Notes: generated by a model from the sequence alone, not told the origin. A DNA stretch of 64,000 nucleotides from Carcharhinus amblyrhynchos (GCA_965287045.1 OZ336885.1:37820001-37884000); one strand, 5' to 3'. Positions 1 to 64,000 are shown, counted from the stretch's first letter. A program made the numbers and translations.

Positions 1-799
1 ATGGGTTGAGCACCAGAGTCATGAGCCATATTGTCAGTAGATTGCAGCTTGCCCGTTTCAGGATCACATCTACACATTCTTCACCCATGCTGCAGATCCA
101 AGGGGAATAGAAGCTACAGCAACCAGTGACTAGGAGCAAGTGATTAAAGTAGAATCCCTGAAGGCCTTCACCATGCAACACTCCACACCCTGTAGACTTC
201 ACCAATTTTAAGAAGCAGTATAAAGTTCCAACTAGTGCTTGAAGAAATCCATCCGCAACTAACCTGAAAGTGTTGATCCCTTAAAATAGCACCAGCGAAG
301 TGGCGCTTGTACTGATGTTCAACTGTGCAAGGTTAAGAGAGGGCATTAGCTGAAGTAAGCGGGGCACAAATTCAGGCTAGAGTCAAATCAGTGTTACATG
401 CTGACCGAGGTCACAATCTGCATACTCTTGGCACATGTTCCTGTGTCTGCACCAACGATCTGCTCAACATGATGCATCAAAAGGTGCATGCACGTGGCGG
501 GGGACATCATTCTGGAACTGAAATGGCTCCTGTGGGCACTGAAAATTGGGGTCCTATGCCATTGAATTTTGTGGTCTTAAGTTTGCAGTCAAGGCAGGAT
601 TGGTCTGAAGGGCACCTGAAATCATTGTAATACCAACTGTGCATCTTTTAATCAGAAATTTATTTTAATGCCTCATATTCCTTTTAGTGCTTCTGGTGCA
701 CCAACTTGCAAGTTGCTGAAAAGAAAAAAAGGTTACCATTAATTCTAGGGTTTCACTTTTAAATGTATCAAACTTGGGGGGAGGGGGGGAGACCTAATT

Positions 800-1310
800 T
801 ACCCTCCTGTATGCGTGAATGAACCTGGGGGAGCCCCTGACTTTGTATATCACATACACTGGAAGCCCCGGAACCTGAGTATTGAGCCTCCCCTCCCTGC
901 CCGTCCCCTGACGGCCAGGCTCCCGGGTAATTCGTTACCCAGGTTGCGGGGCCCGCCCAGGGCCAGCCACGCATCGGCGCAGCTCTGGGCCCAGGTCCCC
1001 TCGGCCGCCCCGACCCCTGCATAAGTAGAATTGCGGCATACTCACACGGCACCGGGGCGAAGGCGTCGCTCTGTCCGCCCGCGTTCATGGCGCAGCCAGC
1101 GAGGGAGGGTGAAGGAACCAGAGCCCGGGGCGGGGGTCGACTTCCTCCCCTCACTCCCTCCCACAAATACAATATTATTGACAAACAAACAAAATGAAGG
1201 GGGGTTGTTAGTGTGCCCGGGCCAGCCGCTCAGCGCGGCGGAAGCGACTGTGCAACACTTCCGCCTGGGCTTGGAGAATCCCAGTGCAGGCGAAGGGCTG
1301 GAGACCTGGC
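800..1310. promoter_or_regulatory. CpG island/promoter of a minus-strand gene, with ETS(GABP)-type sites
   Basis: Sharp rise in GC and CpG against a CpG-poor background. CGGAAG at 1239-1244 and CACTTCCG at 1256-1263 lie just upstream of a minus-strand ATG. Confidence 0.75.
1046..1088 (-). CDS. ZFP64: First coding exon (MNAGGQSDAFAPVP + 1 nt, phase 1) of a gene that continues left out of the window; resembles the ZFP64 N-terminus
   Basis: Kozak gcgccATG at 1088, canonical donor GTGAGTA at 1045-1039, inside a CpG island. The peptide aligns with the remembered human ZFP64 start MNASSEGESFAGSVQ, which also has a short phase-1 exon 1 and lies in the same 20q13.2 block as CYP24A1. Only 14 residues are available. 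Confidence 0.5.
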
Positions 1311-1597
1311 ACATCCTTCACCTCTCCCCCCCCCCCCCAACCCCAAGAGAGGTTATGTGCACCTCATGCACTGCACCCCTTCAAATGTTTGTGCTATTGG
1401 GTTTTCTACGTTAAATCTATCCCCGAAGTTTTTTTTTAACTGTAAAAACACATTGATTTCATACATTTAATGGCATCACTATCTCCAGCTGCAATCTTTC
1501 TCAACTACTATCTGAAAGTTGTCCAACCAACAAGTGTAAATATTGGGGTGAAGGGGAGAGGAAGTGACCTCTCAAACTTTCTAGTAGTCTTGACTTT

Positions 1598-1980
1598 AGC
1601 ACAGTGGCACAACGAGTTGGCAGAGCTACCTCACAGTGCCAGGGTCCCGGGTTCCATTACAGAGTGTAGCATTTGCACATTCTCCCCGTGTCTGTTTGTG
1701 TTTCCCACCTGATGCTCTGGTTTCTTCCCACAATCCAAAGATGAGCAGATTAGATGGATTGACCATGGTAAATTAGCCCTTAAGTGTTCAAAGATGTGCA
1801 AGTTGGGTGGACTGACCATGCTAAACTGCCCCTTACTGTCACAAAGGTGTGCAGGTTAGGTGGGTTAACCATGGTTAATGTGCGGCATTACGGGGATAGT
1901 GTGGAGGGGAGGGCCTAATACTCTTGGGAGTCAATGGGCCAAATGACCTCTTTCTCCACTGTTCGAATTCTGTGGTTCTA
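1598..1980 (+). mobile_element. HE1-type V-SINE
   Basis: tRNA-like head, V-domain (tttgcacattctccccgtgtctg...tttcttcccacaatccaaagatg), internal tandem units, CR1-like tail. Confidence 0.8.
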
Positions 1981-2207
1981 GACTGCACTGAAAATTGAGG
2001 ATACCCATCGTCAAATTTAAGTTCCAGACCTTGACCAGGATTGCATGAAAATGTTGTTATTGAAATTTTTTTTTAATCTCATTTGTTTAGGCTGGTGGTT
2101 CTTCTTTTGAACCTTGAACGATAATCAAACTCCTTTTAATCTAAGTAAACTACAATTACAAAAAAAGTGGAAAAATGTTTCACTGCATTTCACTAGGGAG
2201 GAATAGG

Positions 2208-2465
2208 TTAGAATCCATAAAACCCTAAAGTGCAGAAGGAGGTCTTTGGCACGTCAAGTCTGCATCGACTCTCCAAAAGAACATTCTACCCATGCGCCCC
2301 ACCTTCCCCCCATCCCTACAACACCATGCATTCATCATGGCTAATCCATTTAACCTGCACATCTTTGGACTGTGGGAGAAAACAGGAGCACCCGGAGGAA
2401 ACACACGTGGAGAATGTGCAAACTCCATACAGACAGTCTCCAGAGGTCAGAATCAAACCTGGTGC
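2208..2465 (-). mobile_element. HE1-type V-SINE
   Basis: Reverse-complement V-domain (aacctgcacatctttggactgtgggagaaaacaggagcacccggaggaaa). Confidence 0.8.
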
Positions 2466-4389
2466 CGTACAGAAAACAAGATTAAGGATTTATGGGTGAA
2501 TATGTAAGTATTGAAGTAGTTGTTAAAGGTAAAAGGAGAAGTAGTGATTAAGACTCTGGATTTGGTAGCAGGGAAACTTAGGGAGTGGGGGTAGGAAGGC
2601 CATGGATGCACTTAGGAATGAGAATGTTGACTTAGGTTTGGTACTTCAAGGTTCAGGTAGCAATGGAGGTCAGCAATCACTTTTAGACTAATCACTTGGG
2701 CAAAGGCTGAGTTTGCTTCTGGACCTTAGCTGATCAAGTCACCTTTAGAATACACAGACAAGGTCTTCTTTTAGATCCCTCTGCCAGTTGGAGAAGAAAG
2801 ATCACATGACAAGCCAACTCTGATTTTAAGCAGATCTTTACTCAGCAGAACTGGGGACAAACAGCTTAGGGAAAGATCTAAATGACATAAAACATTAGAC
2901 AGGGGTCGTGGGTGGAGAGGGGGACTGGTGGTGTTGAGATGGCAGCACGGGCTCGTTGGGCCGAAGGGCCTGTTTCCCGGGCTGATTTTGTTCTTTGACA
3001 TCCCTTTATTCCATCTGGTAATCTTCGTGTCATGTTTAGCAACTGTGATTATCCAGGAATACCCTATTGCAGGTAGAGATTTCTTAAAAGAGTCCAGTCC
3101 AGCTCTACCATCTCCCAAAGAACAATCAACTCAGTCATCAACATCCTTAAATTAGAAGCATCAAGAACATTGAATTCTGTCTGAAACCAGCCAAGTCACT
3201 AAATTACAGACTCTATACTCCATTACTTCTTTTACAGAATCCATTGTGGCCAACCTATTCTTCCCCACTCTGTAATCTATATTTATATGTATTAATTTTA
3301 ATTCTGCGTATGTGTAAAACACTATTTTATTATTTTACTTAGATTAGTTTAAGTGTAACCTTTGTTTTGGTAAATTCATAAAACCTGACCTATTGTCCTT
3401 TTATGATCATGACACATACCCATAAAATTAGCAAGTATACCTTATTAAAATTAAAAAACCTATTGAGGTCAAATGAGGAAAGGGCAAAGAGGGGAGCCAT
3501 TCAATGTATCCTCACTGGTCATGACAACCTTCAACACATTGTTTGCAGCAATTCAAGCAAGCAGATAGCCAACAATTGCTCAAGGGCAATTAGGAATGGG
3601 TAATAAACGTTGGCTTTGCTGGCCATACCACATCCCATGAATGAATGAAGAAAAAAAGCTGGGTATTAACAATGTATTCAATAAACTTGGAGGGTGCCAG
3701 GCTGACAGTGCCAAGGTGCCTGGTGGGCACTGCCAGGATACCAGGTTGGCACTGCCTGCCCATGCCCCTGATCACATGGGTGGGTTTAATGGGCTCCCAT
3801 ACCACTGGTGAGGCATCACATCTGGTCCCCGTTGCTGAGGACTATGCGCGATCTTCGCCTGTGAGGACTTCCACTGGCAATGTTGCTAAGAGCCTGGACA
3901 ATTGCATCCCAGGCTCACTAATAATATTGGAATGAGATAATAAATAGTTAAATCAGGCTCGCTCCCTTCTCGGGTGCACGACTAATTACACCTGCAGAAC
4001 AGGACCAGTAATATCACAAGAGGCAAAAAACAGGGCACAAACCTAATTTTTCACCTTCTGAGTGATTTTACCTGCTCACCACACTGATCAACTGGCGTGA
4101 CATGCCAGTAAGATCACATCTGTGGTCTCATTCTAGTCTAATACTGCAATATTCTCCAGTCCTGTGTCGTAGCATACTTCTTCCACTCATTCAAATGTAG
4201 CTCATATTCAAATGAGGGTCATCATCACTCTCACATTTCCTTCTTAAGCCTTTGCAACCTCTATCTTTCAAATTCCTCCACAATTTTTTGTTACATATTT
4301 ACATCTTTTCAAGAAGTTTCCCTACCTTTTAAAACACTTGCTGTTTGGTTTCCACTCCCTCTCCTGTGAAGTGCCTTGGAATATGCATG

Positions 4390-4900
4390 TCCTGTAATAC
4401 GTGCAAAGTCCCAGACTCTACCGGTGTCCTAAATATGTGCAGGAAATGATGCCAGCTGCAGAAACTTGAGCTTTTTTTTAAAGAGTGGTGACTGGAGTCA
4501 CTGATACATTTGGGAGGCTGAAAGCTACATGAATGGCTTTCAAAAGCGTGTTACGCAAAATTCAGGGTAAGCAAATTCCTTTTAGAGTGAAGGGCAAGGC
4601 TTGTAGAAGTAGGGAATCTGGATGATTCAGGATATTGGTCAAGAAGAAAGAGGAGGCATATGACATGCATGGGCAGCTGGGATCAAGTGGATCCCTTGAA
4701 GAATATAGAGGGTGTCAGTAGAGTTAAGGCATTCAACAGGGCATTAGACATGATTACTTGAATAGAAGCAATGCATAGAGTACAGGGAAAAGGGATGGGG
4801 ATGGCACTAAATCATGGTATTCATTTGGAGAGCCAGTGCAGACAAAGTAGGCCAAATGGCCTCCTTCTGCACTGTAACAATTCTGTGATCCTGTGATATC
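4390..4900 (+). mobile_element. Decayed CR1-type LINE fragments
   Basis: CR1-like 3' tail (gggatggggatggcactaa...ggccaaatggcctccttctgcactgtaacaattctgtgat) plus ORF1/ORF2-like remnants. Confidence 0.55.
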
Positions 4901-5997
4901 CCATTATGAAAATGCATTGTATAAGTGTAACTTGCTGTAGGGGAAGTTTTGTGGGTAATTATAAGTTTGTTATATGCGTCTTGTAGTTTCCTGGTAATCT
5001 TTGCTTTCATGGAATTATTTTCATAAACTGAATGAGGCCAATGAGTCATTTTTCTTAATGCTTGTAAGTTACGCATTGCCAAACCTTAACCATTTACTGC
5101 CTTTACAGCCAATGCAGCATAGCTGCAGTGTGTAACATATACAAGGCAGATTGTAGTATTGAAACCTCATGAGACTTCTTTAAAAACATATACCAAGCCC
5201 ACATGAGAACATCAAAACCTGCAAGTTTCCATCCAAATCACACACCAGCCTTTATTGTTTTACAAACAGATTTCTGGAACTCCCTCACTAACAGTACTGG
5301 CCTGCAGTGATACAAAAAGATGGCTCCCCACCACCTGCTCTTGGGAAATGAGGGGCATTTAATAAATACAAACATTTCTAGTGATCTCTACATCTAATGA
5401 ATGAATGAAGAAAAATAGCTGGGTTGTGACAGAGTATTTAAGAAACCTGGAGAGGAAAGAAATATTTGATAGGATGATAATAGCATGGAATGATCAAGGG
5501 TGGTCTCACATCATCTACAATTTCATGTTTAAACAGTATGACATTGAGTATCTCAAGTGTACATCCTATCCACCACAAATATCTGCACCACACCATCATT
5601 CCCACTAGCCTCCACTGAATTTATGTGCTGTATTATGTCAGCTTTAAGATTATTCTTCTGGTTCTTAAAATCCTTTGTGGTCTCATTCTAGTCTAATACT
5701 GAAATATTCTCCAGCCCTCCATCTTTGCGTACTTCCTCTATTCTTTCAAACAGGCTCACATCTTTTCTCTTCCTTCATTTCGCCATCAGTGAAGAATACC
5801 AGTACTCCCACATTGTCCTGATCCTCTGCAATCTCTTTTCTAATTTGCTTGGGATCCATTTGCTTGGTATCCACACCCTTTCCCATGAAGTGTCTTTGAA
5901 TATTCTGTTGTGAAAATATTTAAATATAGGTTGCTCTAAGGAAAGTTTTGTGGCTAATTATGTGCTTGTTATATGTGTCTTGTAGTTTCCTGATAAC

Positions 5998-7100
5998 TCT
6001 TATGAAATTGTGGGCACTCCCTTCTGGGATTACTTACATAAACTGAAAAACACCATTGAATCATCTTTCTTATTGGATATATCTTATGCATTGTGCCATA
6101 ATAATGAAGGAAAAACTTTGAATTCAGTCTGGAAATATTGAACTATAAATAAAATCTGTGAGATTTTTATAATGGACATACAAACTGAAGATAGCTGAGG
6201 ATGTAAAGTCAGCTACTAGCTGATTTGTTGGTGGGTGATACTCTGAGAGACAACGTACTTCTAAAGCATCCAGAAATTAATTGCCATCTCTGGTGGAAAC
6301 AAAGGGGGATAATGGGAAATGAATATCACCTCAACAAGACATACCTTGTGTGTAACGTCGCAGGTGGATTGTGGATTTTGTAAAGGCAGGGATAAAGGCC
6401 AGCTGAAAGGCTGTCCTAAGTTTGTGTGTGTGTGTGTGTGTGTGTCAGTGCTGAGGGGTGTCAGAATGTTGAAAAAGAAAGCCAGCAGCTGCAGCACTCC
6501 TGCAAAAGCCATTTGCAGGTATATTTCTATCTCTCTCTAATCGTTGAAGTAAGCTCAATCAGCAAAGATCACAGCTGAAAAGAAAACGGAAGATTCTCCA
6601 TCAGACTGTAGAACACTGGAATCTCAAAACTGACTATTCACCTGCTGTAGTCAGTGTGCCTGAATCTTGAATCGCAACACTGCAATGTGCAATCATCTAC
6701 TCCTCACAAGTCAAGGACTATTTCACAAAGCTTTTCTTTACTTACATAACTTTGAGCTCAATTCACACTTCTAACCTGTGTAAATGTATATGCATGTGTT
6801 TTATCATTTTCTTGTTTTTGATGGTTAATGAAGTCACTATCTTTAACTCAAGAAAGCTTCATTAAATTTCTTCCCTTTACAACATAAATATTGGGACTAG
6901 GAACAGAGATCAGCAAAGGGTGGAACCCTCTTTTCAGCGACAGGCAGAGGGAGTTGAATAAAGAAAGGGAACCAGTTCATCCCTCTTCACCTTGGAGCAT
7001 AACAATCTGGAGATATCCCACCTGGACAGGAACAAATTAAGAGACCTCAACCAGGTTACAAATTTGGGGAAACTCACCCAGGGACCACTCGTAACAGTTG
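5998..7100 (+). mobile_element. Probable decayed LTR containing a (TG)n tract
   Basis: Ends in ...gagcataaca followed by PBS-like tggag/tgggg segments. A segment of similar composition ends at ~3527 (...ggtcatgaca). Confidence 0.35.
6423..6445. repeat. (TG)n microsatellite, ~11 units
   Basis: Read directly from the sequence. Confidence 0.95.
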
Positions 7101-7137
7101 TCAAATTCCAAGGGCTGAATTGTCATTCCAAGTTCAA

Positions 7138-7445
7138 CTAAAGTTAAAGTTTGTTTATTAGTAACAAGTAGGGTTACATTAACACCGCAATGAAGTTACT
7201 GTGAAAATCCCCCAGTCGCCACACTCCAGCACCTGTTCCAGTACACTGAGGGAGAATTTAGCATAGCCAATGCACCCTAACCAGCATGTCTTTCAGACTG
7301 TGGAAGGAAACCAGAGCACCCAGAGGAAACCCATGCAGACACGAGGAGAACATGCGTACTCCACACAGATAGTGACCCAAGCCAGGAATTGAACCCAGGT
7401 CCCTGGTACTGTAAGACAGCAGTGCTAACCACAGTGCCACGCCAC
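7138..7445 (-). mobile_element. V-SINE (HE1-related head with a different tail)
   Basis: Reverse-complement V-domain and tRNA head (gcagtgctaaccacagtgccac). The same subfamily occurs at 37418-37688. Confidence 0.75.
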
Positions 7446-8254
7446 CAAGAACTCAAAACCAGGAACATTTCCTGGTTACAACCCCGCATTGCCTCAGCAT
7501 CAGCATCACAAATTTTGAGTGCTGTAATGACTTCAATCACGCCATTGAGGTTGGCCTATTGGAATATGAACTCCCTCATTAAAGATCCAATTGATGGGCC
7601 AATCAGGGAGTCTTTACCAATCAGTTCCTCTGACACCCCCGGAGAAAGACTGCTAACTACTAGTTACAGTTACTACTGTTAACAGTTGTAAATAAAGGCA
7701 TTTTAGTGAAGGGACTTCTGCTCCTGAAGACTTATTACAAGTTCCATGCATTAACTAGCTCTGGGCCAATTTGATGCCCAATTAGGGGTGCTGGCCAGGA
7801 GATGGGAGCCATAAATGAATGGATGGTTTGGAAATGAGTGGGCAGAGGACCTGCAGTGAGTGATTCAAGTGGCAGTCCTTGGGCAGACCCACATTTTTCT
7901 GATCCCTCCCTTGAGGTCTTCAATGAGGCTGTGGCAGAGAGGAGAGCTGTACTCTTACCTCTATCTGGAAGAAGAGCTCCGGCGAGCCAAACCAAGCAGG
8001 CATAGCTAGTAGAGATAAGCTTGGATGGCAGCAGTCTCGCATTCTTTTCAAGAGTCCAAACATTCTCTCTTCACAAAGTCAAGCCTTTCAGCTCAAATGA
8101 TGATAACTTAGTAAGACTGCATGAGCACCTGAATTTTACTTTCCCCTTGTATACAACTTTTCACTACAGTCTCGGCACTGCTGGCTTCCTGCTTTGTTCC
8201 TGACAGCTAAGCCCAAGGTACCTCAGAGTCAGATCCTCCATGTTGCCCTTACTA

Positions 8255-8495
8255 GACACCTGGAGTCACATGTAGGCCAGACCAGTTAAGGGACAGATTT
8301 CCTCCCGTAAAGGGAGTAGTGAACCAAACAGGCTTTTATGACAATTGATGATAATTTCATGGTAACTAATTACTGAGATTAGCTTTACATTCCAGATTTC
8401 TTATTTGAGTTCAAATTCCAGTAGTTGCCATCCTAGGATTTGACCCTCAGTCTGACCAGCCCTATGACCTTTACCACTATACCACCATCTCCCCA
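8255..8495 (-). mobile_element. tRNA-derived SINE fragment (family also at 23270 and 53320)
   Basis: Shared ctggagtcacatgtaggccagacc...gaaccaaa motifs. Confidence 0.6.
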
Positions 8496-9439
8496 TGCTC
8501 ACAACACACTCAATGAACAATTACTCCGACTCTACCTTTGAAATCTAGCTGTAATAGTGAGGTGTCAGTAAACAAGTCATGCCACCCCAAGTGCTCAATT
8601 TTCCAATCCTGACTGCATACAAATGCACCCGATGGGCAATTGAAAATTCAACCTAATTGTTTATCATACTTCTGACACAGCACTAAAAAGGGAAATAAAG
8701 TAGAAATCAAATCCACCAGGTTGAACCTTCAATGCACCAGAAATACTTTTTTATGTATCAGAAATTTATAATTCACCGGCAGTTAGTGGGTCAAATCTAA
8801 AGATCCCAATTCTGTTGATTGAATTTGATGAGTAAATAAAGTAAGTCTAGGCTGCGCAGGGCAATCTGGTTCATTACGAATTTGGTAATGACGCTGGCAT
8901 GAATTTCACAAACCTCTCTTGGCAAAGAGATTTTCTGATAGTAGAATTTACTGGAAAGAACTCAGTGACTCTATTTTGACCTGACTGAACGTCTCCTAAA
9001 CCTGTTAATCCACTTTGTCTTGCCAGAGGGAAAGGGTCAAAGCACACAACTGTCATGGATTTTTGTTGTCATTTAGTAACTAGCATATACTCCCCATTAA
9101 TGACCTTACAAATCAACACCTTCTCAAGACATTTTCATGTTTAAGTGGAAATAAAATGTAATGAGGGTTAAATTGAATAACATCCAAAAATGATTGTGAG
9201 AATTACAAAAGGGAATTAATCCCAGTTTATTCATTGTACACCATGTTAAATTTATATCACCTGCTGTTTTAAATGTGCAGTCAATGCTCTACATACTGTT
9301 CACTGCTTGCATGTATCAGCAGATGATTTTATGAGTTATGATCAGCCTGCATCTCTTAAATGGCAGGCTCAGTGTAGCTGCAAGAAGGGCTGCGGGACTT
9401 CCAATAAGTGAACCAATACTATGAAGAACGACTGAAAAT

Positions 9440-11200
9440 GCAAAATACTGTGCACTCACAGTTTCTGACGATACACTAGAGGTTGTGGTGAAAGACATAG
9501 AAAGGAGAGAAATGCTGTTTCTGCAGTTGAGTAGGAGCTCCAGAAATAAGGCCAGAAGACAATGGGAAGAAGTAATGGTGGAGTTCAATGCCCAGAGTGT
9601 AGCTTCAAGAACATGGAAACAGTACAGGAAGAAGCTTAACAAACTGGCATTAACTGCCAAGATAATAGAGTTCATTCATCAATTGACATAAGCTACCAAT
9701 GGAGTTACTACATCAATCCAATTGACCATACTCCCATCGATCATCTACTGGCAATCCCTAACAATCAAAATTCAACCCTTCGACTCCAAACCATGCAATA
9801 CCTCATCTGGCACAATTAGTGCTATTACTTGCTTCACACTCACAAGACACAGCCTGCATACACTGACTGTTATTCAACAATGACAGCTATATTATCCAGC
9901 CATATTTCAGGACATTCACTGACATAGATCTTTTTTCAGGAGACAGTGGTGTATAACAGGAATCAGCAGGAAAGAGGACATGTTTCAACCCTCAGAGAGA
10001 GACAGTGCTGGTCATCATGGGAAGAGGCATTAGTAAGTCTGTGGCCACTGATGGAGCTGAAGGAATCAACAATGGAGTGAACCACATGCTAAATCATCCT
10101 CATTTCTTCCACTTCTCCCTGATCCCTCAGTATTTTCACTTCACAAGCTACAGATTGTGTAAACATGCATTCTTACTTTCTACTCACTCCTCACAACCAC
10201 CCAAACTTTGTCCCTTTTCAGATATCCAAAAACTGGAACCTTTACCAGAGAGGAAAGAGGGAGGAGATGATGAAGATGAAGGGACAATATCACTTGATCT
10301 TCCCCTCACAGCCACCAGTTCAGAGATCAACATTGCATGTATTTTAGAGGCCTAGATGGAGGAGGAATCTGTACGTGGTGAGACACCAGTAGCAGTGTAT
10401 TTGTGCCAGATCTGGGGGAAAGGATAGCACAGGAGCTAACTCATCAGAGGGCAAGGTCATACACTTGTTCTGCTCTGCAGTGACAGCTTTGATTAGTCAG
10501 ATTATAAAAAATAACTGATGGGTGTATGTAAACAAGTGCTTGGTAGACTGGAAAGCCTGCCAGAAAGACTTGGTACAATGTCAAGGAGCATGGAGAGATC
10601 CAGCACCAACTTAATACCTACTTTGGTGCCCATTCTTTCCAAATGGAATTGGAGATCATTTCCATCAGCACATCAGTGAATCCATTGTGGTGTAACGTCT
10701 GACGGCTAGTGTCACAGATTCCATTGCATACATAAAATTCCCATCGAAAGTCTGAGTGTTGCAGCAGAAATTCAGACCTTTGCAATTGGTGCTCAGAATA
10801 CCATTGTTCAAAAGGACAGCATCCAGGATGATACAGTAGTCCATCAACCTCTTCTCCAATTGGTCAGTAGGATTGCTTAGCCACCAAGTCAGGAGATTGA
10901 CTGTGACTCCATGGAACACTGCTTTCCTCTTTCAAAATGACAGCATTTCCACTTCCATCCTACCAGCTCCGACAATGGCCTTGCCAATGCCTGTCAGTTA
11001 GCCAGCCAAGACTGCTGCAGCCCAGGACAAGATCATGTCATCAGAATCCAGACTTCTAGGCACAAATCTGCTCAATGTCATTCTTCAACAGCCTTCCATC
11101 AGCCATCGTGCAATCACTGAATAAGTGCCTCATAAGGTGAGCTAAGAAAGGCAAAAACCATAGAAGAGGGAATGTGCCAGGGTGACAAGTTTAATTTTTA
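9440..11200 (+). mobile_element. PIF/Harbinger transposon relic: Myb/SANT-like DNA-binding gene
   Basis: Frame reads SDDTLEVVVKDIERREMLF...RRQWEEVMVEFNAQSVASRTWKQYRKKLNKL, with the W...RTW.Q..KK Myb/trihelix signature. Downstream exon-like pieces have acceptors (ttttcag at ~9939 and ~10219), and there are stops. Confidence 0.7.
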
Positions 11201-11739
11201 TACATTATGTAATGATTGAATCTTCAAAATTGGATCGCAAAGTATGTTTTCTGATTGTGTTTATTTTTGTGTTGTTGTGGGACTGTTAATAAATGGGGAG
11301 ATGTGACTGAGTTACCAGCATTGTTCATGAGTGACATGATCATGTAGAACATGGATAGAAAGGAACTGTCTTTGTTATACTTCTCCTCTTCCCGTTCCTC
11401 CACTTTCTATTGTACTTTCTGTTCCTCCCCTTCTTGATCCTTCTGTTCTCCTTGTGCTCCTGATTGTCACCCAAATAATACTTAAAAATGAGTACTTCAT
11501 ATCCAAATTTAGCTCACAATGTTGTCATACTTCCTCATTAGTTTTATACTCTAAAAGAGTTCTCAAGATGATATAGGCCATATATATTATCCACTGTGAC
11601 ACAGAACTATTTGTTCTAAGTCCCAGATTTGTTCCAGTCTGTGCTTAGTTAACTGAGTAGTAGGAAGGCTATAATTGGCCTCAATACACTAAAGAGGGGG
11701 AATGAAATCAGCAAAGTCTCCTAATTCTTGTGAGGAAAT

Positions 11740-11955
11740 GTTATTGAGAGACAAATATTGGCCACGACACCAGGGTAACTCCAATGTTTCTTCAAAGTAG
11801 TGCTGGGGAATCTTGTATGATAAAAGGCAGAGGGGGATCTGAAAGATGGCACCCCCAACAGTGCAGCACCTCTTCAGCAGTGCTCTGGAATGTCAGCCTT
11901 GGTTTTTGTCCTCAAATCCGAGAGTGAGACTTGAATGTGCAACCTTCTGAGGGAA
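11740..11955 (-). mobile_element. Deu-domain SINE (SacSINE1/AmnSINE1-like)
   Basis: aaatattggccacgacaccaggg...ctgaaagatggcacccccaacagtgcagcac...gaatgtcagcct matches the remembered reverse-complement Deu consensus. Confidence 0.65.
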
Positions 11956-14011
11956 GGCTACATTTAATCAGCTATATTAAAAATTAATGCATGCTACATG
12001 CTATAGGCAAAGCTTTTTAATAAAGGATATAATTACAACAATTTACAAAATTTACTACACCTTAATTTCCATCTGTCGAAGCGCTCTTTCAGTTACTGGT
12101 TAAGTGTGACCGTGCCTAACTAAAATGTGTAAAACTATTCTGAGAAACAAAATAAAATATCAGATAGGCATGAGAAGAAGCTATCGTATCAGCAGCTGCT
12201 ATATGCTGGCGATGAAAGTCTTGTCTATGTAGTAAATGGTGCTCACACTTACAGATTAAATCAATTGATAAATGTATGGTGAGATTAAAATGAGGCCCTT
12301 AGTTATCTGATTCTAATAGAATAAGAACAGACTTTAGATAACTCTTACTGTCTTCCCCCATGTGATAATCCCTATGACTTCCATGGGTGATCTTTAACTG
12401 ATCGCCCTGTGGAGCTTGTTGAATAAGAGTTCCCTTGATAATAGACAATGGCCTGATCAAGTGGAACTGGGCAGCTACCGGGAAGGGCCTGTAGAACTAT
12501 TGTCCCAGTTGGGACTTGTGTGAGAATTGTTGTACCAGTTGGGAGTCAAGTATCCTAGAAGGCAAAATCCCAGAAGGCGTAACCCAAAAAGGTGACAGAT
12601 AGCAACTTACAATGGACTCCATTTTCATTGGGAGTTTGTTTCTTGCTGTACAAGGAAGGCATATTTGTGTTGACATTTAATATTATATCATTGTGAAATT
12701 ATAATGTATTGTAATTTATAATGGATAAATTTGGATAAATTGTAATGTATTTGGATGAATTGTTTAAATTAAAAGAAAGCTGGGACTTGTGTACGTGTTG
12801 AACAATGAATACCATTCCTTTTCAGTAGGGCTTTCTGAGATATTACACCCTCCCTCGTCCATACACACCAAGAGAAAGATGCACTTAATCTCACTGGCTG
12901 GACAGGTCAACATTATAGCTTTTGGAGGGAAGGATGCTAAACGCAGCATTAGATTCGAAAATGAAGATAGGAAGACCAAGAGTTGTATGGGGCGGGGGTG
13001 CAGTAGCAGACGAAACAATAGCAAGGAGAAAGGAAAGAAACAAGATAATCAAATGTGGAAGCGTAAACCTGACTCATTTTGATGAGGAAAGTGAATTCGT
13101 TCACAAAGCACATCATACATCCCGAAGTCAAATAATAACAAGTTTAAACAAATGCAGTGGCAAGCCTCTCGGCAGTGAGATAAGTGGCCAGTTCGTCTGT
13201 TCTGGAGGTGCTGCTGAAAGGAGAAATAACCCCAACTCCGGCACAGCATCACCACTCCTCCAGAAAACGTGCCCTGGGATCTTCTTTGTCCGGCTCAACA
13301 GCTGGATGAGGCTCTTCTTTCATTTATCATCAACGCCAGCCTAGATCCTGGTCAAATCCTGCTACAGAGTTCATCCCACAATGTCTGCCTCACATCTGAG
13401 ATTATAGGGCGGAGATGTGCCGGGCGGGACATTATCCTATTTTGATATCCCGATTGAAAAATAAACGCACGCGTTTGAATTGGATTTGCACCCTGGCTGA
13501 TCACAGCTCACCCTCCCGAATATTTCCAGAATGCTGGCATCCGCGCAAACCATTCACTGAGACATAGTCAGAGGAATTGCCTGAGAGCGAATGGGGCCGC
13601 AGAAAGAAATGAAAGGGAATGTTACTGAATATGAGCGGACCATTTGGGTGTAAATTTTAGGGTTCGTGGAAAAGAAATCAGTGACTGGATGTGAGATCTG
13701 TCAGTACCCCAAATGTTCAAGTTGGCTCCAGATTTTAAAATAAGAAAATGCAACAATTTGTAAAAGTCTGTTCTTTCATCCTGATTTTGTTTGCAGATGT
13801 GTTATTCCTCAATCAGGTTTTCACTGCAGCTCTTGCCCTAACGATGTGGGATTGGCCCAGGATGAATTGGGGCTGCAATGTGCAGTGTTGTTGAGTTGTG
13901 CTTTGCGGCTCGTCATTACCTGATTCCTAGAATCTGCTCTGACTCTCCACGTGTTTGCGACAGAACAAACTAAACCATGGGCTTGTCAGCCACACCAACC
14001 AGGTACCTCTT

Positions 14012-14061
14012 CTGATTGGCCAGGGGCTGGGATCAACACAAGCCTCTGTATCTATATATAT
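14012..14061 (+). promoter_or_regulatory. CYP24A1 core promoter: inverted CCAAT box and TATA-like element
   Basis: ctgATTGGcc at 14012-14021 (NF-Y consensus) and TATATATA at 14053-14060, ~60 nt upstream of the ATG. Implies a TSS near 14085. Confidence 0.65.
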
Positions 14062-14121
14062 TCGGTAAGAAACCAGTATACACAGAGGGGGCTGAGAACT
14101 TGTTGAGATTTTTTTTCCAAA

Positions 14122-14343
14122 ATGCGGGTGCAGAGCAAGAACGGCAGCCGGCTCCTGCAGTTTCTGAGACAAGGGGACAAGTTGCGACACCGCACTCCGC
14201 TTTCGACAGCTGGCAGTGTGGCAGACAAAGCCATGGCTCCGTGTGGCCACAGCTCCATCCCAGGTCCCACCAGCTGGCCCGTGCTAGGCAGCCTGCTGGA
14301 GATCATCCGGAGAGGAGGGCTCCAAAAACAGCACAAAACACTG
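14122..14343 (+). CDS. CYP24A1: CYP24A1 exon 1 (mitochondrial transit peptide ... [29 protein letters not shown])
   Basis: ATG in aaaATG context, basic presequence, PGP motif, donor gtaaat at 14344. Confidence 0.92.
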
Positions 14344-17300
14344 GTAAATCCAAGGCTGGGACCAAAACAAGTCTAGCTTCATCCATAGCTCAATTTGCAA
14401 TAAGAATCTGTGTGATTTGCCATTTCAGAAAATAATGCAGCAAAATCCCTAGCTCATCTGACCTAAAGTATTTTTTATTTGCCATTTCAGAAAATAATGC
14501 AGTAAAATTCCTAGCTCAATTATCCGAAGCTTTTTTTTCTTTTTATATATAACTACAGGAACGATGGGGACCCAAACTCTGGGCACCAAGTGGTCATCCA
14601 GATGTGTCCCCCTCCTCCCCCCGTCGTTATCTTTAAGCGTATGTTCTTCTTTCACAGGTCGAATTTCACAAGAAATTTGGGAAGATTTTTAAGATGAAAT
14701 TGGGGCCATTTGAAACCGTACACATCGGGGCTCCGTGCCTGCTCGAAGCTCTTTACCGTAAAGAGAGCAATTACCCGCAGCGTCTGGAGATTAAACCGTG
14801 GAAAGCTTACCGGGACTACAGAGACGAGGCGTATGGACTGCTCATACTGTGAGTACCAAAGGCAAAGCCCATGTCAGCTGTGCCGATAGCAATAACCCGT
14901 GGAAATATTCACATACGAATGATAGTCCGATTCCTCCCGTGCAGTGCATTTCATTGAGAAATTGCACATGGCAGAATTTTGGAATTGTTACAAACTTGCT
15001 GCAAGGCTATTGCTATATTCACAGATGTTGAGCATCAGGCTGCGATCACGAGCACGAACAGTGTAAATAAGTCGCCGCAATCAGAGAGAGTTCTATGGGA
15101 GTTAAGGGTTTTCGGACCAAAACGATGAGTAAAGTGTCTGCCAGGTTTAACACAGCGGTGCCCATCAATCCCAGTGGCGGGCGGTCAGATCCATGGCATC
15201 AAAGTTGAGTGCTTCTTTTTTTTCGTTGTCTTGACACCAGGGAAGGAAAAGATTGGCAAAGGGTACGGAGCATATTTCAGAAAAAGTTGATGAAGCCAAC
15301 AGAAGTGGTGAAACTGGATGGAAAAATCAACGGGGTAAGGACATTCTGGGGAAGGGACATTCTGGGGAAGGGACATTGTGGAGTAAGGACAGTGTGGGGA
15401 AGGGACATTCTGGGCTAAGAACATTCGGGGGAAGGGACATTGTGGAGTAAGGACATTCCGGGAAGGGACATTCTGCGGAAAGGAACAGCGCAAAGGTACC
15501 ACGAAAATCTTTGTCATGATAGTGGCAGGGGTTACATTGTAATTTTCCCTGTTACGGCGCTTTCTTTAGCGAGTTTGTTTGTAATTTAGGAACCAGAGAG
15601 CTGTCCATCTCACAGGGTTCTGCAAGATCATGCAGAAAGCTCACACCTTGAAAATAAAGCGCGATTTTCTTTTCAACGCGCAGTTTGAAATATTGGGTCA
15701 GGAAATATTAATGAACCATATAGCGTGCAATCGAAGCCGAGCCTTGCTACCAATGTAAACAGGTCACGGTGCAATCGGTGGCATTCCTCAGTCCCCTGTT
15801 TACAGGAGGGCGGTTGCTTTCGGTGCAGCCGAACCCAACGTCTCTGATCTGTGCTTCGCCTTGCTTGGAAAGCACCCATAATAAGCTTCGCAAACATAGC
15901 TGGACCTTGCCAAGGAAATACCGGCGCAGCAGTGGAGGAAGAATGGTTAAACATTGCGAAGAAATTAGCTTTCAACCAGGGAAGGAAAAAACTCAAACCG
16001 ATGGGCGGAGGGTCTGTTCAGCAGCTTCTTAGACAGTGGGTTTGAAAAATGGGTGACACGGAAGATCCCTTACAAATACTGATACACCCGGGGGAGGGAG
16101 AGACTCATTCTCCTAGCCTGCATAAGACGGTATCGGTTCTCCATAGGTAAATAAAGCTGTTCTGATTATCTTGTGTTCGCGGAACAGCGAGATATGCGGT
16201 GCCGCGATTAGACAAGTGAAGAAAACAGAAATGCAAAGGTCAGATTGCCAAGTTCCTGGTACTCCCCATTGGAGTCGGTGCAATCCAGGACACGTGTTTA
16301 CTCCATTTTTCTGAATGTTCCTCAGGTTCTCGAAGATTTCATCAGCAGAATGGAGAAACTCCGTGACGAGACAGGAAAGATTGACGATTTATACCAGGAA
16401 CTGAATAAATGGTCCTTTGAAAGTAGGTTCTTGTGAAAGCGTTACGACAAAACTCGGGGATATTGAAGATAAATGAATAGTGTTGCAAATTCTCATTAGC
16501 AGTTCGGTTCACTAAGTTTAGAATAAAATCCAGTTTAAAAATTGGAGTAGATTCATTGGGTCAAGATTATTTAAATATTCTAACTCTTTGGAAAGATGTC
16601 TTTCAGTAAATTACATGAAAACATCAAGAAGGTTCCCGTTGAAGTACATACAAAATGTTTAACGTTAATGTTGATGTGACTATCACTGACCCACATAATG
16701 CTTTCTCAAAAATGTCAGCAAGGGGTTAAACTGTTGCTTAATTCAAGTTTTTCTTCTTGGAGCTAAAGTAAATTTGATGACTTGCATTCTTCAATTCTAA
16801 CCATTCAATCAGAATCAAATAATAAAGAAAATGTGCATAAGGACACGTATCACATTTGTGAAGATTTGACTATATTTAGAAAGATGTGTTACAAAGAAGG
16901 AAGTGTTTGACATGGACATTCCCCCCTCTATTTGTTAATAATTCCCTCCTCGCCCCCAAGCTTTAGGTTCCCCTTTTCATTCCCTATTTCTCAGTAGAAA
17001 GGATTTCTCAACCAATGCCTCTCTGGAACAAACTAATAAAAATTGCCAGAGATGATAGTCAAATTTAAGAAAAAAAACATTGACTCATTTTCCAACTTTT
17101 CCTCGTCTCGTTGCCAAATTCTCTGGGAAGATTTTAACCCCTACTTTTTATTCCATAAGACATAGGAGCAGAATTAGGCCACTCAGCCCATCGAGTCTGC
17201 TCTGCCATTCAATCATGACTGATATTTTTCTCATCCCCATCTTCCAGCCTTTTCCCCATAATCCCTGATCCCCTTATTAATCAAAAACTTATCTATCTCT

Positions 17301-20300
17301 GCCTTAAACATACCCAATGACCTGGTCTCCACAGCCTTCTGTGGCAAAGAGTTCCACAGATTCACCACTCCCTGGCTGAAGAAATTCCTCGTCATCTGTT
17401 TTAAAGGATTGTCCCTTTAGCCTGAGGTTGTGCCTTCTGATTCTAGTTTTTCCTACTAGTGGAAACATGCTCTCTAGGTCCACTTTATCCAAGCCTTGCA
17501 GTATCCTGTAAGTTTCAATTAGGTCCCTCCTCATCCTTCTAAACTCCAATGAGTACAGACCCAGCTTCCTCAACTGTTCCTCATACGACAAGATTTTCAT
17601 TCTAGGGATCATTCTTGTGAACCTCCTCTGGACCCTTTCCAAGGCCAGCACATCCTTCCTTAGATACGGGGCACAAAAATGGTCACAATACTCCAAATAG
17701 GGTCTGACCCAGAGCCTTTTATACCTCAGAGGTACATCCCTGCTCTTGTATTCCAGCCCTCTTGACATGAATGCTACCATTGCATTTGCCTTCCTAACTG
17801 CCGATTGAAACTGCACGTTAATCTTAAGAGAATCTTGAACAAGGACTCCCAAGTCCTTCGTGCTTCTGATTTCCTAAGCACTTCCCCATTTAGAAAACAA
17901 AATTAGAAAATTCCACCCCAAAGACCTAAGGAAAAGCATTTTAAAATGCAAGTACCCACGTAGCATCCTTAATTATTCTGTAATAAGTTGTTTATATTTA
18001 AATTTTATATTTATTTGAAAATAATTACTTTTAATTCTTTATTAAAGCACATAGATACAATTTCACATGTTATGTGTGTTTGGCAATTGATTGTGCACTT
18101 ATCAGTAACTTTCTAATTGCAGCAATATGCTTGGTGTTGTATGATAAAAGATTTGGCCTTCTGGAACAAAATGTAGTTGAAGAATCTTTGAATTTCATCG
18201 AGGCAATTAAAATTGTAAGTACACGGCGATGAATGAATTTAGTGCAGATCATCTGTTAGTCCAAAAAAGATTTGGTTCTGTAAAATGATCGCTAATTACA
18301 CAGTGCAATCTAGTATTCATATTACTGAATTCATATCTTGCTGAGTAACAAGAGGAATTTTCTGCAAGAGTCTGTATAATTATTTTTGGGTAATAGCTAG
18401 CTATCAATTACAATGATTAAAAAAAGGAAAAAAATGATGAAAATCTAAATAAACACAGATTCTAGCAAAAGGCCCACATTTATTCCTTTTTTCTCTTTAT
18501 AAATGCTGATGTTTTTAGTGTTCTCTGTTTCATGTTGAATTATAAGAGATAATGCTGCCCTCCCCCTTTTTGAGGCAGAAAGCTGACTGGTGGTGATTTA
18601 ACCTGAGCATCACCACACCTCAGGCAAGGGGCAAGGTTGAGAAAGTGAGGCCTTCATGAACAATATCAGCCCGTACGGGAATTGAACCCATGCTGTTGAT
18701 GTTGCTCTGCATTACAAACCAGCCGTCCAGCTAACTGTGCAGGAATAGAGATTAATGAGCACCCCATGAAAAAGTGGGATGTGAAAAAAATGACTGAAAG
18801 CCCAAATCTCTGTTGGCCAGATACATCTTTCAGAATAAATTCTTCACCCACATCTTTCTTACTGGAGGAAATACCTTGTAGATTTTTTGATTCAAATAAA
18901 TAATTAATTTTAAAAGCAGGAATATCAGATTTAAAACAGAAAGAACGGAATATAACAATGAAGAGGAGTTAATTTTATTTTTAAAGGATGCATTTGTTTC
19001 CCTGTGTATAATCTGCACATGACCAGACATTCTTTTTACGTCCTGTATATCTCAGATGATGAATACATTTGGTAAGATGATGGTGACACCAGTTGGGCTC
19101 CATAAAAGCTTTAATACAAAGACATGGAAGGACCACACAGAAGCTTGGGACAATATATTCAAAACAGGTACATGCCCAACTAAAGAGGTTATTAGTAATG
19201 ACAACTATTGCAGAAACAACATTCACAAAATGGTTCTGGAAGGTGAATGTTTTAGTCCTAGAGATCATGGAGTAATTGTAATTCTTCAATTGTGAAATTG
19301 TTGAACAGCTATGAATGCCTAAAATTTAAACTCCAGTACATTTTTAAGGGAATTCCTGACTCTTTGGGTTCATTGAATTTGAAATGTCAGTACTCTTAAA
19401 AAGAGGGGATTATAATGACCCTTCACCTTGGGATTTTCTGTTCAAGTTTTAATACAGATTGATTAGATGAGGATCACCCTGCTTTCTTATGGGCACCATC
19501 TTGCAGACAACTTTTGGAAGTTTGAGGCACTGTCAACCCAAATGCATTGTTGGTAATTTTATTAAGTATGGTAGGAAAGGGTTCATGTTTTGCATCCTTG
19601 CAAAAAAAAATTCGAACAGAAAGTAGTCCTTGTTTCCTCACTGATTCTCATTTACCAAACTGGTTACTAAGCAGTATTTCTCTGTGAACTGAAAGTTTAG
19701 TATTTGTTAGAGTGTGAAGGACTGTTGGTTTAATATCTGTTGCTCTATGAATAGCTGAAGTCATTGTAGTGTTGAAGTGTTATTTGAGAGCAGCGGTTCT
19801 AGATTCCAATTTTTATTTATCTATTATTCCATTCTCATTGGACTATTCGAAGCTCCACCCAACATAAGCTGCACACTTGCATGCCATGATTTAGTTGGAT
19901 ATGCAATGGACAGGGTTGCATTGTTTTGGAGGTTCATTACTCCATAACACCATTATTCTGTAGCAGTTGGTCCCAGTTCCCTATACATAAGCCTGTACCG
20001 ATGTAAGGTCCAAAACGAAAAGGACCTTCTCAGATTTTCAGTCCAGTTCTCCATGAAGATAATCAGTAGCCACCAGACTATACCAAACTCAGTACAACTG
20101 GCATTATCCAACAACCTCACTCTGAAAAGCCATTAGAGCGGTTGATACCAGAAATGGAAATGCCCATAGAAATGGAGTTGCTGAGAAATCCAGATTACCC
20201 AATCCAAGTTCACATGTAGGATCTTATTGTCAACCAGGGAGACACCTCTATTTAATCAAACAGTGTTGGATATAACCCAGTTTTCAGAAGTTGAACAGAA

Positions 20301-23300
20301 GTATGTAATTTAACATATGACTAATTCCTAAAGAATATAGAAGCTTAAACAAGAAAAACAGAGAATTTTCTAACATAACATTTGTGGGATGTGGGCATTG
20401 CTGGCTAGGCCATGATTTGTTGTCCATTCCTAATTGCCCATGAGAAGATGTTAGTGAATTGCCTTCTTGAACTGCTGCAGTCCATGTGGTATGGGTATAC
20501 CCAGCGTGCTGTTAGGAAGGCACTCCAGGATTTTAACCCGACAACGGTGAAGGAATGACCATATGACCACAATAATGGTCATCTGCTGATAACACGGCAT
20601 AGATGGAAGTCTAACACTGCTCTGAATCCAGCCCTGTGCCTCTGGATACAAAACCATGATTGCAGTTGCCATTTTGTTTAATGACCTTTTCCACTTCTGC
20701 TACTCATCTGAATGACTATGATCAATGCAAACCAACATCACCTGTTCCTCTACATTATTTAAAATTTTAACTTTTAAAATGGTACATCCTTTCCCAATCC
20801 TTACTTACTTTTCTGTACATTCAAGCTCACCTATTTGTATTCTTGATGACGTTTTTGTCTCCACTACAACCTTTCATAGTCATTGTCACAGTTTTCTATA
20901 CTTCAATTTGATGCATGCAGTAAATTCCAATCTTCTTTCTCTGTTTCCAAAGTTTAGAATTTTTATTATATGTACTAAACAGGCATGGCCCATTTCAGAT
21001 TTCTGTGCAATACCCCTTGTCACATTTTCCAGTACCAGGAATGTAATTTTACATCCACAACTTAATTTCTGCCCCTCTTCACTATTTCCCTGACTGTAGT
21101 CTTCTTAATTTTCTATGCCATGATCTCTGCTACAAAGGCCTTTTGAAAATCAATATCATTTGAATTGATATGTTGTTAAAGAATCAGAGTAGCAATTACT
21201 GTCCAAATTAATAACTATTTTACCTAACCATATTTTGAGAAATAAGTATTCGTTTTATTCAGCCTAAAAAAAAGGACATTTAAAGTGGCTTTTTAGATCA
21301 TGTGATTGAATACTGAACCTGTTGCATTTCACTGGACTGGCAAGCATTAGGATCAGATCCATACTTGTAAACTGAATGACCTGGAGTTGGCATTAGAGCC
21401 AAGTGTTTATAACTGTCTGAGGTTAACATGAGACATTGACTGAGGTCACTGAACTGGCAGGGATATGCAGCTCTGTTGCGCACACAGCTTATTCATTCAA
21501 GGCACTATTGACTGACACACCCACTTTCCCATTTCAGTAGTGAAAATAGCTGAAGTAGATTAGCAAAGATAAAGCACTTTCAACATGACTTGTGCGCATA
21601 GTGACTGTTATTAACTCATCAGAGAGCATTTGTTTTGCTTTCTCATCTTCCTTGCCCATATTCCTTTCACTCAAATTCTGTAAAAATGATAGGGTAAACT
21701 TATTTTTAACATTAATTTCTGAAACCAATCTGCTAAGAGTCTATAGCATTCATGTCAAACTAAAAAAAACTAAAAAAACTTAATAAATTCTGAACAACAG
21801 CTTCAAGAAAGCTAACATAGCACCCAAAAACTAATCTCTTGAGAATGGCTCTAACCTTATATCTATCGGATGCGAAAACTAGCAATTGCGTGGCCTTTGC
21901 AACCAAAGCGCTGGAATGCACAACATCCCTGGTATAAATAAAAGCAAAATACCACAGATGCTGGTAATCTGAGGTAAAAGCAGAAAAAGCTGCAAAAACT
22001 GGAGTGGGGTGGTCAGAGGGGCTTGTGCTGTGTTCGGACATTGGGGTGTAGGGGGGTAGTCAGGTGGTCAGGTAGGGAGGGTAGTCAGGGGATAGGGGAG
22101 TGTAGTCAGGTTTGGGAGGATCCAGTGAGGGGAGGAGGGGAAGTCAAGGTATGGTGAAGTTTGTCAGATGACTGGGAGGTATTCTGGGGTTAGTTGTGGG
22201 TGATTTGGTGGTAGTCAGGTGGTCAGAGACTGTGGTCGAGTGGGTGGGGGTTTGTGTGGAGCAGGAGGGGTATGTTAGCGGGGGGGGACCAATTTGGATT
22301 GGGCAGCTGATCAGTACCATAGTTAGCTAGGAATTAGAACTGGTTTTAATCCTCCCAACCTTTCTTGGGGAACTATTCTGATAAGTCATAACCATTCAAA
22401 ATCTCTGACTTTAAATTAGAATTTCAGATGGTTCTAACTGCAACTTTCTGGGCAATTTCCATGTAGTTCATGTGTAGGGGTCTTCCCAAAGGGTTCCCCA
22501 GCACATCTTCTGGAGTGTCTACAAGGTATAACCCTCTGAGGAATGAAGAGAATCTGGGCTATTAACAAGTGAAAGCCTCATGGGAAATCAAAATATAGAA
22601 GGCACAGACGTGATGATGCATTATTTGAGGAGAGCGTCCAAAAACATGGTTCCTGAAATATTTAAACTTATGATATTGAAGTTGGTGAATTGCGGCTAAT
22701 CTGAGGCCTCCATTATGGTCAGAATTTCACTGCCATGCCACAGCGTGCCTCCAGCTGCCGGATGGGGTGGGTAGGCCATCTAAATTACCATTTACTTCAG
22801 CAGCACCATAATAACCTGGCCTGTGCTTCACATGATGTGGAGATGCTGGCATTGGACTGGGGTGAGCACAGTAAGAAGTCTCACAACACCAGGTTAAAGT
22901 CCAACTTGGAATCACGAGCTTTCGGAGTGCTGCTCCTTCATCAGGGGATTCTGCCTAAGGCAGCTCCAAAAGGAACAATTTGAAAACAATGTAGAAAATA
23001 CATTCTGTTTTGTGCCTCCTAGTTATGATACAATCAATAGGTAGTGAATGTGAACAGCTCAGGTTGGCACAACAGTGGGATGTTAAATATAATTCACCCA
23101 TGGGTATAGTGTTAACCTTTGTTCAAGGAGAACTTTTATCCCCATGGGGCAACTAAAATCAAGAAATCCACATATCCAAAATATCCAATCACCATAGCTG
23201 CACATAATTGTATAGAAGTTACAGAACACAAATAGGCTGATTGACCCATCAGATTGATATGGCTCTTTAAAAAATTCATTCACAGGATGTGGATGTCTGG

Positions 23301-26300
23301 CTGGCTAGCATTTATTGAACATCTGTGAGAGTACTTAAGAGTCAACTGCATTGTTGTGGATCTGCAGTCACGTGTAGGTCAGACCCAGTAAGGACAACAT
23401 ATTTCCTTCCCTAAAGGAAATTAGTGAACCAAATGGGTTTTGACAACAATCAACATTAGTTTAATGTTCGTCATTGGACTTTTAATTCCAGATTTTTATT
23501 GAATTCAAACTTCAACATCTGACATGGTGGGATTTGAACCCAGGTTCCCAGAGTATTAGCCTGGGTCTCTGGATTATTAGTCCAGTGACTACGCCACTGC
23601 CTCCCCAGTGTTCCACCTGAGGCTTCTGGTAAAATAGTTCACCCAACCATTCATTAATATATCCTTTGCTTCCTTTTACCCCTCCTTTTGTTATCAAGCT
23701 TCCCCTTATATGCAACTATTTTATTCACCACAGCTACTCAACAATTTATCAGATTTGACCTTCTAACCACACTCCTAAAAAATAATTTTCCTGAGTTCCT
23801 TATTAGATTGATTGGTAACTATCTTAAATTTATGGTCCCTAGCTTTGGACTCTCCCACAGCTGTATCAAACAACTGCTTTTTTTTCAGGGCATTTATTAC
23901 TTGTTAAGATAATTATATATCGAACAAAACTGTTTGAGTGAAACAGTTCAAAGTATGTCTTGTTTTTCAGCCCTAGTAAATATTAAACAGTTAGCAAGAT
24001 CAGGAAGGCAAAAAAGCAATAAACAAGAATAGAAAATATACAGTTGTAGGTCACTCACACAGAGGGTGGGATTTTTGGGCTGCGCTCGTCCCCAAAGCCC
24101 CGTGGCCAATGGACCCTTGCATGGTCCGGTGTCCTGCTACAGTTCCTGTGTTGGGCAGGACCGTAAAATTCTGCTCAAATTGTCTGAATCCAAGATTCCT
24201 CAAAATTTTGAATTCTTGAAATCTATCTTATAAATAATAATACATTTAACAAACTAGTCAATCTGCTTTCCCGAGAAAACTAACCAATGACATTGTGTGC
24301 AATTGTGCATTTAGCATAACTCATGAAAATGATCAAACTACAGCATCATCTTTTATCTCTGTGAAGTGATATTCAAACACATATAAATCATAGAATCCCT
24401 GGAATAAGCCCGTTTTTAAAATTGATCTTACCAAGGGAACTGAAAAGGAAAGAGTTTAGATTTTCCTAATGATAAATATATAAAGAATTTGATGGTCTCG
24501 AGGCACTAGCAAAATGTAAGACTGAAAAAACTGTCCTGACCAAGTTCAGGAAAGAGACAAAAGCAAATTACTGCAGATACTGGATTCAGAAATAAAATAG
24601 AAAATGCTGGAAAATCTCAGCAGGTCTGACAGCATCTAGGGAGGGAGAACAGAGCTAATGTTTTGAGTCTGGGTGACTCTTCATCAAAGCTGAAGACAAC
24701 TGGAAATAGGTTGAGATTTGTAGTGTTGTGGATGGGGGGAGAGGATGGCTGGACCTGTGGAGGCTGGATAGAGGGCTAGCGATAGGTGGAGGCAAGGGAG
24801 AGATCGACAAGTACATCATAGACAAAAAGATAAAGGGAATGTAAGTAGTGGTGATCATGGCTAAGAAAGGTGCCATTAGTGGCAAATTGAGAGATCAGAA
24901 TGTGTTAGTGGCAGAACAAAGGTAAATAGTGTGTCAAAGGACAACCTGGGACAGGTTTCGGAAAAGAGACATCTTGGACACATTATAAGAACTTATGAAG
25001 TAGAAAGTCTGGTGCCAATATGAAAGCTCAATGGTAAAAGAGATTGAGGTACACAAAAAACATTTTTTTAAAAGGAGGCTCCAAATTGGATGAACATATC
25101 AACAATGTTGAACCATGTCTCTAAAACAAAATCCATGGTCACCAACGCACTCTTAGGGCATTGTACCTGAAGACAAAGAGAAACTCTCAAGAAATATTTA
25201 TTCCTGGTAACTTTTAACTGAAAACAACTATAACATCTGAAGTTTGGCACAGTGATCTGAATTTGTGTGTTTTGCTATTCTGGATTCTTGATTATAATCT
25301 AAGTTTTGCTTGTGTACATTATTTTAGCAAAATGCCACATTGATGGAAGATTAAATAGACACTCAGCCTGTCCGGCCAATGACTTTCTCTCTGAAATCTA
25401 CAATGGCAGTGAACTATCAAGAAAAGAGTTATACGCTGCAATCACGGAGCTTCAGATTGGAGGAGTAGAAACGGTAATATCCTGACTGAAATCTATTTGC
25501 TGCTGTTGAGAATATCAGAAAGCTCAGAGCTAAATATAGAGAAATCACTTGGTGACAAACTTAGCTACTAAACATCAACTTGGCACACTGTTAGCATTCT
25601 CACCTTGGAGTCAGAATGATTTCATGCTCTTTCCTGATATTTGAATACATGATCTAGGTAGTTTGATGCTAAGGTAAGGCTGCATAGACAAAGGTGGTGG
25701 GGTAATTGTTCTAAGTGGAAATTTGGCTGACAGTGGGTACGTCCATTACATCACCTGCCCAATGTCACTGGCAGGAGGCCTGATCTATTTTCATGGTCAG
25801 ATCTCATGAAATTAATATCACTGAGCTGGAGGTGCTAAATGAGCATTGATAGATGGAATAGAATATCTACAATGCAGAAGGAGGCCAGTTGGCTCATCAA
25901 GCCTGCACCGAAAACAATCTCATCAAAGCCCCATCCCCTTAACCCCACGTATTTACCCTACTAATCCCTCTGACAACACTAAGGAGCAATTTAGCATGGC
26001 CAATCAACCTAACCTGCACATTTTTAGACTTTGGGAGGAAGCCAGAGCACCTGGAGGAAACCCACACAGACACGGGGAGAATGTGCAAACTCCACACAGA
26101 CAGTGAGCCAAGCCGGGAATCAAACCTGGGTTCCTGGCACTGTGAGGCAGCCATGCTAACCACTGTGCTACCATGCCATCCCATAATTTGCTACTTGGAA
26201 GATGGAGGTGAGGAATCCAACAGTTGAACTTACAGAACCTTGGGGTTGGGAGTTCGGAGGGAGCAAAATGGGAAATCGGTGGAAGGGCAGAGTGAATGGA

Positions 26301-29300
26301 GGGACAAGCAGTGGATAGGTTGATTTTTGAGAAGGAACATTCATTTCCCATAGGAAGCCCTTTGAATCCTATCTTGAATGTTTTCAGGGCAGCTTCTAAC
26401 AATCGGTCTCTGGTTCGGTCTCTGATTGCTCAATTCCACTAGGTTGAGACACAAAGTGCACTCCTCAGAAAGACAAACACAGACACATTTCAGGACTCTT
26501 ATTTTAATGAAGTTTTAGCCTGCTGACCGCCTAAGTTGAAGCTCTTTCAAAAATTGCGCTGGGTAGGTCTTTGACATGAATGAGTGACATTCTATTTAAG
26601 ATTTCCTCTTGAAACTACTGTTTTGACCCTGAAAATTGAGATGCATGAGTGTGTCTTTTGCATTCATGTGCTGGCCTCTCCTATGGGATGGGATGTTCAT
26701 GGAGGTTTTTCTTCTGTTAGTCCTTACACATATGTTACATAAAATGGGTCATGGATTCTAGACAAAGAAGCAACTTCTTATTAATGCTGTCAAGAGTAAC
26801 TGTTATCTAAGTGAAGGTCATCAAATGAAAGCTCTGCAAAAGGTCTATTAAAATTTTATGCTATTTTATATTACAGACTGCCAACAGTATGCTTTGGGCT
26901 ATTTTTAATCTCTCACGCAATCCCAAGGCACAAAACAAACTTAGTGAAGAAATATGTCGTGTGCTGTCCAAAGACCGGGCCCCAACTGCAGACGATATTA
27001 AGAAAATGCCCTACCTGAAGGCTTGCCTAAAGGAGTCTATGAGGTTTGCTTGGCCAGATTGCTGTTAATTTCCTTTCCAGCATTTTTGTATTTTTGTTTA
27101 TATTTCAGTCCTTCACGTTGAAATTTCCGATCCCACATTATTTGTTTGATCTATTTACATCAGATTTGGTTGTCGTATGAAGAAAGATTGGGTCAACTAG
27201 GCCTGTGTTCACTGGTGTTTAGAAGAAGGAGAGGGAATCTCATTGAAACACATAAAATTCGGACAGGGCAAGACAGACTGGGGGTGAGGAAGGGGAGGGG
27301 TGGAGGGCATCTAGAACAAGAGGCCATGTCTCAGGATATGGGGTAGATCATTTAGAACTGAGATGAGGAAAAACTTCACCACTCAGGGTGGTGAACCGGT
27401 GGAATGCTCAACCATATAATGTTGTGCAGGCTGAATGTATTGAAGGAAGAAATAGATTTCTAAACACCAAAGGTTTCAAGGGTTAAGGAGAGAGCAGGAG
27501 TATGGTGTTGAGATAAAAGACCAGCCATGATTACATTGAGTGGCAGAGCAGGCTCAATGGGCCAAGTGACCTACTCCTGCTCCTATTTTCTATATTTATA
27601 TATATCTAATACCAGTTAAAAAGTAGGCAGCTGTTCACAACTAGAAGGATATGTACACCATAGCAGCTTTCCTTGATCTAGCAGGCATTCAATACTTTTC
27701 TTACATAGTTTGATCAAGTTTGGAAACTTGTGCAGAATCCTGAAAGCAAACACTCTACAATGCATTCTATCATGCTACAGCAAGTACAATAAATTACACC
27801 ACTGAATTACAGTCGAACTGGTAAACTTTCAGCTTATAGCTTTGGATCATTTTAAGAATGAAACATGAATTGGTAATCTTATCTGGTAAAGTGTAGGATC
27901 TATTCTGTAGAGCATTATTTTACCAAACCAGAACTGAAGTAACTGATTTGATTTATTATTGTCACATCTACTGGTATACAGTGAAAACTATTGTTTCTTG
28001 CACACTATACAGACAAAGCACACCATACATAGAGAATTAAAAGAGAGAGTGCAGAATGTACAACATGTTTTATGACACTATTGTTTGCTCTGCTGTGATC
28101 ATTTAGATTCATTTTTTCTCAGAACTATTATGTATGTAATATCTTTATCATACTTTGACTTAGCACGCCTTTTTATCTTATGCAATCTTACTTGATTCCA
28201 ATTAATCTAATGCATGTTTTTACAAATAACAAGCGTTTTTTATTGAGAATATCACAATCTTGTTAAATATACGACTGTAACTAAATGCCTCACGTAGAAT
28301 GACAACTAATGTCAATTACCTGTTTAGGATTACTCCTTCTGTGCCCTTCACAAGTCGCACCCTGGATGAAGAAACTGTTCTCGGTGACTATTTGCTACCT
28401 AAGGGAGTAAGTATCAAGCAACATCCCAGACACAAACCAAAATATAGCCTGTTTTGCTGTTAACTCACTGACATTTTAACTCGTTCATAATCCCAGTTTT
28501 GAGGAGTTTCCATATTATTGTAATGACAAGAGACAGAATGTTACTACATCTCAAAAACAACCAGACAATGAATTAAGCTGGAAACTCTACAATTGTTATG
28601 TAGGCATAACAGAGCAGGTATTTTAGGCGTACCGTGTTGCACAAACAACAGTAAAATTAATTACCAGTTGACTTGTTTTTGGTGTTGCTGGTTAAGGTAC
28701 ATATATTGGCCAGGACATCAAAGATCTTGTTGCTCTTCTGCAAACAGAAATATAGGACCTTTAACAGTCACCTGAACTGGAATAAGCTAAAGGAATCTAG
28801 TTTTATTATCTCATCCAATGTACAGGCAACTCAGGCTGAATAGCTCTTATTTCAGTGATCACACTAAATTATATGTTCAAATAAACTTGCCACAATGATT
28901 TCTGAGCCAAGAGTGGTGCCACGTAAGCCAAGTTGTCACTTGACCGCAATTTATGTTGAGTACTTCTTTGAGAGATGAAGCATGTGACTGAGCAGTAGCT
29001 TCTGTTAAATAATCAAACTAGCGTCATGGGCAGGATTTAAGACCCATCCTGCCAGCAGGATCTTCTGGTCCCATTGAAAGCTAAGTCCCCCCACCCCATC
29101 CCTGTGCCCTCCTGGCAGATTCCCCGGTAGCAGGATGGGAGAGCAATACAAAACACTGTAGATATTGGCAGGACCAGAAGGTTCTGCTGGTTGCAATGGT
29201 GAGCCACTTCCACTGCTGGAAAACATGTCATGAGGGGAAGGGGGGAACTCACCACATGTCACTATTTATAATATTTTCAAAGCCAAAATCATGTTTATTA

Positions 29301-30005
29301 TCTAAATGTATCTAAAGCAGACAGATCGACATAAACTGAAAGAATTAGATAGTGAGAGGTAAAGAGAGAGGCAATCACATGTAGAGAGAGACCATCAAAT
29401 TTTCTTTCTAAATGTCCATGAACAATATTACTGGAGAAGAGCTAACTATTTATGAAAATGTGACAGTATTTCATTACTTATGTCATGGAAATGTGAACCT
29501 TAAGTCAGAGTTTAAAAAATGTGTTTTCAGAATTATACTTTTACACCAAATATAAGGGGAAATTACTTGTTTTCTTTTCCCCATAGACTATTTTAATGAT
29601 AAACAGTCATGCATTGGGGTGGAATGAAGAATATTTTGATGAGGGAATGCAGTTTAAACCTGAACGCTGGCTGCAGGATAAGCATACGATCAATCCCTTT
29701 GCACACGTGCCATTTGGTGTTGGGAAAAGGATGTGTATAGGTCGGCGACTAGCTGAACTACAGTTACAGTTGGCCCTCTGCTGGGTAAGTCATGTGGGCT
29801 GGGCATCATCATTATTGGTGCCAACAAAGTACAAGTGCAACTCTTAACCGGAGTCACAGCTATTTCTAACTCAGCGTTTTTTCTTTTACTGCAGTTGGTT
29901 CAAAAGTACAAAATAGTGGCTACTGATGTAGATCCAGTGGAAACATTGCATTCAGGGATATTGGTGCCTAATCGTGAAATCCCAGTTGCCTTCCAGATAC
30001 GTTAA
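14122..30005 (+). CDS. CYP24A1: CYP24A1, mitochondrial 1,25-dihydroxyvitamin D3 24-hydroxylase; join(14122..14343,14658..14848,15241..15334,16326..16422,18123..18214,19056..19167,25328..25473,26877..27043,28328..28406,29587..29784,29895..30005), 502 aa
   Basis: Continuous frame across 11 GT-AG exons. P450 motifs GGVETT, ESMR, PERW and [10 protein letters not shown] are present, with CYP24-specific [17 protein letters not shown] and [11 protein letters not shown]. Internal exon sizes 191/94/97/92/112/146/167/79/198 match remembered human CYP24A1. Confidence 0.97.
14658..14848 (+). CDS. CYP24A1: CYP24A1 exon 2
   Basis: ttcacag|[16 protein letters not shown]...[19 protein letters not shown]|gtgagt, 191 nt. 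Confidence 0.97.
15241..15334 (+). CDS. CYP24A1: CYP24A1 exon 3
   Basis: caccag|[31 protein letters not shown]|gtaagg, 94 nt. Confidence 0.96.
15329..15484 (+). repeat. 16-bp G-rich minisatellite (~9 units, consensus gggacattctggggaa) starting at the exon-3 donor
   Basis: Read directly from the sequence; period 16. Confidence 0.9.
16326..16422 (+). CDS. CYP24A1: CYP24A1 exon 4
   Basis: cctcag|[32 protein letters not shown]|gtaggt, 97 nt. Confidence 0.96.
17153..17896 (-). mobile_element. CR1/HER1-type LINE, 3' fragment (RT C-terminus)
   Basis: ORF 17304-17852 (LEYC...[22 protein letters not shown]...SYEEQL...[17 protein letters not shown]) and a cataagacatagg tail. Confidence 0.92.
18123..18214 (+). 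CDS. CYP24A1: CYP24A1 exon 5
   Basis: ttgcag|(T)[30 protein letters not shown]|gtaagt, 92 nt. Confidence 0.96.
18545..18740 (-). mobile_element. tRNA-derived SINE
   Basis: Reverse-complement B-box (gggaattgaaccc) and A-box (ccagctaact), with a typical shark SINE body. Confidence 0.55.
19056..19167 (+). CDS. CYP24A1: CYP24A1 exon 6
   Basis: tctcag|[37 protein letters not shown]|gtacat, 112 nt. Confidence 0.96.
20380..20575 (-). mobile_element. 3' end of a shark LINE family (also at 3560, 5270, 46285 and 54415)
   Basis: gggatgtgggcattgctggctaggcc...cctaattgccc...ccttcttgaactgctgcagtcc is repeated in several copies. Confidence 0.65.
23270..23606 (-). mobile_element. tRNA-derived SINE sharing its tail with the LINE above
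   Basis: Reverse complement of the element at 53320-53670; B-box gggatttgaacc. Confidence 0.7.
24558..24955 (-). mobile_element. Penelope-like element end (related pieces at 21938, 22830, 34750 and 54020)
   Basis: aaaagcaaattactgcagatactgg...gaaaatgctggaaaatctcagcaggtctgacagcatct...tcttcatcaaagctg. Family assignment and orientation are from memory. Confidence 0.55.
25328..25473 (+). CDS. CYP24A1: CYP24A1 exon 7 (I-helix)
   Basis: ttttag|(A)[48 protein letters not shown]|gtaata, 146 nt. Confidence 0.96.
25850..26180 (-). mobile_element. HE1-type V-SINE, near full length
   Basis: CR1-like tail, V-domain and tRNA head, all in reverse complement. Confidence 0.85.
26877..27043 (+). CDS. CYP24A1: CYP24A1 exon 8 (adrenodoxin-binding K-helix)
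   Basis: ttacag|[16 protein letters not shown]...[12 protein letters not shown](R)|gtttgc, 167 nt. Confidence 0.96.
27167..27600 (+). mobile_element. CR1-type LINE, 3' fragment
   Basis: [30 protein letters not shown] followed by a CR1 3'UTR (gggccaagtgacctactcctgctcctatt). Confidence 0.85.
28328..28406 (+). CDS. CYP24A1: CYP24A1 exon 9
   Basis: gtttag|[26 protein letters not shown]|gtaagt, 79 nt. Confidence 0.96.
28560..28930 (-). mobile_element. Decayed Deu-domain SINE
   Basis: atattggccaggacatc...tgctcttc...cacctgaac...tctcatcc matches the reverse-complement Deu consensus. Confidence 0.55.
29587..29784 (+). CDS. CYP24A1: CYP24A1 exon 10 (PERW and heme-binding Cys)
   Basis: ccatag|[11 protein letters not shown]...FKPERW...[25 protein letters not shown]|gtaagt, 198 nt. 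Confidence 0.98.
29895..30005 (+). CDS. CYP24A1: CYP24A1 exon 11 (last coding exon; stop TAA at 30003-30005)
   Basis: ctgcag|[36 protein letters not shown], then g|gtatgt donor at 30007. Confidence 0.96.
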
Positions 30006-30106
30006 GGTATGTTTACACTGTTCTAAAATGTCATATACATAATAATGTATGTTACCCTTTTCCTTCAGTTTTCTCCTTTGCCTCTCCTTACATACTGTGT
30101 ACCAAT

Positions 30107-30290
30107 AGAAAGGATAGAAACCCTACAGTGCAGAAGGAGACCATTCGCCCCACTGAGTCTGCACTGCCAACAATCCCACCCATGCCTTGTAATCCCACGT
30201 CTACCCCACTAATCCCTCTAACCTATGCATCCCAGGACACTGAGGGTCAATTTAGCATAGCCAATGCATCTAAGCCACACACCTTTGTAC
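30107..30290 (-). mobile_element. HE1 SINE, 3' half
   Basis: tagaaaccctacagtgcagaaggagacc...caatttagcatagccaat. Confidence 0.7.
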
Positions 30291-33200
30291 CTTTGAATAC
30301 CTGATGTTGCACCTAAATAGACAGCTGGATTATACAAGGACGGAACTGATTTTTATTCTGAATATTTTTCTTTCCTTCTCTGCCCTGTTCTGTCAAATTT
30401 TATCACAAAATCGCTGGAGGTAATTTTTAATTTCATCATCTGTGGCAAAGCAAATTGCCCACTCATTCTCCTTTCTACCTTTAAGTTTCTCCTCAAAACA
30501 TTTGTTTCTTGATTAAGCTTTTCGTTACCAATTATAATATCCTTTTATATGCCTCTGTGTCAAATTGTGTTTGATAACACTATTGTGAACCACCTCAGGA
30601 TGCTTTTCCTTCATCCAAGGTGTGAGCTGAATACAAATTGTTGTGCGACCTTCGCAATCCTTGTCTCATTTGTGAGCAGTCATGATTCCATTAAATAGAG
30701 GAACAGGCCAATGATGTTGAATTATTTACTCCAAATCCTAAGGAATATGGGCTTTGGGACCTCAACATCAGGAGAAATTGGGTGTCCTAAGTGCATGTTT
30801 GCCGGCAGTGACAGTGGTGCAACAAATTCCCTGCAACTGACCACTCATTCACTGCCTCCAAGCTTCTCATCCATTTAAGAGCAGTGGGCAGGATGTAGAT
30901 GCCCTTGGCTCAGTCAGAGGATTGGGATCTCTGGAGCCATAGCAGCCCACTGAGAGGGGTGGGTTTGGTCAGACAGTTCTGGATTGAGAGAACACCTCAA
31001 TAGTGAGGTGCCCTGAGAGAGGTAAATGAAAAATTTAACATCAGAAGTTCAGCTCCTCCAGAGCCTTCTCTGTCTGAATCCCCCATTTTGTGGGACAAAG
31101 CTCCAGTTCCAATGTCACCCCTACCTATCCTGTCCCCTTTCCACCACTGTCCCCCCCCCCTCACCATCCTTCTCTCACGCGCCCCCCCCGCCCCCCCCGT
31201 CAAAGATGATCACAAAGAAGGTCTTGTCCATGAAGCTAGAGGCATCGCAAACCTGAGGGGAATGCTACCTCACTGCTGTCAAAACACCGACAGCCCAGGA
31301 AAAGCAGTCTTAATCTGACCTTTTAATGAGTGAAATTGTCTGCTCTCCTCTGTTCGGTGGATCTGTGTCAGGTCCTGCTGTTGGGAAACTCCATCTAGGA
31401 GCCATCCACTCCAAGCCTAGGAAAACCCTGACCCACTTTTCTGTGTTTTCGCAATGGGCAGGTGACCTGCTGCTGTGCCAGGTTACTGCCCAAGTGGCAA
31501 AAATTGAAATTGACTTCCACAATGTGAGGAATGGCTGAGGGAAGTCTAACATGCCGCCATTCCAAGAAACAAGGTCCATTGTGCAGGCAAATAAATTCAA
31601 AATGTGACTCTCCCTATAACAAATTTAGTAGTTTTTATTACCAGAGGGTTTTTGTTAAATAACTCTGAGTCATCCTGCATACATAAAAAAACAGTGGTGG
31701 ATTCCAAAGGTTGTGTAAACTTACTTGCTTATCTAAAATTAGAAGTAGTTTTCACAGAGCAGCACTGAGAGTGCAGGTTTTCCTACGTAGGGTGCAGAAC
31801 TTGCTGTGACAAGAGAAATGGACAAAAGGCAAATGGACTATAAAAAGTGCACTGGGGGTGGGGGGGATATTATAAAGGAGTGTGGGTTGGCGAATGGTTC
31901 ACCCCCTTCCCCCACATTCCTCTCTGATCTTGGAGGTAAAGGTGGTGTACAGCCTACCTGCTCCATGTCGGACTGTCCCCCTCCAGGTTGGACCATCCCA
32001 GTCCACGCCGGACTGTCACACAGCCATAACTTGCTGCGGACTGACTTAACAAGAGCAATGTGGGGCTTACACCCTTCACTGGGGAGGCCATCTTGCCCTT
32101 TGAGGCCTGCCTGTGGTCGACAGCATCAATTCTGGCAGTGCCAAGAGAGCGATGGTGGCCATTGCTGGGACTGCAAGATGAAATGAAAGAAAATCCAGGA
32201 ATCCATGGAACCAGTAAATGTGGGATTTTGAGCAGGATTGAGTTTAAGGCTGTGGGATGTGAGTAGGGTTCGCAAGAAAGTAGGGTCCAATCTTGAGGAG
32301 TGCAGCCCTTGAAGATTGAACCCCCATTACATCTGTTCTTTTGAAGTGTACAATTTTTAAAGATCAGACTTTCAGTTGCTCCTTGCTGAAACCTTTATGG
32401 CGTGGACAGTGTATTACCAGGGTCAGTTGGCTTGATAACATGCCTAATTCCTTCCTTGAATACCTATTTGAATATCGTGGGCAGGCTGTCAATTTCAGCA
32501 CCTGCTCTACAGCATATTGTGGGGGTGAGCTGTAGGGTGGGGGTGTGCACGTGGACCCTCACCTACATTCTAGCCCTCCTGCTTGAAAGCAGCTCATTGT
32601 GTCTTAGTCTGATAAAAGAGCATAGATAGAAAGCACTGAATATTTCAATGTAGAAAACTAGTATCATGTCGTTCTAATAATCTGTTATTAGTACAGCTGT
32701 TGCATCAGATCACATACTTTTTCTTTTCAGGAGCACAGTGATTCTTCGAGAGCACAGCCCAGTCTACACCTTTGCTAACGTCAGCGTTTTACAATCAGTC
32801 AAAAAGGCACTGCAAGGCCAAAAGAATGTTGTGGGAATGGAAAGATTACAACACATTCACTGACCCACAAAGGATTACAGCTTTTTCAGCCGTAAGGCTG
32901 GTCTGATAAGAAATTGAGTAATGCGGCAAGTTATTCTGTCAGACCTATTCACTGGGCAATGGCCCCTGCCTGTGAATGAAAAACTATAAGCACTATAACA
33001 TGCAGCATTTGATGCTTAATATACTTTAAAATCAGGATTTATATTATGATTGGCTCTAGTGCCACTTTTCCAATAGATGTTACAAAAAAACAGAAGGACC
33101 TCTGATGCTCTGGAAATGCTTGGCTGTTCTAGTGTTCTCCCATATGGAACTGCAGAAGTGCTCTGTTATTGCCAGAAATGAGGTGAGGGCTGCTAATGCT

Positions 33201-34461
33201 GCTTGGGCTTCTCCCTATTGTCAGCTGGAGGCAGATAATCTAGCCAACTTTGAAAAAAGTTATCTGGGAAATTTGGGATTCTGAACACGGGGAAAACTCC
33301 TGGGATCTTTTCTCCCTCCCAGATTAATGGGGAGGGGTTCATGGTAAAATATAATTTGTGTTGAAATTTGTCTTGGTAGTGTAAAATGGAATGTATCACA
33401 TTGGCTGTCTGTTGTACTCTCTGCCCAACGTTCAATCACATTGCAGTCAAAAGGCAGAATTTAATAGTTCTGGAAATGGGCCCATTACAATGGCTGGGGG
33501 GTGGGGATGCTGGTGGAGCTGGGAGAAACCCATTTTGGAAGCCCATTTGGCTTAAATTATCCATTGGATGCTGCTGAGGTTCATGACAGCACCACGGATA
33601 ATTTCCCTGGTGTAAGATGGATGTCCCGATCCCAAGAATGTGACTCTCCATTACTGACAGTGCCATCGGGAGCAGTGGCCACTTCTGGTCCTGCAGAGGG
33701 GCCTACTAGAAGGACCATTGTTAGAGCCTGTAAGCCACGATGGATGGAGCGTGATCACTGGGGCACTTAGGATGTCCTGGAGAGGAGATGTAAGGGAGTT
33801 GCTATCGGGGGCAGGCTTCCCAAGAGTCCCTCCATCCACTGACAGGTCCCTCTGTTGGGATCAGGATGCCCAGGAAAGCGGTATTTCCTATGTGCCCATG
33901 GGCCCAAGCAGGTCTACCTCTCAGTTGTCCCACATGACACATATCCTGCCTGCTGCTAGATTCTACAACCAGCAACATTAGATTAAAACCCTTAACTGGG
34001 TCTTTGGTGACCACTTCAATTAACTTCTGGCTGGTAAGCCCTTCCCACTCCGGACTTAATCAAGAGGAGTCAGGAAGGCTACAGTCACCGCTCTCATCGT
34101 TTGCTGTACGGCTCTCTTCTACTTTCCAACTTGCCTCCCAGGACCATCAAATACCACCCAATAGAATTGAACATGTGATGGGGCATACAATAGACACTCC
34201 ATGCAACACCGTCCAGAATAAATCTCCACTGACTGTTTGTTGCACTGAACAGTATATCTACAGCAAAAACTTTGCTATAGAAAAATGGTACGGCTTAGAA
34301 TATTATTTCTCTTTGAATTACATTCATGCGACAAATCAAGGTTTAGAATTATGTTTTAATCTTTCTAGTTATTGAAGAACTGTCAGTTATTGAACCACCT
34401 GCCCAAGACAAAAATAACAATGTACACTTCAATTGTTTGTTTTGCTGACAGAAAACTTAAC

Positions 34462-34477
34462 AGTTAAAAACTCAGGG
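34462..34477 (+). promoter_or_regulatory. miR-125 family target site (7mer-m8 plus 3' supplementary pairing)
   Basis: CTCAGGG at 34471-34477 pairs miR-125b nt 2-8; AGTTA at 34462-34466 pairs nt 13-17. Confidence 0.55.
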
Positions 34478-34559
34478 TTTTGGCAATGTATTGGTCAACT
34501 CTGTACAGCTGAAGAGATTTTTATTTTTTGATCTGTAAAAGTCTTTGCTATTAAACAAT

Positions 34560-34565
34560 AATAAA
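34560..34565 (+). terminator. Polyadenylation signal AATAAA
   Basis: Flanked by two ATTAAA and followed by T-rich sequence. Confidence 0.6.
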
Positions 34566-34776
34566 ATGCATTAAAGTAATATATATATTTTTTATTCAAC
34601 TGCATTTACCAAACCGTTCAAAATATTTCTGATGTTAGGACAATATCAAGTCACTTGCACAAGATATGTTCCTGATTTTCTTCAAAATTTCTTTTATATT
34701 TCCTCTCATAAAGCTGCAGGAAAACAGTGCATGTTCAAGATTTAGTCAAAGTACAGTGGATGCTGGAATCTGGAAC

Positions 34777-34902
34777 AAAAACAGAAAATGGTGGAAAATC
34801 TCAGCAGGTCTGACAGCATCTGTGGAGAGAGGAACATTGGCTCTATTCTCTCTCCACAGATGCTGTCAGATCTGCTGAGATTTTCCACCATTTTCTGTTT
34901 TT
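34777..34902. repeat. Inverted repeat with 55-bp arms (16-nt loop) built from Penelope-like termini
   Basis: 34777-34831 is the reverse complement of 34848-34902, with one G:T mismatch. Confidence 0.9.
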
Positions 34903-35259
34903 CATTCAGATTCAACATTTTTCTGTTTGACATCAGATGGATCTGCTTTTGACTAGATGAATGACAGTTAGGGGTCAGAGATGCAATTCTTCTGGTGGCC
35001 AGGAGTTCACAGAATCATAGAATGGTTACAGCATAGAAGAAGGCCATTCAACCCATCGGGTGGGATTTTCTATCTATCCCTGCGCATGTTTTGCATTGGT
35101 GGAGATGGTCCGCCATTGGCTGGCGGCAGGATTTTCTGGTCCTTCTGCAGTCAAAGGGGTTTCCCATTGTTCATTCCCTCCACTGTCAGGGAACCCAGAG
35201 CAGGGGCTTACCATCATTGGGACTGGATTATCCTGCCAACGGGAATGGCCAGAACATCC

Positions 35260-35450
35260 CGCTGCATGGTCAATCCACCTAACTTGCATATCTTTGGATT
35301 ATGGGAGGAAACTGGAGCACCTGGAGGAAACCCATGCAGATACAGGGAGAACGTACAAACCCCACATGGACAGTAACCCAAGGCTGGAATTGAACTTGAG
35401 TGCCTGGCGCTGTGAGGCAGCAGTGCTAACCACTGTGCTATCATGTCGCC
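35260..35450 (-). mobile_element. V-SINE 5' half
   Basis: Reverse-complement V-domain and tRNA head. Confidence 0.75.
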
Positions 35451-35619
35451 CTTTCAGTAGTGCTACCTCTGAGTGGAGGTCCACTCACATGGCTGGAGTT
35501 TTGCCTCCTTGCCCACCCTGAAATCATGGCAGGTGAGGCTTGCCAAACAGAAATCTCCATTGGCCTCAGGTGGGATCTTACTATCTCAGCCAAGCAAGGT
35601 CATAAAATCCCGTCTTATG

Positions 35620-38100
35620 TCTCCCAACCCAAACTCTAATTGGATCCCTCCTGCAATTGCTCTATAAAGTCACTTGAAATGATCAGTTTTCTTGTGCACC
35701 ATGATGTACCAATTTCTCTGGATGTGTTCAGGATTGTGTGGAAGCCCCCTGTATGCCACAGGAATTCAACAGGGTGGCTTCCTGCCTTGCTGTTCACTAG
35801 GGGTTGTCTTACACTATCCCACTTCGCGTTACATACTCAAATTGGTGAGGTCTAACACCACCATATCCTCGGACCTGTGTCCAGCTGACGCTACAGGGAG
35901 AAGAGGCTTCTGGTCTCTCTTATTGGTCCCTCTCGTGGCAGGGGCCAATAGCCCTGTTCCAGTGCCTGTCCCTTCAAATGCAGGTGGGCTTCTCTGCAGT
36001 TTCAGGCCACAATTGTAACAGCTCACCTGCTGTTGTCTAGGGTTTTCCTGGGACTGACCTCTGATTCTTCCTGAGGGAGGAGCACATGGAGGCAGGAATC
36101 CTCCATAATTATTTGATTTGATTTGATTTATTATTGCCACATCTATTAGTATACAGTGAAAAGCATTGTTTCTTGCATGCTATATAGACAAAGCATACTG
36201 TACACAGAGAAGGAAAGGAGAGAGTGCAGAATATAGTGTTACAATCATAGCTAGGGTTTAGAGAAAGACAAACTTAATGTGAGGTTGGTGATCTGGATGC
36301 CTAGAACCTTGAAGCTTTCGATCATTTCTATTTCATCCCTGTTGATGTAGACATATCCCCAAAGGCTCCAGTGAAATGAGTCTATTGATGGATAGCTGTT
36401 AAGTGTTCTTTTTTCCTGCCTGCATTTGTTTTACCCCCACATCAGGTCTGCCCTATTGTAATCAACCGTTATTTGGGTCACTGCTATCATGTCCTGTAGA
36501 AGTCCCTCCTCAATGTTCTGAGGATCAGGTAAGGCAGAAAGGACCACGGCACTCAAGCACATTAACATTAATTTTATTTCTTCCACAAGTCAAGCCCGCA
36601 TAGAACCCTTTGTTGGTCAGTATTCTCAATGGATGTATGGTCGTCAGCAGTGAGCTCAATCGTGGGGATCTTTTTCGCTATCACAGCCAAATGTGCTACC
36701 CTGAATGGGGTTACATCGCTAATATGATTGGAACAACTCTGACCGTCCTGACAGCTGGTCATCAAAGGATTCATCAGGAAGGAAAGGTCAGTGGTGGGGG
36801 GGGAGGGGGGCAGGGTGGTGGGAGGGGGCAATAGTTGTAATTCCTCTGGGAAGGTGGGTTGAGGTTCCCAGTCTTTGCCATGCTTGGTGTACCTACGGGT
36901 TTCCTTCTCCATATCTCACCATTTCCCATAATCACTATCTCATTCTGACTCGACTGTCTCGAACACGCATATCATCCATTTCTAATAATGACAGCTGGAA
37001 TTTTAATTTATCGATCTCACGCTGCCATTTTGACTGGTCCGCACTGTGGCCATTGTTACATTTGTCTGCATGGTGCAGGCCTTTAGCTGCAGCCTGGAAA
37101 TTTTTCGTCAGCTCGGGCACAGCTTTTTTGGGTAGCATCCCAGTCGCGGGTAACACACTGCACTTCCTTCTATGCCTTTTCGCATTGGGTCTGAAACTGG
37201 CCCATGTGCACCCAGATTTGCCTGACCTCTCTGCTCCTGCTCTATCATCATCACTCTCATTTTTTTCCTATTTCCTACTTCATATTCTGCAACTCTCCCC
37301 TCAACTTTGTATTATTTTCTTTGACTTTTGAATTCTCCACTTCCTTTCCACGGCGGGGTTCGGCTTCTGAGCAGCTTTTGATCACTTTTTAATCAAGACC
37401 ATCTAGCCACACCAAATGATTAAAGTTTATTTATTAGTGTCACAAGTAGGCTTACATTAACACTGAAATTAAATCCCCTAGACACCACACCCCGGTGCCT
37501 GTTTGGATACACTAAGGGAGAATATAGCATGGCCAATCCGCCTAACCAGCACATCTTTTAGATTGTGGGAGGAAACCAGAGCACCCGGAGAAAATGCACG
37601 CAGACACGGGGAGAATGTGCAGACTCCGCACAGATAGTGAACCAGGCCATAAATCGAACCGCTAACCACTGTGCAACTATGCCACCCAAATAAGACATTC
37701 GACTAGTTTGCATTAAAACTCATTTACCCAAATGGCCTTACTCTTGAGACAAACAAAGAACAGGAGTCGATTTGTGGTTTAACAAATCCTTATTATTCAA
37801 ATGCTTATGAAAACAACTCAATTCCCACAATAACAATATTTTATGCTATCTGTCTGAGATTTCTGACACTACCCAAGTCGATGAACTTGACCTAGCTGCC
37901 GAGTCCAGACCACTGAACATTGTCATCTCTCAAATTCAAGGTCTCCTTTGCGAAGGTTGGACTCGCGTGTCCTCTTCTGTTGTCACTGAGTCTCAACTTA
38001 GCCTTCACTGTAGGTTGAGTCTTCATTGGTGGTCGAGTCTTCACTGGGGGTAGTCTCCAGGTGTTTCCCCCGCTTCATGTCCATTTGGAAGGTTCTCTGG
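35620..38100 (-). mobile_element. Decayed LTR retroelement/ERV internal region (leader, gag, protease), interrupted by a LINE tail (36108-36350) and a SINE (37418-37688)
   Basis: The minus strand gives coiled-coil and Pro-rich gag-like ORFs, a degenerate knuckle VSCYNCG, then RQPLVNSKAGSHPVEFLWHTGG (aspartic protease motif with D>H) at ~35744-35810. Confidence 0.6.
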
Positions 38101-38104
38101 CTTA

Positions 38105-38911
38105 CATAAGAACATAAGAACTAGGAGCAGGAGTAGCCATCTGGCCCTTCGAATCTGCTCCGCCATTCAATAAGATCATAGCTGTTCTTTTCGTGGACTC
38201 AGATCCACTTACCCACCCACTCACCATAACCCTTAATTCCTTTACTGTTCAAAAATTTATCTATCCTTGCCTTAAAAATATTCAACGAGGTAGCCGCAAC
38301 TGCTTCGCTGGGCAAGAAATTCCACAGATTCACAACCCTTTGTATGAAGAAGTTCCTCCTCAACTAAGTCCTAAATCTGCTCCCCCTTATTTTGAGGCCA
38401 TGCCTCCCAGTTCTACTTTCACCCGCCAGTGGAAACAACTTCCTTGCTTCTATCTTATCTATTCCCTTCGTAATCTTATATGTTTCTATAAGATCTCCTC
38501 TCACGCTTCCGAATTCCAATGGGTATAGACCCAGTCTACTCAGTCTCTCCTCATTGGCCAACCCTATCAACTCTGGAATCAACCTAGTGAATCTCCTCTG
38601 TACCCCCTCCAGTGCCAGTATATCCTTTCTCAAGTAAGGAGACCAAAACTGTACATCGTACTCAGGTATGGCCTCACAGCATCTTACACAGCTGCAACAT
38701 AACCTCGCTGTTTTTAAACTCCATCCCTCGAGCAATGAAGGACAAAATTCCATTTGCCTTCTTAATTACATGCTGCACCTGCAAACCAACTTTTTGCGAT
38801 TCATACATTAGGACACCCAGGTCCTTCTGCACAGCAACATGCTGTAGTTTTTTTACTATTTAAATAATAGTCTGTTGTAATTCCTATCAAAATGGATTAC
38901 CTCACATTTAC
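38105..38911 (-). mobile_element. CR1/HER1-type LINE, 3' fragment
   Basis: ORF 38364-38753 (QFWSPYLRKDILALEGVQRRFTRLIP...RGDLIETYKI) and an (acataaga)n tail. Confidence 0.92.
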
Positions 38912-39039
38912 TTCAGCATATCCGCCTTGTTGACCAACAAGGGGCCTACACGCGGTGGGTAGTGCGAGGGCTGCTCTTGGATGTTGCTTTGAGAGTTGCC
39001 TAGTGCTTCACTTCGTTAGTGTACGCTTAAACTGGACCA

Positions 39040-39365
39040 TCTGGCGGGCAACATGACAGCTCAGTGACTATCATTGTTTGCTATGCAGATACATGGATTT
39101 GGGCTGGTGTCTGCGGGAGTTTGCATGTTCTCCCCATGATTGCGTGGGTTTTCTCTGGGTGATCCAGTTTCCTCCCACATCCCAAAAACATGCTCTTAGG
39201 CTGATTGGTGTAACAAATCGTACCTAAATTAGTCTTCCCTCAATCTTCCCCAATAGGTGTAGACAAAGGTCATGGGTAGAGGAGGGCACTTATACTGTTA
39301 AAATGGCGGCGCGGGCTCGATGGGCCGAAGGGCCTGTTTCCCTTGCTGTGTTGTTCTTTGTTCTT
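39040..39365 (+). mobile_element. V-SINE with a CR1-like tail (tail also at ~2898-2998)
   Basis: ggagtttgcatgttctcccc V-domain; gggccgaagggcctgtttccc tail. Confidence 0.75.
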
Positions 39366-40139
39366 ATATGAGGTTACTAGGTTTTGGGGGATGGGGGCTG
39401 GGGGGGTGGGGGACGGGGTGCGAAAGGGTGGGTAAGGTTGGGGGAGCATCATGGCACTCTGTGGATTTGCTGATTCCAGAAATGGAAGGCAGCAGGTCTC
39501 TGAGGTGTCCATTGTCAGGTGCATGGGGTGCACGTAGTCTTTCCATATTAGGTACGATGAGAATCTCAGGTGCCAGAGAGTGTGTCCAAAACTGGGGAAC
39601 ACACAAATACTGGCCTTATTTTGTCAAGGCTGAGCACTTCTGGTTCCAACTCCAGGATAAGTCCAGGCTTACCTTGCTCACCTCCGACCTGTGGTTGTGT
39701 TTAAACTTGGCCCATCTGAATTCCCATCAGAACTGACTGCTGTTTAATTTTGATTGTCCAATTCTGTGTCGGGCCTAGTTGTTCAGAACGTTGGCCACAC
39801 CAAGTTACCTTAACTATCGGGTAACTTCTACATTATTTGAAGTTAACTGCCGTGACTGTTCAACTGGTAAGTGCATTGTCCAGTCATGAATTAAACCATA
39901 CATGCTAGGAAGTTCCCTGTCTGGTCTGCCACTCTGTATGAAGTGGCATGTTCCATGGCAGCAGGCACTATAGTTAGGCAAGGGATAGAGAACATCAGCG
40001 ATTATTGGCATTTCTGATCATGATTTAGTGGTCCTTTCTGGAAAATATGTCTATATGGAGATTGGGCAATTGGATGTAGTTTGGCAGTGAGGTCCACCAC
40101 TATTACATAGTCCACTCATCAGCTAAGACCACACGTAAG

Positions 40140-42510
40140 TCATAGATTCATAGAATCATCACAGCCCAGACAGAGGCTATTCAACCCATCATATTTGTGC
40201 TGGCTCTCTGCAAGAGCAATCCAACTCGTGCCTCTTCCCATTCTTCCTACCGTGCATCAGTTCACGATTTTCTGCATTTATATTAATTTGCCAAGTTGTT
40301 CACCTATTCCACCAGCCTGTCTATGTCTCTTTCGAGTCTGTCTCAATCTTTCTCACAACATCCAAGTTTAAATCATTAATATATTTTAAAAAAGGATTGG
40401 TCCTTGTACCAGCCTCTCAGGAAGCCCACTGAATACTTTCCTCTAGTCTCAAAAATAACAACTTGCCATAATTCTGTTTCCTATCACTCAGCTAATTTTT
40501 TATCCTTGCTGCCACTATCCATTTGCTCCATGGGCTTTGAGCTTGCTGATATGCCTGTTATCTGGCCCTTCTTCAAACAGCTTTTAGAAGGCCAAATACA
40601 CTGCATCATACACTTTACCCTCATGAACCATTTTGATTACTTCATCAAAGACCTTAATCAACTTGAGATGATTTGCTTTTAATAAATCCATGCTAGCTCA
40701 AATTCATTTACACTCATCAAAGTGACTAGTAATTTTGTCCCGGGTTATCACTGTGAAAAGTTTTCCCATCACCAGCGTTAAACTGTTTGGTTTGTGATAG
40801 CTGGGCTTACCCGACACCATTTTTTGAACAAGGGTGTGATCCTTGCAAATTCCCACTGCTTCCCACCACACCTGTCTAGAAGGAGAACTGCATAATTATG
40901 ACCAGAAACACAGCAATATTTTTCTTATTCTTTCATGGGATATAGAAGACCAGCATTTGTTACCCATCCCTAATTGCCCTTGAAATGAACAGCTTATCGG
41001 GCCATTTCAGAGTGCAATTAAGATTCCACCACTTTGCTGTGTGATTTGAACAGATGTCCCCAGAGCATCAGAAAAGAACAGTATCCTTACTACTACTGTC
41101 CCTATGTTTCATGGGCTTCAAGTTAGCTGCCCCTTCACCAAACAGCAACCCTTTTGGATAACTTATCAAAGATCTTAGTCAACTTGAGATGATTTGCTTT
41201 GAATAAGAAAATTACTTATGTTATTAAATTTGTATATTAACAAGTTACTTGTCCAGTGACATTACCACCATGCCACCATCTCGCTAACTTCCCACCCTCA
41301 CTTTCCTCAGCATTCCATCCGGTCCTAGCCACTTAATAATTTCAAGTACTGCCAGCCTTTTGAAACATCCTCTTTGTCAATTTTTAGTCTATCCAGCATT
41401 TCAATTACCTCCTCTTTCACTATCGTTTTGGCAGCATCTTCTTTCTTGGAAAAACTCATTTAGTACCTCAGTCATATCCTGAGATTCCAGGTGAAGATCC
41501 CCTTTTTGATCTCTAATTGACCCTATCCCCATCCTGTAACTATTTATAGAGAAGATTTTTTGAGTCCTTTCCGCGTTAGGTGTCAGTCTGTTCTCTCTTT
41601 GCTTCTTGCTCTTCCTTCCTCACTTCCCATTTGAACTCTCTATATTCATACTGGTTCCACTTGTGTTACAAACTTAACACATCTGTTCCCTCCTTTGTTC
41701 TCCAATAGAATCTAACAAAATGATAGCTGGTAGCCTATGAGATTGGAGGTACATCGAGCTCCACAAGAATATATTAGATGCCCATGCCAGGCAGATGGCA
41801 TAGTTGCTTGCTAAGTTTTAAATTAAAAAAAACGCACAACTGACCCCTCTGTTTAAGCAGCTGATAGGATTATTACCATGGTAGGTTTGGACAAGGTGAT
41901 GGGGGTGGAGGTGGCACTTGCATATAGATGGACACTGAAAGTTTCAGGCAGCATAGGCAAATGAACATTGGGTGTACCCAAAGTGGTGCAAGTTCCTGCT
42001 TAGAAATACTGATGATATGTCAGTCTTGCTGGTGGGATCAGCACTGCATGATATAGTTGGACACAATTTCTCCATAGCCACTGGAATCATGTCCAAAGAA
42101 TATTGGGGCCAATAGATCATTAAATGCTTGAGGAGATCATTGCTGTAAGCACGTGACACTACAAACATGCAAAATGTTACTACTAAATTCAGGAACACTG
42201 ACTATCTTAATTCTGGGAAGGCTTTACATCAGCACCATTCTCCTGCCTTTTTCACACAGCCCTTTAACTTTTTCCTTGAGATAATGATCCAGTTCTCTTC
42301 TGAAAGCATCGATTGAACCTATCTCCACTACACTCTCAGCCAACGCATTCCAGACCCCAACCACTCGCTGCATAAAAAATTATTTCCTCGTGGCGTCATT
42401 GATCCTTTTGCCAATCACTTTAAATCAGGATCCTTTGGTTCTTGATACTTCTATCAATGGAAATAGTTTCACCACGCCTATTCTGCCCAGACCGCTCATT
42501 ATTTGTACAA
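40140..42510 (-). mobile_element. Heavily decayed CR1-type LINE fragments with a SINE insertion
   Basis: catagaatc tail at ~40148, RT-like remnants, and a further CR1 3' piece at 42230-42510. Confidence 0.5.
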
Positions 42511-43589
42511 AGTGCCAGAGGGTGGCTGGCAATTATAGAATAAAACCCAACCAGACTTGATACTCAGTTGAGAGGGGGAAAACAATTTATCTCCCAAATC
42601 ATCACACAGACAGTGGTTTAGTATTCTGAATCAGTACATCAAACTCTGTAGCATGAAACTCTGCGTGTTCAAATTCCTACTGAGAAATAACCCATTCCCA
42701 GGTTGGAGAAATGGAGGTCTTGGAGCAGAGATGACTTGATACTCACCAACAAAGAGAGGCCTAACGACAGTGAAATTGTTAGGTTACTCTTACTCATATG
42801 CTACTGACTGGATGAAGAGGAGTCATATCAAAAGCAGGGAACTGAAATCCACTTTTCTCCTGAAATGATGGGTAAGGAAAGCAGACGTTAACAAAGGTGA
42901 TGAAAGTATTATACTTCAGAACCGTGACAAAATAACATGTTATCATGTTTTAAAAACTGCTGTTATATGACTGCAGTTGTATGTTTTCCTAGAGACTACT
43001 ACAGGAGAACTTCAGTCTTTGCAAAAAAAAATGTTATTGGGAAACCCAAATACATGTCATGGGGTTCAAACAATGGTAAAAGTTCAATGTTCCCATGGTT
43101 ATAATGTAAGACAGCAATGGACATTTAAGTTCCTTGAATGACCTTGTCCTTGTTGAACTATAAAATTAACAGAATAAACTGAAACTGGTTTGGTTTATCT
43201 AAGAGCTCAAACTCCATGACGTGCTCATCCCTCCTACATTACAAGTATCCTGTAAATAAAGATATGAAACGATATCATAGTACTGCAGCTTATCAGTGAT
43301 TTTTCTTAGTAAGCACCCCTTAAACTTAGGTAGGAAAGAATTTATGACTGTGTTGAATTCATAAAGAGGGACGTGAATTTGCAATGTCCTATTGGTAGCC
43401 CTTGTGTATGAAATCTAAATTATCATGACATGTTCTTCTAACAATTATGGTGAAAGTACACACCTTTCAAACTCATAAACATGTCAGACAATGTTACAGA
43501 GTACTCAGGATGACTCGTCATGTTAAGTCATATTAGTTTGAATCAGTAGCAGAAATGTTACATCTGAGTGATATATTAGGACCTACTCC

Positions 43590-44050
43590 AGGACTTTCTT
43601 CTTCTGCACCTGCTTTAGTTTAAGTACATGATCTAAGCTATTATTACAAAATCAAAGGAGTGCTGCACTGTTGGAGATAGTGGCTGGAATTTTACCATCT
43701 TACCCACCCCAGACTTGGGGCAGATGAGGCTCACAGAATGGCATTCTCCATTGCGGGATCAGGCGAGGCTGTAAAATTCCAACAGGTGTATTTTGGAGGC
43801 AGTGTTAAACTGAAAAGTTATCTGCCTGTTTAGCTGGGTGTAGAATTCCCACATCACAATTTGTCTGCCTGTTTAGCTGGGTGTAGAATTTCCACATCAC
43901 AATTTGTCTGCCTGTTTAGCTGGGTGTAGAATTCCCACATCACAATTTGTCTGCCTGTTTAGCTGGGTGTAGAATTCCCACATCACAATTTGTCTGCCTG
44001 TTTAGCTGGGTGTAGAATTCCCACATCACAATTTGAACAAGAGTTACAGG
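43590..44050 (+). mobile_element. Deu-domain SINE carrying a MITE insertion (43682-43782) and an internal tandem amplification
   Basis: ggagtgctgcactgttggag...gtgttaaactga...tctgcctg...gaacaagag follows the Deu consensus. Confidence 0.55.
43821..44035. repeat. 43-bp tandem repeat x5 (tctgcctgtttagctgggtgtagaattcccacatcacaatttg)
   Basis: Units start at 43821, 43864, 43907, 43950 and 43993; one substitution in copy 2; no spacers. Confidence 0.97.
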
Positions 44051-44869
44051 AGTCTAATGGTTCTGCTAATGGACTTATGATCCAGAGACAAAGGCTTTAA
44101 ACCCTGCCATGGTAAATTCTGAAATTAAATAAATCAGGTCAATTGTGTGTGTATTCTATCTTCAAACCCTAGATACAGTTAGCATTGACACACCAACCCT
44201 GTCTCACTCAGGTCATGTTACTCTTGATGGCTTTCCAGAATTTCTTTTCAATAACGTAACCTATAGTTACAGACCTGATTATCTGATACAAACTCCCAGC
44301 TCTTTCACATGCCTGAGCTTTTTAGGATTCAGTCTCTTTTATGTCACTCATACATTGCTTCTGTAAGATCTTCCAGAATTCTGGTTTTCTTCTTACTGCC
44401 AAACAGAAAAGTAACATTTTTGTAGAGTTTTGCTGGTTTCTCTTCACACAAATTTTATGTTCCCCTTTCTGCTCAGTCTGTTTTCTCTTTGTGTTTGAAC
44501 CTATATACTTATTGCCTTCAACCTCCAACTCTCTCCTGTTTGTAACTTTACTTTGTGTCTGGTCATGTGCATCTTTGTTAACTTCCTTCCTGTTAGTACT
44601 ACTTCCAGGTCAGGGTTCATCTAGCCATGTAGACTAGTATGTATTGTAAAAAGCATTGCAATGGACCTCTTCACCTTAATGTAAACTCTTCAAAAGTCCT
44701 ATTTGAACATTCTTAAAATCACTTAGATTCCACAGACATTTTAAAGAAATTATAAATTTTCCTTACCATACTGCTTCCAGATCAAAGGCCATTGGCGTGC
44801 CCAAATCAAAGAACAGCAAGGCCATCTCTAATCATAGGTATTAACCAACATTTCAGTTTCTCCATTACC

Positions 44870-45750
44870 AGTCACGAATATGTCCTGCATCATTGTCAGA
44901 ATAGATCCACCAGAGCTGGAGGCATCGTGGTATATAATTGGTTTGACATGCCTTTGGGAATACTCAACATTGATTACAGATCCCATGGATTCTCTTGACA
45001 TCATATCAAACAAGGCAAGAAAAGATGCCCTCCTAACTATCTCATTCCGCATGCCTCCCCATGCCCATCTCACCCTCATCTGATTAATCAATACTTGATC
45101 ATATGGAGCATCACTTGGAAAAAGAACTGCCAGAAGAAGCAAGAGCACTAAATGAACGCTGGATGGGAGATTTCAATGCTCATCATCCAGAGTTACTCAT
45201 TCTGACCAAAACCTGAAGGGACGCCAATCAAGGCCTGCACCAGGGCCTGACGGAACTAACAAAAGGGTATAATCTACTTGTGCACCAATCCAGTTGTTCC
45301 AGGTATGTCTGTACTCAATAGAGCTGATATTAAACTAATATAAGTAGTCATCTTATCCTTTGGAACAAAGTAGTTTTATCTTCACATCAAGAACAAGCTC
45401 CTTTATGCACTTTGTAGTGCTAAGTCAGATTGACTAAGAATAAATGTTATAGCACAGAACCAGTTATTTGTGATGCAGTATGAGCCCACAACAACAGCAG
45501 AGTTGTATACCATCATAATCTGTAATGTCATACCCAATCGCATTTCTTAATTCTCCATCATTAGCAATTTGGGAGATCAACCCAGTTCAGTCTGGAATGT
45601 AGAAGGGAATAGAATCAAACATACCTTAGAACAAGGCACAAACCCAGTCAAGCTACACACAGGGCTACCTGCATGTTAGACAGTAAAGATAGCAGATTAT
45701 AGACAAAGCTAAATGGCCTCATAACCATCTGAGATCAACAGATTCAACAA
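44870..45750 (+). mobile_element. Decayed LINE, endonuclease region
   Basis: Encodes WMGDFNAHH at ~45160-45186 (APE endonuclease motif). Confidence 0.55.
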
Positions 45751-46284
45751 TTAGATGTGAAGCCTAGGATCTTTCTGGACTTAAGTTAGGCACTGAAAAC
45801 ATTTGTCATAACAGGGGTAGCAAGTTCTCCAGATGTTAAAGAGTGCAGACAGGTGAAGTGCAGTTATGAAAAAAATAGCTTACAGAATTCAGGGACAGGA
45901 CAGCTCTTCCAAAAATCTCATGATGTTCTCAAATAATCACAATCAGGTCAACAACCTTATCGCATTTGGAAGTGAGCTGGTAATTGGTTATCTACAGTCA
46001 CTCCTCTTCTTCCTTTGAGCTTTTGCCATATTTTTTCTACTCAGTAGCATTTTGTATACATCAGCAAAAGAACTCAGTGGCTCAAAGTTGCTGATGTGTT
46101 CTTGATGCAATAATATGCAATGGATCTGCAATTATTAGTGAACATCACATTTCTACATAATTTGTCGCCTTGATAAAATACTTAAGTTCTTCATCATCAG
46201 AAGGCAATTTTGCAACGTCAAACATGTTTTCTTTGGGATTAGTTTGCAAAATAATTTACATAATAAACATCTGTTTAAAATATC

Positions 46285-47115
46285 TATTTTCTTTTATTCA
46301 TTCAATGCATGTGAGTGGTAGTGGGTTGCTTTCTTGAAATGTTGCTATTCACTGGTGTATGTATACCCACAATACTGTTAGGAAGGATGTTCCATGGTTT
46401 CAACCCAGCAACAGGAAAGAAATGACAATATAGGTCTATTAATTAGGACGATGGGTGACTTGGTAGGGGAATTTCCAGGAGCTGGTGTTTCCAGGTTTCT
46501 GCTGCGCTGTTCCTTCTAGGTGATAGAGGTTGGGGACATGGAATGTACTGCCAAAGGATGCCAGGTAAATTGTCACAGTGCATTTTTTAGTTCCTGCACG
46601 CTGCTGCCACGCGGCACTTGTGATGGAAAGGGTAGATATTTAGGGTGGTGAATGGGGTGTTGATATGCTTTGCCCTGGATGGTGTCGAGCTTCTGACAGG
46701 TTCTTTGATACTGCACTCATCCAGGCAAGTGAAGAGTATTCCACCATACTGCTGACTTGTACCTTATAGATGACAGGTTTTGGAGGGTTTCCAGAATTTA
46801 CATTCAGGATATTGACGGTGGGAGATCCAGTGATCATAATGTCATTAAACATCAAGTGGAGATGATTTAATTCTCTCTTATAGGAGATGGTCATTTCCTG
46901 GAATTTTTCAGCTATAGCCTGAATGTTGTTCAGGATTGCTGCATATGAGTACAGACTCCTTCAACGTGAGGTGAGTTTGAATGGTGCTGAACAATGTGCA
47001 ACTAGAGCAAACATCCCTACTTCTGATCTTATGTTGGAGGAAAGATCACTGATAAAGCAGCTGAAGGTGGTTGGGACAAGGAACTTCTGTAGTGATATTC
47101 TGGGATTTAAACAAT
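46285..47115 (-). mobile_element. Host LINE, 3' part (continues at 51705-52190)
   Basis: Same 3' end as the copies at 20380 and 54415; RT remnant IYKVQVSSMVEYSSLAWM. Confidence 0.7.
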
Positions 47116-47116
47116 A

Positions 47117-50100
47117 ATTAGAAACTAGTAGCAGAAGTAGGCACTTCAGCTCCTTGAGCCACCATTCAACACAATCATGACTAATCTCACCTCAGCTTCA
47201 ACTCCACTTTCCTGCCTATTTTCCAGACACCCTCAACACATTACTGATTAATAATCTGTCTGTCTCCTCCTTAAATTTATGCAATATCCTGGCATCACTG
47301 CACTCTGAAACAAGGAACTCCACAGATTCACCCATCCTCTGAGAGAAGTAGTTTCTCCTCATCTCTGCATTAAATCTGCCACTCCTTATTCTCAAGCTAT
47401 GACCTCTTTTTCTAGATTGCCCCACCAGAGGAAGCATCCATTCTTTCTACTTTGTCAATATATTTTATCATCTTGTATACCTCAATTTGATCTCCTTTCA
47501 TTCTTCTGAACTCAAGAGAGTGTAGGCTTCAACTGGTCAATCTCTCTTCATAAGACAAACCCTTCATCCCTTGAATAAATCTAGTGAAACTTCAATGAAC
47601 TGCTTCTAAGACCACTCTATCTTCCTCAATTAAGGGGATCAAAACTGTACACAGTATTCCAGCTACAGTCCCACTAATGCCTTCTACAGTTGCAGCAACA
47701 CATTCATATTTTTGTATTTTATTTGTTTAGCTATAAATGCTAAAATTCCATTTGCTCTCTTTATTATCTGCAATATCTGCATACCAGTTTTCTGAAACTC
47801 ATGCACGAGGACACCCAGGTCCCTCTGCACCGAAGCACCCAAAAACTCTCTCCATTTAGATAATAAGCTGTCTTTCCATTTTTCCATCCAAAATGGATAA
47901 CCTTGCACTTATCCATTTTTAATTTCCATCTGCCACAACGTCCTACTCACTCCACCTATCTGTATCCATTTGTAAATTTCTTATTTCCTCATTGTAACTG
48001 ACTATCACACCTACTTTTGTGTAATCTGCAGATTTGGCTATAGTATCTTCTATCACTGTATCAAGTCATTAATATAGATTGTAAATAGCTGGGGCCTGAG
48101 GATTGAACTCTGTGGCACCCTACCAGTTACATCTTGCCAACAAAAAAAATACCTATTTATCCTGACTCTTTGTCTTCTGTCATGTGGCCAGTTTTCTATC
48201 CAAGATAATAAATTACCCTTACCCCCTTGTGATCTTACCTTGTGTAGTAAACTTCTATGCGGCACCTTATCAAACGCTTTCCTGAAGTCCAGATGTACTA
48301 CATCTACAGAATCTTTATTATGCACTTGGCTTGTTGCATCTTCAAATAACTCTAGCAAATCAGTCAAACATGAATTACCCTTCATAAAACTATGCTGACT
48401 CAGATGGATTGCGTTTTGGCTTTCCAAGTATCCTGTTATTACTTCCAATTTCCCAACATCAGATGTTAAACTAACTGGTCTACTGTTTCCTACTTTCTGC
48501 CTCCCTCCCTTTTTGAATAAGGGTATTCATTTTTCCAACCCACTGGAACATCTCCCGTATTCAGGGAATTTTGGAACATTATAACCATTGCATCCATCAT
48601 TTCTGCTGCCACTTCCTTTATTATCCTTTGATGGAGACCATCAGGCCCTGGGGGCTTATCTGCCTTCAATCCCAAAAGTTTACTGAGTACTATTTCCCTA
48701 TTGATAATGATTGTTGTAAATGCCTCCTTTTCTATTATCTCTTTATTAGTATTACCTGTTACTACTGGGATAGTACCAATGCCCCCCCCACCATGAAAAC
48801 TGAGACAAAATATTGATTTAGTATCACAACCATTCCTGTGTTCCCCACTATTAATTTCCTAAGGGAACAACATTTACATTAGTTACTCTCTTGAGGCTAG
48901 CCTTTTATATACTTATAGAAGTTTTGCTATCCTTTTTTATAGTTTGTGCTAGATTTCTTTCATAATTTACCTTTGCTCTTTTTATTACTTTTTTAGTGAT
49001 CTTTGTTGATATTTAAAAGTTTCCCAGTTTTCCAGCCTGCCACTGGTCTATTCAATATGGTATACCTTGGTTTTTGTCTTTATGTTGTCTTTAATTTCTT
49101 TGCTTGGTTGTGGATGTTTCTCCCCCCCTTACAATCTTTCTTCCACTCTGGAATGTATTTCAGTTGAGAGGAATTGAATACCTCCTTAAACAAATGCCAT
49201 TGCTCATCAACTGTCCTACTGTTTAGCCTCCCCGTCCAGTCCATTAGGGCCAAGTTTGTCCTCATGCTACTAATTACCTTTGTTTAATTCCAGAATGCAA
49301 GTGTGGAACTCCAGTTTCTCACCTTCAAACTGAATTTTGAATTCTATTAAACTATGATCACGCTTCCCAAAAGAATTCTTAACTATGAGGATATTCATTA
49401 ATCTCTACTCATTACACAAATCCAGAATAGCCTGCACCCTGGATGGTTCCACAACATATTGTTCCAAGAAGCAATCCCCAGTACATTCAATGAACTCTCC
49501 CTCAAGGTTACCGTTGCCAATTTGATTAATCTAGGCTATGTGCATATTAAAATCAACCATGATTATTGCCTTACCTTTCTTTCAAGCTCCCTGTATTTCT
49601 TGGTTTATACTGTGCCCCACTGTGGAACTATTGTTTAGAGACCTAAAGTCTACTTCCACCAGGAATGTATTGAATTAGCTATTTCTTATTTCTGCCCAGA
49701 CTGATTACACATCTTGATCTCCAGTGCTTATATCATTTCTCACTATAGGACTGATCCCTTCCTTCATTAGCAAAGCTACACCACCTCCTTTTCCTTTCTT
49801 CCTATCTGTTCAAAATACTGAGTACCATTGGATATTCAGTTCTCCGACTTGGTCTCCTTGTAATCCTTGCCCCCAATTCATACCCCTTTGTCTGTTTATG
49901 CTATTAACTGATTAATTTTGTTCCAAGTGCTTTGCGCATTGCTTGTTCTATTATCAAATTTCCTTACTCTTGTATAACGCCTTGTTGCAAAATGACATTC
50001 CCTTCCATTTGTTTTCTGGTAAGAATCTGCCTCATCACTAACCTGCCCTCCTAAATTCTCCTTTAATTTTGATTTTCTAATTTTCCCCAATCCACTATTG

Positions 50101-51700
50101 AGTTTAAAACCCTATCTACAGCCCTAGTTATGTGAATAACCAGGACTCTGGCCCCAGCATGATTCAGGTGAAGGCCATCCCATCCAAACAGCTCCCGCCT
50201 TCCCAGTACTGGTGCCAATGTTGCATGAATTTGAACCCATTTCTCCCACACCAACCTTTGAGCCACGCATTTACCTCTTTAATCTGATTGACTCTGTGCC
50301 AGTTAACTTGTGGCTGAGGTAGTAAACCAGATTATTACCTTTCTGGTTCTGTGCTTTTAATTTACCCCTAGCTGATCATATTGCCTCAGCAGAACTCCTA
50401 TCCCTGTTCTATCTATGTCATTGGTACTTACGTGGACTATGACAACTGGATCTTTACCCCCCCATTCTAAGTTGCTCTGCAGCCCAGTTGAGATTTCTCA
50501 AACCCGGGTATCAGGTAGGCAACCCAACCTTTGGGATACTTGATTCTGGTCACAGAGAACAGTACCTATGTCCCTACCTATACTATTCCCAATTACAAAT
50601 ACATATCTCTTCTATTTCACCACTGGAATGGCTCCCTTTATCGCGGTACTGTGGTCAGTTTATTCATCCTCCCTACAGTTTCTGCTGTCATCCACACAGG
50701 GAGCAAGAATTCCAAACCTGTTGGACAAGGTCAAGGGCCGAGGCTCCTGCAACACTGCCTCTTGGGTCCCTCTACCTGCCTCACTCATAGTCACACCCTC
50801 CTGTCCCTGACCATTGGCTGAAATAAAGGTAGTTAAACTAAGGGGTGTGACTACCTCCTGAAACACAGCATCTAGGTACCTCTTCCATTCCCTGATGTGT
50901 CGCAGTATCTGGAGCTCAGACTCCAGCTCATCAACTCTGAGCCATAGTTCCTCGAGCAACCAACACTTACTACAGATGTAGTCACGAGGTACCACAATGG
51001 GGTCCACCAGCTCCCACATCATGCAGGTACAACACATTGGTTGGCCCTCCATCCCTCTTTTATTTAATTAGTTTTTCTTGTTTTTATATTTAACTGGTTT
51101 TTACCTTCTAATCTGTATAATATTTTTCCTTTTACCGATGATGTGGAAGCAACTTAGGTCATTCAAATTAACAGTTACTTGCCAGTCAATGAAATTACTG
51201 TTTTCCTGTCAAGTCACTCCTGATTGTTTTTCAAACTCAGCCCTCTGCCCAGTACAGTGTGTCCGTCACAGTGCTGGCTGTCTCTGGTCCCGAGAAGGTG
51301 AGTGAAGGCCTCAAGCCTCGTGCTGTATTTATCCTCTGTTCCCAAGTCTCGTGCTGTATTTATCCTCTGTTCCCAAGTCTCGTGCTGTATTTATCCTCTT
51401 CTTCCATACAGTGTGTCCCTCATAGTGCTGGCTGTCTCCACTCCCAGAAGGTGAGTGAAGACCCCGAGCCTTGTGCTGTATTTATCCTCTGCCCCAGTAG
51501 AGTTGTCCCTCGCAGGTCCAGCTATCTCCACTCCCAGAAGGTAAATAAAGGCCCCAAGACTCATGCTGCATTTATCCCCAGCCCCAGTGGAGGTGTCTCT
51601 CACAGGACCATCTGTCTTCAACACGGAAGGTAAGTGAAGGCCCCAAGCCTCACACTGTATTTATCTCAGTAGAGGTGTCCCTATCTCCACTCCTGAATGG
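47117..51700 (-). mobile_element. Near full-length degenerate CR1 LINE (ORF1 Zn-finger/coiled-coil/SGNH esterase; ORF2 APE-RT; repetitive 5' end)
   Basis: MCCTCMMWE...YICSKCWLLEELWLRVDELESEL (50660-51052), WDGLHLNHAG (50063-50266), PGPDGLH, HSFMKGNSCLTDL...LDFRKAFDKVPH...VPQSSILRPQLFTIYINDL (48053-48448). Confidence 0.92.
51250..51700. repeat. Tandem ~90-bp monomers with a nested 31-bp triplication at the CR1 5' end
   Basis: Recurring cagaaggtgagtgaaggcccc...tgctgtatttatcctc; ctcgtgctgtatttatcctc at 51317, 51348 and 51379. Confidence 0.85.
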
Positions 51701-52868
51701 TGAGAGGCTAAATGCTTGGCTTCCAACAATCACAGCAATCTTCCTTTGTGCTAAATATGACTTCAACCAGTGAAGATTTTTCCCCCTTGTTCCCAATGAT
51801 TTTCAATTTTGCTGGGACTCGTTGATGCCACATTTAGTCAATTGCTGCCTTGATGTTAAGAGCAGTTACCCTGACTTCACCTTTGGAACTCAGTTATTAT
51901 GTTCATGTTTGAACCAAGGCTTTAATGAGATCTGGAGCCCAGTGACCCTAGCACAGCCTGAAGTGAACATCAGTGGACAGGTTGCTGCTGAGTAAGTACC
52001 TCCTGATTTCACTGTTGATGACAGGTTCCATCACTTTGCTGATGGTTGAGCAGCTGGGATGTTAAGTGGCCAGATTGGATTTGCCCTGCTTTGTATGGAC
52101 TGGACACATGGGGCAATTTTCCACATTGCTGGATAGATATCAGTGCCGTAGCTGCATTGAAGCAACTTGATTAAGGGCACAGCTAAAGCCAAGATGTTGT
52201 CTGGGCACATAGTCTTGAATCAGGGGTGGATGACAAAGATAGGAGATTTGAAGGTAAGAAGAATGTTTGCAACCCTTCATCTGACCAACAGACTGCTGAT
52301 GTGGAATGTGGATGTTGGATTTTTTGATAATACTATGTCTCCCTTAGCCAGTTTACTTTCCCTTTACCACATCCTTTACCAAGCACTCTCTTTACCCCTA
52401 ACTCTTATAGCCTTTTTCTCTTCCCCTTTCTTTGCTCTCTCTCTGTCTTTCCTCCACACACACCATGCAGCCCGCCCCCCCGCGCCCCCCCCCCCCCGTC
52501 TTTAATCTAGGATTCTGTGACAAATGCCCTTTTCGCTTCAAGGCATCAGCGAGAAGAGAAAGTTGCTCTTTGATTTAACCCCCAAAATCTAAAATAAAGT
52601 TGATATGTTGGTAAACTTTAAAACCATGAACACAGCTAGGAAGAAATAAGCACAATAAAGAATTTGTGGAGAAGAATGCTGTCCTGTGCAGTTACTGCTT
52701 TCTCTATGGTGACCTCCAAAAGAGAATTTGACAAAGTTCTGATTATACAAACTGCAGAAAGACGAGTATTGAAGTGCAGGATAAAGAGTGAGGCTGTTAG
52801 GTTTATTCTAGGGAGGAGCAAACTAAAAGTGATGGATGATGCAAAAATGCATTTCCAAATAGTCAGGA

Positions 52869-52883
52869 TGAACTCAATGAACT
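52869..52883 (-). promoter_or_regulatory. DR3 vitamin D response element AGTTCA ttg AGTTCA (candidate distal CYP24A1 enhancer, copy 1)
   Basis: + strand tgaact caa tgaact, a perfect RGKTCA-N3-RGKTCA. Confidence 0.7.
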
Positions 52884-53319
52884 CTATGCTTCCTTTAACA
52901 CCGCAAGTTTTAAAATATGTTACCTTTAAAACAAAATGAAACAGAGTGTGTGTAATAAGAGAAACAGTTTGAAAGACTGTTATTTGATGTAAAATCAGTC
53001 TCTTGGTTACTGGTTTATCTGATACTGCTATACATACAGAAACTCGACAGGACAATTAAGTGAACATGAAAAAAACTCATTAACTTTTTTATTGAGAAAC
53101 CAAGGTGAAGAGGCCAAGGCCCAGAGTGCAGGACAGCATGAAATTTGGAGACAGTTAAAGAAAAGACAACAGAAATCAGACAGTGCTGATTTGGCAATGC
53201 CAACCTTGGCTTTTTAAAAGCTGAAGGTGATCGACATAAGGAAAGATTTAGGGAGCAATGGCAATTTTGTTTTGAAAGCCTTGGGAAAGAATGATTAAGA
53301 GTAGGAGATTGTGTGATGG

Positions 53320-53670
53320 AAGGCAATAGCCTCGTGGTATTATCACTAGACTATTAATCCAGAATCTCAGCTAATGTTCTTGGGATCCAGATTCAAATCC
53401 CGCCACAGTAGATGGTGGAATTTGAATTCAATTAAAAAAAAATCTGGAATTTCAGAATCTACAGATGACCGTGAAGCCCTTGCCGATTGTTGGAAAAACC
53501 TATCTGGTTCTTGAGGGAAGGAAATCTGCCATCTTACCTTGTCTGGCCTACACGTGATTCCAGTCCCACAGCAATGTGATTGATTTTCAATTGCCCCCAG
53601 GCAACTAGCGATGGGCAATAAATGTTGGCTAGCCGGCGATGCCCATGTCCCATGAATGAATAAAGAAAAA
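53320..53670 (+). mobile_element. tRNA-derived SINE with a LINE-derived tail
   Basis: A/B-box-like head (gtggtattatcactagact...gattcaaatccc) and tail gatgggcaataaatgttggctagcc...catgaatgaat. Confidence 0.75.
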
Positions 53671-54414
53671 TTCATCTCCATTTGAACACAGCAAACTCAT
53701 AGGAATGAAGAAGAGCAATCAGGATTTTAGCAGAAATGAGAGAAAAAACTCTTAAATATATGGACCAAACTAATGGTGATACATCAGAAAATTCCTTAAA
53801 TCAGTGGAATGAAATGTACGGGATAGGGAGACCGACTGTCAGCTAATGGCAACAACTTGCATTTATATAGCATCGTTCATTTAGAAGAGTGTCTCAAGTC
53901 TTTCACAGAGGTGTAATCAGAGTTAAGAAAAACTGTAACAGGATTATTCTTGTTTTCTGGTCAAAAGAGAAAATCACATTTTGTAATAGTAGCTTTAACA
54001 ATGGAGGAAATCAACCATAAACCCAGGAAACTCTGGAAATACTCAGCAGATCTGGCAAGATCGGTGGAGAGAGAAACAGAATTAATATTCCATCAAAACT
54101 GGAAAGCTTTTACATGGTTGAAGCCTGGGTAAAAAAAAGAACACGTTGCCATGAAAGGGTAGAAGATGGGAGACATTAAGTGACAGAACAGTTGGCGGGA
54201 CAGAGCAAGCAGAAACAAAATATGGGTGCAGAGGAGATATGAATGTCAGATAATGAATGGCTCCTGTCTGAGAACAAAGAAAGATGAATAAGATAGCGGC
54301 TGACTCATGCAAAGTAAATGAAACAAATGGAAAAGAGAAATTACAGTCTGAAGTTGTTGACCTCCACCTCAAGACCCAAAAATGTCATGCTGACAACTTG
54401 AGCACTTTACAAAT

Positions 54415-54940
54415 ATTCTTTTATGGGATATGGGTGCCACTAGCTAAGTCGGCATTTATTGTCCATCCCTTGTTGTCTTTGACAAGGTGGTGGTGAGCTA
54501 CCTTCTTGAAACGCTGCAGTCTCTGAGATGTAGGTACACCCACAGTGCAGTTAGGGAGAGGGTTCCAAGTTTTGACCCAGTGACACTGAGGGAGCAGTGA
54601 TATGATTTCAGGTCAAGATGGTGTATTGGGTAGAGGGGAACAGTGGTGAATGCATCTGCATTCCCATTTCCTTCTAGCCAGTTGGATAGTAACGTTCACA
54701 TGTTTGGAAGGTGCTGTGGAAGGAGCCTCGGTGAGCTGCTGCACTGCATCCGGTAAATGACACACACTGCTGCTACTTGCGCTGGTGGGGGAGAAATCAA
54801 AAGTTTAAAATGGTGAATGGCGTACCAGTCATGGAGCTGCTTTGTCCTGGATGGTGTCCAACATCTAGAGTGTTGTTGGAGCCTGCACTCATCCAGGTAA
54901 GTGGAGAATATTCCATCACACTCCTGTCTCATACCTGTAC
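54415..54940 (-). mobile_element. LINE 3' fragment (same family as 46285)
   Basis: Colinear similarity with 46285-46770. Confidence 0.7.
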
Positions 54941-56327
54941 GGAGAGAGGGGGTGAGATGCAGACTTCAGACAATAGTGAATGTAGATGCCTGGATTTATT
55001 GACAGGATGTCACTCCATTTTGAACACCCTTTGCGTCTGATTGGCAGGTTATGGACAGAGGGCAAATGTGCTGGAACAGTTCAGAATACTTCAATACAGG
55101 CCAGCCCATGTACTCTGAGCAGCAATAGCCTTGACTAGTTTTGTGAGTGAACACCCTGCTCCACTGAATTCCACATAATTACAGGAAAATTCATCTTTGG
55201 TTAGACAATGAGCTGATATCAGGATATGTGTAAAGTGTCCATTCCTTCCAGTACTATCCACAAAGGCCTTAGAACCCCAAGTTGCAAATTAAATGTGTCT
55301 CCTGGTCGAGTCAGTGTTGGGATGCTATGCAGTAGGCCCTTAGGAAGATTGTGGCAGCTAAGGAAACAGGGCTGTAAGTCATTCCATACTATCTTAAGGC
55401 GATGCCACCTTGTTTCCACGGTCAGGAGACAGCAAAATCTTTTCTGCTGTTATTCTCCCATTGAAAGCAGGTCAAAGTAGAATGATTCAGCCATTCAACT
55501 GGAGATTGAGTACATTACAGAAGGTTAATGAATGTATCAGCTGTGTGCTGATTGAATGAATGAATCAGTGGTGCTGATTGAGTTACATTGTAAATGGGGC
55601 ATAATTAATGTGTCATTAGAATTAAGGAGAAAGTGAGGGCATCTGGACTTTAAACAGCCTGTAAAATCTAAGAAGATTGCGCTAGTTGCCTGGGTTATAA
55701 TGGAGATAATGTGAAGGAAAGATAAGTTAAGTGTAATAAACGGTATAAAACAGAACCAGGAAGTCACCGGTCTTAATTTCTGGTACATACTGAGTTGGGC
55801 TATCAGAGCTCTGGACAGCACTGGAATTATTCAGTGTGCCAATGTGATTGGAAATACAAGATCCATTATGGTTCTCACATCTGATCACTATACATGGTTA
55901 ATGCACTTGTACAAATATTAGAGAGGCTAGATCTGGTCCTGGCTACAATGGCTGCAATCAAATTGACAAACATCATGAAATCTCAAATGTTAGCTACAGG
56001 GACCAGTGCGAGTAGAAGCATCCGCCAGGAACTAGACAAAAACATTTAGGAGAGGAGGGAAGGAAACTGGCAAAGGCAAAAGCATTCTAAAAGAATTGTT
56101 TTGTAGCAGCAGATATGTGTAATAATATTTTCGTATCAACAAACACACCATTACACATACAAGCTTCATCCATTGTCCCATTTAAGGACAAGGAGGGGGT
56201 AATGATTGAGAACCAAGGAGAAGTATTTTGTGATCAGCGGTGAAATGATGACATTCGTCACAGATCTTGAAGAAAGCTGGTCATAAAGAATAACAATTAT
56301 GCAGCAGAAACTTTCCTCTCTTGATAA

Positions 56328-56510
56328 TAGAATCATAGAATCCCTACATTACAGAAGGAGATCCTTTGGCCCATCAAGTCTGCCCCGACTCTCCAACAAA
56401 GCATCTTAGCCTTGATTACCCCACTGCACATTTACCCCACTAATCTCTCTAACCTACATATCTTGAGGCACTAAGGGACAATTTAGCTTGGCCAATCTAG
56501 CTAACCTGCA
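56328..56510 (-). mobile_element. HE1 SINE, 3' half
   Basis: tagaatcatagaatccctac...ggacaatttagcttggccaat. Confidence 0.7.
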
Positions 56511-56854
56511 TACTGTTATAAATCTGAACCCAAATAAATGACATCTGGCATCTAGTTGCAAAAATGTCAGAAGGCAGGGTCTGCAGCCATTCACACTGAT
56601 GTATTCCCACAGTCAGCACATCGGGAAATTAGAAGCCCTGAATGCTTTCGCTTAACTGTAATGTTTTACAGATAATGCAATAAATGATTGAGATATATAA
56701 ATATACTTTAGGTGAAAGATAAAATAGAATAAGTACATTTTAGAAACATGATTTTAAAATTATGTGGCATTTGGATAATGGAGAAGTTTGACATTCAACA
56801 CATATAAATATATTTATATAAATGAATTTACATAAATGACAGGTGTAAATGAAG

Positions 56855-57125
56855 GATGGTATGGCGGCACAATGGTTAGCACTACTGCCTCACAGCACCA
56901 GGGACCCAGGTTCGATTCCAGCCATGGGTATTGGAGAGTCTTTGTGGAATTTGCACCTTCTCCCCATATCCACATGGGGTTCCTCCAGATGCTCTGATTT
57001 CCTCTCACAGTTGTGCGATTTAGTGAATTGGCCATGCTAAATTGCCCCTTAGTGTTCAAAGATGTGTGTGTTAGGTGAATTAGCCGTGATAAATGTGCGG
57101 GGTCACAGGGATGGGGCAGAGGAAA
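56855..57125 (+). mobile_element. HE1-type V-SINE
   Basis: ggcacaatggttagcactactgcctcacagcaccagggacccaggttcgattcc head plus V-domain. Confidence 0.8.
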
Positions 57126-57892
57126 AAGAGCAGTACCACATGTGCAACGGTTAATTTTGTAGACAGTATTGGACTTGCAGTATTGGACTTGCAGTATTGG
57201 GATGCGCCCCCCCCCACCCCCCAAACCACCCCCCCCCACCCCCCACCCCACCCCCACAGTGATCTAACAGCCTATTAATTATCATTGTGATTGTTGGGCA
57301 ATTGGTTCAGTAGCCAGAAGGGATCAGTAGCTGTGAAACTGTAGCTCAGCTAGACTTTAATGTATTAAGTATACGCTGATAGGTAGTTAAGGCAAAATCA
57401 TTTAAAAGTAATTAATTTGTAGCATCTAACGTGACCAGTGATATTTCAACATCACCTATTGTGTATCCAGAAAAAAACAAGTGAAGGCATATTCGTTAAT
57501 CATAATACAAAAAGATTTTAAGGATAAATTAGAGAAAACTTTTGAATACCCATGATACTTTTTTTTACTAATATTAGAAAACAGAGCAAAATAAATCCTA
57601 AAATGCCATACAAAACTTCACAATACTATAATGTATTTTGAGTGCACGTTTGAAACTAATGGGACAGTTTGAAATGATCAGACAGAACTGAGGTGAAGGA
57701 ATGTTAAGTGTGGGTATGTGAATCAGAATGCCTTTCCTGATTGCCACATTCCAAAAAGGCTAAGTTTGGATAATGAAATCTGTAGAGAAACAAAGCTCAA
57801 GACGGAGAAAGCGACTGTCAGCTTTATTCTGGGGAGCGGCGAACTGAAAAGAGATGATGTGTGAGGCAAAAATGGATTTCCAAATAACGAGG

Positions 57893-57916
57893 TGAACTCA
57901 ATGAACTCTACGAACT
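57893..57916 (-). promoter_or_regulatory. Overlapping double DR3 VDRE AGTTCG tag AGTTCA ttg AGTTCA (candidate distal CYP24A1 enhancer, copy 2)
   Basis: + strand tgaact caa tgaact cta cgaact. Confidence 0.72.
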
Positions 57917-58823
57917 CATACACTTCAAAAGTTGTTTCTCTATATTCTGTAAGGATACAGAGAGAACCTGCATATCCTAAGGGCAAGGGATTTTAATTTT
58001 AAAATTATTACTCTTCATTCTTGGTTTATTTGATAGTAAATTGTTTAGCAAATTTACCAAACACAATTAGGGGAGAGTAGAAAGAGCATTGACAATTATA
58101 TGTTCTATTTAGAGTTTAGAAGGAAAATAGGTAGGCCAAAATAATTAATAACCATAAGTAAAAAGCTCAGAAAAAGTGTTTAATGGAGGGATGAAGAATG
58201 AGCAAGCAAATCTTGACGTGTTTGTTGAAGGCACAAAAAGGATCAATTTGGAACATAACATCCTGAGTTTCAGTGATATCTGAAAACATTTGACCCAAAA
58301 TTGAAGCTGGCCATTTTTAAGGCATTTGCAAACTGCCTAAGACTTGCATATCCGAATGAGAGGCCTTATGGTGCAATGGGTAGCCTCTCTATTTCTGAGC
58401 CAGGCACTCCAGCATTGAGTTCCACTTGATGGCTAAGGGAGGTGTGTTCATAATGCAGCTAAAACAGGTCAAGTGTCCATCTGCAAATCCTTCCAGTTGC
58501 AGGCGGTAAGAGCCGGGGTGGCTCCTGGTCAGCCATGCCTGATGTGGAGTGCTGCCCTCAAGCTATAATCCTCTGGAGGCAGACTAGTGACCTGTTCCAG
58601 GAACAACTAGCTGTGGAAACAAACAAAAGTCTGTCTTAGTGCGCTGCTAGGCAATTTATGTAAATGAATGGCCTCATAATTGTCTGAGAACCTTTACAGG
58701 AAATCAAGTTGTCCTTTTGAATGTGGCCTAGTCAATGGCTGCATTGTAAAGATAAGTGACGTTCTTTTATTTCTTTAGAGCTAATAGGAAAAAGTGTACA
58801 CATAACTACTCTATGGTTTTTAC

Positions 58824-58945
58824 GGGTGGATTTTACAGCCTCACTTGTCCTAAAATTGTAAACTCCCACCCAAGGTCAATGGACCTTCCCATTGTCTGCC
58901 CCTCACCTGCAATTCCCATGATGGGCAGGACGGTAAAATTCTGGC
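58824..58945. mobile_element. Short MITE with ggg(c/t)ggattttac...gtaaaat(c/t)c terminal inverted repeats (family also at 24064, 29028, 35058, 35490, 43682 and 60155)
   Basis: TIRs and a shared internal caatgga/ccattg palindrome are visible in several copies. Confidence 0.6.
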
Positions 58946-59049
58946 ATATGTCTTCAAAACATGTAGTCTACATCAATGAGATGCAGGCAATAACTAAGTG
59001 ATCTTTAATGAATGAGTCTGCTTAATCAATCACTAAATTTCTTTTCTAC

Positions 59050-60020
59050 CAACAAGAAAAGGGGGAGGATGTCATTCTCCAGATGACTCCACATTCCCCA
59101 CACCACCTCTGAGGCGGCAACAGAAGATTCCTCAGAGGAAGAAGATATTGTGTTCACCAGTATCCTCTACCATTGCAGATGCACACACCTCAGAGGGACC
59201 TCATTCAAGGATAGACTTGGAGTTACAGTCTGGTGATTAATCCACAGACACAGTCCTACAGCTGGTGGAGGCAGTGACAGCCAAGATCTGTGACACTCAG
59301 AGGACTGTTGGAGACCAGGCTCCTGCTGAGACTGAGTCCAATGATGAGCCCCTGAACTCGGCTCTACCTAACAGACGTCTTAGAGACGTAGAGACAGGTA
59401 GGGGAACATCAGCCAGAGTTATCAAAGGCTGTTCGCAAACTTGACTGAAAGATGGAGAAGTCCATCTGCATACTCAGTGCAGTTGTGGCTCTGGCATACA
59501 AGTGCCTTGAAATCTCTATAGGAAGGGTGGTAGCGGCCTCAGAGACCCAGGTCCAGCAGTTTCTGCAGGATTTGCCCACTATCATTCTAACCTTAAGTGC
59601 GTTTCAGCAGTGGCTAGGCAAGAAGGGGATCTCGACCTCCCTCCAGATGCACCTTTTCTGCGTGGAGTGAGGGAGAGGCCACTGACACCCGAAAAGAGGA
59701 GCTCACCATACAGACACCCGGGGGTTTCATCCCGGGGTACTTCAGGTGTGTCCTGGTGCTCTGCAGTGATCCCATCACTTCCAGCTGGTCAGGCCATGGA
59801 GAGTCCACCTGTACCTGAGCAGGAAACATTCAGCAGGCTGGAACCCTCAAAACCTCAGGCCACTGGAGGATGCCTGCCAAAGTCATCTCAGACAGCACAG
59901 CATAACAGTCAACAAGTTGCCTCCACCTCTGCTGGGGATGTCAGGGCTGCAGCCAGACATAGCAGAAGGGTTAGATAGGTTAAAAAGTATTGGATGCACA
60001 CTGGTAACACTGGTGTTCAC
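59050..60020 (+). mobile_element. Harbinger-type relic (C-terminal part of the Myb-like accessory gene)
   Basis: Similar in style and motifs to 10220-11150; disrupted ORFs. Confidence 0.4.
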
Positions 60021-61899
60021 TCATTGTGCAGACTTTTCCCTTTTGTAAATGTATATTGTATCTATTCTTCTCCGAGTTTCAATTTATAGTCAATTTGCTT
60101 CAACATTTCATGATCATTTAAGAGTTCAAAACATAGCACCCCAATGAAATCCTGGGGGGGAGTTTTCCTGTCCCGCCTGCCACGGGGATCATAGTGGGCA
60201 AGGAGCAAACCATGCAAATGCCCCTGTTGACGTTGGGCGGGATTTTCCAGTTTTGAGGCAAGAGTGGCTGGAAAATCCTGTCTCCTATCTTGAACTCCAG
60301 TTGCTTAAATTCTCACCACAGTGAGTTGGTTTTATTTCCACATCCCCGACATCAGGAAATACACATCACTGATGTCGGCCAATACACCTCTCAGACTATA
60401 TTCTCAGCTGGAGAAACGCCCATCGAGGTTTGTGATATTCTTGATGCTGTAGCTCTAATGTCTGCTGTTTATGGTGGCACAATTAGTCATTGCGACTCAC
60501 TTTATAATCGTATATCCAATTGGAATGGTGTTTGCTTCATCAGATTATTGTATGAAAAATGTACAGTTAAACTTTAAAGCCCATAGCTTTCCATGGCTTT
60601 CTCCCGTAAGATGTTGGCCACGATTCTCACATTCTGGTGCATTCATTTTTTAGCGCAGTGGGCTGGGAGATTTGTGCTGGGGGTGGGGGGGGAGCTGGGA
60701 TGCAGTTTGCTCCACACCAGAAATCGGTGGGGAGGCGGGGCTCCCTTAATAGCCGGGGCTATTAACAAGCCCGGGTCTGAATTCTCCAGGCCCGCTAACC
60801 TCTCCCACCCTGCCAAGGTGTTTCACTCCAGCGGGGAGTACACTAGCTCCCCACCTTTGGGGAATTAGTGACCCAACACCGCTGGAGTGAAGCAGAACAG
60901 TCGGAGCCACCTAGGGGTATGGGCGGCAGGAGGTGGTGCCTGCTAGGCATGGGCAGTCTATGCCCTCTGGCGCTATCCAAGGGGCAAAGTTCCCAGTCTA
61001 TGCCCCCCTGGTACTACCCAAGGGGCAAAGTCTCCATGTCCAGTGGGCACCTTTGCTCTGCCCACACTCCATCTGAAACGTAGTGCTCTCAGTGACTTAG
61101 GATCTCTAGAAAGGATTGGCCTTTGTAAGCTAGACCATGTTGTGGACTGTGATGCTCTCAAAGCGATGCACACATAAATTTCCAGAGTCCTCAGCAGGGA
61201 CCATGAAGGGAAGATGTTGTCATTGGTTGTTGTGTCAATAATGACCAGTCCTAGGGTTTCAACCTAATGCAAAGGTCTTCGAGGACAGATACTTTTAAGG
61301 CTTCCAACAATTGCAGGGTCCTGAGTGGCTGCACCTCAGCAAACCACTATCATGGTGAAGCACTGTCTGTGAGGACAATGCAAACATGCCTCACAAATTT
61401 ACTGTATCACCTAGATGTTAATGATTACTGATTCCTGATTTACAAATGGCGATGGGCAGTAGCAAGATGATGCCTCAGCATTCTGTGTTGATAAGCGCTG
61501 GCAATAGGACTTATGAAGCTCTCCAGAGGCCATCTATGTGTTAAGCATGAAAGAGTGATATGCATGTTTGCTCTGCCATGTTAAGCTGGTATCATACTGA
61601 CAGGAGCACATCCCTGTTAATTAGGAACACACATACTTAATGAAAGAGTGAAATGGGTTAAGGGACGAGATTGTATTATGTCGCGTGGCTGAAGAACGTG
61701 CATTAAAAGAATGCAAATCAGATTCCACAGTGGCCACATGTTGCCAAGGCTACTCATTTAGACATGTTGTCAACCCTTCCAAGGAGGATCCCATCATTAA
61801 GGCATTCGGTGAACACTGATATTTCCATAATCATTATGAGGGCATTGAACTTTTTGTGAGATTTTCTAGCTGAGAGTGAAAGTTTTGGGGCATTCCATG

Positions 61900-62760
61900 C
61901 AGTGAAAGCTAAAGAGATAACGACCATGAGAATTTACTCCTTACCTGCTGTGCTGTAAGAGTGCAATAGTCTTTCATGTGCTTCTCTGAATCCTCACCTT
62001 CTTCAGAGTGATCCCTTCAATAGCCTCCTCATCTGAGGAGTCATCTCACTCCTCAATTTCTCCTTCAGGCAACATACCTCTCCTACGCAGAGCGCAGTAA
62101 ACCATGATGATGTTCTCTCGGAGATCCCTGACTGACTGGCCCAAAATTCAGAAATGCATCTTCAGGAGGCTAATCATTTGCTCTATCAAAGACCTTGTGG
62201 TGTGGAATGTACCAAGAATCAAGCCCTAGGCCTGTTCTTAATCTGGAAATGGCATCCCCAGGCCACCTAATAACATCCCTAAGGTCCGTAGATAGATGAA
62301 CATCTCCCTCAGACTTGACTCACATTCATGAGAGTCTTGATTAGGGTGAATACACCAATGTGCTCTAACCCTCAGTCAGGCTCTTGTCATCTCTCCTCCG
62401 TTAGTCTAAACACTAACTATCAATATCTAGCCTTGTACTAATGTCATAACTGTAAGGTCTTGTAAGTCATGTCCAGTGCAGCGGAAGTATTGAGGCTTGT
62501 AATATGCATGTAGCTTTTGTCCAGCAGCCATTGCCCTTTAGTGTATGATTCTCCTCCCCATTTTGCATTCTCTGTCAGGAACACATGGCCATTCAGACCA
62601 ACTTCACAGCAGCCCCGAGACTTAATGGATTTTCACCTGAATGTGCATCATTAGTGAAGGAGCAATGTTCTTTCTGTGGGCATTTGACCCTCAAAGCCAG
62701 TACTCACCTGAGCCTTGATCTTCATGGCTTGAGCAGATAGGTAGTAGGGTACCCCAGCAA
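61900..62760 (-). mobile_element. Harbinger/HARBI1-type DDE transposase relic
   Basis: The minus strand at ~62140-62200 reads TRSLIEQMISLLKMHF*IL, matching the R..IE..FG.LK.RF..L motif of DDE_Tnp_4; stops are present. Confidence 0.5.
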
Positions 62761-63751
62761 TTGGCAGAAAATTCCTCCCACATGCATTGAGACCCCTCCC
62801 ATATTGCTTTTTTCACATCTGTTTTTCCAACTGCTATTGAATGCTGAGAGTGAAGGTGCTCCTTAGCTAAGTGAGTGTGACCAACGTCCAACCTCCCACT
62901 GTTATCCATCAAATTCCTCCCATCCTCCTCCACAGTCTCTGCTTCCTAATTCCCATTTGTCCTTCCACTATCCAGCCTCTCCCATTAACCTCGGCATTAT
63001 TGTGCACATTGATATTCCTGTTCTCCGCCCGTTCAATTCAATGTTAATGTCCCCATGCCTTTTGTTGATCTGACATCTTCTCTTCTCGAGACCACATGCA
63101 CCCTTATTTTCCAAGTTCCCCCACGAGACCATTCAAACCCCACCATGGTTTATAATTGCTGATCTAGAGAATCCACATACCTCCCCTGCATATAACTTTG
63201 CCTTTGCTTCCCAATACTATAACTCTAACCTCAGGGCCAAAAGGTCTTAGTTGATGGGCAATGCCTTACAGTGGCATGACCGTGACTGCCCGGAGAGACA
63301 TTGCCCTGAGCAAGAGTTGGACCAAAGCATGCAGAACTGTCTAACATGGCCTGCATAGTGCCAGGACAGTATTTTAAACATTCCTCCTGTGGCGTGGCCT
63401 CATCCCCTGGATTGATTGATGAAAATGCCCCCTGGACAGTTTTGCAACTTTCTGTGGACATTCTTTCAAATTCTATCCCTTGGCAGCCTTTCTCTTTTCC
63501 CCGCTTGTCATTACACCCCTACCCCTCCTACCCCAATGCTGCCTCCAACTCACTCTTCCACTCTGGTCCTTGTCCCTCTACCAGTCCTGCCTCTGTCTCA
63601 CCCCTCCCCTCTGGTTGTGCCTCCTATGCCTAGCCTGGATGTTGCATGTGCTACAGGCACCCAGTATACCTCAAGTGATGGTACAAAAAGTAGGCAAAAG
63701 CAGCATTGCCTGATCTCCAAGTCATGTATGAAGTGAAGCTCAGCCACTTTT

Positions 63752-64000
63752 ATACATAAGAACATAAGAACATAAGAAATAGGAGCAGGAGTAGGCCAAC
63801 TAGCCCTTCGAGCCTGCCCCGCCATTCAATAAGATCATGGCTGATCTGTCATGGCTCAGTTCCACATTCCCGCCCTCTCCCCATAACCCTTAATCCCCTC
63901 TCTTATCAAAAACCCATCAACCCGCGTCTTAAAAACATTTAGCGAGGTAGCCTCCACCACTTCAACGGGCAGAGAATTCCAGAGATTCACCACCCTTTGA
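63752..64000 (-). mobile_element. CR1/HER1-type LINE 3' end (continues out of the window)
   Basis: (acataaga)x3 tail and a 3'UTR nearly identical in form to the copy at 38105; CpGs are retained, so it is a young copy. Confidence 0.9.

Follow-up and report, generated by a model that had tools for sequence, protein, structure and literature searches.

The window, a 64-kb stretch of shark DNA analysed as a whole, carries CYP24A1 on the plus strand, with 11 coding exons mapped over positions 14122-30005. The best PDB match of the gene was vitamin D 24-hydroxylase (3k9v, E 5.5e-27; next P450, 5e-11), and the top 4 of 308 matches were named shark CYP24A1, with 91-97% identity. The first-pass annotation had placed CYP24A1 here, and the structural match, the shark names and the exon count all agreed with it. 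The CYP24A1 stop codon is followed, after one base, by a GT donor. No other gene was found in the window: of the 156 ORFs of at least 62 amino acids located past 30.1 kb, only one gave a Pfam match, to a reverse transcriptase. CYP24A1 is the classic VDR target, and its proximal promoter (13680-14085, plus strand) contains CCAAT-like boxes and a TATA-like box at 14053, from which a start site at ∼14083 was inferred. The promoter region scanned (12.5-14.2 kb) had no DR3 with two or fewer mismatches, and the proximal 400 bp held two DR3s with three mismatches, against 2.8 expected. Since mouse VDRE1 also has three mismatches, the shark promoter could still carry a weak VDRE.

Downstream of the gene, an identical 18-mer was observed at 52869-52886 (copy A) and 57893-57910 (copy B). 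As first described, its minus strand reads AGTTCA-ttg-AGTTCA in each segment, and these are the only two perfect RGKTCA-N3-RGKTCA sites in the whole window. The DR3 of copy A (AG-AGTTCA-ttg-AGTTCA, 52869-52885, minus strand) and that of copy B (57893-57909, minus strand) lie 38,786 and 43,810 nt from the inferred start site, which bears out the ∼39 and ∼44 kb given earlier. A distance of 5,024 nt separates the motifs, which lie 22.9 and 27.9 kb beyond the CYP24A1 stop codon. Of the 17 positions of the ChIP-derived VDR consensus they match 16, among them the AR flank on the 5′ side and the NWG spacer; scored on the consensus only, without a weight matrix (HOMER VDR,DR3, as quoted in PMC12810902), such a match is expected 0.007 times per window. 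The 18-nt identical run consists of the 17 consensus positions plus one, and stops where the consensus becomes N. In copy B, a second, overlapping DR3 with one mismatch (AGTTCG-tag-AGTTCA, 57902-57916, minus strand) gives three half-sites with a 9-bp period; the third half-site is degenerate in copy A. The other DR3s with one mismatch, nine in the window, look like background.

A perfect DR3 is expected 0.12 times per window at uniform base composition, 0.20 times from the observed half-site counts, and 0.06-0.19 times from Markov simulations, values that rest on 2 and 6 hits. The earlier figure of ∼0.1 per window was therefore about right, but the argument built on it is weak alone (P ∼0.1-0.2), because the two sites are a single event that was duplicated and would be counted twice. 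For this double counting the rarity of two DR3s was dropped as a statistic.

The DNA around the two motifs is paralogous without counting the motifs themselves. The 300 nt to their left aligned with a score of 109, and none of 500 shuffles reached it (maximum 46). The paralogy spans ∼650 bp in the same orientation, from 52604-53257 (segment A, plus strand) to 57634-58255 (segment B, plus strand), so that the paralogous segments first placed at ∼52690-52900 and ∼57725-57930 proved real and longer, ∼650 bp each. The identity of three-quarters estimated by eye was true of the core (52794-52886 in copy A, 57815-57910 in copy B), where 79 of 97 columns (81%) are identical, but not of the 5′ part of the range first given, with 53-63% in 40-column windows. 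The flanks are 53-55% identical (112/205 columns on the left and 208/396 on the right). When the flank alignment was anchored at the core, each flank was equalled in 4 of 1000 shuffles and in 1 of 600 GC-matched stretches of the window; without anchoring, the far-left flank was weak (40/500 shuffles), but the anchored test was significant. Farther to the left of the segments no homology was detected (424/500 shuffles), and a C-rich tile match of 52457-52616 to 57215-57392 (E 0.006) was not taken as an extension of it. A full 5-kb tandem unit could not be detected with 500-nt tiles over 50-64 kb. The spacer between the copies (53258-57633; 4,376 nt) includes 1,621 nt of sequence shared with dispersed repeats in other parts of the window, and gave no Pfam remnants in six frames.

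The divergence between the flanks was estimated, by matching to simulations, at ∼0.6 substitutions per site. Among neutral simulations with a uniform rate (2500 run, 1139 score-matched and kept), none attained the 81.4% identity in 97 columns of the core, the maximum being 75.3%. The core remained an outlier when the 18-mer was taken out (4 of the 1267 runs kept from 3000); 61 of its 74 aligned positions outside the motif are identical, and besides the 18-mer it holds exact blocks of 11, 9 and 8 nt. The 11-nt run adjoining the DR3 (52850-52861 in copy A) bears, on the minus strand of both copies, short patterns of low information that we take to be C/EBP-like and NFAT-like. On the minus strand, the 8-nt block (52802-52809; in copy B, 57823-57830) reads AATAAA in each copy, and may be a factor site or a poly(A) signal. 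When decay was simulated at the flank rate, 35 of 20000 runs left a perfect DR3 in both copies; at the core's own divergence, a DR3 was still present in both after 2012 of 20000 runs. The peak-minus-mean identity was 0.24 for the pair, against 0.05-0.16 in eight hand-picked repeat pairs. The length of the 18-nt run is not exceptional alone, as it was reached in 14 of 1139 simulations. Because real repeat pairs in the window show runs of 12-19 nt (one of the eight exceeds 18), the uniform-rate simulations understate natural heterogeneity, and the run was dropped as a stand-alone statistic. These results suggest that both copies are under constraint, with the DR3 far better kept than the flanks. 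The constraint proposed for the motif extends over a ∼95-bp core, as the neutral simulations and the test without the 18-mer indicate.

The sharp edges of the core are also what would be expected if an old duplication had evolved neutrally and gene conversion had re-homogenised ∼95 bp of it, the DR3 being a chance product of 9-bp slippage. A DR3 is in itself a 9-bp tandem unit, slippage can create one, and copy B contains three such units; the 10% joint survival of the DR3 at the core's divergence fits this reading as well. However, the conversion tract would have to coincide with the best match to the VDR consensus in the window (0.007 per 64 kb, or ∼1e-5 per 100 bp), this coincidence would also have to fall beside the classic VDR target, and gene conversion is unlikely between copies that are otherwise ∼55% identical. 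We regard this explanation as very improbable.

The first-pass annotation had recognised no dispersed repeat in the segments, and profiles, tiles, six-frame translations, terminal inverted repeats and the Pol III pattern gave no sign of one within the window. No third copy was found in the 64 kb by nhmmer with core and 650-bp profiles (next match, E 5-7), nor with the 500-nt tiles covering 50-64 kb; the repeat families around the pair are mostly present in several copies. The segments showed no Pol III box pattern, their ends no terminal inverted repeats, and 52300-58501 no Pfam match in 12 of 12 read-through frames (a control LINE was found in one of three frames), at a divergence high enough that transposon hallmarks could have been erased. 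The segments could nevertheless be relics of ancient transposons whose consensus carried the DR3, either as two members of a rare dispersed family whose core is conserved or as both LTRs of a single decayed element of ∼5.6 kb, and no role at CYP24A1 would then be needed. The length of ∼650 bp, the shared orientation and the distance of 5 kb would fit a pair of LTRs, and each copy has a minus-strand AATAAA ∼60-80 nt away from its DR3. The window is repeat-rich, and conserved cores occur in old SINE superfamilies. Many human consensus DR3s are transposon-borne (2772 of 6707 in Table 1 of PMC1785376), and the Alu DR2 RAREs and the Alu DR3 of cathelicidin mentioned there are, like the shark pair, identical response elements in repeated DNA. 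Unlike them, the shark pair has only two copies in the window, shows no SINE, LINE or LTR hallmark, and has a motif much better preserved than its flanks; the two copies contrast with the several of most neighbouring families, and neutral decay did not produce so peaked an identity. Transposon relics are therefore an unlikely explanation, and a transposon origin followed by selection would functionally still amount to an enhancer pair under constraint.

The AATAAA blocks raise another reading, an antisense non-coding RNA read from the minus strand whose conserved 3′ end the cores would form. Each copy has, on that strand, an acceptor-like pyrimidine-rich run that ends in AG ∼15 nt before the AATAAA, but this would make a terminal exon of no more than tens of bases and leave the DR3 unexplained, so that we give this reading almost no credence. 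A structured RNA was ruled against: no Rfam family reached the gathering threshold in the window, a U6 match (E 0.34) was at chance level and outside the core, and the folding z-scores were -1.10, -0.01, 0.19 and 1.91. A coding function was likewise rejected, as none of the four ORFs that overlie the segments matched Pfam at E 0.1 and the six-frame read-through was negative.

The cores might instead be constrained regulatory DNA for another gene beyond the window, or be read mainly by another factor, for example a different partner of RXR or whatever binds the blocks outside the DR3. The conservation of the core beyond the motif (61/74 positions) would suit such factors. The window ends 6 kb past copy B, and since the next gene lies outside it, unseen, CYP24A1 is presumed as the target. 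Against this, CYP24A1 is the only gene found in the window, and the 3-nt spacing and the NWG spacer are of the VDR type. PXR was not found in the three shark genomes considered in PMC6539745, which removes the main rival reader of a DR3. Another target or reader is thus quite improbable, and the alternative control by bile acids suggested at first is disfavoured (PMC5152921).

A receptor for DR3 elements is documented in a cartilaginous fish: skate VDR with RXR binds DR3 probes and responds to 1,25D3 with an EC50 of 7.9 nM, in assays described for canonical or human probes rather than native shark elements (PMC4391915). In zebrafish, the induction of cyp24a1 depends on VDRa (PMC3446910). An element of this kind is expected: VDR induces CYP24A1 in species as far apart as mammals and zebrafish, and the mouse has downstream VDR clusters. 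The shark sites, judged on their sequence, resemble mouse Cyp24a1 DS2 in being intergenic, downstream and tens of kb away (+38.8 and +43.8 kb), with several VDR-type sites (two perfect DR3s and one overlapping DR3 with one mismatch), but differ in being paralogues of one duplication with identical motifs. In the same way, the human downstream cluster, which in Meyer 2010 reportedly lies at about +50 to +69 kb, is tens of kb away and has more than one VDR-type site. Mouse DS2 spans +35 to +46 kb and binds VDR (PMC11370538), and induction falls only modestly when it is lost (PMC10334211). The similar distance is no evidence of descent, because repeats fill part of the interval; the counterpart of the mammalian downstream enhancers proposed at first holds only as an analogy of position and function.

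Mouse DS1 (+21 to +32 kb) is also downstream, but it is a PTH/FGF23 region with pCREB sites, whereas the shark pair is defined by its DR3s; neither shark segment contains a full CRE or AP-1 pattern, in the forms that we assume for these sites. The mammalian VDRE1/VDRE2 couplet (in the mouse, at -156 to -171 and -267 to -282; PMC11370538) is likewise a pair of DR3s that controls this gene, but it is promoter-proximal and imperfect, and no DR3 above background was seen in the shark promoter. Relative to the consensus DR3 VDRE in PMC12810902 and PMC1785376, with which they agree at 16/17 positions, the shark elements have AGTTCA instead of AGGTCA as 5′ half-site, and copy B a third half-site.

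We consider it probable that the pair goes back to an old local duplication of one VDR/RXR enhancer, that both copies are under constraint, and that they feed back on CYP24A1 as DS2 does; the two elements would probably be distant on-switches like those in mice. The ancestral segment would have been ∼650 bp or more in length, lain downstream of CYP24A1 and had a high-affinity DR3 VDRE in a ∼95-bp module; its duplication long ago gave copies in the same orientation 5 kb apart. The flanks have since drifted and repeats lie between the copies, while both cores kept 81% identity and an intact DR3. VDR bound to 1,25(OH)2D3 would bind each DR3 together with RXR, the neighbouring conserved blocks would bind cooperating factors, and the modules would reach the CYP24A1 promoter, over ∼39 and ∼44 kb, by looping. 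The enzyme so induced would destroy the hormone, closing a negative feedback. A stronger version is unlikely: it would derive the pair and mammalian DS2 from one jawed-vertebrate ancestor, and make the pair the main vitamin D switch of a shark CYP24A1 that has no promoter couplet.

No earlier description of the shark element pair was found in the open-access literature, where a search with the exact motif returned only a HOMER table. The role of VDR in cartilaginous fishes is poorly known, and at the best-known VDR target the pair provides candidate sites that are native, strong and replicated internally; comparison of the paralogues also footprints the co-conserved blocks beside the DR3. With it one can ask whether sharks have feedback catabolism of vitamin D, and whether distal or proximal sites mediate it. 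If the shared ancestry with DS2 and the role as main switch were true, long-range feedback on vitamin D catabolism would be the older wiring, with an age of over 400 million years, and the textbook promoter VDREs would be a later addition of the bony-vertebrate or tetrapod line.

Protein comparisons identify the gene at this locus as CYP24A1: one exon matched vitamin D 24-hydroxylase (3k9v) with an E value of 5.5e-27, far ahead of other P450s, and named shark CYP24A1s were the top four of 308 protein matches (91-97% identity). With five named references, tblastn resolved a + strand gene of 11 coding exons that begins at 14122 and ends in a stop codon at 30003-30005; exon 1 was 95% identical to that of Mustelus and 74% to that of Scyliorhinus. 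A TATA-like box at 14053 suggests a transcription start near 14083. The canonical GT donor one base after the stop (30003-30012) implies that the last exon is non-coding. Its acceptor may be a candidate site near 30067, and poly(A) signals occur farther on, at 30690 and at 31590. Tandem repeats occupy introns 1 and 3 (14415-14542, 62-bp unit; 15332-15487, 16/32/64-bp unit), in a CpG-rich stretch at 14.5-16.5 kb. Past 30.1 kb, only one of 156 ORFs of at least 62 aa had a Pfam match, a reverse transcriptase.

Downstream of the gene, two paralogous segments, copies A and B, carry an identical 18-mer at 52869-52886 and 57893-57910, respectively, which contains AGTTCA-ttg-AGTTCA on the minus strand, as originally reported. 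The motifs are located +38.8 and +43.8 kb from the inferred start, close to the ~39 and ~44 kb first estimated, and 22.9 and 27.9 kb beyond the stop codon. They are the only perfect DR3s (RGKTCA-N3-RGKTCA) in the window; the number expected is 0.12 if base composition is uniform, 0.20 judging by the half-sites counted, and 0.06-0.19 according to Markov simulations. The earlier expectation of ~0.1 per 64 kb was accurate, but since both sites share one origin, their rarity gives a P of only ~0.1-0.2. The human genome holds 6707 perfect DR3s, 2772 of them inside transposons (PMC1785376 Table 1). The fit to the ChIP-derived VDR consensus, ARAGGTCANWGAGTTCANNN (PMC12810902 Table 1), is a stronger argument: each copy matches at 16 of 17 positions, whereas a mononucleotide model predicts 0.007 such sites per window. 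The identical run comprises the 17 consensus positions plus one, and ends where the consensus turns N. In copy B a third half-site at the 9-bp period, degenerate in A, creates an overlapping DR3 with one mismatch. Judged by sequence, both are candidate DR3 vitamin D response elements (VDREs).

The next best consensus match in the window is intronic (28476-28460, minus strand), with two mismatches to the 17-nt consensus (0.15 expected per window). One-mismatch DR3s at 43054-43068 (+) and 43159-43145 (-), the latter adjoined by an extra AGGTCA half-site, lie within ~105 bp at ~+29 kb from the start; they may have arisen by chance or form a third, weaker module. Another short pair of local copies, 40626-40685 and 41147-41206 (88% over 61 nt), lies beside a one-mismatch DR3 at 40629; by eye its members look like LINE reverse-transcriptase fragments.

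Self-BLAST returned a single match between the copies, the core, at 52794-52886 and 57815-57910 (81.4% in 97 columns, E 5e-17). The alignment of the 300 nt left of the motif scored 109, and no shuffle exceeded 46 (0/500), hence the similarity is independent of the motif. The best local alignment joined 52604-53257 with 57634-58255, with identical columns at 112/205 in the left flank, 18/18 in the motif, 208/396 in the right flank and 61/79 in the core without the motif; the three-quarters identity initially proposed therefore applies to the core but not to the flanks. Unanchored flank tests were weak to modest (40/500 and 6/500 shuffles), and when anchored at the core each flank was reached by 4/1000 shuffles and 1/600 GC-matched window stretches. 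Farther left no alignment was found (424/500 shuffles). The two segments thus stem from an old duplication in the same orientation, at least ~650 bp long; both copies lie downstream of CYP24A1 and hold a near-ideal DR3.

Neutral simulations matched to the overall alignment score needed ~0.3 substitutions per site per branch. Among 2500 runs, 1139 fell inside the score window and none was as similar as the real pair over 97 columns (81.4%; the best run gave 75.3%), while 14 had an identical run of at least 18 nt. Both copies still held a perfect DR3 in 35 of 20000 runs with a rate of 0.30, in 87 with 0.25 and in 2012 with 0.10, which approximates the core's own rate. When the 18-mer was left out, 4 of the 1267 runs kept from 3000 equalled what remained of the core, so that a module is conserved, beyond the motif alone. 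In eight repeat pairs hand-picked from the window's self-match tables, identical runs were 12-19 nt, one being longer than 18; the 18-nt run alone is thus unremarkable, and the simulations underestimate real heterogeneity. Peak-minus-mean identity was 0.24 for A/B versus 0.05-0.16 in these hand-picked pairs. The ~95-bp core is under constraint; neutral duplication with gene conversion is very improbable. It is quite unlikely that the constrained element serves another gene or factor. An 11-nt conserved block adjoining the DR3 fits a C/EBP-like pattern, a weak lead.

A transposon relic devoid of function would suit the geometry, that of a decayed LTR pair, and the minus-strand AATAAA conserved in both copies, but it is unlikely: there are only two copies within the 64-kb window. 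Neither nhmmer profile found a third (next matches E 5-7), and tiles over the cores matched each other only, whereas most neighbouring repeat families match several places. The segments had no Pol III box patterns, no terminal inverted repeats at their ends and no Rfam family, their folding was not unusual, and the read-through frames of 52300-58501 gave no Pfam remnants (0/12; a control LINE was detected in 1/3 frames). That the cores mark an antisense RNA end is scarcely credible.

Nearby, a decayed long LINE, presumably CR1-like, spans ~46960-51100 (-), with an RVT_1 match (48056-48526) and an ORF1-like frame (51067-50663). Near its 5′ end lies a tandem array (51242-51665; 3.3 copies of ~90-bp units, each with a splice-donor-like word, and a 31-bp sub-array). 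A young minisatellite (43821-44035) has five near-perfect 43-bp copies (98% matches). The tRNA-Ile that ARAGORN calls at 23520-23612 (-) lies within a SINE-like copy that has a relative at 53318-53684; it probably represents the head of a SINE. The tile search also showed two self-complementary stretches, 60818-60895 and 60915-61069.

DR3 elements can also be read by PXR. One survey located no PXR at the syntenic position in any of three sharks, and describes CAR as tetrapod-specific (PMC6539745). Skate VDR needed RXR to bind canonical and CYP3A4 DR3 probes, and 1,25D3 activated it with an EC50 of 7.9 nM (PMC4391915). In another study, non-mammalian VDRs were not activated by lithocholic acid unless coregulators were added, and with this ligand skate VDR recruited no SRC coactivator (PMC5152921); the bile-acid feedback suggested in the first-pass annotation is therefore unlikely. 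Zebrafish cyp24a1 induction goes through VDRa (PMC3446910), and C/EBP-beta and RUNX2 sites have been noted next to bona fide VDREs (PMC7839824). It is likely that liganded VDR/RXR would occupy both DR3s together with cooperating factors, and that the bound complexes would loop to the promoter and induce CYP24A1, the hormone-destroying enzyme.

Unlike the mammalian promoter with its VDRE1/VDRE2 couplet, the shark promoter (13680-14085) has no DR3 above background. No DR3 with up to two mismatches was found in 12.5-14.2 kb, and no site within two mismatches of the mouse VDRE1/VDRE2 half-sites in 12.0-14.7 kb. The proximal 400 bp contain two three-mismatch DR3s versus 2.8 expected; mouse VDRE1 itself has three mismatches, so a weak proximal site may be present in the shark too, but the distal pair could also be the main vitamin D switch there. 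A weak tandem of two three-mismatch DR3s lies at 13089-13112.

The human downstream cluster lies at about +50 to +69 kb. In mouse, DS1 (+21 to +32 kb) mediates the control exerted by PTH and FGF23. DS2 (+35 to +46 kb) is VDR bound; since the promoter VDREs dominate, loss of DS2 lowers induction modestly (PMC11370538, PMC10334211). The shark pair shares positional features of DS2; it is doubtful that the pair is a DS2 orthologue and predates the promoter VDREs. We found no earlier description of shark CYP24A1 response elements in open-access text. Copies A and B are real and probably functional; elements of this kind are known, and the finding in a cartilaginous fish is new.
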